From an uncultured Thermodesulfobacteriota bacterium (GTDB lineage Bacteria; Desulfobacterota; B13-G15): a stretch of 64,000 bases of DNA. Location: NCBI GenBank assembly GCA_964543765.1, contig CAZIZI010000005.1:6121-70120 (forward strand), in the 5' to 3' direction. This document shows, in pieces, positions 1 through 64,000 of this stretch. A program made the translations under genes and the position numbers. The notes under the pieces are model-generated. The model was not told the origin of the DNA and did not search any database. It was given only the letters and a program-made list of their open reading frames with translations. Every line of letters starts with the position of its first letter. Positions within the stretch are counted from its first letter, which is position 1.

Positions 1-453
1 GAGGTTAGGGAGCTCATGTCGGAGTTCGGCTTCCCAGGCATGAAAGTCTTACAGTTTGCCTTTGGTGATGATTTTCCTAAAAGTCCATATCTTCCTCATA
101 ACTTTACCCCCAATTGTTTCGCCTATACGGGTACTCATGATAATAATACGCTTCTCGGATGGTTCCGAGAAGAACTGAGTCCTGAAGCCAAAGAAAGGGT
201 TTTTAAATATCTCGGTAAGAGGCCCGATCCCAAGGATCTACCTTTGGAGATGATAAGGCTTCTTATGGCCTCAGTGGCCCAAGGGGTGATAGTGCCGATG
301 CAAGATATTTTGGGACTTCCTTCCTCGGCAAGGCTTAACGTGCCATCGAGCTCCAGGGGCAATTGGCGTTGGCGCCTTAAAGCTTCGGACTTAAGGCCTG
401 ACCTTATGGAAGTGCTTAGGGAGATGAGTTTTCTGTATGGCAGGGCTTTTTAA
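1..453 (+). CDS. malQ: 4-alpha-glucanotransferase (amylomaltase), C-terminal fragment; 5' end lies outside the window
   Basis: ORF runs off the window start. C-terminal motifs YTGTHDNNTLLGW and NVPSSSRGNWRWR are typical of GH77 MalQ. Confidence 0.75.
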   Translation, partial: EVRELMSEFGFPGMKVLQFAFGDDFPKSPYLPHNFTPNCFAYTGTHDNNTLLGWFREELSPEAKERVFKYLGKRPDPKDLPLEMIRLLMASVAQGVIVPMQDILGLPSSARLNVPSSSRGNWRWRLKASDLRPDLMEVLREMSFLYGRAF

Positions 454-459
454 ATTAAG

Positions 460-487
460 TTGACCTCCAACGAGGTTTTATTATAAA
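460..487 (+). promoter_or_regulatory. sigma70-like promoter (TTGACC, 16-nt spacer, TATAAA) upstream of the thiolase gene
   Basis: Consensus-like -35 at 460-465 and -10 at 482-487. AAGGAGG RBS at 508-514 precedes ATG 522. Confidence 0.45.
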
Positions 488-521
488 AAAAGCAAGAGTC
501 ATTTTGATAAGGAGGAAAAAT

Positions 522-1694
522 ATGGGAGGAAGGGTCGCAATCATAGGGGTAGGGCAAAGTGCTTTTGTGAGGGCTTACCCGGGCTCTTTGAGGGAACTTG
601 CCTTTGAGGCTTTTCGGGAGGCAATAGAGGATGCCAAAATAAGCCCGAAGGACATAGAAGCCTCTCTCATCTGTTCGGCGCCAGAATACGATCGTCAGAG
701 GTCACCGGCTGGGGTTATAGCCGAATACTTAGGGCTTATCCCGCAACCAACCTGTTATGTGGAGACCGTATGTTCTTCGTCAACAACTGGGGTGATTATG
801 GCTTATTCGATGATAAAATCCGGGCTTTATCGGACGGTGTGTGTTCTTGGGGTTCAGAAGATGTCCGAATTGAGCTCGATGGAAGTTCAAGAGAGGATGG
901 GAAGAGGAGCTGATATCCAATGGGAGTCACCTTTTGGGACCATGATGCCCGCCTATTATGCCCTTTATGCTCGGGCCTACATGGATAAGTGGGGGTTGAC
1001 CTCCGAGGACTTGGCCCAAGTTAGGATAAAGTCCTCTATTTACGGACAGATAAACGAGAAGGCCGTTTTTCGGAAAGCGGTGACCATGAATGATTTCCTG
1101 AATCCCGAAAGTAAATTCGCCGAACCCGTGGCTTCTCCATTGAGGGTGGGTGACTGCTGTGCTAATGCGGATGGTTCTTCCTGTATAATCTTGGCTTCGG
1201 AAGAAGTGGCTAAGGCAGTTTGCGAAAAGCCCGTGTGGATATTGGGAGTCGGTTCCGCTGCTGAGGCTGTGACAATGACCGGAAGACCTGACCTTACGCA
1301 AGGCCTAAGAGTAGCCCGGGTTGCTGCCGAAAAGGCCTATAGGATGGCGGGCATAACCCCGAAGGATGTAGATGTGGCTGAGGTTCACGATTGTTTTACC
1401 ATAGCGGAAATCATGGCCTATGAGAATTTGGGTTTTGCTAAACCGGGGGAGGGGAAAGAACTTATAAGGGCTAAAGAGACCTATAAGGAGGGTTCAATCC
1501 CGGTTAACGTAGATGGAGGGCTTCTTTCCAAAGGGCATCCGATAGGGGCAACGGGTGGCTCTCAGGTTCGTACGATCGTGCTTCAATTGAGAGGTGAGGC
1601 TGGTCCTATGCAGGTAAAGGACCCCGAAATCGGCTTGGTCCATAACATAGGGGGCGTTGGCCTTTATGGAAATGTGATCATAATGGGGAGGTAA
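522..1694 (+). CDS. thiolase-like protein (DUF35-partnered acetyl-CoA acetyltransferase / SCP-x type)
   Basis: Active-site Cys in ETVCSSSTTG and C-terminal GHPIGATG thiolase signature. The ORF track starts at TTG 504, but ATG 522 with a strong upstream RBS is the more likely start. Confidence 0.8.
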   Translation: MGGRVAIIGVGQSAFVRAYPGSLRELAFEAFREAIEDAKISPKDIEASLICSAPEYDRQRSPAGVIAEYLGLIPQPTCYVETVCSSSTTGVIMAYSMIKSGLYRTVCVLGVQKMSELSSMEVQERMGRGADIQWESPFGTMMPAYYALYARAYMDKWGLTSEDLAQVRIKSSIYGQINEKAVFRKAVTMNDFLNPESKFAEPVASPLRVGDCCANADGSSCIILASEEVAKAVCEKPVWILGVGSAAEAVTMTGRPDLTQGLRVARVAAEKAYRMAGITPKDVDVAEVHDCFTIAEIMAYENLGFAKPGEGKELIRAKETYKEGSIPVNVDGGLLSKGHPIGATGGSQVRTIVLQLRGEAGPMQVKDPEIGLVHNIGGVGLYGNVIIMGR

Positions 1695-1698
1695 GGCC

Positions 1699-2136
1699 AT
1701 GAAGGAAAAAAAGGAACAGGATACCCGTTTTGAGAAGTTTGGGGTTGTGAGTTTTACTGCTATAAGCAAAGTGAACGATTTTATCGATTACTTGGAAAAG
1801 GGCAAATTGGCGGGGACTCGTTGTAAGAAGTGCGGTAAGCTTTATTTCCCTCCTCGGGCGGACTGCTGCGAATGCTTATCGAGCGAGGTAGAGTGGTTTG
1901 AAGTAGAGGGTAAGGGCAAGCTTTTGAGCTTTACGCGCTTGACTTACGCCCCTGTGGGGTTTGAGAAGGTCTTGCCTTACACCTTGGGGCTTTTAGATTT
2001 TGGGCAATACAAGGTTTTCGGTTGGATCTCCAAGGATATCCCTGAAGAAGAGCTTAAGGTCGGTATGGAGATGGTCCCTGAAGTGATAAGGCTTGAAGGG
2101 GATAGATTGCTTTATCACTTCGTCAAGGCTTCATAG
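1699..2136 (+). CDS. DUF35 Zn-ribbon/OB-fold protein (thiolase partner)
   Basis: CKKCGK...CCEC zinc ribbon followed by an OB-fold region. Lies 5 nt downstream of the thiolase gene, the usual pairing. Confidence 0.75.
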   Translation: MKEKKEQDTRFEKFGVVSFTAISKVNDFIDYLEKGKLAGTRCKKCGKLYFPPRADCCECLSSEVEWFEVEGKGKLLSFTRLTYAPVGFEKVLPYTLGLLDFGQYKVFGWISKDIPEEELKVGMEMVPEVIRLEGDRLLYHFVKAS

Positions 2137-3044
2137 TAAAGGCGATGATGGAAAAGGCGAGACCTTATTTTTCCCTTTTTCATAAGCTTTTCGATCAATG
2201 GAAGGATTTCTCCTTCCTCAAAGCCCAGGCTTATCACGAGGTCTTCTAAGGTTTGAGGTCTTGTATCCAGTATCCTAAGGATCCTCTCCTCAAGGTCTTC
2301 ACGAGGGGAGGATCCTTTTTTTTGGTGAGAAGAGGAGATAAGAAAAGCCTTGGGTCCGAGTTCAGAGGCTATGGCTTTAAGCCTTTCTTCCGGTACCGGA
2401 TAGGCGTAATCTTCAGCTCCAGGCCTTGAGACGGTGTGAACGTGAACCAAATCAGGGTCTATTTGATAAATTACCTCATTCAACAACGCTATATCAGGCG
2501 GATTATCGTTTATGCCCCGACAAAGGAGTACCTCAAGCCATATCTTCCCCTTAAAGACCTTCCGAAAGTCCTTAAGGCCTTGAATAATATTTTCGAGCTT
2601 CAGGTCCGGGTGGGGTCTATTGAGGGTCTCAAAAACACTGGGGTTTGCCGTATCAAGGGAGGGTAAGATCACATCCGCAAGAAGAAGCGCCTCTTTTACC
2701 TCATCCATAAATAAAAGGGAGCTATTGGTTATGACCGCCAATGGATAAGGGCTCATTTCCCTTAATTCCTTAAGAAGATCACCTATTCTTGAATGTAAGG
2801 TGGGTTCGCCCGAACCGGAAACGCTTAGAAAATCAAGCCATTTCGGGGGATTCTTCAGGGCTTCTTCTACTTCTCGAAGTATTTCTTCTAAAGGGATGTA
2901 CTCCTCCCTTTTTATGGTCTTATTGGTGGTCCTTCCCACTTGGCAGTAGATACAATCGAAACTACAAGTCTTTTTGGGGACAAGATCGATCCCTAAACTT
3001 ATGCCGAGCCTTCGAGACATGACTGGACCATAAACGTATTTCAT
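2115..3044 (-). CDS. radical SAM protein (COG0731-like, YGPVxSRRLG family)
   Basis: N-terminal YGPVMSRRLGISLGI and CSFDCIYC (CxxxCxxC). Confidence 0.7.
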   Translation of the reverse strand: MKYVYGPVMSRRLGISLGIDLVPKKTCSFDCIYCQVGRTTNKTIKREEYIPLEEILREVEEALKNPPKWLDFLSVSGSGEPTLHSRIGDLLKELREMSPYPLAVITNSSLLFMDEVKEALLLADVILPSLDTANPSVFETLNRPHPDLKLENIIQGLKDFRKVFKGKIWLEVLLCRGINDNPPDIALLNEVIYQIDPDLVHVHTVSRPGAEDYAYPVPEERLKAIASELGPKAFLISSSHQKKGSSPREDLEERILRILDTRPQTLEDLVISLGFEEGEILPLIEKLMKKGKIRSRLFHHRLYYEALTK

Positions 3045-3061
3045 TCACTATCCCTCACCCT

Positions 3062-3619
3062 TTATCTTTCACCAAAAACTTCCTTATATAAGAACTCTCG
3101 AACTTCCTTTCTCTTCCTGGGTTCGGGGATTTCCTCAGGTAGGCCTAAAGGAATAATCACCACCACCTCCCTGTCCTCGGGAACTTTTAGGATCTCCTTT
3201 ACCCTTTTCGCGTCAAAGGCTCCTACAATAACCGTCCCCAATCCCTTTTCCCAAGCCGCAAGACAAAAATTTTGAACTGCAAGCCCCACGTCAAACATAA
3301 GCCAGTCACCTTTGTCAGTAGCGGGTTTTCCTTGAAAATACCCAGCCTTCCCCTTTTGTCCCAAAAACACCAGGACCCAGGGAGCCTTTTTGGTGGCTTC
3401 ATAAGCCGGATTGTGAGGATGGGAACTCAAAAGAGTTTGGGCCAAGCTTTCCTTCGTTTCAGGATTTCCTACAAGTATCACCTCCCAACATTGAGTGTTA
3501 GCCCACGAAGGGGCCCATTTTACGGCCTCAAGTAGCTCCAGGACCGTTTCTTCCGAGATTGGGTCACTTTTCATCTTCCTTATGGATCTTCTCCCCCTTA
3601 TGGCTTCCCAAACTTCCAT
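3062..3619 (-). CDS. nitroreductase family protein
   Basis: RRSIRKM...VLELLEAVKWAPSWANTQCW nitroreductase fold signature. Confidence 0.75.
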   Translation of the reverse strand: MEVWEAIRGRRSIRKMKSDPISEETVLELLEAVKWAPSWANTQCWEVILVGNPETKESLAQTLLSSHPHNPAYEATKKAPWVLVFLGQKGKAGYFQGKPATDKGDWLMFDVGLAVQNFCLAAWEKGLGTVIVGAFDAKRVKEILKVPEDREVVVIIPLGLPEEIPEPRKRKEVREFLYKEVFGER

Positions 3620-3620
3620 T

Positions 3621-4412
3621 CTATCCTCCTTTTAAAAGGATTCTGGCCTTGAGGGTTAAAGGATATCCGGGTTCTTGATTGAGCATTCGGAAGGATCTAT
3701 TCGCCAACCGTTTTAAGGAAGTGCGGAAGGTTTTGCTTCCCTCAAAATATAAGAACCCTCCTTCTTCTTTCGAGGCCAAAAGCAACTCGGGTTCAAATGG
3801 AATCGCCCCAAGGAGCTTAAGCTTTAAGCCCCTTGGTCTGTGCCACGATTCCTTGTTGAGAACTACCCCTATCGGTTTAATCCCTAATTGTCGGAAAAGG
3901 GTGTTAAGCCTTTTCACCTCAAAAACCGCTCCCCTAGAAGAGTCACTCACAAACAACACTTGAGCCTTTCCCTTGAGAAGTTCGCCCAATGTAAGATGCT
4001 CCTCTCCTATTCCAGGAGGCATATCGATTAACAAAAGCTCAAGATCCCCCCATTGGACTTTATTCAAAAAATGCTGTAAAACCCTGTGCCTTATGGGTCC
4101 CCTCCAGCTCACCGGAGTCCATCGTCGTTCCAAAAAGAGACCAAGCGACAAGACCTTTAAGCCTCTTACCTCCAAAGGTTCAATGTCTTCCTTCAAGGTC
4201 TCAATGCCCAAAGGAGGAATCCCCAGATAAAGGGGAATATCGGGTGAGGAGAGATTTGCATCTAAAATTCCAACCCTTTTTCCTTTCTCTAACCACCTCA
4301 GTGCCAAAAGAAGACTCAAGGTAGTTTTACCTACTCCTCCTTTACCTACAACCAAAAGATAATTCTTTATCTCCAATTCTATGCCTCCAAAAATCTTTTT
4401 GTTTCCCTTCAA
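3621..4412 (-). CDS. MinD/ParA/Mrp-superfamily P-loop ATPase
   Basis: Deviant Walker A VVGKGGVGKTT. No CxxC Fe-S carrier motif is seen. Confidence 0.65.
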   Translation of the reverse strand: MKGNKKIFGGIELEIKNYLLVVGKGGVGKTTLSLLLALRWLEKGKRVGILDANLSSPDIPLYLGIPPLGIETLKEDIEPLEVRGLKVLSLGLFLERRWTPVSWRGPIRHRVLQHFLNKVQWGDLELLLIDMPPGIGEEHLTLGELLKGKAQVLFVSDSSRGAVFEVKRLNTLFRQLGIKPIGVVLNKESWHRPRGLKLKLLGAIPFEPELLLASKEEGGFLYFEGSKTFRTSLKRLANRSFRMLNQEPGYPLTLKARILLKGG

Positions 4413-4414
4413 AC

Positions 4415-4873
4415 CTAAACTTGGGCCTCCTCCACCTCCTTTCGTTTTTCCTGTTGATAAGCTTTTACTTTCTCCCTTACTTGAGGATCGTAAAGCCCAA
4501 TGATCTTAGCTGCCGCTAAAGCTGCTTCTTCGGGTTCAAGAATCACCAAGGGGGCTACCCCGGAAGGCATCCTTAAGCTTGAGAAAATGTCAACCCCACC
4601 GAACTTATCACTGGGGACCGGACAGGCGATAACGGGTTTATAGGTTTGTGCATCCACAAGCCCACTTAAGGCATTGCTCCTTCCGGCTACAGTTATGAAA
4701 AGCTCCACCTCTTCTTCGAATTCCCTTACAAGTTGCAGGACCTTTTCTGGAGTCTTATGAGCCGAAGCAACCTTCATGATCACCTCAAGACCGAAAAGCT
4801 CAAGGTTTTTTTTTATCCTTTCACAATGCGAAAGATCCGATTTCGAACCCATAAAAATGGCGACCTTTCTCAT
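4415..4873 (-). CDS. purE: N5-carboxyaminoimidazole ribonucleotide mutase
   Basis: MGSKSD...SAHKTPEK...AGRSNALSGLVDAQTYKPVIACP, the PurE signature. Confidence 0.85.
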   Translation of the reverse strand: MRKVAIFMGSKSDLSHCERIKKNLELFGLEVIMKVASAHKTPEKVLQLVREFEEEVELFITVAGRSNALSGLVDAQTYKPVIACPVPSDKFGGVDIFSSLRMPSGVAPLVILEPEEAALAAAKIIGLYDPQVREKVKAYQQEKRKEVEEAQV

Positions 4874-5265
4874 ATCCCCAACCTCTTATCTATCGCATCC
4901 TTAATCCTCATGGAAGCTGCCTCATCGCCAAAAGTCCCAACCCTAATCCTGATGAGGGTGACCCTTTCCTCTAACTGTTTGGCCTTGATGCTTACCGGAG
5001 TTCCGGTTGCCGTTTTACCTTTAAGTGATCCCGAAAAGGTGTCTCGAGCTCTTTCGGTCACGGAAATTCCCATATCTTTTACTGCCTCTTCTGTGGCGTG
5101 CCAGACTTTTTCCAAGGGATAGGGATATTGAACTCGGAGTTCCCCACTTATGTATTTGTAAGTGACAACTCCTGCCGCCGCTCCCGCTCCTGCCGCTACA
5201 AGGTAAACACATCCGTAACAGCATAAAAGGGACAAAAGCAAAATTAAAGCTAATTTTTTCATCAA
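4870..5265 (-). CDS. small lipoprotein (DUF3568-like), function unknown
   Basis: Signal peptide with Cys-containing lipobox region (LLCCYGC). 131 aa. Confidence 0.45.
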   Translation of the reverse strand: MMKKLALILLLSLLCCYGCVYLVAAGAGAAAGVVTYKYISGELRVQYPYPLEKVWHATEEAVKDMGISVTERARDTFSGSLKGKTATGTPVSIKAKQLEERVTLIRIRVGTFGDEAASMRIKDAIDKRLGI

Positions 5266-5330
5266 ATACCTCCTTCCCGTATTTTAAGGATACCTTAACA
5301 TCCATACCCCTTATCTTTCAATAACAAAAA

Positions 5331-5960
5331 TCAATAAGCCATGATGATCACATCATAACCCAAAAGTCTCAATTTTTCGGCAAATGCGCGAGCTTCTCCT
5401 TCCTTTAGAAAATTCCCTATTCTAACTCGCCAATAAGTTCCGTTTTCCGTCTTAAAGGGCACTATGTAAGGGACAAAGCCTTGGGCTTTTAGCCTATCAT
5501 AAAGGACCTTGGCCTTTTTCTCTTCCGAAAATGCCCCTACTTGAAGGGTATAACCGAAGACCAGAGGCCCTTCCGGAAAACATATCACTTCCACCTTTAC
5601 CCGGGCCACTCCTTCTTCCACCATCCCCAGGGCTTTTGCTGCAGCATAAGACAAATCGATGATCCTTCCCTCCACCAAAGGCCCCCGGTCCTTTATCTTC
5701 ACCAGAACCGACCGGCCGTTCCCCAAATGGGTGACCATCACTAAGGTCCCAAGGGGAAGAAAATTATGAGCGGCACTTAACTCGTTCATGTCAAAGATCT
5801 CACCGCTTGAGGTCGCCCTTCCATGAAAGGCTTCCCCATACCAAGAGGCTAAGCCATACTGGACCTTCTGGATTTGAGGAGGCGGATATATGACCTTTGG
5901 GGCACAAGAGAAACAAAAGAGAAAAACCCAAAAGAGAAAAACCTTAAGAGAGAATCTCAA
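5331..5960 (-). CDS. rlpA: septal ring lytic transglycosylase RlpA (DPBB plus SPOR domains)
   Basis: ASWYGEAFHGRATSSGEIFD...RGPLVEGRIIDLS (DPBB) and a C-terminal SPOR-like domain. Signal peptide present. Confidence 0.8.
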   Translation of the reverse strand: MRFSLKVFLFWVFLFCFSCAPKVIYPPPQIQKVQYGLASWYGEAFHGRATSSGEIFDMNELSAAHNFLPLGTLVMVTHLGNGRSVLVKIKDRGPLVEGRIIDLSYAAAKALGMVEEGVARVKVEVICFPEGPLVFGYTLQVGAFSEEKKAKVLYDRLKAQGFVPYIVPFKTENGTYWRVRIGNFLKEGEARAFAEKLRLLGYDVIIMAY

Positions 5961-6948
5961 CCTTTAAATCTCCCCTGTTTATGGTTTCATCCTTCTGGAA
6001 AACCATCTCGGTCTTTTCAAATAAGGCTTTGAATCTTTTGAAAATCTCGCCTCTGTGGCCATAAAGAAGTGATTCATCCTTGGGGTTTATCCTCACCAAG
6101 GCCCTTTTGGGGTTATCCTGAAGGTAAAGCTTTAACTTATCCAACAAAAGGGCAGATCTCACCAGTTCGCCAAAAGCGGGATGATAGGGACCAACTACGA
6201 GGTTTCTTTCGAGTTCCTCTTCCCTTTGTAAGCCGATCCTTACCACTTGGATTTGAGCCCTTTGAAACTCGTAAAGGGCCTCTTTGGAAAGCTCCACGGC
6301 CTCCCAAAGCTCCAAAGGCTTATAAAGCCCCTCCCGATACCATTTTTCAAGTTCCGTACCTCTTAAGACAAGTGTTGGATAAATCCTGACAAAAGAAGGT
6401 CTCAATTGAATAACCCTTTTCACGGTTTCTTTGAAGGAATAAACCGTTTCTCCTGGAAGTCCTACCATTATCTGGATCCCCAGCTCAAAGCCCCACTCCT
6501 TAATTAGTTCAGAAGCTTTCATGACAGTTTCAACCCCATAGGGTCTTTTACTTAACTTCAACACCTCCGCATCCATAGATTGGACTCCCAATTCTATGGT
6601 CCTTACCTTTCCCCTTTTTAAGAGCTCGAGGATCCTTTCATCGATTAAATCAGGTCTTGTGGAAAGCCTGATAGAATTAATGAGACCCTTTTCAATAAAG
6701 GGATGGACCGAAAAAAGAAGCCTTTCCTGTAAAAAGAAGGGCAACCCCGTAAAGCTTCCACCGAAAAAGGCCACTTGAACTTCTTCCTTTTCTTTAAGTC
6801 TCTCTTTGAGCCATAATTCTATTTCTTCCCTTATCCTCTCAGGAGATGGAACTTGGGGGCTTTTTCCGACGGTTTTTTCCTGGTCACAATAAACACATCG
6901 GATCTTACAACCCAGATTAGGTATGAAGATGGGAATTACCCTTCTCAT
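5944..6948 (-). CDS. radical SAM protein (ELP3/TIGR01212-like, no GNAT domain)
   Basis: IFIPNLGCKIRCVYC contains a CxxxCxxC motif. Confidence 0.6.
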   Translation of the reverse strand: MRRVIPIFIPNLGCKIRCVYCDQEKTVGKSPQVPSPERIREEIELWLKERLKEKEEVQVAFFGGSFTGLPFFLQERLLFSVHPFIEKGLINSIRLSTRPDLIDERILELLKRGKVRTIELGVQSMDAEVLKLSKRPYGVETVMKASELIKEWGFELGIQIMVGLPGETVYSFKETVKRVIQLRPSFVRIYPTLVLRGTELEKWYREGLYKPLELWEAVELSKEALYEFQRAQIQVVRIGLQREEELERNLVVGPYHPAFGELVRSALLLDKLKLYLQDNPKRALVRINPKDESLLYGHRGEIFKRFKALFEKTEMVFQKDETINRGDLKVEILS

Positions 6949-7606
6949 TTAGCTTGGTTAAAGCCTCCTTAGCTGCTTTTTGTTCGGCTTCTTTTTTCGT
7001 TTTTCCTTCGCCTTTCCCCCAAATATGCCCCTTTATACGCACTACAGCCTCAAAGGTCTTTTGGTGATCAGGTCCCTTTTCGGATATGACCTTATAAACG
7101 GGCGTCTCCTTAAAGATTGCCTGGATTAACTCCTGAAGTTGAGTCTTATAATCGGTATGTTTAAGAGAGGGTTCTTTTATAAAATCCTCAAAAAGCCTTC
7201 TTATGATCTTCAAAGCTTCCTCTAAACCTCCATCAAGGTAAATGGCTCCAATTAAGGCCTCAAAGGCACTGGCCAAAACCGAAGGCTTCCCTCTTCCCCC
7301 ATCAAGCTCTTCCCCCTTTCCCAATCTCAAAAACTCAAAAAGCCCAAGTTTATGCGAGATCTCAAAGAGGGTCTCCTCTTTTACCAAATGGGCCCTTCTT
7401 TTGGAGAGTTCCCCCTCCTTGGCATAAGGAAAGGCCTCAAAGAGCAGATGAGTTATACAGACCCCAAGAACCGAATCCCCCAAAAATTCGAGCCTCTCGT
7501 TATGGGGAAAGCCGTAACTCGGATGAGTGAGAGCTTCCCTTAAGAGGGCCTTTTCCTTAAAACTATATCCGAGCCTTTCTTCTAGCTCCTTAAGCTTTTC
7601 GGCCAT
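6917..7606 (-). CDS. rnc: ribonuclease III
   Basis: ERLEFLGDSVLG signature and a C-terminal dsRBD. Confidence 0.9.
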   Translation of the reverse strand: MAEKLKELEERLGYSFKEKALLREALTHPSYGFPHNERLEFLGDSVLGVCITHLLFEAFPYAKEGELSKRRAHLVKEETLFEISHKLGLFEFLRLGKGEELDGGRGKPSVLASAFEALIGAIYLDGGLEEALKIIRRLFEDFIKEPSLKHTDYKTQLQELIQAIFKETPVYKVISEKGPDHQKTFEAVVRIKGHIWGKGEGKTKKEAEQKAAKEALTKLNEKGNSHLHT

Positions 7607-7715
7607 CCGAGTTTAAACTTATAAATTCCGTTACATTAAGTCAAACCGAAAGCCTATCCCCTCACGCTTTACCCTTTGCACTTTAAGTGTTATCTTCAAA
7701 CAAAAGGAGTTGTAA

Positions 7716-8792
7716 ATGAAGAGGGGCGAGGCCCTTTTACCTCTTCATTGGGGTGAGGCTCCCAGGTGGCTTTTCGAAAGGATGGTCAACTTAGGCAGGG
7801 GGATCCTTGAGGTTTTGGTGTTTGAATTTGGTCAAGAAGAGGTTTTGCGGAGGCTTTCGGATCCATTTTGGTTTCAGGCCTTGGGTTGTCTCTTAGGGTT
7901 CGACTGGCATTCAAGCGGATTGACAACGACCGTATGTGGAGCTTTGAAAGAGGCCTTAAAAGGCCGAGAGAAAGAGCTTAGGATTTTTGTAGCAGGTGGA
8001 AAAGGTAAAATGGCTCTTCGGACCCCTGAAGAGATCTCCAGTTATGGAGAAAGGTTTGGAATGGAAGTTAGTGATTTTATAAGGATCAGTCGTCTTGTGG
8101 CCAAGATCGATAATGCGGCTCTTCAGGACGGGTATCACCTTTATCATCACACCTTCTTCTTCACCTCCCAAGGCCACTGGTGTGTGATCCAGCAAGGGAT
8201 GAATCCCGATAATCACTATGCTCGAAGGTACCATTGGTCTTCAGATGAGTTGGAGGATTTTTGTTCCGATCCCCATAAGGCCATATGCTGTGACCAGAGG
8301 ACAAACGCCCTTAACTTGGTAGCTAAAGAAAGTGAAGGGGCAAGAAGGGCTATTGTTGAGATCTGTAACTCTCCTCCTTCTTCAGTTATGAAGGAATTAA
8401 GATCGCTAAAAACCTTGGTGCTTCCTGAGAGACATTATGTCTCTCTTGAAGATCTTTCCGAGGAAAGAATGCAGAAGATCCTTCTTAAGACTTGTGAAAC
8501 TCAACCACAAGGCTTTGAGGAGGTGCTTCTGGTTGAAGGCCTTGGTCCCAAAGCTTTGAGGGCCTTAAGCCTTCTTTCCGAACTTCTTTACGGTGAGCCC
8601 CCGTGTTTTAAGGACCCCGCTCGTTTTAGTTTTGCCCATGGTGGTAAAGATGGAAGGCCTTATCCCGTTAATCGAGTCCTTTACGATATGACCATCGAGG
8701 TCCTAAAGGATTGTCTTTCCCGGGCCAAAATTGGTGACACCGAGAAGCTTAAGGCTTTGAGGAGGCTTGATTCTTGGTATCTCAGATCGTAA
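7716..8792 (+). CDS. DUF763 domain protein (COG1415-like, mostly archaeal family)
   Basis: N-terminal HWGEAPRWLFERMVNLG motif that I recall for DUF763. 358 aa. Confidence 0.55.
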   Translation: MKRGEALLPLHWGEAPRWLFERMVNLGRGILEVLVFEFGQEEVLRRLSDPFWFQALGCLLGFDWHSSGLTTTVCGALKEALKGREKELRIFVAGGKGKMALRTPEEISSYGERFGMEVSDFIRISRLVAKIDNAALQDGYHLYHHTFFFTSQGHWCVIQQGMNPDNHYARRYHWSSDELEDFCSDPHKAICCDQRTNALNLVAKESEGARRAIVEICNSPPSSVMKELRSLKTLVLPERHYVSLEDLSEERMQKILLKTCETQPQGFEEVLLVEGLGPKALRALSLLSELLYGEPPCFKDPARFSFAHGGKDGRPYPVNRVLYDMTIEVLKDCLSRAKIGDTEKLKALRRLDSWYLRS

Positions 8793-8812
8793 GCGAACCC
8801 CTTTCTTGGAGA

Positions 8813-10066
8813 ATGCGTCCTTTGAGTTTTGATGAGTTCGTGGGACAGGAACATCTTTTAGGGGAAAAGGGGCCTTTGAGAAGGATGATAGAGTCCAAAA
8901 GGGTTATTTCGTTTTTGCTTTGGGGGCCTCCCGGCTGTGGGAAGACCACCTTGGGAGAACTTTTTGCCAAGGCCATAAGGGCCCATTTCGTTTACGGAAG
9001 TGCGGTACTTTGGGGTTTGAAAGAAGTAAGAGATGCAATAGTTGAGGCTCAAAAGCGATTAAGAGCCGGACAGAGGACCATACTTTTCCTTGACGAGATC
9101 CATCGGTTTAACCGGGCCCAGCAAGATGCCCTTCTCCCTTGGGTTGAAAAAGGTACCATTATCCTCATAGGTTCAACCATTAATAACCCCTCCTTTGGAA
9201 TTATTCCTTCGCTTTTATCGCGATTAAGGGTTTTTACCCTTCGAGCTTTAAGGGATGATGAGGTTCTTCTTATCTTAAAAAGGGCGCTTTCCGATCCTGA
9301 GAGGGGACTTGGGGCCTTTAAGATTGAACTTGAGGATGGGGTTTTGGAGCTTATTGCCTCTCTTTCTCAGGGTGATGCTCGTTGGGCTTTAAATACGCTG
9401 GAGATGGTTTTCATTTTGGCCGAAGAAAGAAACGGAAAAAAGTTTATAGGGAAAGAAATCGTTCTTCAATCAACTCAGAAACCCCTTCTTTACGATCGGG
9501 AAGGCGAGGAGCATTACAACCTGATAAGCGCCTATCAAAAGTCCATAAGGGGCAGTGATCCCGATGGGGCCATCTACTGGCTTGCGAGAATGCTCGAATC
9601 GGGAGAGGACCCCCTTTATATAGCGAGAAGGATGATCGTATGTGCTGCCGAGGACATAGGCTTGGCCGACCCGATGGCGCTCCTTGTCGCCGTAAGCGCC
9701 CTTCAAGCCTTTCAAATTTTGGGGCAGCCCGAAGGAGAGCTGGCCTTAGCTGAAGCGACCCTTTATCTGGCCACAGCCCCCAAATCCAATTCCGCCATGG
9801 TGGCTCTTGAGAAGGCTCGAGAAGAGGTGAAGGAAAAAGGGGCTATTCCGGTGCCTCTTCATTTGAGAAATGCCCCTACGAAGTTATTAAAGGAATTGGG
9901 CTATGGCAAAGATTACCTTTATCCCCATGATTACAAAGAAGGGTTTGTAGAACAAACATATCTGCCCGAAGGCCTTAAAGGAGGGTATTATCGACCTTCG
10001 GAAAGGGGCTATGAGAAGGAGATTTCTCAGAGGCTTTTAAAGTGGTGGAAGGACAGGTGGAAATGA
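8813..10066 (+). CDS. rarA: replication-associated recombination protein A (AAA+ ATPase RarA/MgsA)
   Basis: WGPPGCGKTTL Walker A, DEIHRFN sensor and MgsA C-terminal domain. Start trimmed to ATG 8813, inside the longer track ORF. Confidence 0.85.
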   Translation: MRPLSFDEFVGQEHLLGEKGPLRRMIESKRVISFLLWGPPGCGKTTLGELFAKAIRAHFVYGSAVLWGLKEVRDAIVEAQKRLRAGQRTILFLDEIHRFNRAQQDALLPWVEKGTIILIGSTINNPSFGIIPSLLSRLRVFTLRALRDDEVLLILKRALSDPERGLGAFKIELEDGVLELIASLSQGDARWALNTLEMVFILAEERNGKKFIGKEIVLQSTQKPLLYDREGEEHYNLISAYQKSIRGSDPDGAIYWLARMLESGEDPLYIARRMIVCAAEDIGLADPMALLVAVSALQAFQILGQPEGELALAEATLYLATAPKSNSAMVALEKAREEVKEKGAIPVPLHLRNAPTKLLKELGYGKDYLYPHDYKEGFVEQTYLPEGLKGGYYRPSERGYEKEISQRLLKWWKDRWK

Positions 10067-11334
10067 GATATTTCCTCTGTGATTTTCACGTTCATAGCTC
10101 CTTCAGTCGGGCCACAAGCCCTGAGATGAACCTAGAAGGTCTTGTTCGGTGGGGAAAGATTAAGGGTTTGAGTATTGTGGGAACGGGTGATTTTACCCAT
10201 CCTTCTTATTTTGCGGAGATTAAGGAAAAGCTTGAGGAAAGCGAACCAGGGATTTATCGTCTTAAAAAGGGAGAACGGTCGGTTGGGCTTATAATTACCG
10301 GAGAGGTTTGCAATATCTTTGATCAAGGTCCTAAGAAAAATCGCCGGGTTCACACTTTAATTTTCGTCCCCAATATTGAGACTGCTGAAAAGATAAATAA
10401 ACTTCTTTCCCATTACGGGGATCTTTCTCAGGACGGAAGGCCCACGTTCACCTTTCCGGTTAAGGACTTGGTGAAGATGGTGCTTGATTGTTCTGAGGAT
10501 TGTCTTATTGTTCCTGCTCATGCCTGGACTCCCTGGTTTTCGGTTTTTGGGGCCAATTCGGGGTTTGATTCGTTGGAAGAATGTTTTGAAGAAGAGGCGA
10601 AATACGTTTATGCCATTGAGACCGGGCTTTCCTCAAACCCTCAGATGAACTGGCGCATTTCAAATCTGGATAGAATTTCCATAATCTCCAACTCCGATGC
10701 CCATTCGCCAAGACATGTAGCTCGGGAGGCTACTGCCTTTTGTTGTGAGCTTTCCTATTACGAGATAGTTAGGGCGATAAAGGAAAAGGATCCGAAAGGG
10801 CTTGCCTTCACGGTCGAGTTTTTCCCTGAAGAAGGCAAATACCATTACGATGGTCATAGGATTTGTGGGGTTTTGTTCTCTCCCAAGGAGACAAAGGCTC
10901 ACAATTACTTATGCCCCAAATGCGGCAAACCTTTAACCGTTGGGGTTATGCACCGAGTGGAGGAGTTGGCCGATAGACCCGAGGGCTTCATTCCACCTGG
11001 GGCCATCCCTGCTATACATATCATTCCTCTTGAGGAGATAATCGCCGAAGCCTTAGGCGTTGGGAAGGGTTCTAAAGCCGTTGATCGGGAGTATTTCCGG
11101 TTGATAGAACAAGGAGAATCGGAATTTAAGGTCCTTCTTGAGCTTCCTCCTGAGGAGCTTCGAAGGATTGCGCCTCCAAAAATATATGAGGGGATCCTCC
11201 GAGTCCGTAAGGGTGAACTTGAGATTGTTCCGGGGTTCGATGGGGTTTATGGTAAAATAAAAATCTTTCCGGATTCTCGGGATGAGACTCCCAGGGACGA
11301 AAAGGTCCCAGAAACCCAGATGAAGCTTTTCTGA
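10063..11334 (+). CDS. endonuclease Q family protein (PHP domain plus Zn ribbon)
   Basis: DFHVHSSFSRA, GTGD, HTLIFVP, PAHAWTPW, NSDAHSP, CPKCGKP and C-terminal VPGFDGVYGKIKI follow the EndoQ motif order as I remember it. ATGA start/stop overlap with rarA. Confidence 0.7.
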   Translation: MRYFLCDFHVHSSFSRATSPEMNLEGLVRWGKIKGLSIVGTGDFTHPSYFAEIKEKLEESEPGIYRLKKGERSVGLIITGEVCNIFDQGPKKNRRVHTLIFVPNIETAEKINKLLSHYGDLSQDGRPTFTFPVKDLVKMVLDCSEDCLIVPAHAWTPWFSVFGANSGFDSLEECFEEEAKYVYAIETGLSSNPQMNWRISNLDRISIISNSDAHSPRHVAREATAFCCELSYYEIVRAIKEKDPKGLAFTVEFFPEEGKYHYDGHRICGVLFSPKETKAHNYLCPKCGKPLTVGVMHRVEELADRPEGFIPPGAIPAIHIIPLEEIIAEALGVGKGSKAVDREYFRLIEQGESEFKVLLELPPEELRRIAPPKIYEGILRVRKGELEIVPGFDGVYGKIKIFPDSRDETPRDEKVPETQMKLF

Positions 11335-12767
11335 TGCCCCAGCTCTCGGAAGAATTCTTGGTTTTTTTGGAAGACCTTTTGGGTGAGGAAAAGGGGGCCT
11401 TTCTTTCCACAATAGGCCTTAAATCACCTCCGTTTTTCAGAATAAATACCCTGAGGACCGATGACGAAAAGGCCTTAAAGCTTTTGGAGGAAGAGGGTTT
11501 TAAAGCCCTTCCTTTAGATGGCCTTCCTCATGCCTATTCGGTCTTAGAGGAACCATTTCCTTTGGGATGTAGCTTTTCCCACTACCTGGGTAACATTTAC
11601 CTTCAAGACCCAAGCTCCATGGTTCCTCCTTTGGTGCTTGAACCAAAAGAAGGGGAGCTTGTTGTTGATGTGGCTTCGGCTCCGGGGTCAAAAACCACCC
11701 AAATGGCCTCTCTTATGGGGAATAAGGGACTTATTCTGGCCAATGAGGTATCGGTTAAGCGATCCAAATCCCTTTCCTACAATTTGATGAAGCTCGGGGT
11801 GATAAATGCGGTAGTAACCCTTCTTGATGGGAATCGTTTGGGGAAGCTTTACTTTGAGACGTTTGATAAGGTGCTCTTGGATCCTCCTTGTAGTGCTCTG
11901 GGAACGCTTAAGACCTCAGTTGAACCCTTAAAATGGTGGAAGATGAAGCGATCGGAAAAGCTCTCCCATTTACAATGGAACCTTCTTGTAAGCGCCATTA
12001 AAGCCTTAAAACCGGGTGGGATTCTGGTTTATTCCACCTGTACGATTGTCCCCTTAGAAAACGAGGCCCTGATCTCACGAGCGGTAAAAGAATACGGGCT
12101 TGAGATCGAGGAGATAAGATGGAATGCCTTCAAGGCAAGAGCTGGTCTTAAGGAGTTTAGAGGTGAAAGATTCGTAGAGGGGATAGAACGCACAATAAGG
12201 ATTTATCAACATGAAGTACCAGGTGAAGGCTTTTTTATCGCCAAATTAAGAAAAGTCCGAGAAAATAAACCTCCTAAAGAACGACCCCCGTTGGAACCTT
12301 TGCCATTAGTTGACAGATGGGACAATAGGGTAAAGAGCTTTTTGGATGTTCTTACCGATCACTTTGGCCTCTCTCAGGATCTCTTTGAAGGGTTTTTGTT
12401 TGAAAGGGCTAAGGAACTTCGCATCTATCCCCTTGAGGCCAAAAACATGTCTTTTTATAAGTACAGTCATCGAGGCCTTCCTCTGGTTAAATTAGAGGGA
12501 AGCTTTCCCATTTTAACTACCTGGGGAGCCCAATTTTTAAGCAAATGGGCCACCAAAAACGTGATCGACCTAAAGGATCCTAAGGAGTTGCTCTTCTTTT
12601 TGAAACATAAACCCATTCCCCTTGAACCAAACCGGAAAGGTCAACAGATAGTGCTTTATAAAGGGCATCCAGTGGGATATGGGATAGCCTCCGGTGGTTA
12701 TTTAAAAAGCCGAGCCAAAGCCAGAAAGGAAGTCAGATGGCCTTTTTGCCTTTTTCCTCCTCCTTAA
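11334..12767 (+). CDS. NOL1/NOP2/Sun-family RNA m5C methyltransferase (RsmF-like, with C-terminal extension)
   Basis: DVASAPGSKTTQ (motif I), LLDPPCSALG (motif IV) and YSTCTIVPLENE. 1-nt TGATG overlap with the preceding gene. Confidence 0.75.
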   Translation: MPQLSEEFLVFLEDLLGEEKGAFLSTIGLKSPPFFRINTLRTDDEKALKLLEEEGFKALPLDGLPHAYSVLEEPFPLGCSFSHYLGNIYLQDPSSMVPPLVLEPKEGELVVDVASAPGSKTTQMASLMGNKGLILANEVSVKRSKSLSYNLMKLGVINAVVTLLDGNRLGKLYFETFDKVLLDPPCSALGTLKTSVEPLKWWKMKRSEKLSHLQWNLLVSAIKALKPGGILVYSTCTIVPLENEALISRAVKEYGLEIEEIRWNAFKARAGLKEFRGERFVEGIERTIRIYQHEVPGEGFFIAKLRKVRENKPPKERPPLEPLPLVDRWDNRVKSFLDVLTDHFGLSQDLFEGFLFERAKELRIYPLEAKNMSFYKYSHRGLPLVKLEGSFPILTTWGAQFLSKWATKNVIDLKDPKELLFFLKHKPIPLEPNRKGQQIVLYKGHPVGYGIASGGYLKSRAKARKEVRWPFCLFPPP

Positions 12768-12770
12768 GTT

Positions 12771-12799
12771 TTGACAATTTTTAAACTTTCTTATAGAGT
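12771..12799 (+). promoter_or_regulatory. sigma70-like promoter (TTGACA, 17-nt spacer, TAGAGT) ending 6 nt before the ATG, implying a leaderless or near-leaderless mRNA
   Basis: Near-consensus hexamers. No SD sequence is present before ATG 12806. Confidence 0.4.
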
Positions 12800-12805
12800 G
12801 CTTCT

Positions 12806-14827
12806 ATGGTGCGGTTGAAGGGGCTAGTGCTTCCTTTTTTAGCCTTTTTGATCCTTTTCTCCTTAAGACTTTATCAAGCCAATTTTATCTTCAAGGAAAA
12901 AGAGTTTTATTTTTGGGGCAAAAACATTCCCCTGCTTTCTTCTTCTGACGGTTATTACTTTTTGCGCCTTGCCCATCTTTTTAAAGAAGGTTCCTATAAA
13001 GGGAAAGCACCTGATCCCTTGAGGAATGCCCCTGATAATCAACTTAACCCTGATTCCGAAAGGGCCGTGAGGTTTCCCTCGATTCCTCCTCTTATTTCGG
13101 TTCTTTTGGCCTTTTTGTCTTATTTGACGGGGGTTTCTCCCGAGAGGGTTTTTGTGGTTTTTCCATTAATCCCCTTTTTGGGCTCTCTTTTAGCCTTTCC
13201 GCTTTATGGAATAGGGAAGAGGCTTTGGGGAGAGCTATGTGGTTTTGGTATGGCTTTAGGGGGTGGGTTATGTCTTGAGTACGTCATAAGGACCGACCTT
13301 TTGAGGATCGATACTGAAGCAATAGCTTTGGTGTTTTTCTTTGCGGTTATTTATTCCATGTTTTTGCTCCTTGAGGATTTCAATCTGAAAAACCTGATCT
13401 TGTTTAGCATTTTCGTTCATCTTTACCAGTGGTGGTACAGCCACCCAGGTTTACTCTTACCCCTTTTGGTGGCTTACGGTTTGACCTTTTTTTTGGTCGA
13501 AAAATTATCCCTTAAGGAATCGGCAAAAAGAACGCTTATTTTAGCCCTTTTTTCAAATCCCTTAATACTTTTCAACGGGATTTTTAACCTTTTGCAGATG
13601 ATAAGTGGCTATATACCTGGGCTTTTGCCCGAACAATTGGGCTTTATACCTCGTTCGGTTTTTGCTCGCTCAGTAAGCGAACTGCAAAGGCTTCCCATTA
13701 AGGTCGTTCTTTCCATGGTTTCAAGTCATTATGTGATTGGCTTCTTAGGTCTTTTTGGCTTTTTGGTTATTTTTCTTAAAACCAGAAGGCCCCTTTTGAT
13801 CTCCCCTCTTTTTATACTTGGCCTAATGAGCCTTTTTGGAGCGAGGCGTTTTATGATATGGCTTGGCCCCTTTGTAGGGCTTGGCCTTGGGGTTTTGCTT
13901 CAATATTGCTTTGAGGTCTTAAAGGGAAGGTTAAAATTTAATCCCGTACTCATAAAGGTGGCTTTATTGATCTTATTGCTTCTTTCAAGCGTTTCCCCTA
14001 AAAGTCTGACTTTTGTTCCCCTTTGCCCCTACGGGAGGCCCCTTTTGGAAGGAATAAAGGAGCTCGAAAGGATAACTCCGGAAGGAAGTTTCGTATGGTC
14101 CTGGTGGGATTACGGTTATGTTATCTCCCTTGTAGCCAAAAGGCCCGTTTATCATGATGGAGGAAGTTGGGGAGGGCCAAAGAGCATTCTTGTGGCAAGG
14201 TCATTGGCCTTAGATGATCCCGAAAAAGCCTATAACATCATTAACGGCACCACCTCCCTTGGAGAAGAGGGGATAAGGGAGCTTCTTGAAAAGGGGGAAA
14301 GTCCTTCTTCCATAATAAGCCAGATAGAGAACGGGCTTTACAATAAGGAGTTGAAAAGTAAGATTTACCTTCTTTTAACGGGTGATGACATAAGTAAATT
14401 TTTTTGGATCTCCTTTTTTGGAACTTGGGATCCCGAAAGGGAAAAGGCAGAACACCTTTTTTACTTTCCCCTTGGTTTATGCAAGATGAATGAGGAAAGG
14501 ATAAGGTGTCAAAATGGGATTTTTGAGCTTAAAAAAGGGATCTTACAATTAAGGGGAGGGGACGTTATAAAGGTAGGAAGGGTCAAGATGGTTGAACTAG
14601 ATGATAGGGATTTTCCTCAAAAAAGGGAAAACCTGAAAGAAGGGGATGGTTTTTTCCTTATTTTAGTGAAAAAGAAAGACCATCTTTTTGGATGGGTGGC
14701 TCATCCCAAGGTCCAAAGCACCATGTTTCAAAGGCTTTTCTTTGAGGAGGGTGAAGTCGGAAACTTCAAGCTCGTTTTTTCAAATTTCCCTTATCTTCGA
14801 GTTTTTGAGGTAACTGAAAGAAGATGA
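12806..14827 (+). CDS. oligosaccharyltransferase, PglB/STT3 family (N-glycosylation catalytic subunit)
   Basis: About 13 TM helices. SSDGYYFLRLA in the first external loop resembles PglB NDGYAFAEGARD. WWDYGY lies at 14102-14119, followed by HDGGSWGGPKS...SLALDDPEKA, which aligns to PglB VDGGKHLGKD...SLSKDEQAA. Confidence 0.75.
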   Translation: MVRLKGLVLPFLAFLILFSLRLYQANFIFKEKEFYFWGKNIPLLSSSDGYYFLRLAHLFKEGSYKGKAPDPLRNAPDNQLNPDSERAVRFPSIPPLISVLLAFLSYLTGVSPERVFVVFPLIPFLGSLLAFPLYGIGKRLWGELCGFGMALGGGLCLEYVIRTDLLRIDTEAIALVFFFAVIYSMFLLLEDFNLKNLILFSIFVHLYQWWYSHPGLLLPLLVAYGLTFFLVEKLSLKESAKRTLILALFSNPLILFNGIFNLLQMISGYIPGLLPEQLGFIPRSVFARSVSELQRLPIKVVLSMVSSHYVIGFLGLFGFLVIFLKTRRPLLISPLFILGLMSLFGARRFMIWLGPFVGLGLGVLLQYCFEVLKGRLKFNPVLIKVALLILLLLSSVSPKSLTFVPLCPYGRPLLEGIKELERITPEGSFVWSWWDYGYVISLVAKRPVYHDGGSWGGPKSILVARSLALDDPEKAYNIINGTTSLGEEGIRELLEKGESPSSIISQIENGLYNKELKSKIYLLLTGDDISKFFWISFFGTWDPEREKAEHLFYFPLGLCKMNEERIRCQNGIFELKKGILQLRGGDVIKVGRVKMVELDDRDFPQKRENLKEGDGFFLILVKKKDHLFGWVAHPKVQSTMFQRLFFEEGEVGNFKLVFSNFPYLRVFEVTERR

Positions 14828-15396
14828 GGGGTCTTTTAATAATTTTCTTAAGTGTTCTTTTTCTTTTCCCTTCTTTGGGCCTTTCACTTGAGGGAAAGGT
14901 CATAGAGGTTTTTGATGGTGATACCATATTGGTTTTAATTGATGGGCAAGAGGTAAAAGTGAGGCTTTATTGTATAGATGCCCCTGAGCTTTTACAACCC
15001 TATGGGAGAACTGCCAAGGATTTCTTATCGAGACTCCTTTTGGAGAAAAACGTTAAGGTAAAAGAGAGAGGAACTGACCAGTATGGGCGGGTTTTGGGAG
15101 AGGTATTTCTTGATGGGGAGATCTCGGTAAATGAGGAGCTCGTAAAAAGCGGGATGGCCTGGGTTTACAGAAAATACTGTAAGATCCCTTCCTATTTTAC
15201 CCTCGAAAAAACGGCAAGGGAAAATAGAGTTGGCTTATGGGAAGATGAAAGCCCCATTCCCCCCTGGGAATACCGTAAAAAAGAAAGGGAGAGAGGAATT
15301 GAGCTGGGGAATACGTATTTTCTTTTAGTCCTTTTACTTTTAGTGCTTTTTCTAAGCCTCAGTTGGAGAAGAAAAGGAAGAAGGAGAAAAAATTAG
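14824..15396 (+). CDS. SNase-like thermonuclease, secreted with a C-terminal membrane anchor
   Basis: VFDGDTILV...VRLYCIDAPE is the staphylococcal nuclease motif. N-terminal signal peptide; C-terminal hydrophobic segment plus RRKGRRRKN tail. ATGA overlap with the OST gene. Confidence 0.75.
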   Translation: MRGLLIIFLSVLFLFPSLGLSLEGKVIEVFDGDTILVLIDGQEVKVRLYCIDAPELLQPYGRTAKDFLSRLLLEKNVKVKERGTDQYGRVLGEVFLDGEISVNEELVKSGMAWVYRKYCKIPSYFTLEKTARENRVGLWEDESPIPPWEYRKKERERGIELGNTYFLLVLLLLVLFLSLSWRRKGRRRKN

Positions 15397-15397
15397 C

Positions 15398-15426
15398 TTG
15401 ACAAACACCTTTTTATGGCATTAAAT
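15398..15426 (+). promoter_or_regulatory. sigma70-like promoter (TTGACA, 17-nt spacer, TTAAAT) for the pilin genes
   Basis: -35 at 15398-15403 and -10 at 15421-15426. AAGGAGGTGGAGG RBS before ATG 15511. Confidence 0.45.
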
Positions 15427-15510
15427 GTATTAGATGAAACAAAGGGATTCTCCAGAAGTTTGAATTGAGTTAAAATTTTTAAAATTTTAAACCTTTAAAG
15501 GAGGTGGAGG

Positions 15511-16008
15511 ATGGAAGTTTTAAGTGTTTTAAAGAAAAGGGTGAAGGCGAAAAAGGGTTTCACGCTGATTGAGTTGATGATCGTTGTTGCCATTTTGGGC
15601 ATTTTGGCCGCCATAGCTATTCCCACCTATATGGATTATACGAAAAGGGCGAAGGTAAGTGAGGCAATAAGCTTGCTTTCGGGAATGGCGAATGCCATAG
15701 CGGAGTATCATACTTCATATGGAAGTATGCCAACTAGCATAGACGATATTGGAGGAGGAAAAACAAGTAGATATGTGACCAGTATGACGTGGGGAGGAAG
15801 AGAGACATACGGCAACAACACTTATTGTTCCATAAATGCAACCCTTGGCAACATTGGAACAGGAGTTGATAGTAAGACGCTTACCCTTTATGTGATTTAT
15901 AGGGCAAATAATGAGACTTATGATAAATGTTGGGAATGGAGCATTGAGGATAAATACGTTCCTACAAGCGTTCGAGAAAAGAGATTTAATACTCCTAACT
16001 GTCCATGA
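15511..16008 (+). CDS. type IV pilin (prepilin with class III signal)
   Basis: KKG|[22 protein letters not shown] has Gly-1, Phe+1 and Glu+5. Three N-x-S/T sequons lie in the C-terminal globular part. Confidence 0.85.
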
Positions 16009-16036
16009 TCTTAAAACTTCTTTCTTAAAATAACCC

Positions 16037-16070
16037 AAGGCCTGGGGCCTTTTGGTTCCAGGCCTTTTAA
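16037..16070 (+). terminator. intrinsic terminator-like hairpin between the two pilin genes
   Basis: AAGGCCTGG (16037-45) pairs with CCAGGCCTT (16058-66). TTTTAAAA follows and abuts ATG 16072. Confidence 0.45.
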
Positions 16071-16071
16071 A

Positions 16072-16509
16072 ATGAAGATGAAGAAGGGTTTGACTTTACT
16101 TGAAGTGATGATTGTGGTTGCCATAATTGGGATTTTGGCAGCGATTGCCATTCCTTCCTATACTAAGTATGTGAAAAGGGCAAAAAGAGCTGAAGCTTTT
16201 AATGCCTTAATGACCATTCATGCGGCTCAAGAGATGTATAAGGCAGAACATGGAGTTTATACCGATAATTGGTCAAAACTTCCTGGGTGTTCCCCGAATA
16301 TGGCCAAGGAGTATACGATTTACCTTAATTTTAGTGATGGCAATTACACCGCCACTGCGGTTCCCTATGGAAGACAAGCAGGGGACTACTGTTTTAGGAT
16401 TTCTTATAACGGAAGTAAGGAGTGTGCCGTTCATTTTCCCACGGGAAACTGTACAGGTGTTCAATGTTGCCAATCTTTCCAAGAGTGTTCCTGGGAAACC
16501 CTTCGTTAA
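16072..16509 (+). CDS. type IV pilin-like protein, Cys-rich, with 4 N-glycosylation sequons
   Basis: MKMKKG|[22 protein letters not shown] (Leu+1, Glu+5). Sequons are NFS, DGNYT, NGS and NCT; 9 Cys in the C-terminal 80 aa. No SD sequence is evident. Confidence 0.75.
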   Translation: MKMKKGLTLLEVMIVVAIIGILAAIAIPSYTKYVKRAKRAEAFNALMTIHAAQEMYKAEHGVYTDNWSKLPGCSPNMAKEYTIYLNFSDGNYTATAVPYGRQAGDYCFRISYNGSKECAVHFPTGNCTGVQCCQSFQECSWETLR

Positions 16510-16529
16510 GGGTTGCCTCCTTCTTTTTT
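16497..16529 (+). terminator. weak terminator-like hairpin overlapping the stop of the second pilin gene
   Basis: AACCCTT-cgtt-AAGGGTT stem-loop (16497-16514) with a T-run at 16521-16529. Stem is GC-poor. Confidence 0.3.
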
Positions 16530-16572
16530 AGGTGCTAACCTTACTTTAGGCTTTTTAAAAAAGAGGTGAGAA

Positions 16573-17907
16573 ATGGTCTTAAGAAATGGTTACCAGGAAA
16601 GGGTGAGAAGGATCTATCGCTTTATAAGCGAAAACTTTTACCTTAATCGACCTGATCTTGAGGTCAAGGGGGAAAAGTATAACTCGGCCCTTCTTTTTGG
16701 GATCTTAACAGCCCTTTATGGTGGAAAGGAGCTTATAATAGGGGAACCGGGTCTTGGTAAGACCACCTCGGCCGAATACATAAGTTGTCTCATTTACGGT
16801 ATACCCCTTGGCGTCATATGGGGAAGCGAGGTCTCGGGGCATCCCGAACAGACTGAAGAAAAGATCGTGGGAAGGCCAGATCTGGGAGCCCTAAACCAGG
16901 GAAAAGAGGTTGTTGTTTGGAGTAATTTTGTTCAGCTTCCGGTTAAAATCGTCGATGAGATAAATAGGCTCCCCGAAACCAAACAATCGATGATTCTTGA
17001 TGGAGTTGATAGGGGTAATTGGGAGTACCTTAACGAGATGATCATAAATGACGAATACGCCCTTTTTGCCACCGCCAACTATCAAGATCGAGGCACTAAC
17101 ACCATAATAGCGCCTTTAGTGGATAGGTTTGACGTGATGGTCGAATCAAGGCATCCAGGGCCCAATCTGGCCTTTTACATAGGAAGAAGATCAAGGTTTG
17201 ATAATCCTTTAAGACACCAGGAGTTTGAGGAAAGGTATCACAAGCTTTTAAGATCTCAGATCCCCTATAAGGAGAAGCTTCAAGGTCTTGAGGAACTTTC
17301 CGAGGTTTTTAGGGATTACCTGAAGGAGAAGGTGGGAATCGAGAGTCTGAGCAAAGAGGAGCGTTTTTCCATAAGGAAAGAGATGGCCCAAATGCCCCTT
17401 GACCTTGATGCCAATGCCTTTCTAAGGATGGTTCTTGCGGAACTTTCCTTCTGTCACCGTTATGGTCAGAAGAGAAGTGTTGAAGGATGCCCCGAGGGGT
17501 GCCATTATACGGGTTATCTCTGTTATCACGTTAAAAACTGCGCCTCAAACAGGCTTCCCATCTCGGTTATAGGGTATTCTCAAGCCTTGGCTTGGTTCCT
17601 TGAGGACGATGAGGTGGACCTTGAGCATGTAAGGACGGTTCTTCCTTTTACTTTGGCTCATAGAATCCAATGGCGCGACTCCTATATATCCAAAAAGGAA
17701 GGGGAGGGGAGAAATGATCCCCTTCAGATCTATCTGGCCAAAGAGGCTACCGAGGAGATCTTCCATCGTTATACTGAACAAAGGGATTATCTTCTTGATG
17801 CTTTGGCTATTGCCTCAAGGGCCTTTGAGGGAGAGGCGGTTGAACCCCTTGATGGGGATCATCCGATTTATGAGGAGATAAAAAAGGAGATAGCGAGTTT
17901 AAGATGA
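16573..17907 (+). CDS. MoxR-like AAA+ ATPase with a Cys/His-rich insertion
   Basis: GEPGLGKTT Walker A; KIVDEINRLPETKQSMILDGV Walker B/sensor as in the MoxR DEINRAxPxTQSALLEAM; ATANYQD...LVDRFD. CHRYG...CPEGCHYTGYLCYHVKNC at 17452-17541. Confidence 0.7.
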   Translation: MVLRNGYQERVRRIYRFISENFYLNRPDLEVKGEKYNSALLFGILTALYGGKELIIGEPGLGKTTSAEYISCLIYGIPLGVIWGSEVSGHPEQTEEKIVGRPDLGALNQGKEVVVWSNFVQLPVKIVDEINRLPETKQSMILDGVDRGNWEYLNEMIINDEYALFATANYQDRGTNTIIAPLVDRFDVMVESRHPGPNLAFYIGRRSRFDNPLRHQEFEERYHKLLRSQIPYKEKLQGLEELSEVFRDYLKEKVGIESLSKEERFSIRKEMAQMPLDLDANAFLRMVLAELSFCHRYGQKRSVEGCPEGCHYTGYLCYHVKNCASNRLPISVIGYSQALAWFLEDDEVDLEHVRTVLPFTLAHRIQWRDSYISKKEGEGRNDPLQIYLAKEATEEIFHRYTEQRDYLLDALAIASRAFEGEAVEPLDGDHPIYEEIKKEIASLR

Positions 17908-18608
17908 AGAATCCGTTTGAAGAGTTTCGCGGGCAGAGTACAAGGTCAAAGGGGAAAGAACTCCCCTTAGATAGGATCCTCAAAGCCAAAGAGGAGACCC
18001 TTAATCAAATCCTCAAAGGATACGAGAACCTTTTGAAAAACGAGGCAAAGGATCTGGTTTGGCTTATGCAATATAGTACGGTTATTAAGGCCTATAGCAT
18101 AGCGGAAGAGGCCATAAAGGGCATAAATTATGCGGCTGAGGACGTCGAGGAGTTTTGTTATGTGCTGGATAAGACCGATCAGGTCCCCTATTTGATCACT
18201 GGACCGGCAGGGGTTTATATCTCGGCCCTTTGCAATAACGCTCAAGAGGAGGAGATCGTTTTAAGGCTTCAGGATGTGGGTATAAAGATAAACCTTCTTG
18301 GTTACCGACTTCCCGAAGGAAAGAGGCTTATCATTGAAGGGAATGTAGGGGATTTTACGGGGATAAGCCTTGAAGGAGGTGAGCTTATAATTGAGGGAAG
18401 CGCCAAAAATTACACCGGGGCAGGGATGAAAAAGGGCAGGATCATAGTCAAGCAGAACGTGGGCTTTAACACGGGCCACGGGATGACCGGCGGTGAGATC
18501 CTTGTGGGTGGCCGGATCAAGGGGCTTGGAAAGGTGGTTGGAGGGAAGATTTACGAGAAAGGGCAGTTGATCTTTCCAAGCGATGACTATCGGCCATATT
18601 ATTTTTAA
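17904..18608 (+). CDS. GXGXG-motif beta-helix domain protein (glutamate synthase domain-3 / FwdC-like), unknown N-terminal domain
   Basis: C-terminal GNVGDFTGISLEGGELIIEGSAKNYTGAGMKKGRIIVKQNVGFNTGHGMTGGEILVGG shows repeated GxxGxxG. ATGA overlap with the ATPase gene. Confidence 0.6.
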   Translation: MKNPFEEFRGQSTRSKGKELPLDRILKAKEETLNQILKGYENLLKNEAKDLVWLMQYSTVIKAYSIAEEAIKGINYAAEDVEEFCYVLDKTDQVPYLITGPAGVYISALCNNAQEEEIVLRLQDVGIKINLLGYRLPEGKRLIIEGNVGDFTGISLEGGELIIEGSAKNYTGAGMKKGRIIVKQNVGFNTGHGMTGGEILVGGRIKGLGKVVGGKIYEKGQLIFPSDDYRPYYF

Positions 18609-18620
18609 ATTTAAAGAAGC

Positions 18621-20177
18621 ATGTTCGAGGAATTTTTGAGAAAGGTCTGGCCTAAGGTAAGGCGTAATCATTTATTTCCTCAGATACCTCCACCCCAACT
18701 TGTGGAATCCGATGAAGAGGTGGCTTTGGAGATTAAAAGCAAACAGATGACGATCAATGTGAATTACCTTCAAGTTTTGACCGAAAAGATGAACCCCGAG
18801 GATGCTTTGCAGGCCCTTCTTGATCACGGGATATCCCATTACATGTATTGTCCGTGGGACTTTAACACCCATCTGATGCTTTATTCCGAAGCAAAAAAGG
18901 TCTTGAGGGATAAAAGGCTTGCCCAAAAGGCCGCTTCCTACTTTATGGATGTAGTGGCCAATACCTATTGTGTGAAAGAACGTGAGACCAAGATCCCCGA
19001 GCTTTATAGGCATCTGCCGAAGGAAGGGATCCAGAGGATTTTAGCCCTCCTTTATCAGGTGATATGGGGTATAGACTTAGGAGCTCAAGGGGAAGAGGAG
19101 AGCATAAAAAGGCTTTCGCGGATCCCTTATCTGGAAAAGCGACTGTGGAAGGAGAGCATCAAGAAGTTTGCCAAAACGTTGGAGGAGTTTCTCCAGAAAG
19201 AGATGGAGAGCGAGCAAAAAAGCTCTAAAAAAGCCCAAAACCCTTTGGGTGAGCATTCCATTGAAAACTATACGCTTGAAGAAATCGATAAGGGGTTAAG
19301 GGACTTCGCCAGTTCTGTGGATGATATAACGGAGTTTAGGGAAACAGTTGAGGACTTAAAGGATGAGCTTGCGGCGATGGGTTATACCGTAGGGGGTATG
19401 GGGCGAGGGGCAGGTAATCCTATAGATGCGGATCTTCTTTATTACATGAAGCTTGCCGAGAATTACACGCTTCCCATTAAGAAACTGCCCATGGAGAAAA
19501 GCGGGGCCCTTCACCCTCATTCGCATTCTCCGTGGGAAGTAGGGAAGCCCGTTCAGGACATAGATCCCTGGACTAGCTTCGGTAAGATAATGCCCGGTTT
19601 AACTCAGACGTGGGTGAGACGCGAAGGCGAAGTCTTCGGCGAGATGGAGAAGATCCCGGATTGTCTTATAATCATAGATTCCTCGGGAAGCATGACCAAT
19701 CCTCGCGAAAGGCTTTCTTATGCGGTTTTGGGTGCGGCCTGTGCCTGTAACGCTTACCTGAAAAACGGCAAGAAGGTGGCGGTTTATAACTTCTCGGATG
19801 CCTTCAGGGGCAATAAGCTGATCCTTGATTTCTGTAAGGAAAAAGAGTCGATTTATTGGGCCATATGTAGATACTTTGGCGGAGGCACGGCCATTGATCT
19901 TAACGATGTGATGTATCTACTTAAGCAGGCGGAGAAACCCGATATCTTCATCATCACCGATATGCAGATAACCAATTTGGAAAAGCTGATCGACTTCTTT
20001 AACTCCATTGAAAATAGGGTCACAGCCGTTCACATAGGAGAGAACATTTACGCCACGAGATTCCGAGAAGGGTTAAAGCAGAAGAATAACGTCTCCCTTT
20101 TCTTGGTGAAGGATAAGGAGGATATCCCCAAGATAGTGCTGGGAAAAGTAAGAGAATATTTCACCTCCCCTTTTTAA
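18621..20177 (+). CDS. von Willebrand factor A (VWA) domain protein with a MIDAS motif; N-terminal 330 aa uncharacterised
   Basis: CLIIIDSSGSMTNP (DxSxS at 19677-19691) followed by a typical VWA fold. No signal peptide. Confidence 0.65.
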   Translation: MFEEFLRKVWPKVRRNHLFPQIPPPQLVESDEEVALEIKSKQMTINVNYLQVLTEKMNPEDALQALLDHGISHYMYCPWDFNTHLMLYSEAKKVLRDKRLAQKAASYFMDVVANTYCVKERETKIPELYRHLPKEGIQRILALLYQVIWGIDLGAQGEEESIKRLSRIPYLEKRLWKESIKKFAKTLEEFLQKEMESEQKSSKKAQNPLGEHSIENYTLEEIDKGLRDFASSVDDITEFRETVEDLKDELAAMGYTVGGMGRGAGNPIDADLLYYMKLAENYTLPIKKLPMEKSGALHPHSHSPWEVGKPVQDIDPWTSFGKIMPGLTQTWVRREGEVFGEMEKIPDCLIIIDSSGSMTNPRERLSYAVLGAACACNAYLKNGKKVAVYNFSDAFRGNKLILDFCKEKESIYWAICRYFGGGTAIDLNDVMYLLKQAEKPDIFIITDMQITNLEKLIDFFNSIENRVTAVHIGENIYATRFREGLKQKNNVSLFLVKDKEDIPKIVLGKVREYFTSPF

Positions 20178-20190
20178 ATCCCTTCAAAAG

Positions 20191-20219
20191 TTGACACCCA
20201 TCTGGATGAAGCTTATTTT
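20191..20219 (+). promoter_or_regulatory. sigma70-like promoter upstream of lon (TTGACA, 17-nt spacer, TATTTT)
   Basis: -35 at 20191-20196. GAGGTGGAGGGAG RBS before ATG 20257. Confidence 0.35.
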
Positions 20220-20256
20220 AAGACCTGAGAAAAATTAAAGGACGAGGTGGAGGGAG

Positions 20257-22614
20257 ATGCTGTTTATACCACGGGAAAAGCGGGAGAAGAGAAATATTCC
20301 GAAGTTTCTGCCCATACTTCCTCTGAGGGGAGCTGTGCTTTTTCCAGAACTGGTCCTGCCCATCATGGTAGGGCGTAAAAAGTCCATTAAGCTCATCGAC
20401 GATGCCATGGAGGGCGAAAGGATCATCGGGGTTTTAACCCAATATAACCCCGAAGACGAGGATCCAAATCCCCAAGAGCTTTATCAGGTAGGGGTGGCCG
20501 CTCACCTCTTAAGGGTGGTGAAGGAGTTGGATGGGACCCAAAGGGTCATAGTCCAAGGGCTTGAGAGGATTAGAGCGAAAAGGTTCCTTCAATCGGATCC
20601 TTACTTTGTGGCTGAAGTGGAAGTCTTGGAGGTTCCTCCTTATGTGAGTGGTTCCGACTTAGAGGTCGAAGCCTTGGTGAGGACCATAAGGTCGCTTTTC
20701 CAAAAGGCAGTAGAACTTGCTTCTTATCTGACCAATGAGCTCAAAAATGCGGTGATGAGCATCCGGGATCCCAATGTGGTGGCTGACTTAATTGCGGCCA
20801 ATTTAAATATAAAGGTCCAAGAGAAACAAGAGGTCCTTGAGACGGTTGACCTGAAGGAAAGGCTAAAAAAAGTTCACTTCCTTTTGGCCAGGGAGGTTCA
20901 GATCCTTGAGCTCGGCAATAAGATCCAATCCCAAGTGAAGGAAGACATAGACAGGGCCCAAAGGGAATACTACCTGAGGGAACAGCTGAAGGCCATAAAA
21001 AGGGAGCTTGGGGAGCTTGATGATCACGCCCAGGAGATAAAGCAGTTGAGGGAAAAAATAGAAGCAGCCCAGATGCCCGAAGAGGCTCGCAAGGCCGCCG
21101 AGAAAGAACTCGAAAGGCTTTCCAAGATGCCCCCCGCCTCAGCCGAATATACGGTGGCAAGGACCTATCTGGATTGGTTGATAGAACTTCCTTGGTCAAA
21201 GTCAACGGAAGATAACCTAGACATAGCTCATGCAAGACAGGTCCTTGATGAGGATCATTATGATCTTGAAAAGGTCAAGAAAAGGATCCTCGAGTACTTA
21301 GCCGTTAGGAAGCTAAAAAACGACATGAAAGGCCCTATACTTTGCTTCGTCGGCCCTCCGGGGGTGGGGAAAACCTCGTTGGGCAAATCCATCGCTAGGG
21401 CAATGGGAAGGAAATTCGTGAGGATTTCGCTTGGTGGCATTCGGGATGAAGCCGAGATAAGGGGTCATCGAAGGACTTATGTAGGGGCTTTGCCTGGTAA
21501 GATAATCCAAGGGATAAAACGAGCAGGGGTTAATAATCCTGTATTTATGCTCGATGAGGTGGACAAGATCGGCATAGACTTCCGAGGGGACCCGGCGGCT
21601 GCGCTTCTGGAGGTTTTAGATCCCGAACAGAACCACGCCTTCAGCGACCATTATATCGATGTTCCCTTTGACCTTTCTAAGGTGCTTTTCATAGCCACTG
21701 CCAATGTGCTTGATACGGTACCTCCTGCCCTTAGGGATCGAATGGAGGTTCTGGAGTTACCGGGTTATACGGACGATGAGAAACTTATGATAGCCAAAAA
21801 CCACCTTATTCCTCGTCAGCTCCAAGAGCATGGGTTAACCGAAGAGGATTTGGAGTTTGAGGACGATGCCATTATCACCATCATTAACTCCTATACTCGA
21901 GAAGCAGGCGTAAGGAACCTGGAAAGGGAGATAGCGGCCATATGTCGTCAGGTGGCAAAGGAAGTTGCCGAAGGTAAAAGGGAAAAGGTGATTGTAAGGA
22001 AGGATAATGTCTACAAATTCCTTGGGCCGGAGAAATTTTATCCTGAAGTGGCCGAAAGGATTACCACCCCAGGTATCGCTACCGGCTTAGCTTGGACCCC
22101 TACCGGTGGAGACATCATCTTTATCGAGGCCACCAGGATGAAAGGCAGAAAAGGCCTGATCCTCACCGGACACCTTGGGGAGGTGATGAAGGAATCGGCT
22201 CAAGCGGCTTTGAGCTATGTGCGGTCTAAGGCTAGGGACTTCGGCATACCCGAGGACTTTTTCTCCAAAAGCGATATCCACATACATGTCCCAGCCGGGG
22301 CTATTCCGAAAGACGGACCTTCGGCCGGGATCGCCATCTTCGTGGCCTTGGTTTCCCTTTTGACCAACAGACCCGTAAAAAGCGATGTGGCAATGACCGG
22401 AGAGATTACCTTGAGGGGACAGGTTCTACCTGTGGGAGGCATAAAGGAGAAGGTATTGGCTGGGAAAAGGGCGGGTATAAAGACCATCATCCTTCCGAAA
22501 CGCAATGAGAAAGACGTGGAGGAACTCCCCGATCACGTGAAACAGGGCTTAAAGTTTCACTTCATCCAAAGGGCGGAGGAAGCTTTGGATGTGGCGCTGG
22601 TGAAGGAGGAGTAA
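20257..22614 (+). CDS. lon: ATP-dependent protease La (Lon)
   Basis: LON N-terminal domain, GPPGVGKTSLGKSIA Walker A and proteolytic DGPSAGIA serine motif. 785 aa. Confidence 0.95.
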   Translation: MLFIPREKREKRNIPKFLPILPLRGAVLFPELVLPIMVGRKKSIKLIDDAMEGERIIGVLTQYNPEDEDPNPQELYQVGVAAHLLRVVKELDGTQRVIVQGLERIRAKRFLQSDPYFVAEVEVLEVPPYVSGSDLEVEALVRTIRSLFQKAVELASYLTNELKNAVMSIRDPNVVADLIAANLNIKVQEKQEVLETVDLKERLKKVHFLLAREVQILELGNKIQSQVKEDIDRAQREYYLREQLKAIKRELGELDDHAQEIKQLREKIEAAQMPEEARKAAEKELERLSKMPPASAEYTVARTYLDWLIELPWSKSTEDNLDIAHARQVLDEDHYDLEKVKKRILEYLAVRKLKNDMKGPILCFVGPPGVGKTSLGKSIARAMGRKFVRISLGGIRDEAEIRGHRRTYVGALPGKIIQGIKRAGVNNPVFMLDEVDKIGIDFRGDPAAALLEVLDPEQNHAFSDHYIDVPFDLSKVLFIATANVLDTVPPALRDRMEVLELPGYTDDEKLMIAKNHLIPRQLQEHGLTEEDLEFEDDAIITIINSYTREAGVRNLEREIAAICRQVAKEVAEGKREKVIVRKDNVYKFLGPEKFYPEVAERITTPGIATGLAWTPTGGDIIFIEATRMKGRKGLILTGHLGEVMKESAQAALSYVRSKARDFGIPEDFFSKSDIHIHVPAGAIPKDGPSAGIAIFVALVSLLTNRPVKSDVAMTGEITLRGQVLPVGGIKEKVLAGKRAGIKTIILPKRNEKDVEELPDHVKQGLKFHFIQRAEEALDVALVKEE

Positions 22615-23807
22615 TGAGGGTTTTGCTTTTCGCTGGGAAAGGAGGAGTTGGTAAGACCAGTATCGCTGCCTCTACCGGTCTTCTGGCCGCAGAGCGCGGA
22701 TATAAGACCATTGTAGTATCCCTGGATACGGCCCATAATCTTTCGGATGTCTTTGAAGTGGGAGAAAACCTCTTTGATGTTAAGGGGGAACCGGTTGAGA
22801 TTTTTCCCAATCTATGGATTCAGGAGATCAACATCCAGGAGGAGATAAGGCGCCATTGGAAAGAGGTTCACGGCTATATTACCGCTCTATTCAGGGCTTC
22901 GGGGGTAAAGGAGATACTGGCCGAGGAGCTTGCGGTTTTGCCGGGCATGGAGGAGGTGAGCGGGCTTCTTTATCTTAACACCTACGCCAAGAAGGGAAGT
23001 TTCGACGTGGTGATTCTTGATTGTGCTCCTACTGGTGAGGCCATAAGGTTTGTGAGTTTACCCACCATCTTCGAGTGGTATATGAAGAAGTTCTTTAACC
23101 TCGAAAGAAAGATCGCTAAAGTTATAGGGCCTTTTGTGGAAAAGTTTTACAATGTCCCCATGCCTGAAGAGAGTTGTTTTGATGCGGTAGAGGAACTCTT
23201 CATGAGGCTCGATGGGGTTGAGAAGCTTTTAAACGATGCGCGGATAACTTCCGTTAGGCTTGTCACCAATCCTGAAAAAATCGTGGTGAAGGAGACCCAA
23301 AGGGCCTTTCTTTACTTCACGCTCTATGGGTTATGTGTGGACGGTGTGGTGGTCAACAAGGTGTTTCCCAAGGAACTGGAGGGTGAGTTTATAAAGGGGT
23401 GGCAGCTCCTTCAGGATAGATACCTGGAGGAGATAGAGACCTACTTTGCCCCTCTTCCGGTCTTTAAGGTTCCCCTTTACGAGGATGAGGTGAGTGGGAT
23501 TGAACGCTTAAAGAGGCTCGGGAAAGACCTTTACGGGGAGAATGACCCGATTCAAGTCTTCCGAAGTGAATCTCCCTTCAATTTCTACAAGGAGGATGGA
23601 CTTTATAAACTTTCGTTGAAAATGCCCTTTGTCACCCGGGATAAGATTCATCTGAGTAAAAGAGGGGACGAGCTCATAATCGAAGTGGGTGTGTTCAAGA
23701 GACACGTGATACTCCCCAAAACGATAGCCTCTTTAAGCCCTCGTAAGGCAAGATTCGAAGGCGATAATTTGGTCATTTCCTTTGAGGAGGGCGAAAATGC
23801 AATATAA
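22614..23807 (+). CDS. ArsA/GET3-family ATPase with a C-terminal Hsp20/CS-like domain
   Basis: AGKGGVGKTS P-loop and DTAHNLSDVF GET3/ArsA signature. C-terminal beta-rich region resembles alpha-crystallin/CS. TAATG overlap with lon. Confidence 0.7.
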   Translation: MRVLLFAGKGGVGKTSIAASTGLLAAERGYKTIVVSLDTAHNLSDVFEVGENLFDVKGEPVEIFPNLWIQEINIQEEIRRHWKEVHGYITALFRASGVKEILAEELAVLPGMEEVSGLLYLNTYAKKGSFDVVILDCAPTGEAIRFVSLPTIFEWYMKKFFNLERKIAKVIGPFVEKFYNVPMPEESCFDAVEELFMRLDGVEKLLNDARITSVRLVTNPEKIVVKETQRAFLYFTLYGLCVDGVVVNKVFPKELEGEFIKGWQLLQDRYLEEIETYFAPLPVFKVPLYEDEVSGIERLKRLGKDLYGENDPIQVFRSESPFNFYKEDGLYKLSLKMPFVTRDKIHLSKRGDELIIEVGVFKRHVILPKTIASLSPRKARFEGDNLVISFEEGENAI

Positions 23808-23988
23808 ATGCCCAATGGCCCAACTGTTTGAGAGGATAGAAAGATTAAGGTCTCCACGTTCCCCTTTTTGGGAACATATGAGAAAGGCGAAAATAGAGGT
23901 TCTGGAAGCCCTTAAGAGCCTTCTCGAGGAGAAGATCTCCAAACTAAAAGAAGAAGGGGAAAAGCTGAAAAAAATAGAAGTGGAATAG
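23797..23988 (+). CDS. small hypothetical protein (63 aa, predicted coiled-coil)
   Basis: ATG at 23797 overlaps the arsA-like gene end by 11 nt. K/E-rich helical sequence. No family recognised. Confidence 0.3.
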   Translation: MQYKCPMAQLFERIERLRSPRSPFWEHMRKAKIEVLEALKSLLEEKISKLKEEGEKLKKIEVE

Positions 23989-23992
23989 GACC

Positions 23993-24712
23993 TTGAAAAA
24001 AGCGGTCATCATTCCCGCAAGGTACGCTTCTTCGCGTCTTCCAGGAAAGCCATTACGCCTTCTAAAAGGAAAACCCCTTGTTCAGTATGCTTATGAAATA
24101 GCCAAAAATACAAGCGCCCATATTGTGCTTGTGGCAACCGATGACAAGAGGATCCTCGAAGCCGTTAAGTCCTTTGGAGGCGAAGCGGTTCTAACATCTT
24201 CGGATCATCCTTCGGGAAGTGATCGGGTGGCAGAAGTAGTTAGAGGTATGGAAGTGGACGTGGTTGTGAATCTTCAGTGCGATGAGCCACTTCTTGACCC
24301 CCAATTGATAGATGCCCTATTTGAGGCCTTTAAAAACCAAAAAGTGGAGATAGCTACCCTAATAGGTCCCCTTTCCCACCAGGAGTGGATCGATCCGAAT
24401 GTGGTCAAGGTGGTGAGAGATAAAGAAGGATTTGCCCTTTACTTTTCCCGTGCCCCCATTCCTTATCCCCGAGACGGAGGGGAAGTAAAGGAAGGACTTT
24501 ACTGGCGACATATAGGCGTATACGCTTATAGGAAAGAAACACTTCTCAAGATAACTTCACTTCCTCCTTCACCTCTTGAACTTGAAGAAAAATTAGAGCA
24601 ATTAAGGTTTCTTGAAAACGGCTTCAAAATATTCACCGTTCCTTCCATTTACAGATCGCCCTCCGTGGATACGGAGGACGATCTGAGGAAGGTAATGGAG
24701 CTTTTGCCCTAA
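23993..24712 (+). CDS. kdsB: 3-deoxy-manno-octulosonate cytidylyltransferase (CMP-KDO synthetase)
   Basis: IIPARYASSRLPGKPL...VATDD...SGSDR...NLQCDEP motifs. Confidence 0.85.
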   Translation: MKKAVIIPARYASSRLPGKPLRLLKGKPLVQYAYEIAKNTSAHIVLVATDDKRILEAVKSFGGEAVLTSSDHPSGSDRVAEVVRGMEVDVVVNLQCDEPLLDPQLIDALFEAFKNQKVEIATLIGPLSHQEWIDPNVVKVVRDKEGFALYFSRAPIPYPRDGGEVKEGLYWRHIGVYAYRKETLLKITSLPPSPLELEEKLEQLRFLENGFKIFTVPSIYRSPSVDTEDDLRKVMELLP

Positions 24713-25494
24713 ACGCCGGTATACCCCAATCTCTGCGAAGCCTTAAGCCCCATTTCCTTGAGGAGGGGCACTATTTCGTTCTCTATCCTCTCATCGGAGA
24801 GTCTGAAACTTGGGGCTTGAAGGGATATCGCTGCAACGACCCTTTTTGTGTAATCCCTTACTGGCACCGCTACACACCTTACTCCCTCTTCGTACTCTTC
24901 ATTATCTATTGCATATCCCTTTTCTCTAATTTCCTCCAGATGTTTCAGGAAACTCTCCTTATTGGTTATCGTATTAGGAGTGAAGGCCTTTACGTTCTTC
25001 CAATCGATGAGCTTTTCCACCTCTGATTGGGACTTATAGGCCAATTGGACCTTTCCGGAAGCCGAAGCATAAGCAGGAATCCGCCACCCGGCCCTACAAG
25101 CCACTTTCACCACCTGATCCGCTTCTATGACGTCAAGATAAACTATCCATTGATCCCTTAGAACTGCAAGCCCAACGTTTTCGTTGGTTTTCTCCACAAT
25201 TTCCTCGAGGATCGGCCTTATTTGTTTTAAAAGATTACTCTGTTTTAAATAATTTTGAGCAAGTTCAACAATCTTAAGCCCCAAGCGATAGTTTTCGGTT
25301 TCCTTGTTTTGTTCCACGTAACCCCGAGTTTCAAGAGTGGCCAAAAGCCGGAAGACGTTGTTCTTATGAAGATTAAGCCTCCGGCTCAATTCGCTTACCC
25401 CAAGTTCATCCCCCTCTTTTCCAAGTTCCTCCAAAACGGCCAAAGCATGAGCCACGGACTTTATGGTATAACTTACTTTCTCACGTCTTCCCAT
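24709..25494 (-). CDS. IclR-family transcriptional regulator
   Basis: N-terminal wHTH (LGVSELSRRLNLHKNNVFRLLATL) and C-terminal IclR effector domain. Confidence 0.8.
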   Translation of the reverse strand: MGRREKVSYTIKSVAHALAVLEELGKEGDELGVSELSRRLNLHKNNVFRLLATLETRGYVEQNKETENYRLGLKIVELAQNYLKQSNLLKQIRPILEEIVEKTNENVGLAVLRDQWIVYLDVIEADQVVKVACRAGWRIPAYASASGKVQLAYKSQSEVEKLIDWKNVKAFTPNTITNKESFLKHLEEIREKGYAIDNEEYEEGVRCVAVPVRDYTKRVVAAISLQAPSFRLSDERIENEIVPLLKEMGLKASQRLGYTGV

Positions 25495-25736
25495 ATCTCC
25501 CTCCTATTAATATAACGTTATACACATTAATTAAAAATATTTATTGTATCCCACTACTTCAAGTAAAATCTTTAAAAAAATCGCCTAACATTGTTTACCA
25601 AGTTTAAAAACCAAACTCTTATTTTTTTGATAATACAAAACTTAATTTTGTGCAATAAGGAGTTTTACCTCTTGGCAAGGGGAAAAAAGTTGTGCTAAAA
25701 AGTAATGGGGTTTTTAAATAAGAATGGAGGGGGCGG
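25495..25736. promoter_or_regulatory. AT-rich divergent promoter region between the IclR gene and the radical SAM operon; perfect 12-bp palindrome TATAACGTTATA at 25511-25522
   Basis: 242-nt intergenic region at about 25% GC. The palindrome lies within an ATTAAT...ATTAAT context, directly upstream of the iclR start. Confidence 0.5.
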
Positions 25737-27164
25737 ATGGAAATTTTAGAGAAGATAAAGGATTATGCCTATCGGAAGGCCATTGAGCAGATCGTTTCGC
25801 TTTTGAGGAAGGTGGATGACCAGAAGATTTTGCAGATGCTTTCCATAGCCAAGATGTTAACCGGGGATCCTGAAGTAAAAAGAGCTATAGAGGGTATAAA
25901 AAAGTTTATTCAAAGCGATCATCCGGCCAAGCAGCTTATTTATCGCATAGTTAACTATCTCTCTTATGAAAACTGCGTGAAAATCTTTTGGACCCTTTTT
26001 AACAACGGTTGGTTTATAGGGGGTAAGAAGAGGGATGCCTTTGAGAAGGAGAACGGCTTCAGGCCTCCTTTTGTTCTTATCTTGAGCCCTACTATGAGGT
26101 GCAATCTGCGTTGTAAGGGTTGTTACACGCTCGGTTATGGCCGCCAGTATGAGCTTGAGTACGAACTGGTGGATAGGATCCTTCGGGAGTGTGAGGACTT
26201 AGGCATTTACTTTGTTACGATCCTTGGAGGAGAGCCCCTTTTGTATCCGCATTTGTTCAGAATGATGGAAGAACATTCAGACATATTTTTCCAGGTTTAT
26301 ACCAATGGGACCTTGGTTAACAAAGAGGTTGCCAAGAGGTTTTCCGAGCTTGGAAACGTGCTTGTGGTGATAAGTGTTGAAGGTGATGAAGAAGAGACGG
26401 ACAGTTGGCGAGGAAAGGGCGTTTACAAGAGGATCCTTCAGGCTTTTGATCACTTGAGGGATGAGAGGGTTCTAATCGGAACTTCTTCGACGGTGACGCG
26501 TTATAATGTGGAGAAGGTCTCCTCTTTCGAATGGGTTGATCAAATGATCGAGCTTGGGTCTTTCTTGCAGAATTATTTCCTATATATTCCCGTTAACGGG
26601 AAAGCTGATTTTAACCTTATGGTCACTCCTGAACAAAGGGATCTTTTGCGAAGAAGGGTGATTGCCATAAGGAACACGAGGCCGATTTTTATCATGGATT
26701 TCTGGAACGATGGTCCGTATGTTGGAGGGTGTATAGCTGCGGGTAGACGTTATTTTCACATTAATGCCAAAGGAGACGTTGAACCGTGTGTTTATACCCA
26801 TATTGCAGTAGATAACATCTGTAACACCACTATAGCTCAGGCTTTAAACAGCAAATTGTTCCGCGCCATAAGGGCAAGACAGCCTCATAATCCCAATCAT
26901 CTTAGGCCTTGTATGATCATAGATAACCCCCACATTTTGCGGGAGATCATAAAGGAAACTAGCCCTTATTTCACCCATCCAGGGGCGGAGGAGATTTATA
27001 CCGAAAAGGCACAGCTTATGGATGAGTATGCGGCCCAATGGGGTAAATATGCGGATAATATATGGGCTACTGAGTATAAGGATGGTAAGCGTATAGTCGA
27101 TTATCTGCCTGAAGGAGAAAACGTTCGTCCCTCTTTTTGTGCCCAAGTTGGCGCTATTCAGTGA
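25737..27164 (+). CDS. radical SAM protein with a C-terminal SPASM/twitch-like auxiliary cluster domain and an N-terminal helical extension of about 100 aa
   Basis: TMRCNLRCKGCY (CxxxCxxC); C-terminal GGCIAAGRRYFHINAKGDVEPC...C...C. Confidence 0.7.
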   Translation: MEILEKIKDYAYRKAIEQIVSLLRKVDDQKILQMLSIAKMLTGDPEVKRAIEGIKKFIQSDHPAKQLIYRIVNYLSYENCVKIFWTLFNNGWFIGGKKRDAFEKENGFRPPFVLILSPTMRCNLRCKGCYTLGYGRQYELEYELVDRILRECEDLGIYFVTILGGEPLLYPHLFRMMEEHSDIFFQVYTNGTLVNKEVAKRFSELGNVLVVISVEGDEEETDSWRGKGVYKRILQAFDHLRDERVLIGTSSTVTRYNVEKVSSFEWVDQMIELGSFLQNYFLYIPVNGKADFNLMVTPEQRDLLRRRVIAIRNTRPIFIMDFWNDGPYVGGCIAAGRRYFHINAKGDVEPCVYTHIAVDNICNTTIAQALNSKLFRAIRARQPHNPNHLRPCMIIDNPHILREIIKETSPYFTHPGAEEIYTEKAQLMDEYAAQWGKYADNIWATEYKDGKRIVDYLPEGENVRPSFCAQVGAIQ

Positions 27165-28570
27165 AAGTCCTCTTAATCCATCCTCACTCAAAGGCTTTGG
27201 GGTTCGGGGATATGATAAGGGCCGAACCCCTGGGTCTTGAATCGATTGCCGGTAATTTAAGAGGGCATTTGGTAAAGATACTTGACTTAAGGATAGAAGG
27301 AAGAAGAGGGCTTGAGAAGGCGCTTTCTTCTTTTAGGCCGGAGGTGGTGGGTATAAGTTGCCTTTGGACCTGTGATCACGTGAAGGTTCAGGAGTTAGCC
27401 CTTTTTATTAAAAAGAAATTACCCAAAAGTTTCCTCCTAATAGGAGGAATCCATGCTTCTCTTTGCTACGAGCAATTTAAAGAACCAATAGATGCTGTAA
27501 TCGTAGGGGAGGGGGAAGAGACCCTTAGGGAGCTTCTCGAGGCTATCGAATCGGGTAAGGACGGGCCTTTGCCCGGAGTATTTAGACCATCTGATCCAAA
27601 AAAATTCCGCTCAAGGAGATTCATAGAGAACCTCGACGGTTTACCTTTTCCCTTAAGGGTCAGATACAAAGGAGTAGGCTATCACCTTGGATTTCAACGG
27701 CCTTTAGGCCTTGTTGAAACATCAAGAGGGTGCCCATTTCGGTGTTCCTTTTGTGCAGTTTGGCCATTTTTCAATGGCACTTACAGGGAAAAAAGCCCCG
27801 AAAGGGTTGTAGAAGAGCTTTTAATCCTTAGCGATCCCTTCGTGCTCTTTGTGGATGATAATTTTTTGGCCGATCCTGAAAGGAGTATGGAGATCGCTTC
27901 TTTGATTAAAAGGAAAGGCCTTAAAAAGTATTATACCTTTCAAGCGAGAAGCGATTCTATTGTGAAGTATAAGGATCTGCTAAAACTGTGGAAGGAGATA
28001 GGACTTAAAGCGGTCTTTGTGGGATTTGAAGGCATAAGCGATGAGGAACTGTTAAGGCTTAATAAACGATTACGGGTTTCTACAAATGATCAAGCAATAA
28101 AGGTCCTCGAGGAACTTGGGATAGAACTTTGGGCCTCCTTTATAGTGGAGCCCTCTTTTAATCTTGAAGAATTTAAAAACCTTAGGACCTACGTAAAGTC
28201 TCGATCGATAAAAAACGCCTCTTTCTCGGTCCTAACCCCTCTTCCGGGCACAAGGCTTTTTGAAGAACTGAAGGATAAGATTATTTCGAATAATTACGAA
28301 CTGTTTGACATTGCCCATTCCGTATTGCCCACTGCCCTTCCCCTAGAGAAGTTTTACGAGGAGTTCTGTTTCCTTTATCAAGAGGTTTATTCGGCAGGAG
28401 AGTTGATAAAAGAGGGTTTTAGGGCGTGGATCCAAGGGTTTCCCCTCAAAGGGCTTTTAAAGATGCTCCTTTCAGCGAAAAGGCTTTCATCCCCTTCTTT
28501 TTACCTTAAGGCTTACGACCTTAATACTCTTCGATCACTATCTTTTCTTTCGCCAGATCGAGCCTCTTAA
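27161..28570 (+). CDS. B12-binding (cobalamin-dependent) radical SAM protein
   Basis: N-terminal VKVLLIHP B12-binding domain; SRGCPFRCSFCAV radical SAM motif. GTGA start/stop overlap with the upstream rSAM gene; the track ORF starts earlier, in the overlap. Confidence 0.7.
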   Translation: MKVLLIHPHSKALGFGDMIRAEPLGLESIAGNLRGHLVKILDLRIEGRRGLEKALSSFRPEVVGISCLWTCDHVKVQELALFIKKKLPKSFLLIGGIHASLCYEQFKEPIDAVIVGEGEETLRELLEAIESGKDGPLPGVFRPSDPKKFRSRRFIENLDGLPFPLRVRYKGVGYHLGFQRPLGLVETSRGCPFRCSFCAVWPFFNGTYREKSPERVVEELLILSDPFVLFVDDNFLADPERSMEIASLIKRKGLKKYYTFQARSDSIVKYKDLLKLWKEIGLKAVFVGFEGISDEELLRLNKRLRVSTNDQAIKVLEELGIELWASFIVEPSFNLEEFKNLRTYVKSRSIKNASFSVLTPLPGTRLFEELKDKIISNNYELFDIAHSVLPTALPLEKFYEEFCFLYQEVYSAGELIKEGFRAWIQGFPLKGLLKMLLSAKRLSSPSFYLKAYDLNTLRSLSFLSPDRAS

Positions 28571-28709
28571 AGCGCCCTTTTACGGTTCTTTGTTCGCCGA
28601 AAATATTGACCATAAAGATCTTCCCATTTTCGGGTTTTATCAAGTAAACGGATTCAAGTACCAGTTCTTCCTTTCCGTCCTTTTCAACGTAAACGTTTGC
28701 TTCACACAT
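28521..28709 (-). CDS. CooT-family nickel-binding protein
   Basis: 62 aa starting MC (Cys2 is the Ni ligand). MCEANVYVEKDGKEEL...DLAKEKIVIEE parallels R. rubrum CooT MCMAKVVLTKADG...DLRSGVISLIEE. Confidence 0.6.
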   Translation of the reverse strand: MCEANVYVEKDGKEELVLESVYLIKPENGKIFMVNIFGEQRTVKGRFKRLDLAKEKIVIEEY

Positions 28710-29127
28710 TTACGATCTCCTTGAGCATTTGTAATAACTCTTCCACATAATGTGGAAGAGGTTCTTTTCTCAATCCCACAAGGAATACCTTTTCTTGGGT
28801 TAATGGAAGCAACAACTTAATGGCCCCGCAGGAGGCTATAGCCTCGGCCATCCTTGGGGTCACTTCCCCTAACATGGAATTGGCAAGTACTATGCTTAAA
28901 GGGCCTATTACTATGTCGGCCTCTTTCACCGTATGAATGATCGCATTCTCTCCCGTTGCTCCCTTGTTAGCCCTGGCTTTCATCATGGCCATTGTGGCGA
29001 CCGCGTTTGTACCAAGAGCCACTATCTCTATCTTTTCTTCAAAATTTTCCCTTAACTTCTTCACGATAAGACTTCCTATCCCTCCTCCCTGGCCATCGAT
29101 TACGCAGATCCTTGGCCTTTCCTTCAC
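28702..29127 (-). CDS. DUF3842-like protein, commonly adjacent to cooT
   Basis: 141 aa; ICVIDGQGGGIGS N-terminal motif. Family assignment is from memory. Confidence 0.45.
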   Translation of the reverse strand: MKERPRICVIDGQGGGIGSLIVKKLRENFEEKIEIVALGTNAVATMAMMKARANKGATGENAIIHTVKEADIVIGPLSIVLANSMLGEVTPRMAEAIASCGAIKLLLPLTQEKVFLVGLRKEPLPHYVEELLQMLKEIVNV

Positions 29128-29128
29128 C

Positions 29129-29803
29129 TCACGACCTCCTTTTTTGAATCACACCTCTCATGGGCACGAAAACCACCCCTCCAAGGTCTTCCACTTCAAA
29201 CTCTTTTCCCTTCTTCTTTACCAGGATTAGGTCTTGATGATAAGGCATTTCCCCTAAGGGGAGGACCATTCTTCCTCCATCTTTCAGTTGATCGATTAAT
29301 GGTTCAGGTATCCGAGGGGCAGCACAAGTTATAATTATCCGATCAAAGGGGGCCTCTTCGGGTAACCCGAAGAACCCATCCCCTATCTTTATGTGGATGT
29401 TATTGTAACCCAGTTCTTCCAACAACTTCCTAGCCCTTTCAGCCAGACTTTTTTCAAGCTCTATTGAGAAGACCTCCTTGGCCAACTCCCCTAAAATGGC
29501 CGCTTGATAGCCGGATCCAGTCCCTACCTCAAGCACCTTTTCGTCGCCTTTTAAATCCAAAGCTTGAGTCATCAAGGCGATTATATAAGGTTGAGAAATT
29601 GTCTGACCTTCTCCTATTGGGAGGGGACGATCTTCGTATGAGAACTCTCGGTATTCTAAAGGCACAAACAAATGCCTTGGTACTTTCCTCATCGCTTCAA
29701 GGACCCTCGGGTCTTTTATACCACGGGCCTCGATTTGATACCTTACCATGGCCTCTCTTTCTTCACGAAATTGGTCATTTTTAGGGTCAAACCTTAAAGG
29801 CAT
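29129..29803 (-). CDS. pcm: protein-L-isoaspartate O-methyltransferase
   Basis: TISQPYIIALM and LEVGTGSGYQAAIL SAM-binding motifs. Confidence 0.85.
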   Translation of the reverse strand: MPLRFDPKNDQFREEREAMVRYQIEARGIKDPRVLEAMRKVPRHLFVPLEYREFSYEDRPLPIGEGQTISQPYIIALMTQALDLKGDEKVLEVGTGSGYQAAILGELAKEVFSIELEKSLAERARKLLEELGYNNIHIKIGDGFFGLPEEAPFDRIIITCAAPRIPEPLIDQLKDGGRMVLPLGEMPYHQDLILVKKKGKEFEVEDLGGVVFVPMRGVIQKRRS

Positions 29804-30546
29804 TCTTTCCTTCCGTTCGTTTTTGGTAATAGATACTCCAAATTCACATTTGATAAAGCATGAAAGGCGTTACCTTTAGTGGAAGGATCCTTTTTGAAGA
29901 TTTGATTAAGCCACTCTTTAATTTGAGCTCTCTTCGTACGGCCTCGGGTAGGGCAAGGATCAGGGATCACGGGAAGACGGTACAATCGAGAGAAGACTTC
30001 AATTTTTTCCTCATCCACCAGGCACAAAGGCCTTATAATGGTGAGCTTTCCTTTGAATAATTCCTGCTTTGGGACCATGGTGCTTATCTCACCAGAATAA
30101 AGTACATTGAGGAAGAAAGTTACCAACAAATCGTCCTTATTATGTCCCAAGGCGATTTTGTTGCAACCCAACTCCGAAGCAGTTTCAAAAAGGACTTTTC
30201 GTCTCATCCGGGAACATAAAAAACAAGGAGTTTCGTTTGAACTGGAATTGTGGCTTTTAGGGCCGATTTGTGTCCTTTTGATAAGTAATTTTAAGCCTAA
30301 GGACTCCACGAAAGCTTTAAGTTCCTCCTCAGGAAATGGGCCGAAACCGAGGTCCACTAATAAGGTAAAGAGTTCGTATTTTATAGGCACCATCTTTTCT
30401 CTTTCGGCTAAAATTTTTAACATGGTCAAGCTGTCCTTCCCTCCGGAAACCCCTACCAAGACCCTATCTCCATCTTGAAGCAGGCCATATTCACAGATGG
30501 CTTTACCCACAAGCCTTCTCACTCTTTTCTCTATAAGGTTCTTCAT
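29794..30546 (-). CDS. ttcA: tRNA 2-thiocytidine(32) synthetase TtcA (PP-loop ATPase)
   Basis: VGVSGGKDS PP-loop, CxxC motifs and a GHNKDD-type motif. Confidence 0.8.
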   Translation of the reverse strand: MKNLIEKRVRRLVGKAICEYGLLQDGDRVLVGVSGGKDSLTMLKILAEREKMVPIKYELFTLLVDLGFGPFPEEELKAFVESLGLKLLIKRTQIGPKSHNSSSNETPCFLCSRMRRKVLFETASELGCNKIALGHNKDDLLVTFFLNVLYSGEISTMVPKQELFKGKLTIIRPLCLVDEEKIEVFSRLYRLPVIPDPCPTRGRTKRAQIKEWLNQIFKKDPSTKGNAFHALSNVNLEYLLPKTNGRKECL

Positions 30547-31210
30547 CTTTCTTTAGCCCCTTTAAAGGACACACCTCACATTTAGGAATTGGTCTGCAAT
30601 AATTTTTTCCTAATGCCACCAAAAGGGCATGATATTCCTTGAAAAGTTCCACGTCATGAGGCAAAGCGTCCATAAAAAGGCGCTGAAGGTTATGATAATT
30701 GGCTCTCTCTTCCACAAGTCCATGTCTCGAAAGAATTCTCCTCGTGTAAGCATCTACTACAAAGATGGCCTTATCGCAGGCGTAAAGCAAGATGCTATCG
30801 CATGTCTCAGGTCCGATCCCATTTATGGATAAGAGCTTAGGCCTCAATTCTTCGAGCGTTAACTCCTTCATCCGATCAATACTCCCTGAGAATTCCTGGA
30901 TTAAAAACAGGCTTGCTTCTTTTAACCTTTTGGCCTTCTGTTTGAAGAATCCAGCAGGCTTTATGAGTTCCTGAAGCTTTTCTTCGGAAAGTGAGGCTAT
31001 CACAAAAGGATGAAGCGCTCCACACTTCTTGAGGTTTTCGATGGCCTTTTCGACGTTTTTCCAAGCGGTATTTTGAGTCAAAATGGCTCCCACAAATACC
31101 TCAAAAGGACTCTCCGCAGGCCACCACCGTTGAGGGCCAAAACGTTCGAAAAGCCTCTGAAAGACCTCCTCAAGAATCACTTTAAGGTTCACGCTTTTTA
31201 AAACTACCAT
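30503..31210 (-). CDS. HhH-GPD superfamily DNA glycosylase (EndoIII/MagIII-like)
   Basis: LLSINGIGPETCDSILLYA helix-hairpin-helix with a GPD region and a C-terminal Cys cluster CRPIPKCEVCP. Confidence 0.65.
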   Translation of the reverse strand: MVVLKSVNLKVILEEVFQRLFERFGPQRWWPAESPFEVFVGAILTQNTAWKNVEKAIENLKKCGALHPFVIASLSEEKLQELIKPAGFFKQKAKRLKEASLFLIQEFSGSIDRMKELTLEELRPKLLSINGIGPETCDSILLYACDKAIFVVDAYTRRILSRHGLVEERANYHNLQRLFMDALPHDVELFKEYHALLVALGKNYCRPIPKCEVCPLKGLKKDEEPYREKSEKACG

Positions 31211-31272
31211 AAGGGAGGGTGATTTTTCTATCCGACAAAAAGGATTAAGATAAGGACCAAGGAGGAAACGAA

Positions 31273-33288
31273 ATGGTTCATTTAAGCTTTTGTAGGCTTT
31301 GTGATGGTAGATGTGGCCTAAAGGTCGAAGTTGAAGGTGGAAAGGTCAAAGGGGTTAAGCCTGATCCTCAAGCCCCTTTTGGAAGGGGAGGGGCTTGTAA
31401 AAAGGCGAAGGCTTGGCCTTGGATCAATAATCATCCTAATAGGCTAAAAAAGCCCTTAGTTAGAAAAGGCGAAAGAGGCGAAGGTAAATGGAGTGAGGCT
31501 TCGTGGGGAGAAGCCCTTGATTTAATCGTCGAAAAACTCCTAGATCTTAAAAATCGTTTTGGTCCACAAAGTATAAGCCTTTGCGTGGGGCATCCCAAAG
31601 GGCTTGAAGGAGCTATGAGTCAAAGGTTTGCCCGAGCTTTTGGGACGCCGAATGTGGTAAGTTCAAGTCACATATGTCATTTTCCTGGGGATACGGCCTC
31701 AAGGTTGGTATTAGGAGGAATCCTCATAGTTGATCCCCAAGGGCTTCCAAAGACCATTGTGTTTTGGGGTAACAACTTTTTGGAGACAAGATATGGGTCT
31801 TTAAGTTATCCGCAACTTACTAAAGCCCTCAAAGAAGGGGCTAAACTTGTGGTCATCGATCCACGGGAAAATGGCCTTTCAAAGAGGGCAGATCTTTGGA
31901 TAAGGGTCAGGCCCGGTGGCGATTGGGCTCTTGTTTTGGGGGTTCTTAAAGTAATTGTGGAAGAGAAGCTTTATGATGAAAATTTTGTTCGTTTGTGGAC
32001 AAACGGCTTTGATGAACTCCGAGCCTTTCTCGAAGCGAAGACTTATGAGGAACTTTGCCAGCTGAGTTGGGTTCAAGAAGAGGAGATGAGGACCTTAGGA
32101 AGGCTCTGCGCTCAAAGCCCTACAGTCATTCAGTGGGGAAACGCTTTGGATCATACCCCTTCAAGCTTATCCCTCTTTCAGGCCCTGGTGGTCCTTAAGG
32201 TCATCTTGGGTAACATAGACCAAAAAGGTGGAGAGTTCGTAACCTGGGAGAAACCGCCCTTAAAGCCTTTTAGCGAATTTGCGCTTTTGGACTTAAAACT
32301 TCCCCCTAAGGTCGACAGTGAGTTTTACTTATTGAGAAGAAACATCGCAAGACAGTCCTTCCTTAAAGCCGTCCTTCAAGAAGATCCTTACCCTATCAAG
32401 GGGGCTCTTATATTTGGCTCAAACCCCCTTTTGACTTATCCTGATGCTAAAAGGGCGAAATTGGCTTTGGAAAAGCTCCAATTCCTGGTAGTGGCTGATT
32501 TGTTTCTGACGCCTTCGGCTGCCTTGGCGGATGTGGTTTTGCCCGTTACGGCCAATTTTGAGTTCGAAGAAATAGCCCCTTATCCCCCTTATGATGGGTA
32601 CAGTTTGGCTTATCCCAAATTGGTTGAACCTCAAGGGGAGGCTTGGCCTGATTACAAAATATTGAACGAGCTTGGGAAAAGGTTAAACCCGCAGATGTTT
32701 TTTGAGAATGAGAGAGCCCTTTTAAATCACTTGCTTGAACCGAGTGGGTTGACCTTTGAAGAGTTCGTAAAAATAAGGGGATTTCAAATAAAAGTGGAAG
32801 AAAAAGGTTATGAAAAGAGAGGTTTTGCCACCGCTTCAGGCAAAGCCGAAATAAGCCCTAAAAATTGGTCCTTTTTTGAACCCTTATTTCCTTCCGAAGG
32901 TTTTCCGCTACTTATGACAAGCAAAAAAGAATTTCCTTATCTTCACTCGGAAGGAAGACAGACAAAGCCCCTGCGAGAGCTTTCCCCTTGGCCTGAAGTG
33001 GAAATCCATCCCGAGACCGCAAGAAGCCTTGATCTTAAAGAGGGCGAATGGGTTTGGGTGGAGACGCCCCAAGGACGGATAAAGCAGAAATTGCGTTTTA
33101 ATAATTCCCTTGACCCTAGGGTCATTTACGTGGCTTATGGATGGTGGTTTCCCGAAAGGAGCGAGACCGAACTTTACGGTTGGGATGAGTCAAACCTCAA
33201 TTGCCTTACCTCTTCGAGCCCCCCTTACGAACCCACTTTGGGGTCGCTTACTTTGAGGGGAATTCCTTGTAAGGTCTATAAGGCCTGA
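31273..33288 (+). CDS. molybdopterin-dependent oxidoreductase catalytic subunit (Fdh/DMSOR superfamily), orphan
   Basis: N-terminal CRLCDGRCG 4Fe-4S motif, MopB domains and a C-terminal MoCo-binding beta-barrel. No twin-arginine signal; no adjacent Fe-S or membrane partner. Confidence 0.7.
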   Translation: MVHLSFCRLCDGRCGLKVEVEGGKVKGVKPDPQAPFGRGGACKKAKAWPWINNHPNRLKKPLVRKGERGEGKWSEASWGEALDLIVEKLLDLKNRFGPQSISLCVGHPKGLEGAMSQRFARAFGTPNVVSSSHICHFPGDTASRLVLGGILIVDPQGLPKTIVFWGNNFLETRYGSLSYPQLTKALKEGAKLVVIDPRENGLSKRADLWIRVRPGGDWALVLGVLKVIVEEKLYDENFVRLWTNGFDELRAFLEAKTYEELCQLSWVQEEEMRTLGRLCAQSPTVIQWGNALDHTPSSLSLFQALVVLKVILGNIDQKGGEFVTWEKPPLKPFSEFALLDLKLPPKVDSEFYLLRRNIARQSFLKAVLQEDPYPIKGALIFGSNPLLTYPDAKRAKLALEKLQFLVVADLFLTPSAALADVVLPVTANFEFEEIAPYPPYDGYSLAYPKLVEPQGEAWPDYKILNELGKRLNPQMFFENERALLNHLLEPSGLTFEEFVKIRGFQIKVEEKGYEKRGFATASGKAEISPKNWSFFEPLFPSEGFPLLMTSKKEFPYLHSEGRQTKPLRELSPWPEVEIHPETARSLDLKEGEWVWVETPQGRIKQKLRFNNSLDPRVIYVAYGWWFPERSETELYGWDESNLNCLTSSSPPYEPTLGSLTLRGIPCKVYKA

Positions 33289-33290
33289 GG

Positions 33291-33318
33291 TTGACTTTTG
33301 GGGATTTAGGGTTATAGT
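33291..33318 (+). promoter_or_regulatory. sigma70-like promoter (TTGACT, 16-nt spacer, TATAGT) ending 7 nt before the ATG, candidate leaderless transcript
   Basis: Near-perfect consensus; only AAAAAAA lies between the -10 element and ATG 33326. Confidence 0.45.
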
Positions 33319-33325
33319 AAAAAAA

Positions 33326-33781
33326 ATGGCCGTTGTTGATGAAATCAAGCAACAGATGACAAAGGCCTTAAAGGAAGGCCAAAGAGAGAGGGTTTCTATT
33401 TTAAGATTTGCTCTTTCGGTCCTTTATAACAAGGAGAAGGAACTCGGAAGGCCGTTAAAGGATGAAGAGGCTTACAGTGTAATTCGGGGCTTAATAAAAA
33501 AGGGGAAAGAAGCAGCTGAGCAGTTTCGGCAAGGTAAAAGGGAGGATCTGGCTCAAAAGGAAGAGGAGGAGATCAGGATTCTGGAGGCCTTTTTGCCCAA
33601 GCCCTTAAGCGAAGAGGAGCTGGAGAGGATGATCCTTGAGGCTGTAAAGGAAGTGGGGGCAAAAGGGCCTAAGGATCACGGGAAAATCATGAAGCTTATG
33701 GTAGCTCGTGTTGCGGGGAGAATAGAAAGCGAGGTTTTAAACCATAAGGTTCGAAAGATTTTAGAAAGCCTTTCATCTTAA
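33326..33781 (+). CDS. GatB/YqeY domain protein
   Basis: About 150 aa with the typical YqeY layout (ALKxGxxxRxxxLRxxLSxL). Confidence 0.7.
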   Translation: MAVVDEIKQQMTKALKEGQRERVSILRFALSVLYNKEKELGRPLKDEEAYSVIRGLIKKGKEAAEQFRQGKREDLAQKEEEEIRILEAFLPKPLSEEELERMILEAVKEVGAKGPKDHGKIMKLMVARVAGRIESEVLNHKVRKILESLSS

Positions 33782-33792
33782 AGCCTTGTCCA

Positions 33793-36117
33793 ATGGACGA
33801 AAAGACCCTTCAAGTCCTCCAATATGATGAGGTGTTAAGGATTTTGCAATCCCTGGTGACAAGTCCTCTTGGGCAGGAGGCAGTCCAAGAGCTTAAGCCC
33901 TCGGACGATCCCCGATTGATAGAAGAGCTTTTAGAAGAGACTTCCGAGATGAAGGCCTTCATTGAAGAAAAGGGAGGTCTTCCCCTGGGATTTCCCGACA
34001 TCGGTTCGATCCTTCTTAAGGCCCAAAGAGGGTCGATCCTTGAGGGAAACGAACTAAGGCTTGTTTCAGAATCCATAAAGGCCTCCCGATCCCTCAAAGA
34101 GGCTTTTTCAAAGCTTGATCATAGGTTTAACAAACTCAAATTCCTTTCAGAGCGTTTGAAAGTTTCCCTTGTGGTGGAAAAAGAGATAGATAAGGCCATA
34201 AATTCAAAAGGAGAGATAAGGGATGATGCTTCAGAGGCTTTGGTTGAGATTCGTTCTAGGATCTCGAAGGCTCGGAAAAAACTTCTCGATGGCCTTAAGA
34301 TCTGGGTTGAAAAGGGGATAAGGGAAGGGGTTTTGGGATCCGATATTATAACCGAGAGAAACGGACGGTATGTGGTGCTTTTGCGTTCATCCCATAGGGG
34401 AAAAGCCAAAGGTATAGTTCATGGGGTATCCGGTTCAGGAGCAAGCCTTTATTTTGAGCCTTTTGAGATTGTGGAATTTAACAACGAACTGGAGATTTTG
34501 AAGCAACAGGAAGAGGAGGAGATAGAGAGGATTTTGCGAAGGTTAAGTCTTTTAGTGGGAGAACACGCTAAAGCTTTGGAGGAGGATCTTCAGGTTCAGA
34601 AGAAGATAGATCTCCTTTACGGAAAGGCTCGGCTTTCCATTTTACTTAAAGGCATAAAGCCGGAGATAAATCCTAAAGGAGGAGTGAGGCTTCTGGGGGC
34701 AAGACATCCCCTTTTGGAGCTAAGAGGGAAGAAAGTAGTTCCAGTGGACCTTTTACTCGAGCCTACACGGAAGATTCTCATTTTGAGTGGAGCTAACGCC
34801 GGTGGTAAAACGGTGGCCTTGAAGACCCTTGGGTTATTGACCTTGATGGTCCAATCGGGGGTACTTATCCCGGTTAAGGAAGGGAGTTACATTCCAATTT
34901 TCAAAAAGGTTTTCGCTTATATAGGTGATGAACAAGACCTATCGCAGGATTTAAGCACCTTTTCCTCTTTTCTCAATTGGTTAAAGGGAGTTCTTCCCGA
35001 GACAGATGCTGAAACCCTTTTACTTATTGACGAGATGGGTTCAGGAACGGATCAAGCGGAGGGTCCATCATTTTCCATGGCCATTTTGGACGAAATAAGG
35101 CGGAAAGGAGGGTATGCCCTTGTTACGACCCATCTTGACCCTCTGAAGGCTTACGGTTTTGTGACCCCAGGGGTGAGAAACGCCTCTGTTGGTTTTGATG
35201 AAAAAAACCTTACTCCCACCTATCAGATCCTTTACGATACCGTAGGACGTAGCTTTACTTTTTCCATTGCTCGAAAGTGGGATCTGCCCACAAAGTTATT
35301 GGAAGATGCAGAATTTTACAAAAAGAATCTCGAAGGGTGGGGTAAGGGGATTTTGGAGGAGCTAAGCCGTTTAAAAGAGCAATTTTCCCTTGAGCTTCAA
35401 AAGGCAGAAGAGCTTCGGGAGGAACTGGAAAAGGAGAAGATGAATTTAAAGGAGCTGTGGGGGTTTTTGAAGGCTCAAAGAAGGGAGATTTTAAGAAGGG
35501 TGGAAGAACGGGGTAGAAGGCTTCTTTTTGAGCTTGAAGAAAAGATCAAGGAGATGAGAAAGGAGTTGGAAACAGCTGATAAGAAAAAGGTCTTTGAGCT
35601 TTCTCAGGAGTTGAAAAAACTGAAAGAGAAAACGACGCAGCTTGCTCCCAAGGAGGCTTTAAGAAAGAGGGATTTCCCCCAAGATTTAAAAGAGGGCGAT
35701 TGGGCCTTGATAAAAAGCCTTGGGGCGAAAGGGCAGGTTTTAAAAATAAATGGGGAAAGTGCGGAACTCATAGTGGGGGGAATGAGGGTTAAGGCCTCTT
35801 TAGAAGATCTTTTACGAATGAAGGTGGAAGAGGAGGTTAAGCTGGAGGGGGTTTCAATTGAAGCTCAGACTTATGGAATTCCTGAGATTAACGTAAGGGG
35901 CTTGAGGGTGGAAGAAGCCTTAAAGAAAGTGGAGAAGCTTCTTGATGAGGCCCTTATAAGGGGGTGGGATCATATCGAGATAATCCATGGGATAGGAACT
36001 GGTGCCTTAAGGCGGGCCATAAGGGATTACTTCAGGGGTATGCCTTTTGTTAAGGCTATAAAGTCTGCTCCTCGGGAAAAGGGCGGAGAAGGTGTGACGA
36101 TTGTGGAGTTGAGATGA
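33793..36117 (+). CDS. mutS2: endonuclease MutS2 (MutS domain plus Smr)
   Basis: SGANAGGKTVALKTLG Walker A, DEMGSGTD and C-terminal Smr domain (IIHGIGTGALRRAI). Confidence 0.9.
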   Translation: MDEKTLQVLQYDEVLRILQSLVTSPLGQEAVQELKPSDDPRLIEELLEETSEMKAFIEEKGGLPLGFPDIGSILLKAQRGSILEGNELRLVSESIKASRSLKEAFSKLDHRFNKLKFLSERLKVSLVVEKEIDKAINSKGEIRDDASEALVEIRSRISKARKKLLDGLKIWVEKGIREGVLGSDIITERNGRYVVLLRSSHRGKAKGIVHGVSGSGASLYFEPFEIVEFNNELEILKQQEEEEIERILRRLSLLVGEHAKALEEDLQVQKKIDLLYGKARLSILLKGIKPEINPKGGVRLLGARHPLLELRGKKVVPVDLLLEPTRKILILSGANAGGKTVALKTLGLLTLMVQSGVLIPVKEGSYIPIFKKVFAYIGDEQDLSQDLSTFSSFLNWLKGVLPETDAETLLLIDEMGSGTDQAEGPSFSMAILDEIRRKGGYALVTTHLDPLKAYGFVTPGVRNASVGFDEKNLTPTYQILYDTVGRSFTFSIARKWDLPTKLLEDAEFYKKNLEGWGKGILEELSRLKEQFSLELQKAEELREELEKEKMNLKELWGFLKAQRREILRRVEERGRRLLFELEEKIKEMRKELETADKKKVFELSQELKKLKEKTTQLAPKEALRKRDFPQDLKEGDWALIKSLGAKGQVLKINGESAELIVGGMRVKASLEDLLRMKVEEEVKLEGVSIEAQTYGIPEINVRGLRVEEALKKVEKLLDEALIRGWDHIEIIHGIGTGALRRAIRDYFRGMPFVKAIKSAPREKGGEGVTIVELR

Positions 36118-37829
36118 TAAAGCGGGAGATAATCGAAAAGGTCAGGGAAAGGGCGGATATAGTGGAGGTCATTTCCAGTTATATTCCCCTCAAACCCGCA
36201 GGTAAAAATTACCGGGCCCTCTGCCCCTTTCACAAAGAGAAGACGCCTTCCTTTATGGTCAGCCCGGAGAAAGGGCTTTTCCATTGTTTCGGTTGTGGGG
36301 CCGGAGGGAATGTCTTCACCTTTTTAATGCGATACGAAGGGATAAGTTTTTATGAGGCCGTTAAAAGCTTAGCCGAGCGGTATGGAATCCCTATAGAGGA
36401 AGTAGAAGGGGTTGAGGGAAAATTGGAACCCTATTTTGAGATTAACCGAGTGGCCAATGAGATATTCAGGATGAAATTGCTTCATCCCCGAGAGGGAAAA
36501 ATTGCAAGAGATTACCTGTTGAGAAGGGGTGTTCTTCCTAACACGTGGGAACTTTACGGTCTTGGGTATGCTCCTGATCAATGGGATCTTTTAAGCAGAT
36601 TTTTCGAACAAAAAGGAAAGGATCTCCTTTTAGTGGAAGAATTGGGATTGATCATAAGAGGAACCAAAACTTATTACGACCGTTTTAGAAATAGGATAAT
36701 TTTCCCTATCGAAGACACAAGGAGCAGGATCCTCGGTTTTGGGGGAAGGATCCTCGGGGAAGGAGAACCCAAGTACCTTAATTCACCCGATTCTCCTATC
36801 TTCAAGAAAGGGGAGTGCCTATATGGTTTGAAACAAGCCAGAGATCACATCATCGCAAAAGGGGAGGCAGTTATAGTAGAGGGGTACTTTGACGTGATTT
36901 CCTTGGCTCAGAGCGGTCTGAGAAACGTGGTATCCCCTCTGGGAACCGCTCTCACGGAACCCCAACTTCGGATGTTAAAGCCCTTGGTGAAGAAAGTCCT
37001 TTTGCTTTTTGATGGCGATCAGGCTGGAAGAAAGGCGGCGATGAGGGGGGTTGAGCTTTTGGTCCAAGAGGGGATGGAAGGCGATATAGTGATTCTTCCC
37101 GAAAATGAGGATCCCGATACTTTCATCAAAAGCCATTCGGTGGAGGATTTGTTAAGGTTAAGAAAAGGCGGGCTTGAATTTTATTGCGAACAGGTAATAA
37201 ATAATTACGAAATTAAAAAGCCAGAGGGCAAATTTAAAGCGGCTCAAGCCTTTTTGGAATTTTTAAACAAGGTTGAAGATCCATTGAAGAGAAAGATTTA
37301 CGGAGAATATATTTCTTCCCTTTTGGGAATCGAACCAGATCTGCTTTTAGTGAGGTTGAAAACTAGTATGAACCGAAATTCGGAAAGAAGAAGGGGGTTC
37401 CTTTCCGCCGAAGAGGTTATTGTGGCTTTGGCCATGCAGTACGAAGAGGTCCTTAAGTGGCTTGAAGAGGAGGACATCTTGGAGGAGTTTTCATCTGAGA
37501 TTTTAAGGGATATTTTAAAAGAAGCCATCGAGGCGAAAAAAAGAGGAGGAGACCCCTCAGTGGAAATACCTGTTATGCTTCAAGAAAGAGCGGTGGGAGG
37601 TGGCATTTTTTCCTTTCTCCTGAGTGAAGGGCCTGAGGATCCTCAAAAAATTTTCCGGGATTGCGTTAAGCGCATAAGGCTTAGGGCCTTGAGGAAAAGG
37701 AGAGAGCGTCTTTTGGAGGAGATAGTGGAAGCGGAAAGAAGAGGCGACGAGGAAAAGCTTAAGATGCTCCTTTTGGAGCAACAGGCCTTTCTCAAACAAG
37801 AGCGGGCCCTTCTTGAAAGTTTGAAATAA
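36114..37829 (+). CDS. dnaG: DNA primase
   Basis: Zinc ribbon CPFHKEKTPSF...HCFGCGAGGNVFTF and TOPRIM domain (EGYFDVISL). ATGA overlap with mutS2. Confidence 0.9.
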   Translation: MIKREIIEKVRERADIVEVISSYIPLKPAGKNYRALCPFHKEKTPSFMVSPEKGLFHCFGCGAGGNVFTFLMRYEGISFYEAVKSLAERYGIPIEEVEGVEGKLEPYFEINRVANEIFRMKLLHPREGKIARDYLLRRGVLPNTWELYGLGYAPDQWDLLSRFFEQKGKDLLLVEELGLIIRGTKTYYDRFRNRIIFPIEDTRSRILGFGGRILGEGEPKYLNSPDSPIFKKGECLYGLKQARDHIIAKGEAVIVEGYFDVISLAQSGLRNVVSPLGTALTEPQLRMLKPLVKKVLLLFDGDQAGRKAAMRGVELLVQEGMEGDIVILPENEDPDTFIKSHSVEDLLRLRKGGLEFYCEQVINNYEIKKPEGKFKAAQAFLEFLNKVEDPLKRKIYGEYISSLLGIEPDLLLVRLKTSMNRNSERRRGFLSAEEVIVALAMQYEEVLKWLEEEDILEEFSSEILRDILKEAIEAKKRGGDPSVEIPVMLQERAVGGGIFSFLLSEGPEDPQKIFRDCVKRIRLRALRKRRERLLEEIVEAERRGDEEKLKMLLLEQQAFLKQERALLESLK

Positions 37830-37853
37830 ATCCATAGGAGGAGGCTGGGATAA

Positions 37854-39464
37854 ATGGTAGACGAAGAATATACGGTGGAGAAGAAAATAGACAGCCTTGA
37901 AGATGTGCTTTCGGCACTTGAAGAGGTGGATGTGCTTGAGGAAAGGTTTATCGAGACCAAACAATCCTTAGAAGAGCCTCTCACGGGTCATTTAGAAGAA
38001 ACGGAATTTGTCCATTCAAGTGACCCTCTAAGGCTTTACCTTAAAGAGATGGGCAAGGTCTCCCTTTTGACGCGGGAAGGAGAGGTGATGCTTGCCAAGC
38101 AGATTGAGGAGGGTAAAAGGGAGATCTTGCGGGTTATCTTGAATTGTCCTTTGACCGTTGATGAGGTCCTCAAACTGGGGGATGCGTTGAGAGAGAACCG
38201 GATGAGTGTAAAGGATATTTCAAACGCTCTGGATGAAGATGACTTCACTGAGGAAGAGGAGGTTTATAAGGAAAGGATCCTGAAGATCATTGATAAGATA
38301 AAGGAACTTAAGGAAGAAATAGCACACCTTCGGGCTCAAAGTGAAATTCCACAAGAGGAGCTGAAGAGAAAAGAAGAAGAAATGGTCTCACTTTTGTCAC
38401 AGGTAAACCTCAAGGAATCACAGATTCAAGCAATGGTAGGCAAACTAAGGGAACTCTTGGATAAGATCGAACAGATGGAGGCCGAGATAGAAAAGATAAG
38501 CGAAAGGTTAGGCACCAATCCCCAAGAGCTTGAGGCTTTTTTTACCTTCATAAAAAAACACCCGGCTAAAAAGAAAGCCCTTTTCCTCGACCGGAACTTA
38601 AATGAGGAGGAATTTTTACAATTAGAAAAGACATATAAACTGCTTTCGGCACGTATCGAGAAGTTTTTGTCTCAACATTTCATCACCGCTGAAGAACTGA
38701 GAAAGGCCATAGAAAACATAGAAAAAGGAGAAAAGAAAGCGAAAGAAGCAAAGGATCAACTTATTAAGGCTAATTTGAGATTAGTGGTGAGTATTGCTAA
38801 GAAGTACATTAATAGGGGGCTCGGGTTTTTGGATCTGATTCAAGAAGGTAATATCGGACTTATGAAAGCAGTTGATAAATTCGAATATAGCCGCGGTTAC
38901 AAGTTTTCCACCTATGCCACCTGGTGGATCCGACAGGCTATAACGAGAGCCATCGCCGATCAGGCTCGTACAATAAGGATTCCGGTTCACATGATAGAAA
39001 CGATAAATAAACTGGTAAGAACCACAAGACAATTGGTTCAGGAACTTGGAAGAGAACCTACGCCAGAGGAGATAGCCTCCAAAATGGAGATTCCCGTGGA
39101 GAAGGTGATTAGGATATTAAAGATCGCGAAAGAACCCATATCGCTTGAGACCCCATTAGGAGACGATGAAGATACCCGTTTAAGAGATTTCATCGAGGAT
39201 AAGAAGACCCTTGGTCCGCTTGATGCGGTTATTTACAAGAGCATGAGCGAACAGATTAGGCAAGTCCTTTCCACCTTGACCGAAAGGGAAGAGAAGGTTT
39301 TGAGGATGAGGTTTGGCATAGAGGAAAAGTACGACCATACCCTTGAAGAGGTAGGGAAGGTATTTAAGGTAACCAGGGAAAGGATAAGACAGATAGAGGC
39401 CAAAGCCTTAAAGAAACTTCGTCACCCTTCGCGGGCTAAAAAGCTTAAGAGTTTTTTGGAATAA
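37854..39464 (+). CDS. rpoD: RNA polymerase sigma factor RpoD (sigma-70)
   Basis: Region 2 [54 protein letters not shown], and a region 4 HTH. Confidence 0.95.
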
Positions 39465-40710
39465 TTTCTTTAAGCTTTTCTACAGCTTCGGAGAGGGGTA
39501 TCTCCTGTTGAGTTCCTTTTTTCATATCTCTAAGGATGAGCTTTCCTTGTTTAAGCTCATCCTCACCTAAGATCAACACAAATGGTATGGATAATTTATC
39601 GGCCCGCCTTAACTGAGCCTTTAAACTCTTATCTTCGTACTCCATCCAAACCGATATGTCTTCTTTTTTTAATTTCCATCCTAAATGAAAGGCGACTTTT
39701 CTTGGTTCCTCTCCAAGTGAAGCGACGAAAAGCTTTACTGGGGAGTCAAGCTCTTTGCGAGGGACAAGAAGAAGCAATCTCTCCATCCCTATGGCAAAAC
39801 CTATTCCCGGTATGTCCGGCCCACCGAGCTCCTTTACCAAGCCGTCGTATCTTCCACCTGCTGCTACCGCATTTTGTGCTCCAAGTCCCTGGGCGATGAC
39901 CTCAAATACAGTTCGGGTGTAATAATCAAGACCTCTGACCAAAAACCGATTTACCTGATAAGGGACTTTTATCTCTTCCAATAATTCCATCACCTTCTCA
40001 AAGTGAGATTTACAACTTTCGCAAAGAAAACCTTCAAGGATTGGGGCTTCCTTTAGAAGCTCTTTGCAAGTCTGAACCTTACAATCGAAAACCCTTAAAG
40101 GGTTAAGCTCCATACGCCTTTGACAATCGGGACAAAGTTTATCCTCATTTTGCCGGAGGAATTTTTGTACTTCTTCTTTAAAGGGAACCCTACACCCCGG
40201 ACAACCCAAACTATTCAATTCTAACCTGAGATCTTCAAGTCCCACTCTCTTTAACAATTCCATCAATAGCCCGATTATTTCCGCATCCACCATCGGATGA
40301 TCAGGGCCTAAGACTTCGGCGTCTATCTGATGGAATTGCCTAAGTCTTCCCTTTTGTGGTCTTTCATAGCGGAACATGGGGCCTATAAAATAAAGCCTTG
40401 CTTCCGGATCTTTTGCCCACAACCGATTCTCCACGTAAGCCCTTACAATGGAAGCAGTAGCTTCAGGCCTTAAAGTCACCCATTGGCCGCTTTTGTCTTG
40501 AAAGGTGTACATTTCCTTTTGAACCACATCAGTGCTTTCTCCGATGCTCCTTACAAAAAGCTCGGTCCTTTCAAGCGTGGGGATCCTTATTTCTTGAAAC
40601 CCAAAACCTTCAAGCGTTCTTCTGGCTTCTTCCTCTATGAAGCGCCAAGTTGGGGTCTCTTCGGGAAGGATGTCCGAAAAACCTCTTATGGCTTTTATTT
40701 CCTTCTCCAT
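39445..40710 (-). CDS. hisS: histidine--tRNA ligase
   Basis: Class II aaRS motifs ([33 protein letters not shown]). Confidence 0.9.
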
Positions 40711-40721
40711 TTTTACCTATT

Positions 40722-41738
40722 TTACCCATAAAGGGTTTTTTTTAAAAACTCCCAAAAGGCCTCCTCCATTTCCATGTTCAATTTTACCCTATAAACCGGA
40801 ACCTCTAAGGGAGGGAACTTCACGAAATCCTTCTCGGTTGTGACTATTGCCTCTACGCCTTTCAATTCCCTTTCTATTTCCTCTTTACTCCACTTGTGAT
40901 GATCTTGTCGGATCAAGGTCTTATAGACGGAGAGTCCTTCGGTCTCCAAAAAATTTAACAACCGATAAGGGTTTCCTATTCCCAAACACAAAAGAAGCCT
41001 TTTCCCTTTCAATTGAGAGAAGGGAATGAGACTTTCCCCTTCCAGAAGTCCCTCATAAAGGGGGTTGGCCAGAAAAATGGGCTTCCCAAAGGCTTTGAGC
41101 CTTTCCAAAAGTTTAAAGCCTTTCTCGGAGCCTTCCCAGTAAGTTAGAAGGAGTAAATGGGCCCTTTTTATCGAAGAAAGGCCCTCTCTAAAGGGACCAG
41201 AGGGAAGAAGCCTTATTTTAGTTATCTCCATGTCAGAAGGGATGCAAAGGATCTCCAAATCCTTTTTAAGCTTAAGGTATTGAAACCCATCATCAAGAAC
41301 TACTGCTTGAAGTCCATGAAGCTCACACAAAAGCTTCCCCAATTTAAACCTGTCTATCCCTACTGCCTGTGGTATATGGGGGAGGCTTTTGGCTAATAAG
41401 TAAGGCTCATCTCCTATGAGCTCCGGTCCCAAAAGAAGGTTTTTCCCCTCTGAGACGATTGTACCCCTTTTGGCCATTTTGCCCTTATAACCCCGGCTTA
41501 AAATCCCCACCTTTACGCCTTTTTCTTTTAACCATTGGGCCATTTTCATCACCACTGGCGTTTTTCCACTTCCCCCTACCGTAAGATTACCTACCGATAT
41601 GACCTTTGTCGGGAGTTCTTTCGGTTTTAAAAGATCGAGTTTATAAAGGAAGCTTCTTCCTTTTAATGCGAGAAGGTAAAGGTAAGAAAGAGGAAGAAGC
41701 ACGTCACTTAAAAAAGGATATTCCCAAGGTGGTTTCAT
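40722..41738 (-). CDS. lpxK: tetraacyldisaccharide 4'-kinase
   Basis: VISVGNLTVGGSGKTP P-loop typical of LpxK. Confidence 0.85.
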   Translation of the reverse strand: MKPPWEYPFLSDVLLPLSYLYLLALKGRSFLYKLDLLKPKELPTKVISVGNLTVGGSGKTPVVMKMAQWLKEKGVKVGILSRGYKGKMAKRGTIVSEGKNLLLGPELIGDEPYLLAKSLPHIPQAVGIDRFKLGKLLCELHGLQAVVLDDGFQYLKLKKDLEILCIPSDMEITKIRLLPSGPFREGLSSIKRAHLLLLTYWEGSEKGFKLLERLKAFGKPIFLANPLYEGLLEGESLIPFSQLKGKRLLLCLGIGNPYRLLNFLETEGLSVYKTLIRQDHHKWSKEEIERELKGVEAIVTTEKDFVKFPPLEVPVYRVKLNMEMEEAFWEFLKKTLYG

Positions 41739-42937
41739 TTAATAAAAATCCCCGCTATTGCTTCTACTGTTTCCTTTAGGGCTCTTCTGCCCTCTTTAAA
41801 AAGGAGTTCCGCTCTTTTGGCCCTTTCACGTGAAGAAGCGGGATCCTTCAAAAGTGAGACTAAAACTTCCCCAAGTTCCTTCGGGTCTTTTACTTGATGA
41901 GCTGCACCGATGGCCTTAAGCCTCTCAGAAAGTTCTTTAAAATTCTGAACAAAAGGCCCATAAACGGTAGGAACCCCCCAGACTAAGGGTTCAAGCAGAT
42001 TGTGACCCCCGATTTTTTTCACAAATGTACCTCCCACCACCGCCACATCCCCAAGGCCATAGAATTTCCAAAGTTCCCCTACCGTATCAAGGACCATCAC
42101 TTCCCAACCGGTTTGTTGCTGGGTTCTTAAACTTGCCTGGAAGCCATAATTTTCAGCTAACTCTTTCATCTCATGGGCCCTTTCTATATGTCGAGGGGCG
42201 ATGATCAATTTAAGAACCGGAAATTCCCCTTTGAGATCCTTAAAAAGACGAAAAAGCAAATCCTCCTCTCCCTTATGGGTACTTCCGGCCACGATCATCT
42301 TATGCCCTTTTAATTCAAGTTCCCTCTTGAGGTCTTCGATTATTCCTTCAAGGGGCTCAAAGGGCTTAAGAAATTTAAGATCACCTGTGACCCTTATCTT
42401 ATCCTCGGAGACCCCAAGCCTTAAAAAACGCTCCCCATCCTCTTCAGACCTTACTAGTAAAAGCGTAAACGCCTCAAAGGCCTTTTTGAAGAAAAACTTA
42501 AAAGGATAAAACCTTCGGAAAGACCGTGCGGAAAGCCTTCCATTAAAAAGTATTACGGGAACCCCTCTTTTCTTTGCCTCTTTTAAAACAGACGGCCAGA
42601 TCTCAGTTTCGCTAACCAGCAGTCCCCGAGGTTTTACTACGTCAAAGAACCTTTGAACCGGGGGGCCAAAGGGTATGGGGAATGGAAGGACTTGATCGAC
42701 TTTACCTTCACCTATTTGTAAGCCCTGAGGGGTCATGGAGGTGAGGAGGAAAGGCAAATTTATAAGAGGCTTGAGCTCTTTTAAAAGCAATAATGTAAGC
42801 CTTACTTCTCCTACCGAAGCTCCATGGGCCCACAAAAAAGGGGCCTTTGAGAGGATATTCCCTTTTAGCCTATGATCCCATAATCCGAGTCTTTCCTTAA
42901 ATCTGTAACTTAAGACTTTAAGAGGCCTTAAAATCAC
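41735..42937 (-). CDS. waaA: 3-deoxy-D-manno-octulosonic acid (Kdo) transferase
   Basis: LWAHGASVGEV...TSMTPQG parallels E. coli WaaA HSVSVGE...TTMTPTG. Confidence 0.85.
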   Translation of the reverse strand: MILRPLKVLSYRFKERLGLWDHRLKGNILSKAPFLWAHGASVGEVRLTLLLLKELKPLINLPFLLTSMTPQGLQIGEGKVDQVLPFPIPFGPPVQRFFDVVKPRGLLVSETEIWPSVLKEAKKRGVPVILFNGRLSARSFRRFYPFKFFFKKAFEAFTLLLVRSEEDGERFLRLGVSEDKIRVTGDLKFLKPFEPLEGIIEDLKRELELKGHKMIVAGSTHKGEEDLLFRLFKDLKGEFPVLKLIIAPRHIERAHEMKELAENYGFQASLRTQQQTGWEVMVLDTVGELWKFYGLGDVAVVGGTFVKKIGGHNLLEPLVWGVPTVYGPFVQNFKELSERLKAIGAAHQVKDPKELGEVLVSLLKDPASSRERAKRAELLFKEGRRALKETVEAIAGIFIK

Positions 42938-44682
42938 ATTCCTTCCAAAAAGGGATGACTTTGAAGTTCATAAAGGCGCCTATATTCTTCGTTTCTTGCC
43001 ATAAGCTCTTCATGGGTGCCTTCATCGATGGTCCTTCCTTCTGAAAGAAGCAGGATCCTCGAGGCGTTTCTTATAGTGGAAAGCCGATGGGAGATTATGA
43101 TGACGGTTCTTGATTCCATTAACCTTTCGAGCGCTTCTTGAATCTCCTTTTCGGATTCGGCGTCAACCGAAGAGGTGGCCTCATCGAGAATGAGTATAGG
43201 CGCATTTTTAACCAAGGCCCTTGCGATGGTGATCCTCTGTCGTTGCCCTCCAGAAAGTTTCACGCCTTGTTCTCCAATCACGGTATCATAACCGTTGGGT
43301 AGTTCCATGATAAATTGATGGGCATTAGCTGCCTTTGAGGCCTCTATGATCTCCTCATCACTCACATCAGGCCTTCCATAGGCTATGTTGTTTTTGACCG
43401 TATCGTTAAACAGTATTATTTCCTGCGTCACTATGGCGATCTGATTGCGTAACGACTTAAGGGTAACTTTTCTTATGTCAATCCCATCTATATAAATTGC
43501 CCCTTCAGTTACATCGTAAAACCTCAAAAGCAAATTGACCAACGTGGTTTTTCCCGCTCCTGAAGCCCCTACTATGGCTACCTTTTCCCCCTTTTTTATC
43601 CTAAAGCTTACATTTCTCAATACCCAGTCACCATCATAGCGAAAGGACACTCTGTCAAAGACAATTTCGTTTTGGAAAGGCGGAAGATCTATTGCATCAG
43701 GGGCCTCTTTTACTTCAGGTTTTTCCTCGAAAAGTTCAAAGACCCTTTTTGCAGCAGCAAGCCCCTCTTGTATCTGAGCGTTAACCTTACTTAGCCCCCT
43801 CAAAGGGTCATAGAGCATGGCCAGAGCCGTCATAAAGGAGAAAAATTCCCCGGGAGTCATCCTGCCCTTTATGACGCTTAACCCACCCAGGAAGATAAAA
43901 CCGGCTATTCCCAAATAACCGAGCGCTTCTATAAGAGGGGTGGATAGAGCCCTTACCCTCAGCCTTTTCATGATATATCGGAAGTATTGATCATTGGCCT
44001 TTTTGAAGCGCTCGATTTCGTAATCCTCCATGCAGAAGGCCTTTACGATTCTTTGTCCCACTATGGTTTCTTGAAGGAAAGCGCTTAAAAATCCCATGCT
44101 TTCCAAGGATTTCCGGCTCGTCCTTCTCATCCTTTTACTTAAATCAACGAAAATCCACCCTATGAAAGGGAAAAGCGAAAGGGCCAAAAGGCCCATCCAA
44201 AAATCCCGATATAGAACCACTCCTATAAGGCCCACCGCAGTGAAAGTATCTTTTATAAAACTTGTAACCGCATAAGAGACGGCCCCTTGCATAGTGTTAA
44301 CGTCATTGGTCAAACGGGACATCAAACTACCGGTGGGATTTCGATGGAAATAAGAAATGGAGAGCATTTGAAGGTGTTGGTAGAGTTTAGCTCTGATATC
44401 GGCTACAACCCTTTGTCCCACGTAGTTCATAAGGTAACTTTGGTAATAATCCAAAAACCCTTTGATGATTCCTAAACCCAAAACAGTTGGAGGGAGTATC
44501 TTTAACATAAAAAGGTCTTTTTTGATGAATATGTCATCAAGCACATTCTTGGTGAGAAATGCCAAAAGGGCCGTGATAGCGGAAACACCTACCATGGCCA
44601 ATCCAGCTACAAGGAGGCGTTTCCAATAAGGTTTAACGAAACCTAAAAGCCTTTTGTATAGGACGAAAGACGTATGTTTCAT
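42934..44682 (-). CDS. msbA: lipid A export ABC transporter (fused permease/ATPase)
   Basis: 6-TM domain plus NBD (GASGAGKTT, LSGGQRQRITIARAL). Lies within the lipid A cluster. Confidence 0.85.
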   Translation of the reverse strand: MKHTSFVLYKRLLGFVKPYWKRLLVAGLAMVGVSAITALLAFLTKNVLDDIFIKKDLFMLKILPPTVLGLGIIKGFLDYYQSYLMNYVGQRVVADIRAKLYQHLQMLSISYFHRNPTGSLMSRLTNDVNTMQGAVSYAVTSFIKDTFTAVGLIGVVLYRDFWMGLLALSLFPFIGWIFVDLSKRMRRTSRKSLESMGFLSAFLQETIVGQRIVKAFCMEDYEIERFKKANDQYFRYIMKRLRVRALSTPLIEALGYLGIAGFIFLGGLSVIKGRMTPGEFFSFMTALAMLYDPLRGLSKVNAQIQEGLAAAKRVFELFEEKPEVKEAPDAIDLPPFQNEIVFDRVSFRYDGDWVLRNVSFRIKKGEKVAIVGASGAGKTTLVNLLLRFYDVTEGAIYIDGIDIRKVTLKSLRNQIAIVTQEIILFNDTVKNNIAYGRPDVSDEEIIEASKAANAHQFIMELPNGYDTVIGEQGVKLSGGQRQRITIARALVKNAPILILDEATSSVDAESEKEIQEALERLMESRTVIIISHRLSTIRNASRILLLSEGRTIDEGTHEELMARNEEYRRLYELQSHPFLEGM

Positions 44683-45797
44683 CTCATCAACTCTAAAGCT
44701 ATCTGTGCAACCCTTTCAGGTGCACCCCTTGGTAAAAGCTCCCTCAAGCGTTCCGAAACAAATTCCATCTCTCCTTTTTTATTTTCGTCCAAAAGCAAAT
44801 TTTTGGCTACTTCGGCTAACTGGGAAGGAGTCGCTTCTCTTTGGATCAGTTCGGGAAAGACCAACTTTCCCAAAAGGAGATTTGGCAAAGCTATAAAGGG
44901 AACCTTTACCAAGGCCTTAGCAAAAAAATAAGAAAGCGGATTTACCTTGTAAATTACCACCATTCTCTTTCCCATAAGGGCTCCTTGTAAAGTGACGGTA
45001 CCAGAAGCTGCTATCACAAGATCAGATGCAGCCATAACCCGAAGAGGGTCGTTCTTTATGATCTTTATTCCCTCTTTTATTTCAAAAAAATCGTCGCTTA
45101 AACCAGGTACAAGGGCTAAAAGCGCTTTGAGGTTTGAAAATTCCCTTTTTAAAAGCTTAACCGTTTCAACCATTACCTTCAGGTGCCTCTTAACCTCTCC
45201 CTTTCTTGAGCCTGGGAAAAGCCCGATGACCTTTTCCTCGGACGTGATTCCTAAAGAGATTCTGGCTTCTTCGGCTGAAGGGGCCTTTTCGATTATTTCC
45301 CTTTGAGGATGTCCCACAAAATGAGCTTCTATGCCGTACTTTTTAAAGAATTCGTCTTCAAAAGGCAAAATCACCGCAAGACGATCCACATACCCCTTTA
45401 ACTTTTTGGCTCTACTTGGCCACCAGGCCCAGATTTGGGGACTAACATAATAAAGTATGGGGATCCCCCATTTCTTTAATTTTTTGGCCAAATGGAGGTT
45501 AAAACCTGGGAAATCTATCAGAATAGAGAGGTTAACTTGAAGGGTTTTTATTTCTTTCTCTATTAACCTTAAGGCCCTCCACAATTTTGGTATTTTCGGA
45601 AAGACCTCAAATAATCCCACCACTGAAAGCTCTTCCATTCTGCATAGGCTTCTTAAACCAGCCTTCCTTAATTCGGGGCCTCCTATTCCAAAGAAATCAA
45701 ATTCGGGGTGTTTTTCCTTAAGGAAGAATACCAGTTGGGCACCGTAAAGATCGCCTGAGGCTTCACCAGCCACGATCAATATGTGTTTTTTCTTCAT
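44679..45797 (-). CDS. lpxB: lipid-A-disaccharide synthase
   Basis: ILIVAGEASGDLYGAQL N-terminal signature. Confidence 0.9.
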   Translation of the reverse strand: MKKKHILIVAGEASGDLYGAQLVFFLKEKHPEFDFFGIGGPELRKAGLRSLCRMEELSVVGLFEVFPKIPKLWRALRLIEKEIKTLQVNLSILIDFPGFNLHLAKKLKKWGIPILYYVSPQIWAWWPSRAKKLKGYVDRLAVILPFEDEFFKKYGIEAHFVGHPQREIIEKAPSAEEARISLGITSEEKVIGLFPGSRKGEVKRHLKVMVETVKLLKREFSNLKALLALVPGLSDDFFEIKEGIKIIKNDPLRVMAASDLVIAASGTVTLQGALMGKRMVVIYKVNPLSYFFAKALVKVPFIALPNLLLGKLVFPELIQREATPSQLAEVAKNLLLDENKKGEMEFVSERLRELLPRGAPERVAQIALELMR

Positions 45798-46699
45798 CCA
45801 GATAAGGCAAGCTTAGAAATCTCTAAAGCCAATTGAAGGGCCTTAAGGCCTTCTTTGGCAGTAACAGGAGGTGATGATCCCTCTTGGATGCTTCTCACAA
45901 ACGCCTCTATTTCCTCTTTTAATGCATCCTTTTTTTTACCCCCTTTTTTGATAAGTCCATTCTCTTTAAAAACGAAGCTATGGTTTAAAAGATCCAAAGT
46001 TAACTCACCTTGTTCCTTTATAAAATGGATGTTCCTCACTTTTTGTTGAGCTACCCTGCTTGAGGAAAGCCTTATCTCCACCCCTTCTTCCGTTTCGATG
46101 ATCGCCTGGGCTTCGTCAATAAAAGGAGTTTTCACCCTTTTACCCCATGCCTTAAGTCTTTTAGGCTTTACTCCCACTAGATACTCCAAAAGATCAAGAT
46201 CATGGATCATTAGGTCCAATATCACATCTATGTCGAAATTCCTCTCTGTCCAAGGCGAATGCCTTATCACCTCCACCCTTTTTATGTCCTTTAAGAAGTC
46301 CCAAATGCCTTCCAATGCCCCATTGAACCTTTCAAGATGACCTATTTGTAGTATCAAATTACGGCTTTTTGAGATCTCCTCAAGATGCAGGGCCTCTTCA
46401 AGATTTGAAGTCATGGGTTTCTCTAAAAGTACATGCGTCCCATTGAGGAGGAAATCCTTGGCTATTTTATAGTGAACGGAAGTGGGAGTGGCAATACTTA
46501 CGGCCTCCACCTCCCCCAAAAGTTCTCGGTAATCAAAAAATGGCCTACTTCCTACCTTCCGAGCCACCTCTTGGGCCCTTTCGGGCAAAATATCCACAAC
46601 TCCTACCAGCTCCACTTGGGGCATGGAAGCAAACTTTTGAGCATGAAGTTCTCCCCATCTTCCTACCCCAATTACCGCTATCTTTAGCTTTTCCTTCAT
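45794..46699 (-). CDS. Gfo/Idh/MocA-family NAD-dependent oxidoreductase (candidate UDP-GlcNAc 3-dehydrogenase GnnA)
   Basis: KIAVIGVGRWG Rossmann motif and EKP motif. Embedded between lpxB and fabZ-lpxA. Confidence 0.6.
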   Translation of the reverse strand: MKEKLKIAVIGVGRWGELHAQKFASMPQVELVGVVDILPERAQEVARKVGSRPFFDYRELLGEVEAVSIATPTSVHYKIAKDFLLNGTHVLLEKPMTSNLEEALHLEEISKSRNLILQIGHLERFNGALEGIWDFLKDIKRVEVIRHSPWTERNFDIDVILDLMIHDLDLLEYLVGVKPKRLKAWGKRVKTPFIDEAQAIIETEEGVEIRLSSSRVAQQKVRNIHFIKEQGELTLDLLNHSFVFKENGLIKKGGKKKDALKEEIEAFVRSIQEGSSPPVTAKEGLKALQLALEISKLALSG

Positions 46700-47916
46700 C
46701 GAGTAATTCCCCTTTTGCTACCTTCGAGAAACTCCACCAGATCCTTAACCTCAGGATAGGTGAAAAGCTCGCTATTTTTGATTTCCTCTATACACCCTTT
46801 TAAAGGCTTTGAAGAACGGAAAAGTATCTTATAGGCTTTTCGAAGGGCCCTTATGACCTCATCGGAAAAGCCGTTCCTTTTGAGATTGGTCACGTTAATA
46901 CCATATAATTTAGCCCTTATGCCTGAAGCTGTAACATAAGGAGGTATGTCCTTGGGTACTGCTGTGGCACCCCCTATGAAGGCGAATTTCCCTATTCTCA
47001 CGAATTGATGTACCGCTGCCACCCCTCCTATTATAGCATGATCCCCCACCGTTACATGACCTGCAAGTTGCGCTGCGTTTGCCATTATGACGAAATCGCC
47101 AAGTTGGCAGTCATGAGCCACATGGGCATAGGCCATGATGAAGTTATTATTCCCTACTTTTGTTAAACCGCCTCCAAAACTTGTACCTCGATGAATGGTC
47201 ACAAACTCCCGAATCACCGAATTGTCACCGATTATGACACTGGTCTTTTCACCTTGATAACGGATGTGTTGAGGAGGTGTACCTATGGATGCATGGTGGA
47301 AAATCTGACAATTTTTACCTATGACAGTTCCTTGATCTATTACCACATGGGATCCAATCCAAGTGTTCTCACCGATTTTAACGTCTTCTCCAATAATGGA
47401 ATAGGGTCCTATCTCAACCCCTTCGGCTAATTCACAGGAGGGATGAACTATTGCGGTAGGGTGTATTTGGGGGGATTTGGATTTATTTTCTCGAATCATA
47501 GCCATTATCTCGGCCTCAGCCACAATTTGTCCATTTGCCTTGGCTTTTCCTCGGAAAACCCATATGTTCCCCCTTCTTTTCACCGTCTCCATTTCCAAAA
47601 GCAACTGATCACCGGGTAAAACCGGCCTTCTGAATTTGGCTTCCCTTAGGGCCATGAGGTAAACCCCCTTGCCCTCGGCCTCCTCTCCCATGGCCTTATA
47701 CGCCAAAATCCCCGCTGTTTGAGCCATGGCTTCGATTATCAACATACCGGGCATCAATGGGTCACCCGGAAAATGGCCCGGGAAAAAGGCCTCGTTGTAA
47801 GTGATGCTTTTCAACCCCACAATTCTACGGGGAACTTCTATCTCAATCACTCGATCTACAAGCAGAAAGGGAAAGGCATGAGGTAAAATTTGCATGATCT
47901 CTTTAATGTCCATCAT
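46696..47916 (-). CDS. lpxA: fused 3-hydroxyacyl-ACP dehydratase FabZ / UDP-GlcNAc O-acyltransferase LpxA
   Basis: Residues 1-145 form a FabZ hot-dog fold (LPHAFPFLLVDRV, HFPGDPLMPG). Residues 150-406 show LpxA hexapeptide repeats and its C-terminal helical domain. Confidence 0.85.
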   Translation of the reverse strand: MMDIKEIMQILPHAFPFLLVDRVIEIEVPRRIVGLKSITYNEAFFPGHFPGDPLMPGMLIIEAMAQTAGILAYKAMGEEAEGKGVYLMALREAKFRRPVLPGDQLLLEMETVKRRGNIWVFRGKAKANGQIVAEAEIMAMIRENKSKSPQIHPTAIVHPSCELAEGVEIGPYSIIGEDVKIGENTWIGSHVVIDQGTVIGKNCQIFHHASIGTPPQHIRYQGEKTSVIIGDNSVIREFVTIHRGTSFGGGLTKVGNNNFIMAYAHVAHDCQLGDFVIMANAAQLAGHVTVGDHAIIGGVAAVHQFVRIGKFAFIGGATAVPKDIPPYVTASGIRAKLYGINVTNLKRNGFSDEVIRALRKAYKILFRSSKPLKGCIEEIKNSELFTYPEVKDLVEFLEGSKRGITR

Positions 47917-48953
47917 CTGGATTCCCCTTTTAATTTTTCTTCAATAAGGCTTATTCTTTCCTCAAGCTCTTTTAGGGATTTCCTCAACTCTGGAAGCTTA
48001 ACCAATTCAGCTGCCACCCTCATCCATCTCCCATGCGGCATCTGAGGCACACCGCCCACCTTTTCGTTGGGTTCCACATCCCTGAATATCCCCGCTTTGC
48101 CCGATACCTTGACTTCATCCCCAATTTTAACGTGATCCGATATTCCCACCTGACCCCCTATAATGACACCCCTCCCAATGACCGTACTTCCTCCTATTCC
48201 AACTTGAGCCACAATGAGGCAATTCTCCCCTATGGAGACGTTATGCCCTACTTGGACGAGATTATCTATTTTGGTTCCTCTTCCTATTTTGGTCCAACCA
48301 AAGGTGGCCCTGTCTATTGTACAGTTGGCCCCAATCTCCACATTATCCTCGATCTTAACCCCCCCTATTTGAGGGATTTTAAAGACGGCATCTCCCTCTT
48401 TAAGATACCCAAACCCATCAGAACCTATGACAGTTCCCGCGTGAATTATAACCCTTTTGCCTATGATTGTTCCTTCGTAAAGGACAACGTTAGGATAAAG
48501 GATGCTCTCTTCTCCGATTTTTACCCTTGAACCCACATAAACACCCGGATAAAGGATGACTCGATTGCCAATCTCCGCTTCATCCCCTACGTAAACAAAT
48601 GGACCTATATAAACGTCTTGGCCAATCTTAGCCGAAGGACTGATCCAACAATGGGGGGAGATGGAAGGGGAAGGAAGCTTTGTAGGATAAAACTTTTCCA
48701 TAAGCTTCACGATTCCCAAGTAAGGATTGGGAAGGATTATCAAAGGTATAGGCGAGTCCACTTCTTTAAAAACTATAGCCGCCGAAGCCCGGGTGGAAAA
48801 AAGGAACTTCAAGTACTTTTCTGAGCCCACAAACGTCAAATCGCCTTCCTCAGCTTCCTCAATACCCTTAATGCCCCTCACCTTAATTGAAGGGTCCCCA
48901 ATTAACCTCCCTCCCAAAATCTGGGCGATCTCCCCTAAGGTCAGTTCCCTCAT
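47913..48953 (-). CDS. lpxD: UDP-3-O-acylglucosamine N-acyltransferase
   Basis: LpxD N-terminal domain plus left-handed beta-helix hexapeptide repeats. Confidence 0.9.
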   Translation of the reverse strand: MRELTLGEIAQILGGRLIGDPSIKVRGIKGIEEAEEGDLTFVGSEKYLKFLFSTRASAAIVFKEVDSPIPLIILPNPYLGIVKLMEKFYPTKLPSPSISPHCWISPSAKIGQDVYIGPFVYVGDEAEIGNRVILYPGVYVGSRVKIGEESILYPNVVLYEGTIIGKRVIIHAGTVIGSDGFGYLKEGDAVFKIPQIGGVKIEDNVEIGANCTIDRATFGWTKIGRGTKIDNLVQVGHNVSIGENCLIVAQVGIGGSTVIGRGVIIGGQVGISDHVKIGDEVKVSGKAGIFRDVEPNEKVGGVPQMPHGRWMRVAAELVKLPELRKSLKELEERISLIEEKLKGESR

Positions 48954-49471
48954 GGCTTCTTGGCGTCAAGGGCCTTTATGACTTCATTGGTCAAATCGAT
49001 CTCCGGAGGAGCATAAAGGATGAAGCTTCTTTGCTTTTCCAATATGAGGGTATAGCCCTTACTTTTGCCGATATTTGCTATTATACCCTCTATTTCCTTT
49101 AGTATTTCAGCCACTGCTTTACGTTCCATTTCTTGAAGTTCTTGTTGCGAATCGCTAACAAACTGTTCAAGTTGCCTTCTTTTTTGATCGAATTGCTTTT
49201 GTTTTTCCTTTAAAACAGTTTCACTCATCAAAGAACCTTTCTTTTCTATTTCGTCCCTTAAAACGTTTAATTCTTGTTGCATCTGTTGAAATTGCCGATC
49301 AAGTTCTTTGCCTCTCGCTTCTATTTTCGCCTTTGCTTCTTGCCCCTTTTTGGATTCACTTAACACCCGTTGTACATCCACATAACCGATTTTAAGCTGT
49401 TGAGCGAAACTCAGAGAACATAGAGATAAAACGGAGAAAGCCACTACCCATTTTACCAATCTCATTTCCAT
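48950..49471 (-). CDS. skp: periplasmic chaperone Skp (OmpH)
   Basis: Signal peptide, KIGYVDVQRVL and long coiled-coil region. Positioned between bamA and lpxD. Confidence 0.85.
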   Translation of the reverse strand: MEMRLVKWVVAFSVLSLCSLSFAQQLKIGYVDVQRVLSESKKGQEAKAKIEARGKELDRQFQQMQQELNVLRDEIEKKGSLMSETVLKEKQKQFDQKRRQLEQFVSDSQQELQEMERKAVAEILKEIEGIIANIGKSKGYTLILEKQRSFILYAPPEIDLTNEVIKALDAKKP

Positions 49472-49501
49472 CCTCCTTTTAGGATTTGTTTTTTTCCAAT
49501 T

Positions 49502-51748
49502 TTAGTACATTATACCCACTGCGAAATCCCATACCCCCCTCTTCTCCCCCTTTTTGGGGAAGAGATTATATCCCCAGTCTATCCTTATTGGCCCTAAAGG
49601 TGAATACCATCTTATTCCCGCTCCTACCGCGTGCTTTAAAGGTGTAATGTCCTTCCATTCGTCAAATCCCTTACCCACATCGTAAAACAAGGCGAGCTTG
49701 AGTCCAAGCTCTTTGCTTAAGGGATAAAGGAATTCGAAGTTAAACACCACCATCTTTAAAGCCCCTATAGGTTCCTTATTCTCATCCACTGGTCCTGCCA
49801 TGCCGTACTCGAAGCCTCTTATAGTCCTTAAACCTCCCACGTAAAACTTTTCGCCAAGGGGTATCTTTTTTCCCCCGTACTCCTCTATGATCCCGAGTTT
49901 ACTCCGGAAGTTAAAGACTAAGTCTCCTTTTATGGGTTTGAAATAACTTATTGAAAGACTCGCCCTAAGAAAATCCACATCACCCCCAAGAAACCTTCCC
50001 GCGTTGGTTAAGGTGAAATCGTTGTCCCATCCTAGGGTAGGACTGAAAGGATCATCTAATGTCCAGTAGCTAAAACTCAAGGTGGCTTTACTTGTGGTGC
50101 TTACTCCTTGGTAGGATTTAATGTACTCCGAAGCATCTTCGCTTACGTTGAAGACCTTTTGTCTTTCATAACGGTAAGAAAGGCTAACGCTTAAGCGATC
50201 CGTTAACTCCTTGCCAATTACTACGTCTCCTCCCCTTATACGATAATCATAAGTGGTATACTTATAAGTTTCATTGAAGAGGTCGAAACCTATTGAATAA
50301 GAGGAATCCAAAAACCTTGGGTCACTAAAGCCGAGGGAAAATTCGTTCATCTTCCCTCCGAGGGTGGCCTTTAAGTAGCCTCGATAGGCCCTTCCAAAGA
50401 GGTTCTTTTCGGATACTGAGATCATTCCCACCAAACCGTGGACCGAGCTATAACCGCCTCCGAATTGAAAGGCACCTGTTGGCATCTCTTCTACCTTCAC
50501 ATCCAAATCAAGCACATTGGGCCTTGCCCCTGGTACGGGATTAAAAGTCACTTCTTTAAATATGCCTAATCTTTTGATCCTCTTTTGGCTCTCCCTCATT
50601 TTAACGGCGCTATAGGTCTCACCTTCTGAAAGCTTTATCTCCCGCCTTATGACCTTGTCGTGGGTTTTGGTGTTTCCATGGATGTGGACGCGGCCAAGGT
50701 ATACCTTTTCTCCTGGTTCTACTTGGAAAACCACTTTTACGAGGCCTTTCTCTGGTTCCCGAAAACTAAGAGGCCGAACCTCTACAAAGGCATACCCTTT
50801 ATCCGCATAATAATCCACTAATTTTGAAACATCCCTTTCCACCTGGGAGATGCGATAAACCTTATTTGGTTTGGTCTCGAGCTTGACCTTCTTGAGGATT
50901 TTTTCCTTAGTCTCAATGAGTTCACCTTGAAGGTCTACAGTTCCCACCTTATAAGGGATTCCTTCCTCGATTTTTATTTCGATAAAAAGGTACTTACCAT
51001 CTCGTGAGGAGTTTATTTTGGGTTCATCGATTTTGACATCAAGGTACCCATTGTCCTGATAAAAATACCTTATACGTTGAAGGTCAACTTGTAAGATCTC
51101 TTTATTAAAAGTTCCCGATTTGGTTAACCAGCTTAGCCAATCCTTCTCCTTGGTTTGCATCAATTTTTTTAGGGTTCGAGAGCTAAAACTCCTGTTTCCC
51201 ACAAACCTTATCTCCCTTATAGCCCCCTTGGGCCCCTCATATATGTCTATGAAGACCCTTACTTCGTTATCGGGAAGTTCTTCCACTTCACTCTCAATGG
51301 AGGCCGTATAAAACCCCTTAGAAGCGTAAAGATTTTTCAAAGCCTCTTCGGTTTCTCGGAGCAACTCTTCTTCGAAAAACTCGCCTTTTTTTATCCTTGA
51401 AACCCCTTCGATCTCTTCCCGTTTCAACCTTTGGTAACCTGAGATGATTAAATCTTTGACCTTTGGCTTTTCTTGAACGATATAAGTTAAAATCACCCCG
51501 TCTTCTTTTTCCTCCAAATGGACCCTTATGTCGCGAAAATATCCGAGTGCGTAAAGAGCCTTTACGTCGTCAGAGACCACCTCTTTATCGAACGGTTCAT
51601 TTTCTTTGCTTTTTATCGTCCTTAGGATTACTTCCTTTTCTATTTTCACATTCCCCACAATTCTTATTTCCTTTATTGGCTTTTCACAAAGGCCCAAAGT
51701 CGGAAGAAGCGTCATAAGAAGGATTAACCAGGCCATTTTATTTACCAT
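49502..51748 (-). CDS. bamA: outer membrane protein assembly factor BamA
   Basis: 748 aa with signal peptide, POTRA repeats, C-terminal beta-barrel and terminal aromatic residue. Confidence 0.9.
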   Translation of the reverse strand: MVNKMAWLILLMTLLPTLGLCEKPIKEIRIVGNVKIEKEVILRTIKSKENEPFDKEVVSDDVKALYALGYFRDIRVHLEEKEDGVILTYIVQEKPKVKDLIISGYQRLKREEIEGVSRIKKGEFFEEELLRETEEALKNLYASKGFYTASIESEVEELPDNEVRVFIDIYEGPKGAIREIRFVGNRSFSSRTLKKLMQTKEKDWLSWLTKSGTFNKEILQVDLQRIRYFYQDNGYLDVKIDEPKINSSRDGKYLFIEIKIEEGIPYKVGTVDLQGELIETKEKILKKVKLETKPNKVYRISQVERDVSKLVDYYADKGYAFVEVRPLSFREPEKGLVKVVFQVEPGEKVYLGRVHIHGNTKTHDKVIRREIKLSEGETYSAVKMRESQKRIKRLGIFKEVTFNPVPGARPNVLDLDVKVEEMPTGAFQFGGGYSSVHGLVGMISVSEKNLFGRAYRGYLKATLGGKMNEFSLGFSDPRFLDSSYSIGFDLFNETYKYTTYDYRIRGGDVVIGKELTDRLSVSLSYRYERQKVFNVSEDASEYIKSYQGVSTTSKATLSFSYWTLDDPFSPTLGWDNDFTLTNAGRFLGGDVDFLRASLSISYFKPIKGDLVFNFRSKLGIIEEYGGKKIPLGEKFYVGGLRTIRGFEYGMAGPVDENKEPIGALKMVVFNFEFLYPLSKELGLKLALFYDVGKGFDEWKDITPLKHAVGAGIRWYSPLGPIRIDWGYNLFPKKGEKRGVWDFAVGIMY

Positions 51749-51760
51749 TTTTAACCTCCT

Positions 51761-52450
51761 TTAGCTCCTTTCCTCCTTGATTAACAGACCATCAGCCATA
51801 TAAAGCCTTCTGGGAAAGAAGAAAGCCAATTCCAAATTGTGAGTCACTACTACCACCGTTGTCCCGTAAGAGCGATTAAAGTCCTGTAAGATCGCTATTA
51901 GTTTTTTGCCCGTTTTGGAATCCAAATTTCCCGTGGGTTCATCGGCAAGAACTATCTTAGGGTTCATCACTAAGGCTCGAGCTAAAGCCACTCTTTGTTG
52001 TTCCCCTCCGGAGAGCTCTCCAGGTCGGTGTTTAAGCCTAGAGCCTAAATCCAGTCTTTCCAAAATTTCTTTAGCCCGTTTAACAGATTCTTGGTAAGAA
52101 AGACCCGCCAAAAGACAGGGGACCATCACGTTTTCTAAAGCGTTGAGGTCAGGAAGAAGGTAATGAAATTGAAAGAGAAACCCCATTTCCTTGTTTCTCA
52201 ATGAAGAGAGTTCCTCCTCCCTTAAATCCTCTACAGCTCGTCCTCGGTACTTAACGGATCCAGAGGTGGGCCTTTCCAAAGTCCCGAGAATATGTAAAAG
52301 CGTGCTTTTCCCCGCCCCTGAGGCTCCCAGTATGGCTATCATCTCGCCTTCTTTTATACTCAGATCGATCCCCTTAAGGGCCCATATCTCTTCAGATCCA
52401 AGTCGGAATACCTTCGTAACGCGAGATGCTATAAGTAACTCCTCACTCAT
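51761..52450 (-). CDS. lolD: lipoprotein-releasing ABC transporter ATP-binding protein
   Basis: [25 protein letters not shown]; paired with an FtsX-type permease gene. Confidence 0.8.
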
Positions 52451-53675
52451 ACCTTAAGACCTCTACTGGATCTAGATTTGATGCTTTCCAAGCTGGGTAA
52501 AGCGATGAGAGAAGGCTTAATGAAAGGGCCAAGATCACAATAGCTACTGTATCCGTTAAATCCAGCTTTGATGGGACTTCCGTGATGTAATAGACATCTG
52601 GAGGCAGGAATTTAAGTCCGAATAAAGTTTCAAGCATATTGGCGATTCTCGAAATATTTAAAGACAGAATAATACCACCAAGGGTTCCGATAAAGGTTCC
52701 TATGGTGCCTATCAAAAGGCCTTGATAGAGGAATATCTTCAGGATGGTCTTCTTTTGAGCTCCCATCGACCTTAGGATGGCTATTTCTCGTCTTCTCTCC
52801 ATAACACTCATCATAAGGACGCCAATTATGTTGAAGGCTCCGACCGCCACAATTAGCGAGAGCAGGATAAACATCACCCTTCTTTCCATCCTTAAAGCGT
52901 AAAACAAGTTCTTGTTCATCTCCATCCAATCCCGGGTGAAAAAGAAACCTCCCAAAAGCCTTTGGATCTGTTTTGACACCCTATGGGCTTGATAAATATC
53001 CTTCACCCTTATGGCAAGATGGGTGACCTTATTATTCAAAGAGAGAAAACTTTGAACATCCTCAAGGGGAGCTAAGATTAAAGCCACATCGTAATCGTAC
53101 ATACCTGCTTGAAAGATGCCGCTTATTACTACGTCTTTTACTCTCGGGATCATGCCAAAAGGATGAAACCTTCCCGAAGGTGAGACTAACCTCAACCGAT
53201 CCCCAACCCTTACGCCCAGAATTTTTGAAAGCTCAACTCCTACCCAAACTTCACCGCTTTTTAAGTTCCTTTCGCCATCCAAAAGTTTTTCCTGAAGATA
53301 TGAAAGTTCCGGGGCCTCACGGGTTATCCCTCTTAAAACCGCACCGGAACTCGCGTAGTCCGAACTTACTATAATTTGGGTCAAAACCATGGGGCTTAAA
53401 GAACTTATTTCTTTTAAACCCTTGAGCTTTTTGCTCGCTTCCTCAGGTAAAAAGGGGCCTTGGTGATTTAATACTAACACATGGGCCGAAAGGGCCAAGA
53501 TTTTCTCCTTTATTGCCTCTTGGAAGCCGTTCATAACCGATAAGACTACTATGAGGGCTATTACGCCAAGACTCACCCCTAACAGGCATATGAAGGTTGC
53601 TATTGATATGAAACGTTCCCTTTTTTTCGACTTCAGATGCCTCAGTGACAAAAAAAGCTCGAAAGAAGGCCTCAA
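52443..53675 (-). CDS. lolC: lipoprotein-releasing system permease (LolC/LolE, FtsX family)
   Basis: 410 aa, 4 TM helices with a large periplasmic loop and FtsX C-terminal domain. Confidence 0.75.
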   Translation of the reverse strand: MRPSFELFLSLRHLKSKKRERFISIATFICLLGVSLGVIALIVVLSVMNGFQEAIKEKILALSAHVLVLNHQGPFLPEEASKKLKGLKEISSLSPMVLTQIIVSSDYASSGAVLRGITREAPELSYLQEKLLDGERNLKSGEVWVGVELSKILGVRVGDRLRLVSPSGRFHPFGMIPRVKDVVISGIFQAGMYDYDVALILAPLEDVQSFLSLNNKVTHLAIRVKDIYQAHRVSKQIQRLLGGFFFTRDWMEMNKNLFYALRMERRVMFILLSLIVAVGAFNIIGVLMMSVMERRREIAILRSMGAQKKTILKIFLYQGLLIGTIGTFIGTLGGIILSLNISRIANMLETLFGLKFLPPDVYYITEVPSKLDLTDTVAIVILALSLSLLSSLYPAWKASNLDPVEVLRYE

Positions 53676-55144
53676 GGTTTTTTCCTCATGTGGGGAAAGA
53701 GAATTACATCCCTTATAGAGGGAGAATCGGTAAAAAGCATGACCAAACGATCGATGCCTATTCCTTCGCCAGCTGTGGGAGGAAGCCCATATTCCAAGGC
53801 CAAAAGGAAATCCTCATCTATCAACCCCTCCCATTCCTCCAAGTTCCTCTTTTTCAACTGTTCTATAAACCTTTGCCTTTGGTCTTCGGGATCGTTCAAT
53901 TCGGTAAAACCGTTGGCTATCTCCTTTCCTAAGATGAAAAGCTCAAACCTCTCTACGAACCTTGGGTCATCGGTCTTTCTCCTGGCAAGTGGGGAAACTT
54001 CAACGGGATAATCGATTATGAAGGTGGGTTGGATCAAATGAGGTTGAACCAATTCTTCGAAAAGCAGATTGATCAACTCCCCGTGGGACTCATCGCCCTC
54101 TAATTTTAGTCCTAAACCCTTACAAGTCTCCAAAGCCTTGAGAGGGTCTCTTACCTCTTCATCTAAGCCCCTTTGAATTAAGGCTTGGACCATGGGGATC
54201 TTGGGCCAGGGTGGAGTGAGGTCAATTTCGATTCCCTGATAACTTATTTTGAGGGATCCGTTTGTCTTTTGGGCTATTTCACAGAACAATTCTTCCGTAA
54301 GATGCATTAAATCTTCATAATTGCTGTAAGCCTGGTAAAACTCGATCATCGTGAACTCGGGGTTATGAAGGCTTGAAACCCCTTCGTTCCGAAAGTTTTT
54401 CCCTATCTCAAAGACCTTTTCAAACCCTCCAACTACAAGCCTTTTAAGATAAAGTTCTGGTGCGATCCTCAAATAGAGCTCCATTTCCAGGACATTATGA
54501 TAGGTCTTAAAGGGTTTGGCCCGGGCTCCTCCGGGTATAGTTTGAAGGATAGGAGTTTCTACCTCGAGGAAGCCCCTTTTTATGAAAAATTCCCTTATCA
54601 TTTGGATGATAAGGGTACGCTTTCGAAAGGTCTCCCTTACGTGAGGATTTACGATTAGATCAAGGTATCTTTGACGATAACGGATCTCCACATCCTTTAA
54701 AGCATGCCATTTTTCGGGTAAGGGCCTTAGTGACTTACACAGAAGTTTAAACCAATGGACCTCCAGGGTTAACTCACCTGTTCGAGTCTTAAAGGGTTTG
54801 CCTCGGACGGCTATTATGTCTCCTATATCGAGCTTTTTGAAGAACTTTAGGACCTCTTCACCAAGGGTGTTTTTCCCAAGATAGATTTGGATGCGCCCTT
54901 CTTGGTCCTGAATATGAGAAAAAACAGCTCCTCCAAAATCCCTTATGCTCATTATCCTTCCGGCAATTAGATATTCTTCCTTTAAGTCTTGAAGTTCCGA
55001 TGTCGATAAATGGCCGTAGCGATCTTTAAGGTCTTTGGAACTACAATCGACTTTGAACCCTCTCGGATAAAGCTCTATACCCTCTTCTTTTAGCCTCTGC
55101 GCTTTTTCCTTCCTCTGTTTTAAAAGCTGGCTCTCCTCCATCAT
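53672..55144 (-). CDS. lysS: lysine--tRNA ligase (class II)
   Basis: N-terminal OB-fold followed by a class II catalytic core. Confidence 0.9.
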   Translation of the reverse strand: MMEESQLLKQRKEKAQRLKEEGIELYPRGFKVDCSSKDLKDRYGHLSTSELQDLKEEYLIAGRIMSIRDFGGAVFSHIQDQEGRIQIYLGKNTLGEEVLKFFKKLDIGDIIAVRGKPFKTRTGELTLEVHWFKLLCKSLRPLPEKWHALKDVEIRYRQRYLDLIVNPHVRETFRKRTLIIQMIREFFIKRGFLEVETPILQTIPGGARAKPFKTYHNVLEMELYLRIAPELYLKRLVVGGFEKVFEIGKNFRNEGVSSLHNPEFTMIEFYQAYSNYEDLMHLTEELFCEIAQKTNGSLKISYQGIEIDLTPPWPKIPMVQALIQRGLDEEVRDPLKALETCKGLGLKLEGDESHGELINLLFEELVQPHLIQPTFIIDYPVEVSPLARRKTDDPRFVERFELFILGKEIANGFTELNDPEDQRQRFIEQLKKRNLEEWEGLIDEDFLLALEYGLPPTAGEGIGIDRLVMLFTDSPSIRDVILFPHMRKKP

Positions 55145-55177
55145 AGACCCTAAAACTAACCCATTTTTGTGAGGTTA

Positions 55178-55501
55178 TCAACCTTCTTTAGTGAGTTCTT
55201 CTTCGAGCCATTTTATATAGGAGGGGTTTCCCATCAAGATAGGAAGGGCGATGATCTCGGGTACTTCGTAGGAATGTTCTTTAATCAGCAAGGCCTCAAC
55301 TTCTTTATATAACTCGGAGGAGGTCTTCATTAAGCATAGCCATTCTTCTGATTCTTCCTCTTTTCCTTTCCAAAGGTAAACGCTCTTGATGGGACCTACG
55401 ATTTGGATACAAGCGCAAAGCCTTTTTTGAAGGAGGAGTCTAGATATCCTTTCAGCTTCTTCCCTTTTTCCAAAGGTGCAAAGAACCACAAGATGTGTCA
55501 T
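55178..55501 (-). CDS. cutA: divalent-cation tolerance protein CutA
   Basis: 107 aa with CutA1 family motifs (VVLCTFGKREEAERIS...ELLSSAI-like). Confidence 0.75.
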   Translation of the reverse strand: MTHLVVLCTFGKREEAERISRLLLQKRLCACIQIVGPIKSVYLWKGKEEESEEWLCLMKTSSELYKEVEALLIKEHSYEVPEIIALPILMGNPSYIKWLEEELTKEG

Positions 55502-56283
55502 CTTGTTACCTCCTTTATGAAGTTTACAAGAATCTTAAGTTTCTCAATCATCCCCTCTTCAGTTTCGGGCAACTCTTTTGGGGTAATTTCGACAGTGATA
55601 AGTTCACGGTAATTTAAATGTTTTAAAAGATTGAGAAACCTCATCATGGGTAAATTCCCTTTACCTGGAAATAGATGTTGATCGGGAAATTTAAAGTCGC
55701 TCAGGTGGATGTTTTTAACGAGCCCTTCTTCGTAAAGGGAAAGGAAGAAAGGTATAAGATTGCTGTTTCTTGTTGCCATATGGGTTATATCGAGGGTTAA
55801 AGCGAGGCCTTTTTTCTTAGCGAATGCCTTTAAGCTCAAAGGATCGTTCCAGAAATAACCGGAAAATTTACTTTTTGGGTTTTCAACTGGCATTATCTCA
55901 ATAGAAAGATCCACCAAGCCTCCTGTTTCTTCCTTAAAATTTTTCACCCGGAACATCCACAACCAGAACAGGAACTCGAAATTTAACCAATTGGGAGGAT
56001 GAAAAGTTACAACCGAAGCCCCAAGAACCCTTGCCCACGTGATGGCTTTTTTAAAAGAGGAGACTTTTCCCCACCACCCACTAAACCTAAAAAAGGGCAC
56101 ATGAATTCCCTTAACGGGTAGGATTTCCCACGAAAGCCTTAATGCTTCTTCCAAATCATAAGGTTTAGATATGCGGGGACAGATGAGTATTTCCAGACCT
56201 TCAAACCCAGCTTCTTTTGCTATGTGAAAGATTTTGGCCAAGTGGAGTTTAAACAAACTGCCTGTTGAAAGACAAATTTTCAT
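55498..56283 (-). CDS. sugar phosphate isomerase/epimerase (xylose isomerase-like TIM barrel)
   Basis: AP-endonuclease-2/TIM-barrel pattern, 261 aa. Confidence 0.55.
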   Translation of the reverse strand: MKICLSTGSLFKLHLAKIFHIAKEAGFEGLEILICPRISKPYDLEEALRLSWEILPVKGIHVPFFRFSGWWGKVSSFKKAITWARVLGASVVTFHPPNWLNFEFLFWLWMFRVKNFKEETGGLVDLSIEIMPVENPKSKFSGYFWNDPLSLKAFAKKKGLALTLDITHMATRNSNLIPFFLSLYEEGLVKNIHLSDFKFPDQHLFPGKGNLPMMRFLNLLKHLNYRELITVEITPKELPETEEGMIEKLKILVNFIKEVTR

Positions 56284-56354
56284 CCTTGTAATTTCGTCTT
56301 TAATTCTATAAAAATTGATCTAATAAAAAAACACCTAAAAGGAGGATTCTGGGA

Positions 56355-57512
56355 ATGGAATATGCTGACCGCATCAAAGCCATTCCTCCTTATCTTTTTG
56401 CGGAGTTGGACAAAAGAAAGCAACAATTAAAACAAAAGGGCTTAGATCTCATCGACTTAAGTATCGGTGATCCCGATTTGGAAACCCCTCAACCTATTGT
56501 CCAAAAAATGTATGAGGAATTACAAAACCCCATAAATCATCATTACCCCGATTATGAAGGGCTTTTTGAATTCCGCGAAGCCGTGGCATTGTGGTATGAA
56601 AGACGTTTTGGAGTGAGCCTTGATCCTTCGCGGGAAGTCATGGCCCTTATTGGTTCGAAGGAAGGAATTGCTCATTTTCCCCTTGCCTTCGTCAATCCGG
56701 GGGATTATGTGCTCGTTCCCGATCCTGGATACCCCGTTTACCGAGCTTCAACCATCTTGGCGGGGGGCATTCCTTATTTTATGCCTTTAAAGGAAGAAAA
56801 CTTTTTTTTACCCGATCTGAGGGACATTCCAAGTGAAATAGCCAAAAGGGCTAAACTGATGTTCCTCAATTACCCGAATAACCCCACCGGGGCAACGGCT
56901 ACAAGGAAGTTCTTTCGTGAGGTCGTGGCCTTTGCCGAAGATTATGGGCTTATCGTAGCCCATGACTTGGCTTACAGTGAACTTTACTTCGATGAGCCAC
57001 CGACAAGCTTTTTGGCCGTAGAGGGAGCCAAAGAGATCGGAATCGAATTCCATTCGCTTTCCAAGACCTTTCGCATGACGGGATGGAGAATCGGGTTTGC
57101 GGTAGGCAATGCTCATTTGATCCAAGGGCTTGGAAAGGTTAAGACCAATGTGGACTCGGGGGTCTTTTGTGCCATTCAAAGGACCGCCATTTGGGCCCTC
57201 CAGGGCAATGTGGATGAGGAAGTTCAAAAATGGCAGATGATCTTAAAGAGAAGAAGGGATTTGATGGTAAATGGCCTCAAAGAATTGGGATTTAGCCCCT
57301 TTGTCCCTCAAGCCACCTTTTACCTATGGCTTAAGGTTCCCGAAGGTTATACTTCGGTTTCTTTTGCTAATAAACTTTTAGAGGTTGGCATTGTAGTTAC
57401 TCCTGGAAGTGGTTTCGGTCAAAACGGTGAAGGCTATATAAGAATAGCCCTCACGGTTTCAGAAGATCGCTTAAAGGAAGCCTTAAACCGGTTGAAGAAC
57501 TTAAGATCTTGA
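56355..57512 (+). CDS. class I/II PLP-dependent aminotransferase (LL-diaminopimelate aminotransferase-like)
   Basis: N-terminal RIKAIPPYLFAELD typical of DapL; NPTG motif; SKT PLP-lysine region. Confidence 0.65.
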   Translation: MEYADRIKAIPPYLFAELDKRKQQLKQKGLDLIDLSIGDPDLETPQPIVQKMYEELQNPINHHYPDYEGLFEFREAVALWYERRFGVSLDPSREVMALIGSKEGIAHFPLAFVNPGDYVLVPDPGYPVYRASTILAGGIPYFMPLKEENFFLPDLRDIPSEIAKRAKLMFLNYPNNPTGATATRKFFREVVAFAEDYGLIVAHDLAYSELYFDEPPTSFLAVEGAKEIGIEFHSLSKTFRMTGWRIGFAVGNAHLIQGLGKVKTNVDSGVFCAIQRTAIWALQGNVDEEVQKWQMILKRRRDLMVNGLKELGFSPFVPQATFYLWLKVPEGYTSVSFANKLLEVGIVVTPGSGFGQNGEGYIRIALTVSEDRLKEALNRLKNLRS

Positions 57513-57722
57513 CCATTCAAGTTCCATCTCACCCTTAAGCCTTTCGAGAAAATCTAAGAAGTCTTTTTCAAGCTCTTCTGGCACGTAAACTTCTAAAATC
57601 CCCTCTTTGGGGTCAATTGTTCGAGAAATGCCTAACCCCTCGTAAGATTCGAGCAGGAAGTTGAAGAAAGCTATTTTCTTTTTGGGTACCTTTACCATGA
57701 AGGTTTTAGTGTTACGGAACAT
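57501..57722 (-). CDS. DUF4911-like small protein
   Basis: 73 aa; FNFLLESYEGLGISRTIDPKEG resembles the DUF4911 pattern as I recall it. Confidence 0.45.
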   Translation of the reverse strand: MFRNTKTFMVKVPKKKIAFFNFLLESYEGLGISRTIDPKEGILEVYVPEELEKDFLDFLERLKGEMELEWSRS

Positions 57723-57758
57723 GAAAAAATGATATAAAACTCCTGAAAACTACAAAAG

Positions 57759-58283
57759 ATGAGAAAGGGGAAGGTCGTCCTTATTACTGGAGGGGTAAGA
57801 AGTGGGAAAAACCGCTTTGCCCAACAATTGGCCCTCAAATGGCCTCCTCCGGTTATTTACGTGGCTACGGCTTCAGCTGAAGATGAGGAGATGGAAATAA
57901 GGATAAAAAAACATCAACAATCAAGGCCAAAGGACTGGAGAACCGTAGAGGAGAAAAGTGACCTTATAGGGGTTCTCGGTTCCCTTAAAGAGGTCTCAAC
58001 GGTGATTGTAGACTGTCTGACCTTATGGATTTCGAATTTGATCTTTCTGGGCTTAAACGATGAAGAGATACTCGCAAGAGCTCAGGAGCTTAAAGAGTCT
58101 CTTTCCGTTTCGGATCATCGGGTGATTCTCATCACCAATGAGGTAGGGTGGGGGATAGTTCCGGCTTCAAAGCTCGGTAGACGCTTTCGCGATCTTCAGG
58201 GGATGGTGAACCAGATAATGGCCGAGGGTGCCGATGAGGTCTATCTTATGGTCTCTGGCCTCCCTTTAAGGATAAAACCATGA
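57759..58283 (+). CDS. cobU: adenosylcobinamide kinase / adenosylcobinamide-phosphate guanylyltransferase
   Basis: VLITGGVRSGKNRFAQ P-loop; 174 aa. Confidence 0.85.
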   Translation: MRKGKVVLITGGVRSGKNRFAQQLALKWPPPVIYVATASAEDEEMEIRIKKHQQSRPKDWRTVEEKSDLIGVLGSLKEVSTVIVDCLTLWISNLIFLGLNDEEILARAQELKESLSVSDHRVILITNEVGWGIVPASKLGRRFRDLQGMVNQIMAEGADEVYLMVSGLPLRIKP

Positions 58284-58984
58284 AAGCCCTCTTTACAGCT
58301 TTAAGCTTCCTCACGATCTTTCCATTTCCGCCCTTAGGGGATTTTAAAAAGGCTCCCGGCTTCTTCCCTTTGGTGGGCCTTTTTTTAGGAGCTGTATTGT
58401 GGGGTATTTCGATCCTCGTAGGGAAATTGCCCTCTTATCTTGTGGCTTTTCTCATAGTTCTCTCCTTGATCATTTTGACAAGGGGGCTTCATCTTGATGG
58501 CCTTTCCGATGCGTGTGACGCCTTAATGGGAGGGTTTACCCGAGAGGAGGTTTTAAGGATAATGCGGGATCCGCATACCGGTGCCTTTGGGGTAATGTCC
58601 ATTCAGACCGTAATAGCGGGAAAGGTCCTTTTTTTAATACCCCTTCTTCCTCAGAAAGGGGTTCTTTTTTTGTTTCCCATGTGGGGAAGAACGGGGGTGC
58701 TTTTACCCATGCTTTTTCTTCCTTATTTGAGAGAACAAGGAAAGGTAAGCCCCTTTTATCCTCCAAAAAGGGGGATGACGGTTTTTGGGTTAGTTTTAAG
58801 CGGTTCGGTGAGTTTTTTCCTTTTAGGAATTCGGGGGCTCCTTGGGTTCGGAATTTCTCTCCTATATGGCTTTATGGTTTCCTTTTATTACCGAAGAAGA
58901 CTCGGAGGTTATACGGGGGATCTTCTGGGGGCTTTAATCGAAACCACGGAGTTGGTGGGGCTTTTATGTCTGAACTTTTTTTGA
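58280..58984 (+). CDS. cobS: adenosylcobinamide-GDP ribazoletransferase (cobalamin synthase)
   Basis: Polytopic membrane protein with LSFLTIFPFP N-terminus. ATGA overlap with cobU. Confidence 0.85.
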   Translation: MKALFTALSFLTIFPFPPLGDFKKAPGFFPLVGLFLGAVLWGISILVGKLPSYLVAFLIVLSLIILTRGLHLDGLSDACDALMGGFTREEVLRIMRDPHTGAFGVMSIQTVIAGKVLFLIPLLPQKGVLFLFPMWGRTGVLLPMLFLPYLREQGKVSPFYPPKRGMTVFGLVLSGSVSFFLLGIRGLLGFGISLLYGFMVSFYYRRRLGGYTGDLLGALIETTELVGLLCLNFF

Positions 58985-60018
58985 AAGGCCATGGTGGGAA
59001 AGTCTTTTTGGCCTCGGAATTAACGGGACGGCCTCCTTGGGATCTTCTCGATTTTTCTTCCAATATAAATTGCTTCTTTGACCTCAAAAGGGTAAAGGAG
59101 ATCCTTATGGAAAATATCGACCTTCTCGCCTTTTACCCGGATCTTAACAGGGCTAAGCGAAGTCTCTCCAATTTTTTAAACCTTCCCAAAGAGAACCTAT
59201 TTTTGGGAAACGGCTCAGCGGAGCTGATTTTCCTGACCTTGCGGGTCTTAAAGCCTAAAAAGGTTCTTCTTCCAGTTCCTACATTTTCGGAATACGAAAG
59301 GGCAGCGATCGGTGTAGGGGCTCAAATTAAGTTCTTGGTTCTTGAAGAACAAAATGGTTTCCATATCCCAGAAGAGAGACTTATTAACTCCTTTAAGGAG
59401 GCGGATCTCTTAATTCTTTGTAATCCCAATAACCCCACTGGAAATCTTCTTAATGAGGAAATCCTCAAAGAATGTGCTCGTATTTCAAAAGGATGGCTTT
59501 TAATCGATGAAGCCTTTTTGGAGTTCGTACCGTTCGAAAAAAAACCAGACCTAACGGAAGAGATTTTCAAAAATAAGGTGATTCTCCTTCGTTCCCTTAC
59601 CAAAGTCTTTTCAATACCGGGAATAAGGGTAGGGTATTTGATCGGACCAAGCTTTTTTATAGAAAAGCTCAAAGAATTAGCCCCTCCTTGGGGCATAAAT
59701 GTGATGGCTCAGATAGTGTTTGAGCATCTTGAAACCTTATATTCCCTTTTTCTTAAGGGTTTTGAAGAGTTTTTAAAAGAAAAGGAAATTTTTCAAAAAG
59801 AGCTTTCTCAATTTTTTAAAGTTTTTCCCTCTCAAGCCAATTTCTTCATGTTTAAAGCTCCTAAAGAAGACCTTTTTCAAAGACTCCTTGAGAAAGGTTT
59901 TATAATAAGGGATCTTCAGGAACTTAGAGGGCTTGGGCCCGGCTTTTATAGGGTTTGTGTGAGGCGATCGGAAGAAAATAAGAAACTTATTCAAACCTTA
60001 AAGGAGGTTTTGGGATGA
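58966..60018 (+). CDS. cobD: threonine-phosphate decarboxylase (class I/II aminotransferase fold)
   Basis: HGG...LLDFSSNIN N-terminus as in Salmonella CobD; NPNNPTG; SLTKVFSIPGIRVGY. Start trimmed to ATG 58966. Confidence 0.75.
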   Translation: MSELFLKGHGGKVFLASELTGRPPWDLLDFSSNINCFFDLKRVKEILMENIDLLAFYPDLNRAKRSLSNFLNLPKENLFLGNGSAELIFLTLRVLKPKKVLLPVPTFSEYERAAIGVGAQIKFLVLEEQNGFHIPEERLINSFKEADLLILCNPNNPTGNLLNEEILKECARISKGWLLIDEAFLEFVPFEKKPDLTEEIFKNKVILLRSLTKVFSIPGIRVGYLIGPSFFIEKLKELAPPWGINVMAQIVFEHLETLYSLFLKGFEEFLKEKEIFQKELSQFFKVFPSQANFFMFKAPKEDLFQRLLEKGFIIRDLQELRGLGPGFYRVCVRRSEENKKLIQTLKEVLG

Positions 60019-61082
60019 ACCTTAGGGAGATACTCTCGGGAATTTCGCCTTTTGACCAAGAGGCCCACGAAAAAGCAAAAAGACGAACCGAAGACCTCCT
60101 GATGCCTTATCTTGCCTTGGGAAGGCTTCATGAGATCTCCTGGCAAGTTGCGGGGATAACGGGGAGATTTCCCGAAGGTCTTCCTCACAAGGCCATTATG
60201 GTCGGTGCGGGTGATCATGGGGTAGTGGAAGAAGGGGTAAGTCTCTTTCCGCAGGAGGTGACAAGGCAGATGATCTTTTCCTTTCTCAAAGGATGGGCAG
60301 CTATTAACGTATTGGCCGATCACGTGGGAGCGAGAGTCATAGTGGTTGACTTCGGTATAAAAGGACCGCTTGATCCCGTATGGCTTGAGGCGAAAGACCG
60401 CTTTTACCCCATGAAAGTAAGAGAAGGGACAAACAACATCACCAAAGGCCCTGCAATGAGTCCAGATGAGGCCGAGAAGACCATCCTAAGGGGTTTTGAG
60501 GTCTTCCAAAAAGAGTTCGAAAAAGGACTTGATATGATTGGTACAGGTGATATGGGGATAGGTAATACCACTGCAAGTGCCTGTGTCATATGTGCCATAA
60601 CCGGGTTTGATCCAGAGGAGATCGTGGGAAGAGGGACCGGCTTAAGTGATGAGGCCTTAAAAAGAAAAATTCAAGTGGTTCAAAGGGCCCTTGAAATAAA
60701 CAAACCCGATCCCGAGGACCCGATCGATGTGCTCCATAAGGTCGGAGGACTCGAGATAGGGGGCCTTACGGGTTGGATTCTCGGCGGGGCCAGGGCAAGG
60801 ATTCCGGTCGTAATTGACGGTTTCATATCCACGGCTTCGGCACTTTTGGCAGCAAAAATGGAACCTAAGGTAAAAGATTACCTTATAGCTGGACACCTTT
60901 CGGCCGAAAGGGGGCATAAAAAAGCCCTTGAATACCTCGGTTTAAAACCACTTCTGGACCTTCAAATGAGACTCGGAGAAGGCACTGGAGCCTGTTTGGC
61001 TTTTGAAATTGTTGAGGCGGCGGTCAAGATACTTTCAAAGATGCCAAGCTTTGAGGAGGCAGGGGTAAGTAGGGCAAAATAG
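60015..61082 (+). CDS. cobT: nicotinate-nucleotide--dimethylbenzimidazole phosphoribosyltransferase
   Basis: GTGDMGIGNTTASA signature. ATGA overlap with cobD. Confidence 0.85.
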   Translation: MNLREILSGISPFDQEAHEKAKRRTEDLLMPYLALGRLHEISWQVAGITGRFPEGLPHKAIMVGAGDHGVVEEGVSLFPQEVTRQMIFSFLKGWAAINVLADHVGARVIVVDFGIKGPLDPVWLEAKDRFYPMKVREGTNNITKGPAMSPDEAEKTILRGFEVFQKEFEKGLDMIGTGDMGIGNTTASACVICAITGFDPEEIVGRGTGLSDEALKRKIQVVQRALEINKPDPEDPIDVLHKVGGLEIGGLTGWILGGARARIPVVIDGFISTASALLAAKMEPKVKDYLIAGHLSAERGHKKALEYLGLKPLLDLQMRLGEGTGACLAFEIVEAAVKILSKMPSFEEAGVSRAK

Positions 61083-62009
61083 AAGCAGGAATAAGATTCC
61101 TATTGCTAAAAACAAAAGGCTTGTCCCATAACATAGCCTTACGGCTTTAGGGATATCCTCAAGGGTGGGGCTTCTGCCTTCTCCGATAAGGGGGAGATTT
61201 TGAAGTTGACCCATATACCTGGTTGGACCTCCTAATTTTAGGTTCAAGGCTCCAGCAAAAGCCGATTCGGGATAACCCGAGTTAGGGCTTTTTGTTTTAC
61301 CATGGTCCCTTATCATGGTAAAAAGGGCATTTTTTGCGTCCATCTTCAACAAAAGGGCTGCCAGAGGGGCTAAAAGGCCGGTGATTCTCGCCGGGATGAA
61401 GTTAAAGAGGTCATCCATTAAGGCAGAAAAACGACCAAAAAGTATATATTGACTCGATTTGTAACCTACCATGGAATCAAGGGTGTTTACAGCTTTGAAG
61501 GCCATCGCTAAAGGAGTTCCTCCCAAAAAGGTATAAAACAAAGGAGAGATAACCCCATCGGTTGTATTCTCCGCCACCGATTCTATAACCCCTCGGGCTA
61601 TATCTTCCTCAGAAAGATCTTGGGTATCCCTGGAAACCATAAAGGAAAGTCTTTTTCTTGATCCTTCAAGATCCCCACTTTTTAGAGCCAAAAACACCCT
61701 TAGAGCATGATCTTTCAAGTCCTTAAGTGAAATGGTGGTCCACAAAAGAAAAACCTCAACCACTCTCCCAACCCAAACCGAAAGACCATAAGCCAACTCC
61801 AGAACCAAAATGCTTATTCCAAAACTCAACCCCACCACTATAAACCATAAAACCACCCCTCCCCAAAAAGGAGGAAATATATTTCTCAAAATTCCTTCCA
61901 AACTCCTTATCAACCACCCCATCCCCTTTACCGGATGAGGAACCCCCCTGGGATCTCCTAAAACCAGATCCAATCCTACTGCAAAAAGGACCAACAAGGC
62001 TCCTTCCAT
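61035..62009 (-). CDS. cbiB: adenosylcobinamide-phosphate synthase (CbiB/CobD)
   Basis: Membrane protein with LDLVLGDPRGVPHPVKGMGWLI. Start placed at internal Met (MEGALLVL); the track ORF extends 33 codons further upstream. Confidence 0.75.
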   Translation of the reverse strand: MEGALLVLFAVGLDLVLGDPRGVPHPVKGMGWLIRSLEGILRNIFPPFWGGVVLWFIVVGLSFGISILVLELAYGLSVWVGRVVEVFLLWTTISLKDLKDHALRVFLALKSGDLEGSRKRLSFMVSRDTQDLSEEDIARGVIESVAENTTDGVISPLFYTFLGGTPLAMAFKAVNTLDSMVGYKSSQYILFGRFSALMDDLFNFIPARITGLLAPLAALLLKMDAKNALFTMIRDHGKTKSPNSGYPESAFAGALNLKLGGPTRYMGQLQNLPLIGEGRSPTLEDIPKAVRLCYGTSLLFLAIGILFLLLFCPTYPCLLKAWHL

Positions 62010-62059
62010 TTTTATTACCCTAAGTTTGACAAACGTGATTTTTTTGATAAATTCTAAAC

Positions 62060-62641
62060 ATGATGCGCCTTGGGATAAAATTAAATAATATCCTTTTATC
62101 CTCAGCATTAAAAGAGTTTATCAAGTCCTTTCTACCCTCCGAGGTTTCAATCGTTGAATTTTCTCAAGAAACTCCTTTGGAGGAGGTTGATCTTTTAATT
62201 TTGGATTACAAAACTCTTTTATCAATTGCTCGGTTTCCCGAGACGAAGGTTTTGCTTTTGGACACGGGTTTAAGCACTTCGGAAAAAAGGACGGCTTTTT
62301 TGCTCTATAATGTCAATGGGATCCTTCAATTGGATGCTTCTCCTGAGTTGTTATTAAAAGCCATTGAGAAACTCACAAGCGGTGAGCTATGGATGGATCA
62401 AGGAACCCTTAGGGAGATCGTGAATTACTCAAAGAACGGACGTGCGGTTTCTGTTTCCTTAACTCCTAGGGAAAAGGAGGTTTTAAGCTTGATATGTAAG
62501 GGGTATTCCAATAAAGAAATAGCCAAGAAGCTTTCCATAAGCCTTTCTACTGTTAAGAACATCCTTCGGAGTCTTTATCGCAAGTTGAACGTCTCAACTC
62601 GTTCAAGCTTACAGGCCCTTTTTATAGAAGGGGAGCCTTAA
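62060..62641 (+). CDS. LuxR/FixJ-family regulator with a degenerate receiver-like N-terminal domain (CsgD-like)
   Basis: C-terminal LTPREKEVLSLICKGYSNKEIAKKLSISLSTVKNIL HTH. The N-terminal domain lacks the canonical acidic pocket. Confidence 0.65.
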   Translation: MMRLGIKLNNILLSSALKEFIKSFLPSEVSIVEFSQETPLEEVDLLILDYKTLLSIARFPETKVLLLDTGLSTSEKRTAFLLYNVNGILQLDASPELLLKAIEKLTSGELWMDQGTLREIVNYSKNGRAVSVSLTPREKEVLSLICKGYSNKEIAKKLSISLSTVKNILRSLYRKLNVSTRSSLQALFIEGEP

Positions 62642-63555
62642 GACTCCTCTTTAAACTCATCCTTTCGTTCCCTAAGTTTCTTTAAGGCTTCTTCCTTTTC
62701 CCTTTCGTACTTTTCTATTATCCCTTTGAAAGCCTCAGGATCAGCGGGTTTCCACATCCCGATTTTAACCCCTTCGATTATTAGATCGTACACGGCCTTT
62801 TCTATCGCTTCCTGAAGGGCCATCTCCACGGGTTCATTTGCCGCAAACCCCGCTTCTGCTTCGAGCAGATGATTTAACCTTACGAACCGGAAGAACCCAG
62901 CCGAAAGCTGTTGAGATAAAACGACCTTGGTGGCCTGCACAGTTTTTAAAACGGCCCCGTTTTTAACCGAGACGGCTCTTACGTAAACGGTGATCCTATC
63001 GACCCGGTATTGAGCAGAACCGCCAGCTACAAAGTACCTGGCCCCTATACCTCCTGATACTATGTTTGTGTCATATCCTATAACACCACCTTCTAATAAG
63101 ACCCCAGCGTAAATCAGGGGCTGAAGGATCTGGCTTATGGCGCTTTTCAAATTTTCATCGGCATACTGACTCCCCATTTGTTGGATGATTTTCCGTTCCT
63201 GAAGCAGATTGCTTAAGCTCTCCCTTTCCACCGGGATGAACCAACCGCTGTCCTCAAGGGCTTTAATAAGGATAGAAGTAGCCCCTTGAGTCACCGCTGT
63301 GGAGAAGTTGGTGGAGGTGGTGGGGGGTTTGTACTGGCCCGTTTGATCCCGGAACTTATAAACCGCTACTGGTACCCTCTTTTCGGGTCTTGGCAATGAG
63401 ACAAGATCCTTATGGATGCTCGTTATGTATTCGGGGCCGCTTATGGCCTTCTCATAAAAGGGGTAGTGTAAAGGACCAGCGCATCCTAAAATAAGAAGTA
63501 TCCCTCCTAAAAAGACGTATTTTTCTTTAATTCCCTTCATGGTCTCCCCTCTCAA
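62638..63555 (-). CDS. csgG: curli production assembly/transport lipoprotein CsgG family
   Basis: Lipobox LILGCAG, PVAVYKFRDQTGQ and GGVIGYDTNIVSGGIGARYF match CsgG signature regions. Confidence 0.75.
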   Translation of the reverse strand: MRGETMKGIKEKYVFLGGILLILGCAGPLHYPFYEKAISGPEYITSIHKDLVSLPRPEKRVPVAVYKFRDQTGQYKPPTTSTNFSTAVTQGATSILIKALEDSGWFIPVERESLSNLLQERKIIQQMGSQYADENLKSAISQILQPLIYAGVLLEGGVIGYDTNIVSGGIGARYFVAGGSAQYRVDRITVYVRAVSVKNGAVLKTVQATKVVLSQQLSAGFFRFVRLNHLLEAEAGFAANEPVEMALQEAIEKAVYDLIIEGVKIGMWKPADPEAFKGIIEKYEREKEEALKKLRERKDEFKEES

Positions 63556-63983
63556 AGGTATTTTGGCATTTCAAGGCGTGTGCTTTCGCCTGTGGAAAGA
63601 TCATATATCTCAAAAATGTAATTATCCCCTGTTGGATCAAAAGTTATCCGAAAGTTCCCAATGGTATAAGTGGCTGGTTCCTCTGGCAATTGATTATTCT
63701 CCCCGAAGATTTGATCGAGCATGATGTCGGCCATTCGGTATATGAGTTGGTTGGTGAAACTTTCGGAGAATCTCTCAAGTAATGATTTGGGTTTGTAAAA
63801 TGAGGTCGATTTTTCTTTGAAGGTATTTTGTAGCTGGGCTTCTTGTAAAAGAAAACTTCCATAAAGGGGATCACCGCCAAAAGAAGGATTAAGGAACTTA
63901 AAGGTAAGTTCCGATGAAAAGCTCCGAAAACTCAAAATAAGGGAGACCAAAAACAAAAAAACAATCAATTTTACATATTTCAT
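63552..63983 (-). CDS. csgF: curli assembly protein CsgF family
   Basis: LTFKFLNPSFGGDPLYGSFLLQEAQLQN closely parallels E. coli CsgF [27 protein letters not shown]. Signal peptide present. Confidence 0.7.
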   Translation of the reverse strand: MKYVKLIVFLFLVSLILSFRSFSSELTFKFLNPSFGGDPLYGSFLLQEAQLQNTFKEKSTSFYKPKSLLERFSESFTNQLIYRMADIMLDQIFGENNQLPEEPATYTIGNFRITFDPTGDNYIFEIYDLSTGESTRLEMPKYL

Positions 63984-64000
63984 TTTAACTTCCTCCTTTC

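Follow-up and report, generated by a model that had tools for sequence, protein, structure and literature searches.

A single reading frame in the stretch of 64,000 nucleotides analysed here (the window) encodes FabZ joined to LpxA, and we consider, with a probability of roughly 85%, that it represents a recent in-frame fusion of fabZ and lpxA in one species-level hot-spring Thermodesulfobacteriota lineage, with a protein product that is most likely bifunctional. The portion of the genome covered for this lineage is 64–106 kb, and the features to which the evidence refers are listed below.

46696..47916, minus strand: fused fabZ-lpxA gene (406 aa), one ORF, recognised by domain profiles and by matching ORFs elsewhere.
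47494..47916, minus strand: FabZ domain (aa 1–141), defined by TIGR01750, catalytic residues, model superposition and dN/dS.
47467..47493, minus strand: linker RENKSKSPQ (aa 142–150), the fusion site, located by comparison with separate-gene relatives and with other haplotypes.
46696..47466, minus strand: LpxA domain (aa 151–406) and the stop codon, defined by NF003657, residue mapping, model superposition and dN/dS.
47913..48953, minus strand: lpxD, directly upstream, overlapping the fused gene by 4 bp (ATGA).
45794..46699, minus strand: GFO/IDH/MocA oxidoreductase gene, directly downstream, with a 4-bp ATGA overlap.
39445..55144, minus strand: envelope-biogenesis operon, with lysS, lolCE-like and lolD-like genes, bamA, skp, lpxD, fabZ-lpxA, the oxidoreductase gene, lpxB, msbA, waaA, lpxK and hisS.

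The ORF (1221 nt) starts with ATG and contains no internal stop codons, and both parts of the encoded protein score above equivalog cut-offs, in agreement with the first-pass annotation, which gave no strand and had described a complete FabZ and a complete LpxA within one 406-aa ORF. The FabZ half matched the full NCBIfam profile TIGR01750 (aa 2–141, profile positions 1–141 of 141, 182.1 bits against a cut-off of 155.15) and also exceeded the cut-off of NF000582 (179.5 bits against 113), and the LpxA half matched NF003657 (NCBIfam; aa 148–406, profile positions 3–260 of 264, 374.3 bits against 226) as well as TIGR01852 (349.8 bits against 231). Pfam assigned a FabA-like domain to aa 11–136 and, after it, Hexapep repeats; Acetyltransf_11, the C-terminal domain of LpxA, occupies aa 323–404. 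The FabZ catalytic residues H48 and E62 align with H54 and E68 of E. coli and were invariant among 46 aligned fused proteins, and residue mapping placed the LpxA catalytic base H268 at E. coli H125, with the His, Gln and Arg residues for substrate binding (H265, H287, H303, Q216 and R347) and G316 also conserved and R219 in the place of K76 (E. coli numbering).

An AlphaFold model of the fused protein (mean pLDDT 93) displays two domains, of which the FabZ half is predicted to adopt a hot-dog fold that superposes on C. jejuni FabZ (3D6X, target-normalised TM 0.97, rmsd 0.9–1.5 Å), and the LpxA half a left-handed beta-helix with a C-terminal helical domain that superposes on P. aeruginosa LpxA (5DEP, target-normalised TM 0.98, rmsd 1.2 Å). 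Model confidence is lowest at the linker (pLDDT ~77 for the block of aa 141–150 that contains it), and with a pTM of 0.65 the model says little on how the domains pack.

The 1221-nt ORF was also present in a further six public contigs, which derive from five or more assemblies (three JGI contigs, L001–L003, two of which are named GBS...77; JGI 3300009590; ENA ERZ27245638; and one GTDB MAG), which brings the total to seven sequences, all in frame. The ORFs of L091 and L092 are identical to that of the window, and those of L001, L002, L003 and L007 are 94.8% identical to it. The seven sequences comprise five nucleotide haplotypes in two lineages that differ at 63–64 of the 1221 nt (~5%), and the frame is kept in every haplotype, including at the linker, where substitutions are found. 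Between the two fused lineages dS was ~0.23, and dN/dS was 0.053 for the FabZ half and 0.032 for the LpxA half, indicating that both halves are under strong purifying selection. Since both predicted folds and their catalytic residues are complete and selection on them is strong, the protein is most likely bifunctional, combining the predicted activities of a FabZ dehydratase and an LpxA acyltransferase.

In every close relative sampled (Thermodesulfobacteriota MAGs with 65–82% identity; loci L004, L012, L005, L006, L013, L015, L014, L017, L021 and L053), fabZ and lpxA are two genes, in line with the earlier statement that they are normally adjacent and separate. The fabZ stop codon overlaps the lpxA start codon in all ten, in most of them as ATGA, and the junction reads ...MAMIREKDL* with the stop overlapping the ATG of MIHPTAIVHP. 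At the same position the fused haplotypes read RENK(S/P)KSP(Q/K)(I/V)HP, with a net gain of 10 nt compared to the separate-gene relatives, and the fused lineage lacks the fabZ stop codon, the lpxA ATG and the lpxA Shine-Dalgarno sequence (the ancestral AGGGAG and ATG have decayed). The junction had previously been estimated at about 47480, and this comparison placed it at approximately aa 142–150 (nt ~47467–47493). Short AAAYCC/CCAAAT-like repeats are present in the linker, and the unfused junction gives no unambiguous alignment; the repeats hint at slippage or duplication as a possible source of the additional 10 nt.

Both domains are 81–82% identical to their counterparts in the unfused relatives L004 and L012, and at most 57% (FabZ) and 54% (LpxA) identical to those of any other fused protein. 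Neighbour-joining trees of both domains grouped the fused sequences with the separate-gene relatives, nested among them, and well apart from the other fused families, from which it follows that the fusion is a recent, species-level one. L007 was the sole fused locus among 80 from a GTDB scan, which used window-specific peptide patterns and had other fused phyla outside its reach. The gene order also matches that of the relatives (bamA-skp-lpxD-fabZ-lpxA-oxidoreductase-lpxB), and the GC content of the gene (45.6%) is close to that of the window (44.6%). We considered inheritance or horizontal transfer from a fused family of another phylum, which is ruled out by the 81–82% identity to unfused neighbours versus ≤57% to other fused proteins, by the identical gene order and by the matching GC content. 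As judged from these comparisons, this fusion and those in other phyla have no common origin, and the one described here arose separately inside an unfused clade.

Eight junctions of the envelope operon have 4-bp stop/start overlaps. The oxidoreductase gene adjacent to the fusion hints at a GnnA-like step, which bears on the sugar nucleotide that the LpxA half would use (UDP-GlcNAc or UDP-GlcNAc3N). No second copy of fabZ or lpxA was found within the window, where the only paralogous gene is lpxD, and a tblastn search with an LpxC protein query gave no match in the window.

The linker of the window sequence contains a C6 run (G6 on the plus strand, ~47469–47474), at which a homopolymer indel, or else a miscalled stop codon, could have falsely joined two genes during sequencing or assembly, and certain 'fusions' in the databases do look clearly artefactual, among them P0012–P0015 and P0028, which are E. 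coli-like singletons, and P0051, which is scrambled. Such an error is very hard to reconcile with equal 1221-nt ORFs in six further contigs obtained from different samples with different assemblers, and L001–L003 and L007 keep the frame without a C6 run (TCTCCCAAAG and TCCCCAAAAA). Moreover, the difference from the unfused relatives is one of 10 nt with loss of both the ATG and the Shine-Dalgarno sequence, not a slip of 1 nt, and dN/dS is 0.03–0.05 in both halves, and we thus consider an artefact extremely improbable. The first-pass annotation had raised a hidden stop codon or frameshift at the junction as a possible error, which is ruled out by five haplotypes in seven sequences, all in frame, and by strong purifying selection on both halves. 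It had also envisaged that related genomes could have two separate genes, with this copy being a pseudo-fusion; the former is indeed the case, but the copy is conserved and, as indicated by the substitution rates, under selection, and the fusion is taken as genuine.

The following course of events would account for the fused gene. In the ancestor, fabZ and lpxA would have been translationally coupled via overlapping stop and start codons, as in every relative sampled (mostly ATGA), and a net gain of 10 nt at this overlap would have shifted the frame by +1, thereby removing the fabZ stop codon together with the ATG and ribosome-binding site of lpxA. LpxA would then be made solely as the C-terminal part of a ~45-kDa FabZ-LpxA chain with a 9-residue linker. 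With translational coupling already in place in the ancestor, fusing the two genes was probably close to neutral or of slight benefit. The N-terminal domain is expected to act as the dehydratase of (3R)-hydroxyacyl-ACP in fatty-acid elongation, and the C-terminal domain would begin lipid A synthesis by moving the same acyl chain onto a UDP-sugar. The fusion may set the competing branch-point enzymes at 1:1 and force them into a single assembly. As separate enzymes, FabZ forms hexamers (trimers of dimers) and LpxA forms trimers, and the fused protein would accordingly be expected to form a D3 hexamer that carries an LpxA trimer at either end.

The fusion could also be real in the DNA and functionally silent, if LpxA, and perhaps FabZ, were still produced separately by internal initiation near the junction or by proteolysis of the linker, and the cell would then behave as with unfused genes. 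The ATG codons in the conserved MAMI motif, 10–12 codons before the LpxA core, have a GAGG sequence 8 nt upstream, and the linker, besides being modelled with the lowest confidence, has a high content of Lys, Ser and Pro. All unfused relatives have the GAGG...ATG arrangement too, as coding sequence for the FabZ C-terminus, and it hence gives no evidence for a start site; in the fused lineage the ancestral lpxA Shine-Dalgarno sequence and ATG are degraded. Without its stop codon FabZ cannot terminate, so the fused chain is at least synthesised, and the persistence, in many other phyla, of fused forms whose linkers are only 5–7 aa long speaks for a functional fused protein. A functionally silent fusion is therefore improbable, and we retain a bifunctional FabZ-LpxA chain as the preferred reading.

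Approximately 100 of the 120 best database matches to the protein are themselves fused FabZ-LpxA proteins, which form at least ~20 clusters at 50% identity and come from Vicinamibacteria/Acidobacteriota-type bacteria, Planctomycetota, Margulisiibacteriota and others. The gene fusion reported in the first-pass annotation is upheld, but it is less unusual than was implied, fused FabZ-LpxA proteins being common in several other phyla. These other families are located in lipid A operons on long contigs, which shows that the architecture is viable, and the sequence comparisons indicate that the same fusion was fixed independently in several other phyla. The other fused proteins are named only as 'acyl-ACP--UDP-N-acetylglucosamine O-acyltransferase' (LpxA), there is no curated family for the fused architecture, and as a consequence the FabZ function is silently missed in the genomes concerned. 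In the searchable literature we found no natural FabZ-LpxA fusion, with 'fabZ-lpxA' denoting either an operon or engineered two-hybrid fusions, and LpxC-FabZ is the only FabZ fusion described there.

FabZ and LpxA compete for one acyl-ACP at the step that splits carbon between phospholipids and lipopolysaccharide in the Gram-negative cell, and in E. coli this balance is essential and heavily regulated via LpxC, FtsH and LapB. The fusion may have been selected, with tethered competitors for (3R)-hydroxyacyl-ACP setting the flux between phospholipids and lipid A as a substitute for, or a supplement to, control of the LapB/FtsH type. Recurrence of the fusion across several distant clades is consistent with such selection, as is the 2:1 domain ratio of FabZ-FabZ-LpxA proteins, which fits a FabZ hexamer with an LpxA trimer. 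R-3-hydroxymyristoyl-ACP is the branch-point substrate common to both enzymes, which in E. coli both associate with the LapB hub (PMC13477621; PMC3087551), and a comparable fusion, LpxC-FabZ, has been described (PMC516016, PMC3087551). Against selection, fabZ and lpxA are adjacent and overlapping in most close relatives examined, so that fusion is mutationally easy and its recurrence alone is no proof of selection; the nearest relatives do without it in comparable environments, and only ~20 of the top 150 representatives of LpxA clusters (from 2261 matches at E≤1e-30) are fused, a small minority. We view an adaptive origin as possible but doubtful.

More speculative still, and in our view rather unlikely, is the idea that FabZ-LpxA fusion represents a convergent hard-wiring of the phospholipid/lipid A branch point, in which a symmetric FabZ6-LpxA6 particle (FabZ6-LpxA3 in the double-FabZ variant) would let both competitors sample the same ACPs, and geometry and stoichiometry, instead of regulated proteolysis, would set how the flux divides. 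If this were true, no younger case than the lineage described here would be known, and its unfused sisters at ~81% identity would make it ideal for a test. The young fusion and these sister genomes offer a clean comparison of fused and split forms, and a natural 1:1 polypeptide tests whether physical coupling alone manages the branch point.

Compared with the separate fabZ and lpxA genes of the lpxD-fabZ-lpxA cluster in E. coli and most Gram-negatives, and in the relatives L004 and L012, the window gene has the same enzymes, order and catalytic residues, but in the relatives fabZ ends in ...REKDL* with a TGA overlapping the lpxA ATG, whereas the window gene is one frame owing to the net 10 nt. 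The bifunctional LpxC/FabZ proteins of Chlorobium, Bacteroidota and Verrucomicrobiota (NCBIfam NF009667/PRK13188) form a different group, to which the window protein does not belong: the window protein scored 183 bits with NF009667 against a cut-off of 465, and the match was confined to profile positions 320–463, the FabZ part. They resemble the window protein in that FabZ is joined to an early enzyme of lipid A synthesis encoded nearby in the same cluster, which brings the fatty-acid branch and the lipid A branch together on a single chain (PMC516016, PMC3087551), but their partner is the LpxC deacetylase, N-terminal to FabZ, whereas here LpxA is C-terminal to it. The FabZ-FabZ-LpxA proteins (P0002, P0003 and P0125) likewise have FabZ N-terminal to LpxA in one chain and a bamA-skp-lpxD context, but carry two tandem FabZ domains in 585–587 aa where the window protein has one. 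The fused proteins of other phyla share the N-terminal FabZ, C-terminal LpxA, short linkers (5–23 aa), invariant catalytic residues and a lipid A operon context, but are only 44–50% identical to the window protein, have other linkers, and often end in C-terminal tails such as PELPELGI or RRDEMVADD. The fused gene is a natural experiment and no new type of system, since other bacteria have acquired the same join repeatedly.

The fabZ and lpxA genes of the window are joined in a single ORF within an envelope operon, with the following features:

39445-55144, minus: thirteen-gene envelope operon, lysS to hisS, eight junctions being 4-bp stop/start overlaps
45794-46699, minus: GFO/IDH/MocA oxidoreductase gene between lpxA and lpxB
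46696-47916, minus: fabZ-lpxA fused gene, single unbroken 406-aa ORF with ATG start
aa 2-141, minus: full-length FabZ equivalog (NCBIfam TIGR01750, 182 bits, cut-off 155)
aa 11-136, minus: FabA/FabZ hot-dog domain (Pfam)
aa ~142-150, nt ~47467-47493, minus: FabZ/LpxA junction
aa 148-406, minus: full-length LpxA equivalog (NCBIfam NF003657, 374 bits, cut-off 226)
within the fused protein, minus: hexapeptide repeats (Pfam)
aa 323-404, minus: LpxA-specific C-terminal domain (Pfam)

The first-pass annotation had described one 406-aa ORF with a complete FabZ and a complete LpxA, which was confirmed by the ORF, Pfam and the NCBIfam equivalog scores; its junction position (~47480) is near that found here, and it gave no strand. 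No second fabZ or lpxA was found within the window. Two plus-strand ORFs antisense to the fused gene (47191-47430, 79 aa; 46540-46803, 87 aa) are taken as incidental to coding on the minus strand and not as genes.

Of the catalytic residues, the window protein keeps both H48 and E62 of FabZ (E. coli H54 and E68) and the base H268 of LpxA (E. coli H125); the LpxA residues H265, H287, H303, Q216, G316 and R347 are also conserved. Among 46 fused proteins H48, E62, H268, H265 and R347 are invariant, with H287 and H303 at least 90% conserved. An AlphaFold model of the window protein, built on the alignment of these 46 proteins, had a mean pLDDT of 93.3, with the LpxA half matching P. aeruginosa LpxA (TM 0.98, rmsd 1.2 Å) and the FabZ half C. 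jejuni FabZ (TM 0.97, rmsd ~1 Å). The orientation between the domains is undefined by this model, since the linker is its lowest-confidence part (pLDDT ~77) and the pTM is 0.65; no PDB chain spanning both halves was found. The polypeptide is thus predicted, from sequence and model, to be a bifunctional dehydratase and acyltransferase.

As the linker contains a C6 run, homopolymer error was checked as a source of the fused ORF; the first-pass annotation had likewise considered a hidden stop or frameshift, or a pseudo-fusion of genes that are separate in related genomes. Three JGI metagenome contigs (L001-L003, two named GBS...77) and a GTDB Thermodesulfobacteriota MAG (L007) have an ORF of identical length (1221 nt) with unchanged gene order, and two further assemblies (L091 and L092) carry the exact sequence of the window. 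These seven fused sequences comprise five nucleotide haplotypes in two lineages, 63-64 of the 1221 positions apart (dS ~0.23). The junction DNA varies by haplotype (window AAATCCAAATCCCCCCAAATA, L001 AAACCCAAATCTCCCAAAGTA, L007 AAACCCAAATCCCCAAAAATA), while the frame is kept in all, giving the peptide RENK(S/P)KSP(Q/K)(I/V)HP, and between the two lineages the FabZ half has a dN/dS of 0.053 and the LpxA half one of 0.032. The in-frame sequences, varying junction and low dN/dS rule out both homopolymer error and pseudo-fusion; relatives do have two separate genes, as had been envisaged, but the window copy is not a pseudo-fusion, and the main interpretation of the first-pass annotation stands. 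Such independent support was required because some database fusions are likely artefacts or rare variants. E. coli-like examples on short ENA contigs (P0012-P0015, P0028 and P0051) have the fabZ stop read as a sense codon (P0013-P0015 and P0028, e.g. SREA[S/C/G]YVIDKSAF), the fabZ stop deleted (P0012) or a scrambled FabZ C-terminus (P0051); all except P0051 are single-member clusters with one or two contigs each, and the six are probably errors, artefacts or rare variants.

All close relatives retrieved keep two separate genes, with identities to the window protein of 81-82% in both halves (L004 and L012), 77-81% (L005, L006, L013 and L015), 75% (L014) and 63-74% (L017, L021 and L053). In these unfused relatives FabZ ends in MAMIREK(D/E)(L/G), the fabZ TGA overlaps the lpxA ATG (MIHPTAIVHP), in most as ATGA, and an AGGGAG ribosome-binding site precedes this ATG. 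The stop, ATG and ribosome-binding site are unrecognisable in the fused lineage, where the conserved AGG and CAC codons are 27 nt apart versus 17 nt in L004 and L005, a net gain of 10 nt, exactly that required to unite the two frames. The fused clade nests within a separate-gene Thermodesulfobacteriota clade in NJ trees of each domain, and L007 is the sole fused locus among 80 GTDB-representative loci fetched, which indicates that the fusion is recent and limited to one species-level lineage.

The operon order is lysS, lolCE-like, lolD-like, bamA, skp, lpxD, fabZ-lpxA, oxidoreductase, lpxB, msbA, waaA, lpxK and hisS, and such a compact layout with overlaps makes fusions of this type mutationally easy. 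A tblastn search with LpxC gave no match in the window, and hence the gene for the committed step of lipid A synthesis lies elsewhere. The oxidoreductase scores 200 bits to an archaeal UDP-GlcNAc 3-dehydrogenase model, under its cut-off, and may be GnnA-like, in which case a GlcN3N-type lipid A would be expected, with LpxA using UDP-GlcNAc3N. The GFO/IDH/MocA family also occurs near lpx genes in unrelated phyla (L087 of Margulisiibacteriota, L089 and L090), adjoining a DegT aminotransferase gene in L087; a tblastn search with DegT gave no match in the window.

The fused architecture is not unique to the window. Approximately 100 of the best 120 matches in a search of 5.8 billion proteins were 407-440 aa long, with 97-100% query coverage and 44-50% identity, and in a 50%-identity representative library (2261 matches at E<=1e-30) both halves are covered by about 20 of the 150 top-ranking clusters. 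These proteins form several groups differing in linkers and tails, including a Vicinamibacteria-type group (linker 5-7 aa), a Planctomycetota group (15-21 aa), a further group (21-23 aa), and one marked by a PELPELGI tail, with a Margulisiibacteriota MAG among its members, besides others. The Margulisiibacteriota-type proteins (P0018, P0030, P0036, P0053 and P0072) have a conserved acidic/hydrophobic C-terminal tail ending in PE(L/I)PE(L/I)GI, which stand-alone LpxA lacks. Three proteins of 585-587 aa (P0002, encoded at L090 4001-5764, P0003 and P0125) carry a tandem pair of FabZ domains ahead of LpxA, with the catalytic His and Glu in both FabZ copies, and are encoded in a bamA-skp-lpxD context. 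Fused examples of other phyla are located in lipid A operons on contigs of 119-743 kb, and their clades lie far from one another and from the window protein in NJ trees, consistent with repeated independent fusion.

Both FabZ and LpxA use (3R)-hydroxyacyl-ACP, at the branch point of phospholipid and lipid A synthesis, and in E. coli both gather on the LapB scaffold (PMC13477621; PMC3087551). Fusion would impose an obligatory 1:1 FabZ:LpxA ratio and place both in one particle. FabZ is a hexamer (trimer of dimers) and LpxA a trimer, and therefore the simplest compatible assembly would be a D3 hexamer, its core formed by FabZ and each end by an LpxA trimer; by the same logic, the FabZ-FabZ-LpxA proteins P0002, P0003 and P0125 would form a FabZ6-LpxA3 trimer with C3 symmetry. 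Alternatively, separate products could arise by internal initiation of LpxA at the conserved MAMI methionines, or by cleavage within the linker; neither has positive support, as the GAGG...ATG at MAMI is equally present in unfused relatives. The change in expression is expected to be small because the ancestral fabZ and lpxA were already translationally coupled, and a nearly neutral, tolerated fusion is favoured over a strongly adaptive one.

Source databases name fused FabZ-LpxA proteins only as LpxA, and NCBIfam has no FabZ/LpxA bifunctional model, only one for LpxC/FabZ (NF009667), of which the window protein is not a member (183 bits versus a cut-off of 465). In the literature searched no natural FabZ-LpxA fusion was found, only the LpxC-FabZ fusion (PMC516016, PMC3087551). 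The window fusion is valuable mainly as a natural experiment that is still young and has sister genomes in which the genes are unfused. It parallels the known LpxC-FabZ fusion, and is a new, independently arisen case of an existing fused architecture that is uncharacterised and under-annotated in several phyla.

Follow-up and report, generated by a model that had tools for sequence, protein, structure and literature searches.

A complete curli (type VIII secretion) cluster of a thermophilic diderm host related to Thermodesulfobacteriota very probably reaches into the edge of the window (the whole 64,000-nt stretch of DNA that was analysed) with its downstream end. An earlier note had recognized CsgG, CsgF and a CsgD-like regulator at this end of the DNA, and Pfam searches confirmed the CsgG and CsgF calls with E-values of 5.4e-63 and 6.3e-37, respectively. 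The locus is an already known system with a variant regulatory layout, and its probable regulation, in which a putative sigma-54 promoter lies beside a PilZ-type activator, is the sole unusual aspect.

Curli genes on both sides of the window edge

The following features were located in the window:

62026..62053, plus strand: candidate sigma-70-like promoter of the LuxR gene (TTGACA, 16 nt, TG-n-TAAATT)
62060..62641, plus strand: CsgD/VpsT-like LuxR-family regulator of 193 aa, with an atypical receiver-like N-terminal domain and a GerE HTH
62638..63540, minus strand: csgG, secretion channel (outer-membrane lipoprotein) of 300 aa, counted from the ATG at 63540
63552..63983, minus strand: csgF, the periplasmic and surface adaptor, 143 aa, PF10614
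63999..64000, minus strand: final 2 nt of the stop codon of csgE; here the operon runs out of the window

The longest csgG ORF encodes 305 aa (62638-63555, minus strand) and opens with a TTG at 63555 as an alternative start. The ATG at 63540, which comes after GAGGGGAG, is likely the true start; it was preferred because a 300-aa ATG form is on record, and an exact database look-up of the 305-aa TTG-start protein returned no record. The match to the CsgG profile (PF03783) reached 212 bits against a cut-off of 20.8, and the solved E. coli CsgG aligns with residues 14-278 (E 1e-61), with the N-F of the constriction-loop sequence TNFSTAV conserved relative to the E. coli structures. A lipobox, ILG-C, can be read from the sequence. 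The csgF gene stops 11 nt upstream of the csgG ATG, and its product covers the full length of the CsgF profile. The 143-aa ORF includes the strings quoted in the earlier note (TFKFLNPSFGG and LLQEAQLQN), and the mature N-terminus reads SELTFKFLNPSFGGDPLYGSFLLQEAQLQN.

Genes past position 64000, where the earlier note had expected csgE and amyloid subunit genes, were read not on the window's own record but on L001 and L002, metagenome contigs that are 99.94% identical to window positions 53552-64000 (10,449 nt). A window position equals 71430 minus the L001 position. Inspection of this flank revealed csgE, a CsgC/H-like gene and two curlin-repeat genes, so that the operon, read along the window's minus strand, runs subunit 1, subunit 2, csgC/H-like, csgE, csgF, csgG:

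L001 5593-6081: curlin-repeat subunit 1, PF07012
L001 about 6119-6143: conserved hairpin
L001 6163-6669: curlin-repeat subunit 2, PF07012
L001 6677-7072: CsgC/H-like gene, from profile search and predicted fold
L001 7069-7431: csgE, PF10627, E 3.2e-21

The two subunit genes matched the Curlin_rpt profile with 40.9 and 53.2 bits (cut-off 20.7) over 3 and 5 stretches, in a repeat register that can be aligned across relatives. Both products carry signal peptides, as read from the sequence, and are rich in Asn plus Gln, at 14-22% compared with 5.7% in the ORFs of the window. Subunit 1 has in addition about 55 aa of Cys-rich sequence at its N-terminus; its single-sequence AF2 model, of low confidence (pLDDT 51), contains four strand-turn-strand units. 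Scores against the NCBIfam equivalog models fell below the cut-offs for CsgG (222 bits against 505), CsgF (41.7 against 171), CsgE (49.1 against 137) and CsgB (67.5 against 165), and we therefore regard the curli proteins as distant members of their families rather than as enterobacterial orthologues.

Single-sequence searches with the CsgC/H-like protein gave weak matches (E 0.0036-0.07). P0057, the highest-ranking phmmer match, is a 2055-aa protein made of a perfect tandem repeat; it has no relation to CsgC and was excluded because its score is an artefact of summed weak matches. When a profile was searched against the PDB, CsgC was the sole match (E 0.0014), and with an AF2 model of pLDDT 84.8 as the query, the top two of 350,542 PDB chains in Foldseek were CsgC (target TM 0.78) and CsgH (0.65). 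The predicted fold thus supports a divergent CsgC/CsgH-type gene encoding a putative amyloid inhibitor.

The convergent LuxR-type regulator

The LuxR gene runs convergently to csgG, and the 4-nt overlap described in the earlier note was recovered exactly: the LuxR stop codon TAA (62639-62641) and the csgG stop codon on the opposite strand (62638-62640) share the palindrome TTAA at 62638-62641. The gene caller places the LuxR start at 62063. The candidate promoter upstream of it, found at L001 9404-9377 (minus strand) and mapped from there onto the window, is a consensus match only, with 10 of 12 positions plus an extended -10 TG.

The protein contains a GerE/LuxR HTH (E 3e-17 in Pfam). Its N-terminal domain had been called a degenerate receiver, in keeping with which the Pfam search gave no Response_reg match; after strand 1, NN stands in place of the acidic DD pair, and a Leu takes the position of the conserved Lys. 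The central Asp (D49) is retained. In an alignment with relatives, D49 and W111 are invariant, and neither the DD pocket nor the Lys is present. VpsT (3KLN) is the best solved relative and aligns along the full length (residues 13-187, E 2.7e-15), and the NCBIfam CsgD model matches with E 1.3e-16. The latter score, 60.9 bits, lies under the 250-bit equivalog cut-off and marginally below that for MctR (63 bits). Taken together, these sequence matches support a protein of the CsgD/VpsT type, as the earlier note had suggested. The c-di-GMP-binding motif of VpsT, which we take to be W[F/L/M][T/S]R, reads WLTR in VpsT, WMDQ in the window protein and WLDQ in a sister species. VpsT-like c-di-GMP binding by this regulator was rejected as unlikely because the Arg of the motif is lost.

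In three other thermophile lineages (loci L003, L004 and L005), the curli cluster opens with a LuxR homologue of 31-33% identity, which lies upstream of the subunit genes on the same strand. The gene in the window, being convergent with csgG, is not the first gene of a csgDEFG-type operon. It probably encodes a second, curli-linked regulator.

Candidate control at the operon head

Upstream of subunit 1, the following features were found:

L001 3836-5323: activator with PilZ, zinc ribbon, sigma-54 AAA+ domain and HTH_8
L001 5320-5334 and 5376-5390: two conserved GTAAA-N5-TTTAC palindromes
L001 5444-5458: candidate sigma-54 (-24/-12) promoter, cGGCATAAAAGTTGC

The activator matches Sigma54_activat (PF00158) with E 2e-75 and HTH_8 with E 1.7e-10, and its GAFTGA loop (residues 260-265) is conserved. 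Its PilZ domain scored E 1.5e-4 and 22.5 bits, exactly the Pfam gathering threshold; the PilZ motifs RxxxR and (D/N)xSxxG are represented by RIDIR (residues 3-7) and NISLGG (residues 29-34), and both are conserved in the sister species. The two palindromes, at about -87 and -142, are spaced as is typical of enhancers. Three occurrences of the pattern, which was defined post hoc, were found against 0.01 expected, and it also occurs twice within genes elsewhere in the window. An Rfam scan of the window gave no family at gathering thresholds, and the subunit-1 leader with its hairpin produced a chance-level match only (E 0.82).

The -24/-12 motif is the only match in L001. Over the whole contig it is not significant alone, since one or more matches arise in 25% of shuffled sequences; its weight comes from its position and from its conservation, the latter between only two effective species. 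From the L001 expectation, GGCA-N6-TTGC would turn up by chance in the 269-nt gap, on the correct strand, with a probability of about 0.002. In the sister species, the motif is closer to consensus (TGGCAT...TTGC), and it is intact despite indels of 18 nt and 25 nt just downstream.

These features have to be set against an arrangement, as in E. coli, in which a sigma-70 promoter controlled by the CsgD-like LuxR protein serves the operon and the association with a PilZ enhancer-binding protein (bEBP) and a -24/-12 motif is coincidental. The lack of significance of the motif across L001 is compatible with such an arrangement, as is the presence of weak sigma-70-like hexamers in the intergenic stretch ahead of subunit 1. 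The related loci point in the same direction: a PilZ-type activator is absent from all 80 related curli loci examined, and in L003-L005 the LuxR homologue lies directly upstream of the subunits, with no sigma-54 motif (GG-N10-GC) in the LuxR-to-subunit gap. Against coincidence stand the low chance of the motif in the gap, its closer fit to consensus and survival beside the indels in the sister species, the conserved palindromes at enhancer distances and the retention of GAFTGA by the activator. We consider the E. coli-like arrangement less likely. The two modes of control are not mutually exclusive.

By analogy with the established biology of E. coli curli, we infer the following course of events. 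Transcription would probably start from the sigma-54 promoter upstream of subunit 1, driven by the adjacent PilZ-domain enhancer-binding protein, and because of this PilZ-domain activator, c-di-GMP is the likely input signal. The conserved hairpin 3' of subunit 1 may keep the subunit-1 message more abundant than that of the downstream genes, and the LuxR gene would be read from its own sigma-70-type promoter. After export of the curlin-repeat subunits by Sec, the CsgC/H-like beta-sandwich protein would prevent them from polymerising in the periplasm, and CsgE would pass them on to the outer-membrane channel formed by the lipoprotein CsgG. There, the conserved N-terminus of CsgF is expected to plug the CsgG barrel, coupling secretion to nucleation at the cell surface. 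Once outside the cell, the subunits would build a beta-solenoid amyloid fibre with the role of biofilm matrix. A bolder proposal, which we put forward tentatively and regard as possible rather than probable, is that this thermophile genus has rewired its curli operon to a sigma-54 promoter that a c-di-GMP-sensing PilZ bEBP switches on directly, with the ancestral CsgD-like regulator displaced to the 3' end, and that fibres of N/Q-rich subunits with a Cys-rich N-terminal module function as an amyloid matrix at temperatures of about 70 degrees C or more.

Host, selection and relation to known curli systems

The amino-acid composition indicates a thermophilic host, as the earlier note had assumed (IVYWREL fraction 0.458, charged-minus-polar bias 12.7), and the composition of the proteome suggests a growth temperature exceeding about 70 degrees C. 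The presence of BamA in the window implies that the host is a diderm; the Rfam scan detected no rRNA in the window. In both the host and the sister species, the locus sits between a tRNA/two-component block and cobalamin genes.

CsgG-family paralogues such as HfaB act in other systems, and the CsgG/CsgF pair might accordingly serve a secretion process unrelated to curli amyloid. The CsgG family is large and has many non-curli paralogues (PMC3521004), the window CsgG shows a weak match to the NCBIfam HfaB model (E 2e-11, 43.6 bits), and no subunit gene lies inside the window itself. The score for CsgG is nevertheless far above that for HfaB, CsgF and CsgE are highly specific for curli loci (PMC3521004, Table 1), and csgE, the CsgC/H-fold protein and two Curlin_rpt genes share the operon on the nearly identical contigs. 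With csgE and curlin-repeat genes present on L001 and L002, a non-curli role is effectively refuted, and we rate it as extremely improbable. A different matter would be a recently acquired passenger, from Bacteroidota for instance, that is not expressed or is decaying, or else a mis-binned contig. Among the matches listed, the nearest CsgG relatives come from MAGs of Thermodesulfatator (79%), Thermodesulfovibrio (68%) and Thermosulfidibacter (65%), and the next-closest are all from Bacteroidota (49-60% identity). The nearest relatives are spread over three phyla, implying that horizontal transfer took place at some time. The window CsgG also has a Val where every relative examined keeps a Gly, and the GC content of the operon is slightly lower than that of the window (42.1% against 44.6%), a difference of only 2.5 points that makes GC uninformative as a test of horizontal acquisition. 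Decay is contradicted by the sister species, in which layout and synteny are identical and all ORFs are intact, and by dN/dS values between the two species of 0.05-0.45 for all curli genes (0.05 for csgG and 0.07 for csgF), similar to those of the neighbouring cobalamin genes. The curli genes are under purifying selection. Mis-binning is opposed by the core genes on the contig (lysyl-tRNA synthetase and cobalamin genes) and in the window (BamA, RpoD and DnaG). A passenger or mis-binned cluster is thus very unlikely, and we retain the reading of a maintained curli cluster belonging to this host.

Among the functional amyloids of bacteria, curli are understood best, and they find wide use as an engineering scaffold. 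The locus offers heat-adapted parts (subunits, channel and chaperone) as a selectively maintained set. Asn and Gln deamidate readily at high temperature, so that subunits with their Asn plus Gln content in a thermophilic host raise a question of chemistry. The layout also provides a simple candidate case in which c-di-GMP would act on matrix genes by way of a PilZ-sigma-54 activator. If the bolder proposal above is true, it would represent the first direct control of a functional amyloid by a PilZ-bEBP, and a natural heat-stable curli; no PilZ-bEBP associated with curli was found in the literature searched.

All seven functional classes of the E. coli and Salmonella system (csgBAC and csgDEFG) are also present here. 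Shared features include the subunit repeats (A-x-I-x-Q-x-G-x-x-N-x-A-x-I-x-Q), the conserved CsgF N-terminus (FxNPxFGG...LLQxAQxQN), a CsgC-fold protein, CsgE, a LuxR regulator with an atypical receiver, and a CsgG in which the constriction N-F is kept and whose entire length can be aligned with the solved channel. E. coli has two divergent operons, whereas a single unidirectional operon is found here, with the regulator gene convergent at its 3' end and equipped with its own candidate promoter. In place of sigma-S, MlrA and CsgD, there is a candidate sigma-54 promoter with an adjacent PilZ activator. Y51 of the CsgG constriction and N17 of CsgF are not conserved, subunit 1 carries a Cys-rich N-terminal segment, the host is thermophilic and the scores are far below the enterobacterial cut-offs.

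The earlier note had considered functional-amyloid secretion in a thermophilic anaerobe noteworthy. The curli locus in a thermophile stands, but its novelty has to be toned down: a Thermodesulfobacteria strain with a complete curli locus lacking only csgC was reported by Dueholm et al. in 2012 (PMC3521004), and curli genes were noted in hot-spring Thermodesulfobacteriaceae MAGs in 2025 (PMC12297393). With curli loci already documented in Thermodesulfobacteria and in many phyla, the general picture is unchanged. The locus of the Dueholm strain and L003-L005 share the phylum-level setting and match in csgA/B, the D-like gene, E, F and G, with CsgG at 65-79% identity. The Dueholm locus was scored without csgC, whereas a divergent CsgC/H-fold gene occurs here and also in L003 and L004. 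In L003-L005, the LuxR gene stands at the head of the cluster; in the window genus, it forms the tail, on the other strand, and the head is taken by a PilZ-sigma-54 activator together with a -24/-12 motif.

The LuxR protein shares with the biofilm master regulators VpsT and CsgD the central Asp, the Trp of helix 6, the GerE HTH and linkage to matrix genes; it differs from VpsT in reading WMDQ and from CsgD in scoring 60.9 bits against the model's cut-off of 250. The activator resembles the c-di-GMP-responsive enhancer-binding proteins FleQ, EpsI/Nla24 and MXAN_2902 in being a sigma-54 AAA+ activator that lies beside biofilm-matrix genes. FleQ binds c-di-GMP at its AAA+ domain and not via PilZ. 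MXAN_2902 of Myxococcus xanthus is a PilZ-bEBP with an N-terminal PilZ domain (PMC8316039) that, according to prediction, does not bind c-di-GMP, whereas both binding motifs are intact in the activator described here.

Curli genes at the window edge and their continuation

At the right edge of the window, 62060–64000, the earlier note had described a CsgD-like regulator, CsgG and CsgF, and the three ORFs are present exactly as described:

62060–62641, + strand, LuxR-type regulator, 193 aa (Pfam GerE/LuxR, E 3e-17)
62638–63555, − strand, CsgG, 305-aa ORF (Pfam CsgG, E 5.4e-63)
63552–63983, − strand, CsgF, 143 aa (Pfam CsgF, E 6.3e-37)

The residues quoted for CsgF (TFKFLNPSFGG...LLQEAQLQN) were found in the 143-aa ORF, the lipoprotein assignment of CsgG agrees with a lipobox, ILG-C, and the convergent LuxR and csgG ORFs do share 4 nt, both ending in the palindrome TTAA. 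In a comparison of the window CsgG with the solved E. coli channel, residues 14–278 align (E 1e-61) and the Asn-Phe of the constriction loop is kept. Translation of csgG probably begins at the ATG at 63540, after GAGGGGAG, giving a 300-aa protein that retains the lipobox; public collections record this ATG form and not the TTG form. One csgG codon, at window 63029, encodes Val (GARYFVAGG) at a site that is Gly (GA[RK]YFG) in two near-identical metagenome contigs (L001, at 8401, and L002), three thermophile MAGs and E. coli CsgG. The Val variant is recorded from one contig only; either a sequencing error or a substitution peculiar to this strain, and possibly damaging, could explain it. The left neighbour of the LuxR gene is cbiB, with a cobalamin gene block further left. 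If extended to its longest ORF (start 62108; region 61995–62108), cbiB would cross the promoter and start codon of the LuxR gene; gene callers place the cbiB start at 61994, so that the true gap between these divergent genes is ∼65 nt.

The exact CsgF sequence is present on public metagenome contigs. Two of these, L001 (55 kb) and L002 (54 kb), match window 53552–64000 at 99.94% identity (6–7 mismatches in 10,449 nt), and L001 1–7430 was taken to continue the window (window position = 71430 minus L001 position). Toward csgF and csgG, its order is:

probable tuf gene, adjoined by a tRNA Thr-Gly-Tyr-Thr cluster (L001 1240–1587)
OmpR-type response regulator and sCache/HAMP histidine kinase (L001 1630–3773), divergent from the next gene
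activator, 495 aa, with a PilZ domain
269-nt gap
two curlin-repeat genes, 162 and 168 aa (subunits 1 and 2)
131-aa ORF
csgE, then csgF and csgG

The tRNA cluster and the two-component pair are kept in a sister species, a related organism with the same layout. Homologs of csgE, csgA and csgB had been predicted past 64000, and the reading turned on their presence downstream; L001 carries csgE (Pfam CsgE, E 3e-21) and two genes matching Pfam Curlin_rpt (40.9 and 53.2 bits; cut-off 20.7), which bears the prediction out.

Both subunits have a signal peptide and A-x-I-x-Q-x-G-x-x-N-x-A-x-I-x-Q repeats, four in subunit 1 and five in subunit 2, and their Asn plus Gln content is 13.6% and 22%, compared with 5.7% for window ORFs. 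Subunit 2 is nearer CsgB than CsgA (67.5 versus 38.3 bits). A GC-rich hairpin, kept in the sister species, lies 3' of subunit 1; we infer that it raises the subunit-1 message, which would make this the major subunit. The repeats of subunit 1 are preceded by an N-terminal segment of ∼55 aa (L001 5593–5830) with five Cys common to both species, and Cys-rich N-termini also occur in the subunits of the Thermodesulfovibrio MAG. E. coli CsgA, to our knowledge, is free of Cys and has its secretion signal (N22) at the corresponding position. The last ∼60 nt of the leader before the subunit-1 start codon (L001 5533–5592) are near-invariant between the two species, with indels just upstream; an Rfam search of this leader gave no match, and a role in translational or sRNA control is possible. 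In the Thermodesulfatator MAG locus (L003), a run of N at ∼8100–8200 (masked or assembly gap), just past a second short ORF start and upstream of the sole visible subunit gene, may hide a further subunit gene.

A CsgC/H-like gene between the subunits and csgE

Searched as a single sequence, the 131-aa ORF matched CsgC and CsgH exclusively, though weakly (NCBIfam E 0.0036 and 0.0093; Pfam E 0.07; PDB CsgC E 0.22). Run exhaustively against 1.84 billion representatives, phmmer returned only 15 relatives, one of which was a tandem-repeat artefact. A profile made from the 13 remaining relatives, the query and one close relative matched CsgC alone in the PDB (E 0.0014). The AlphaFold model (pLDDT 84.8; ∼95 over the mature domain) is a seven-stranded beta-sandwich; of 350,542 PDB chains, CsgC from E. 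coli (target TM 0.78) and CsgH from Rhodopseudomonas (0.65) resemble it most. In the Thermodesulfatator and Thermodesulfovibrio MAG loci, homologues are found at the equivalent place. By profile and predicted fold, the ORF is a CsgC/CsgH-type protein. Dueholm et al. 2012 (PMC3521004) scored their one Thermodesulfobacteria locus as being without csgC; most likely a divergent member of the family was overlooked there.

Candidate regulators of the operon

The activator combines an N-terminal PilZ domain, scoring at the Pfam gathering threshold with its two c-di-GMP-binding motifs, RIDIR and NISLGG, intact, with a CPYC...CPRC zinc ribbon, a sigma-54 AAA+ domain bearing GAFTGA, and an HTH_8 domain; all four are kept in the sister species. 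Within the 269-nt gap ahead of subunit 1 lies cGGCATAAAAGTTGC, the only GGCA-N6-TTGC match in L001; 0.28 are expected over the whole locus, from which the chance of one in the gap on the right strand is ∼0.002. The sister-species version, aTGGCATAGAAGTTGC, is nearer consensus and intact, with 18-nt and 25-nt indels just downstream. A pair of conserved GTAAA-N5-TTTAC palindromes stands at about −87 and −142, spaced 56 bp apart. The odds are about even that transcription of the curli operon would be sigma-54-dependent and c-di-GMP-responsive. A PilZ-type activator was found in none of the best 80 related curli loci, and no −24/−12 motif occurs in the corresponding gaps of three other thermophile loci (L003–L005); the arrangement thus appears genus-specific. 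The PilZ-bEBP architecture has a precedent in MXAN_2902 of Myxococcus, whose PilZ domain is predicted to be non-binding (PMC8316039); in the literature, we found no report tying a PilZ-bEBP to curli.

Two more exact copies of the GTAAA-N5-TTTAC palindrome are found at window 51551–51565 and 55650–55664 (0.03 expected by chance), within bamA and a gene of the AP-endonuclease family; they may be further binding sites for the same regulator or coincidence. Two other matches to the sigma-54 core motif GGCA-N6-TTGC in the window, at 15663–15676 (+) and 23799–23812 (−), are about the chance number. The sCache/HAMP kinase and OmpR-type regulator may also feed into curli control.

The LuxR protein has VpsT as its best solved relative (full length, E 2.7e-15), and scores 60.9 bits with the NCBIfam CsgD model, far under the 250-bit cut-off. 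In its receiver-like domain the central Asp (D49) and the helix-6 Trp are retained, but the domain is degenerate, as had been proposed, in having NN for the acidic pair and Leu for the conserved Lys; the c-di-GMP motif, WLTR in VpsT, reads WMDQ. This makes the protein CsgD/VpsT-like; it is probably not phosphorylated and probably does not bind c-di-GMP as VpsT does. Comparison supports a link to curli: each of the three thermophile MAG loci has a homologue (31–33% identity) immediately upstream of its subunit genes and co-oriented with them, and a few Saprospiraceae loci have weaker ones. In the window's genus, by contrast, the gene stands at the opposite end of the cluster, convergent with csgG, with its own promoter motif (TTGACA-16-TG-TAAATT, 62026–62053).

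Conservation, relatives and comparison with known curli systems

The sister species shares the layout from the two-component genes through the cobalamin genes, at 78–92% amino-acid identity.

Pairwise dN/dS, window's organism versus sister species
csgG, 0.05
csgF, 0.07
csgE, 0.14
csgC/H-like, 0.19
subunit 2, 0.25
subunit 1, 0.45 (fastest-evolving of the set)
LuxR gene, 0.14
activator, 0.12

Neighbouring cobalamin genes give 0.06–0.15, and we regard the values above as comparable. Genes for BamA, RpoD, DnaG and Lon in the window mark it as part of the chromosome of a diderm. The thermophile claim is borne out by the IVYWREL fraction (0.458) and charged-minus-polar bias (12.7) of 53 ORFs, both typical of thermophiles; the Zeldovich regression gives an optimum near 90°C, taken as 'clearly thermophilic' only. 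Elsewhere in the window (12806–14827, +), a 673-aa protein matching STT3/PglB-type oligosaccharyltransferase domains (E 9e-10 and 6e-9) is a possible N-linked protein glycosylation enzyme.

Among the best 80 CsgG matches listed from GTDB species representatives, the top three come from thermophiles, each of a different phylum (Thermodesulfatator MAG, 79%; Thermodesulfovibrio MAG, 68%; Thermosulfidibacter MAG, 65%), followed by Bacteroidota and Balneolaceae at 49–60%, and none is from Proteobacteria. These relatives point to past transfer among thermophiles and to an affinity with the Bacteroidota type.

By every testable sequence-level criterion the locus is curli, or type VIII secretion, and compared with enterobacterial curli it is a distant member, under the NCBIfam equivalog thresholds. 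Curli loci occur in about 22% of bacterial genomes (PMC10192328), and earlier reports describe them in a Thermodesulfobacteria strain (2012; PMC3521004) and in hot-spring Thermodesulfobacteriaceae MAGs (2025; PMC12297393); the observation is thus correct, though for the most part it was to be expected. To these known systems our analysis adds a full operon, a CsgC/H-fold gene recognised in loci of the Thermodesulfobacteria type, dN/dS evidence for purifying selection, and a plausible genus-specific rewiring of regulation.
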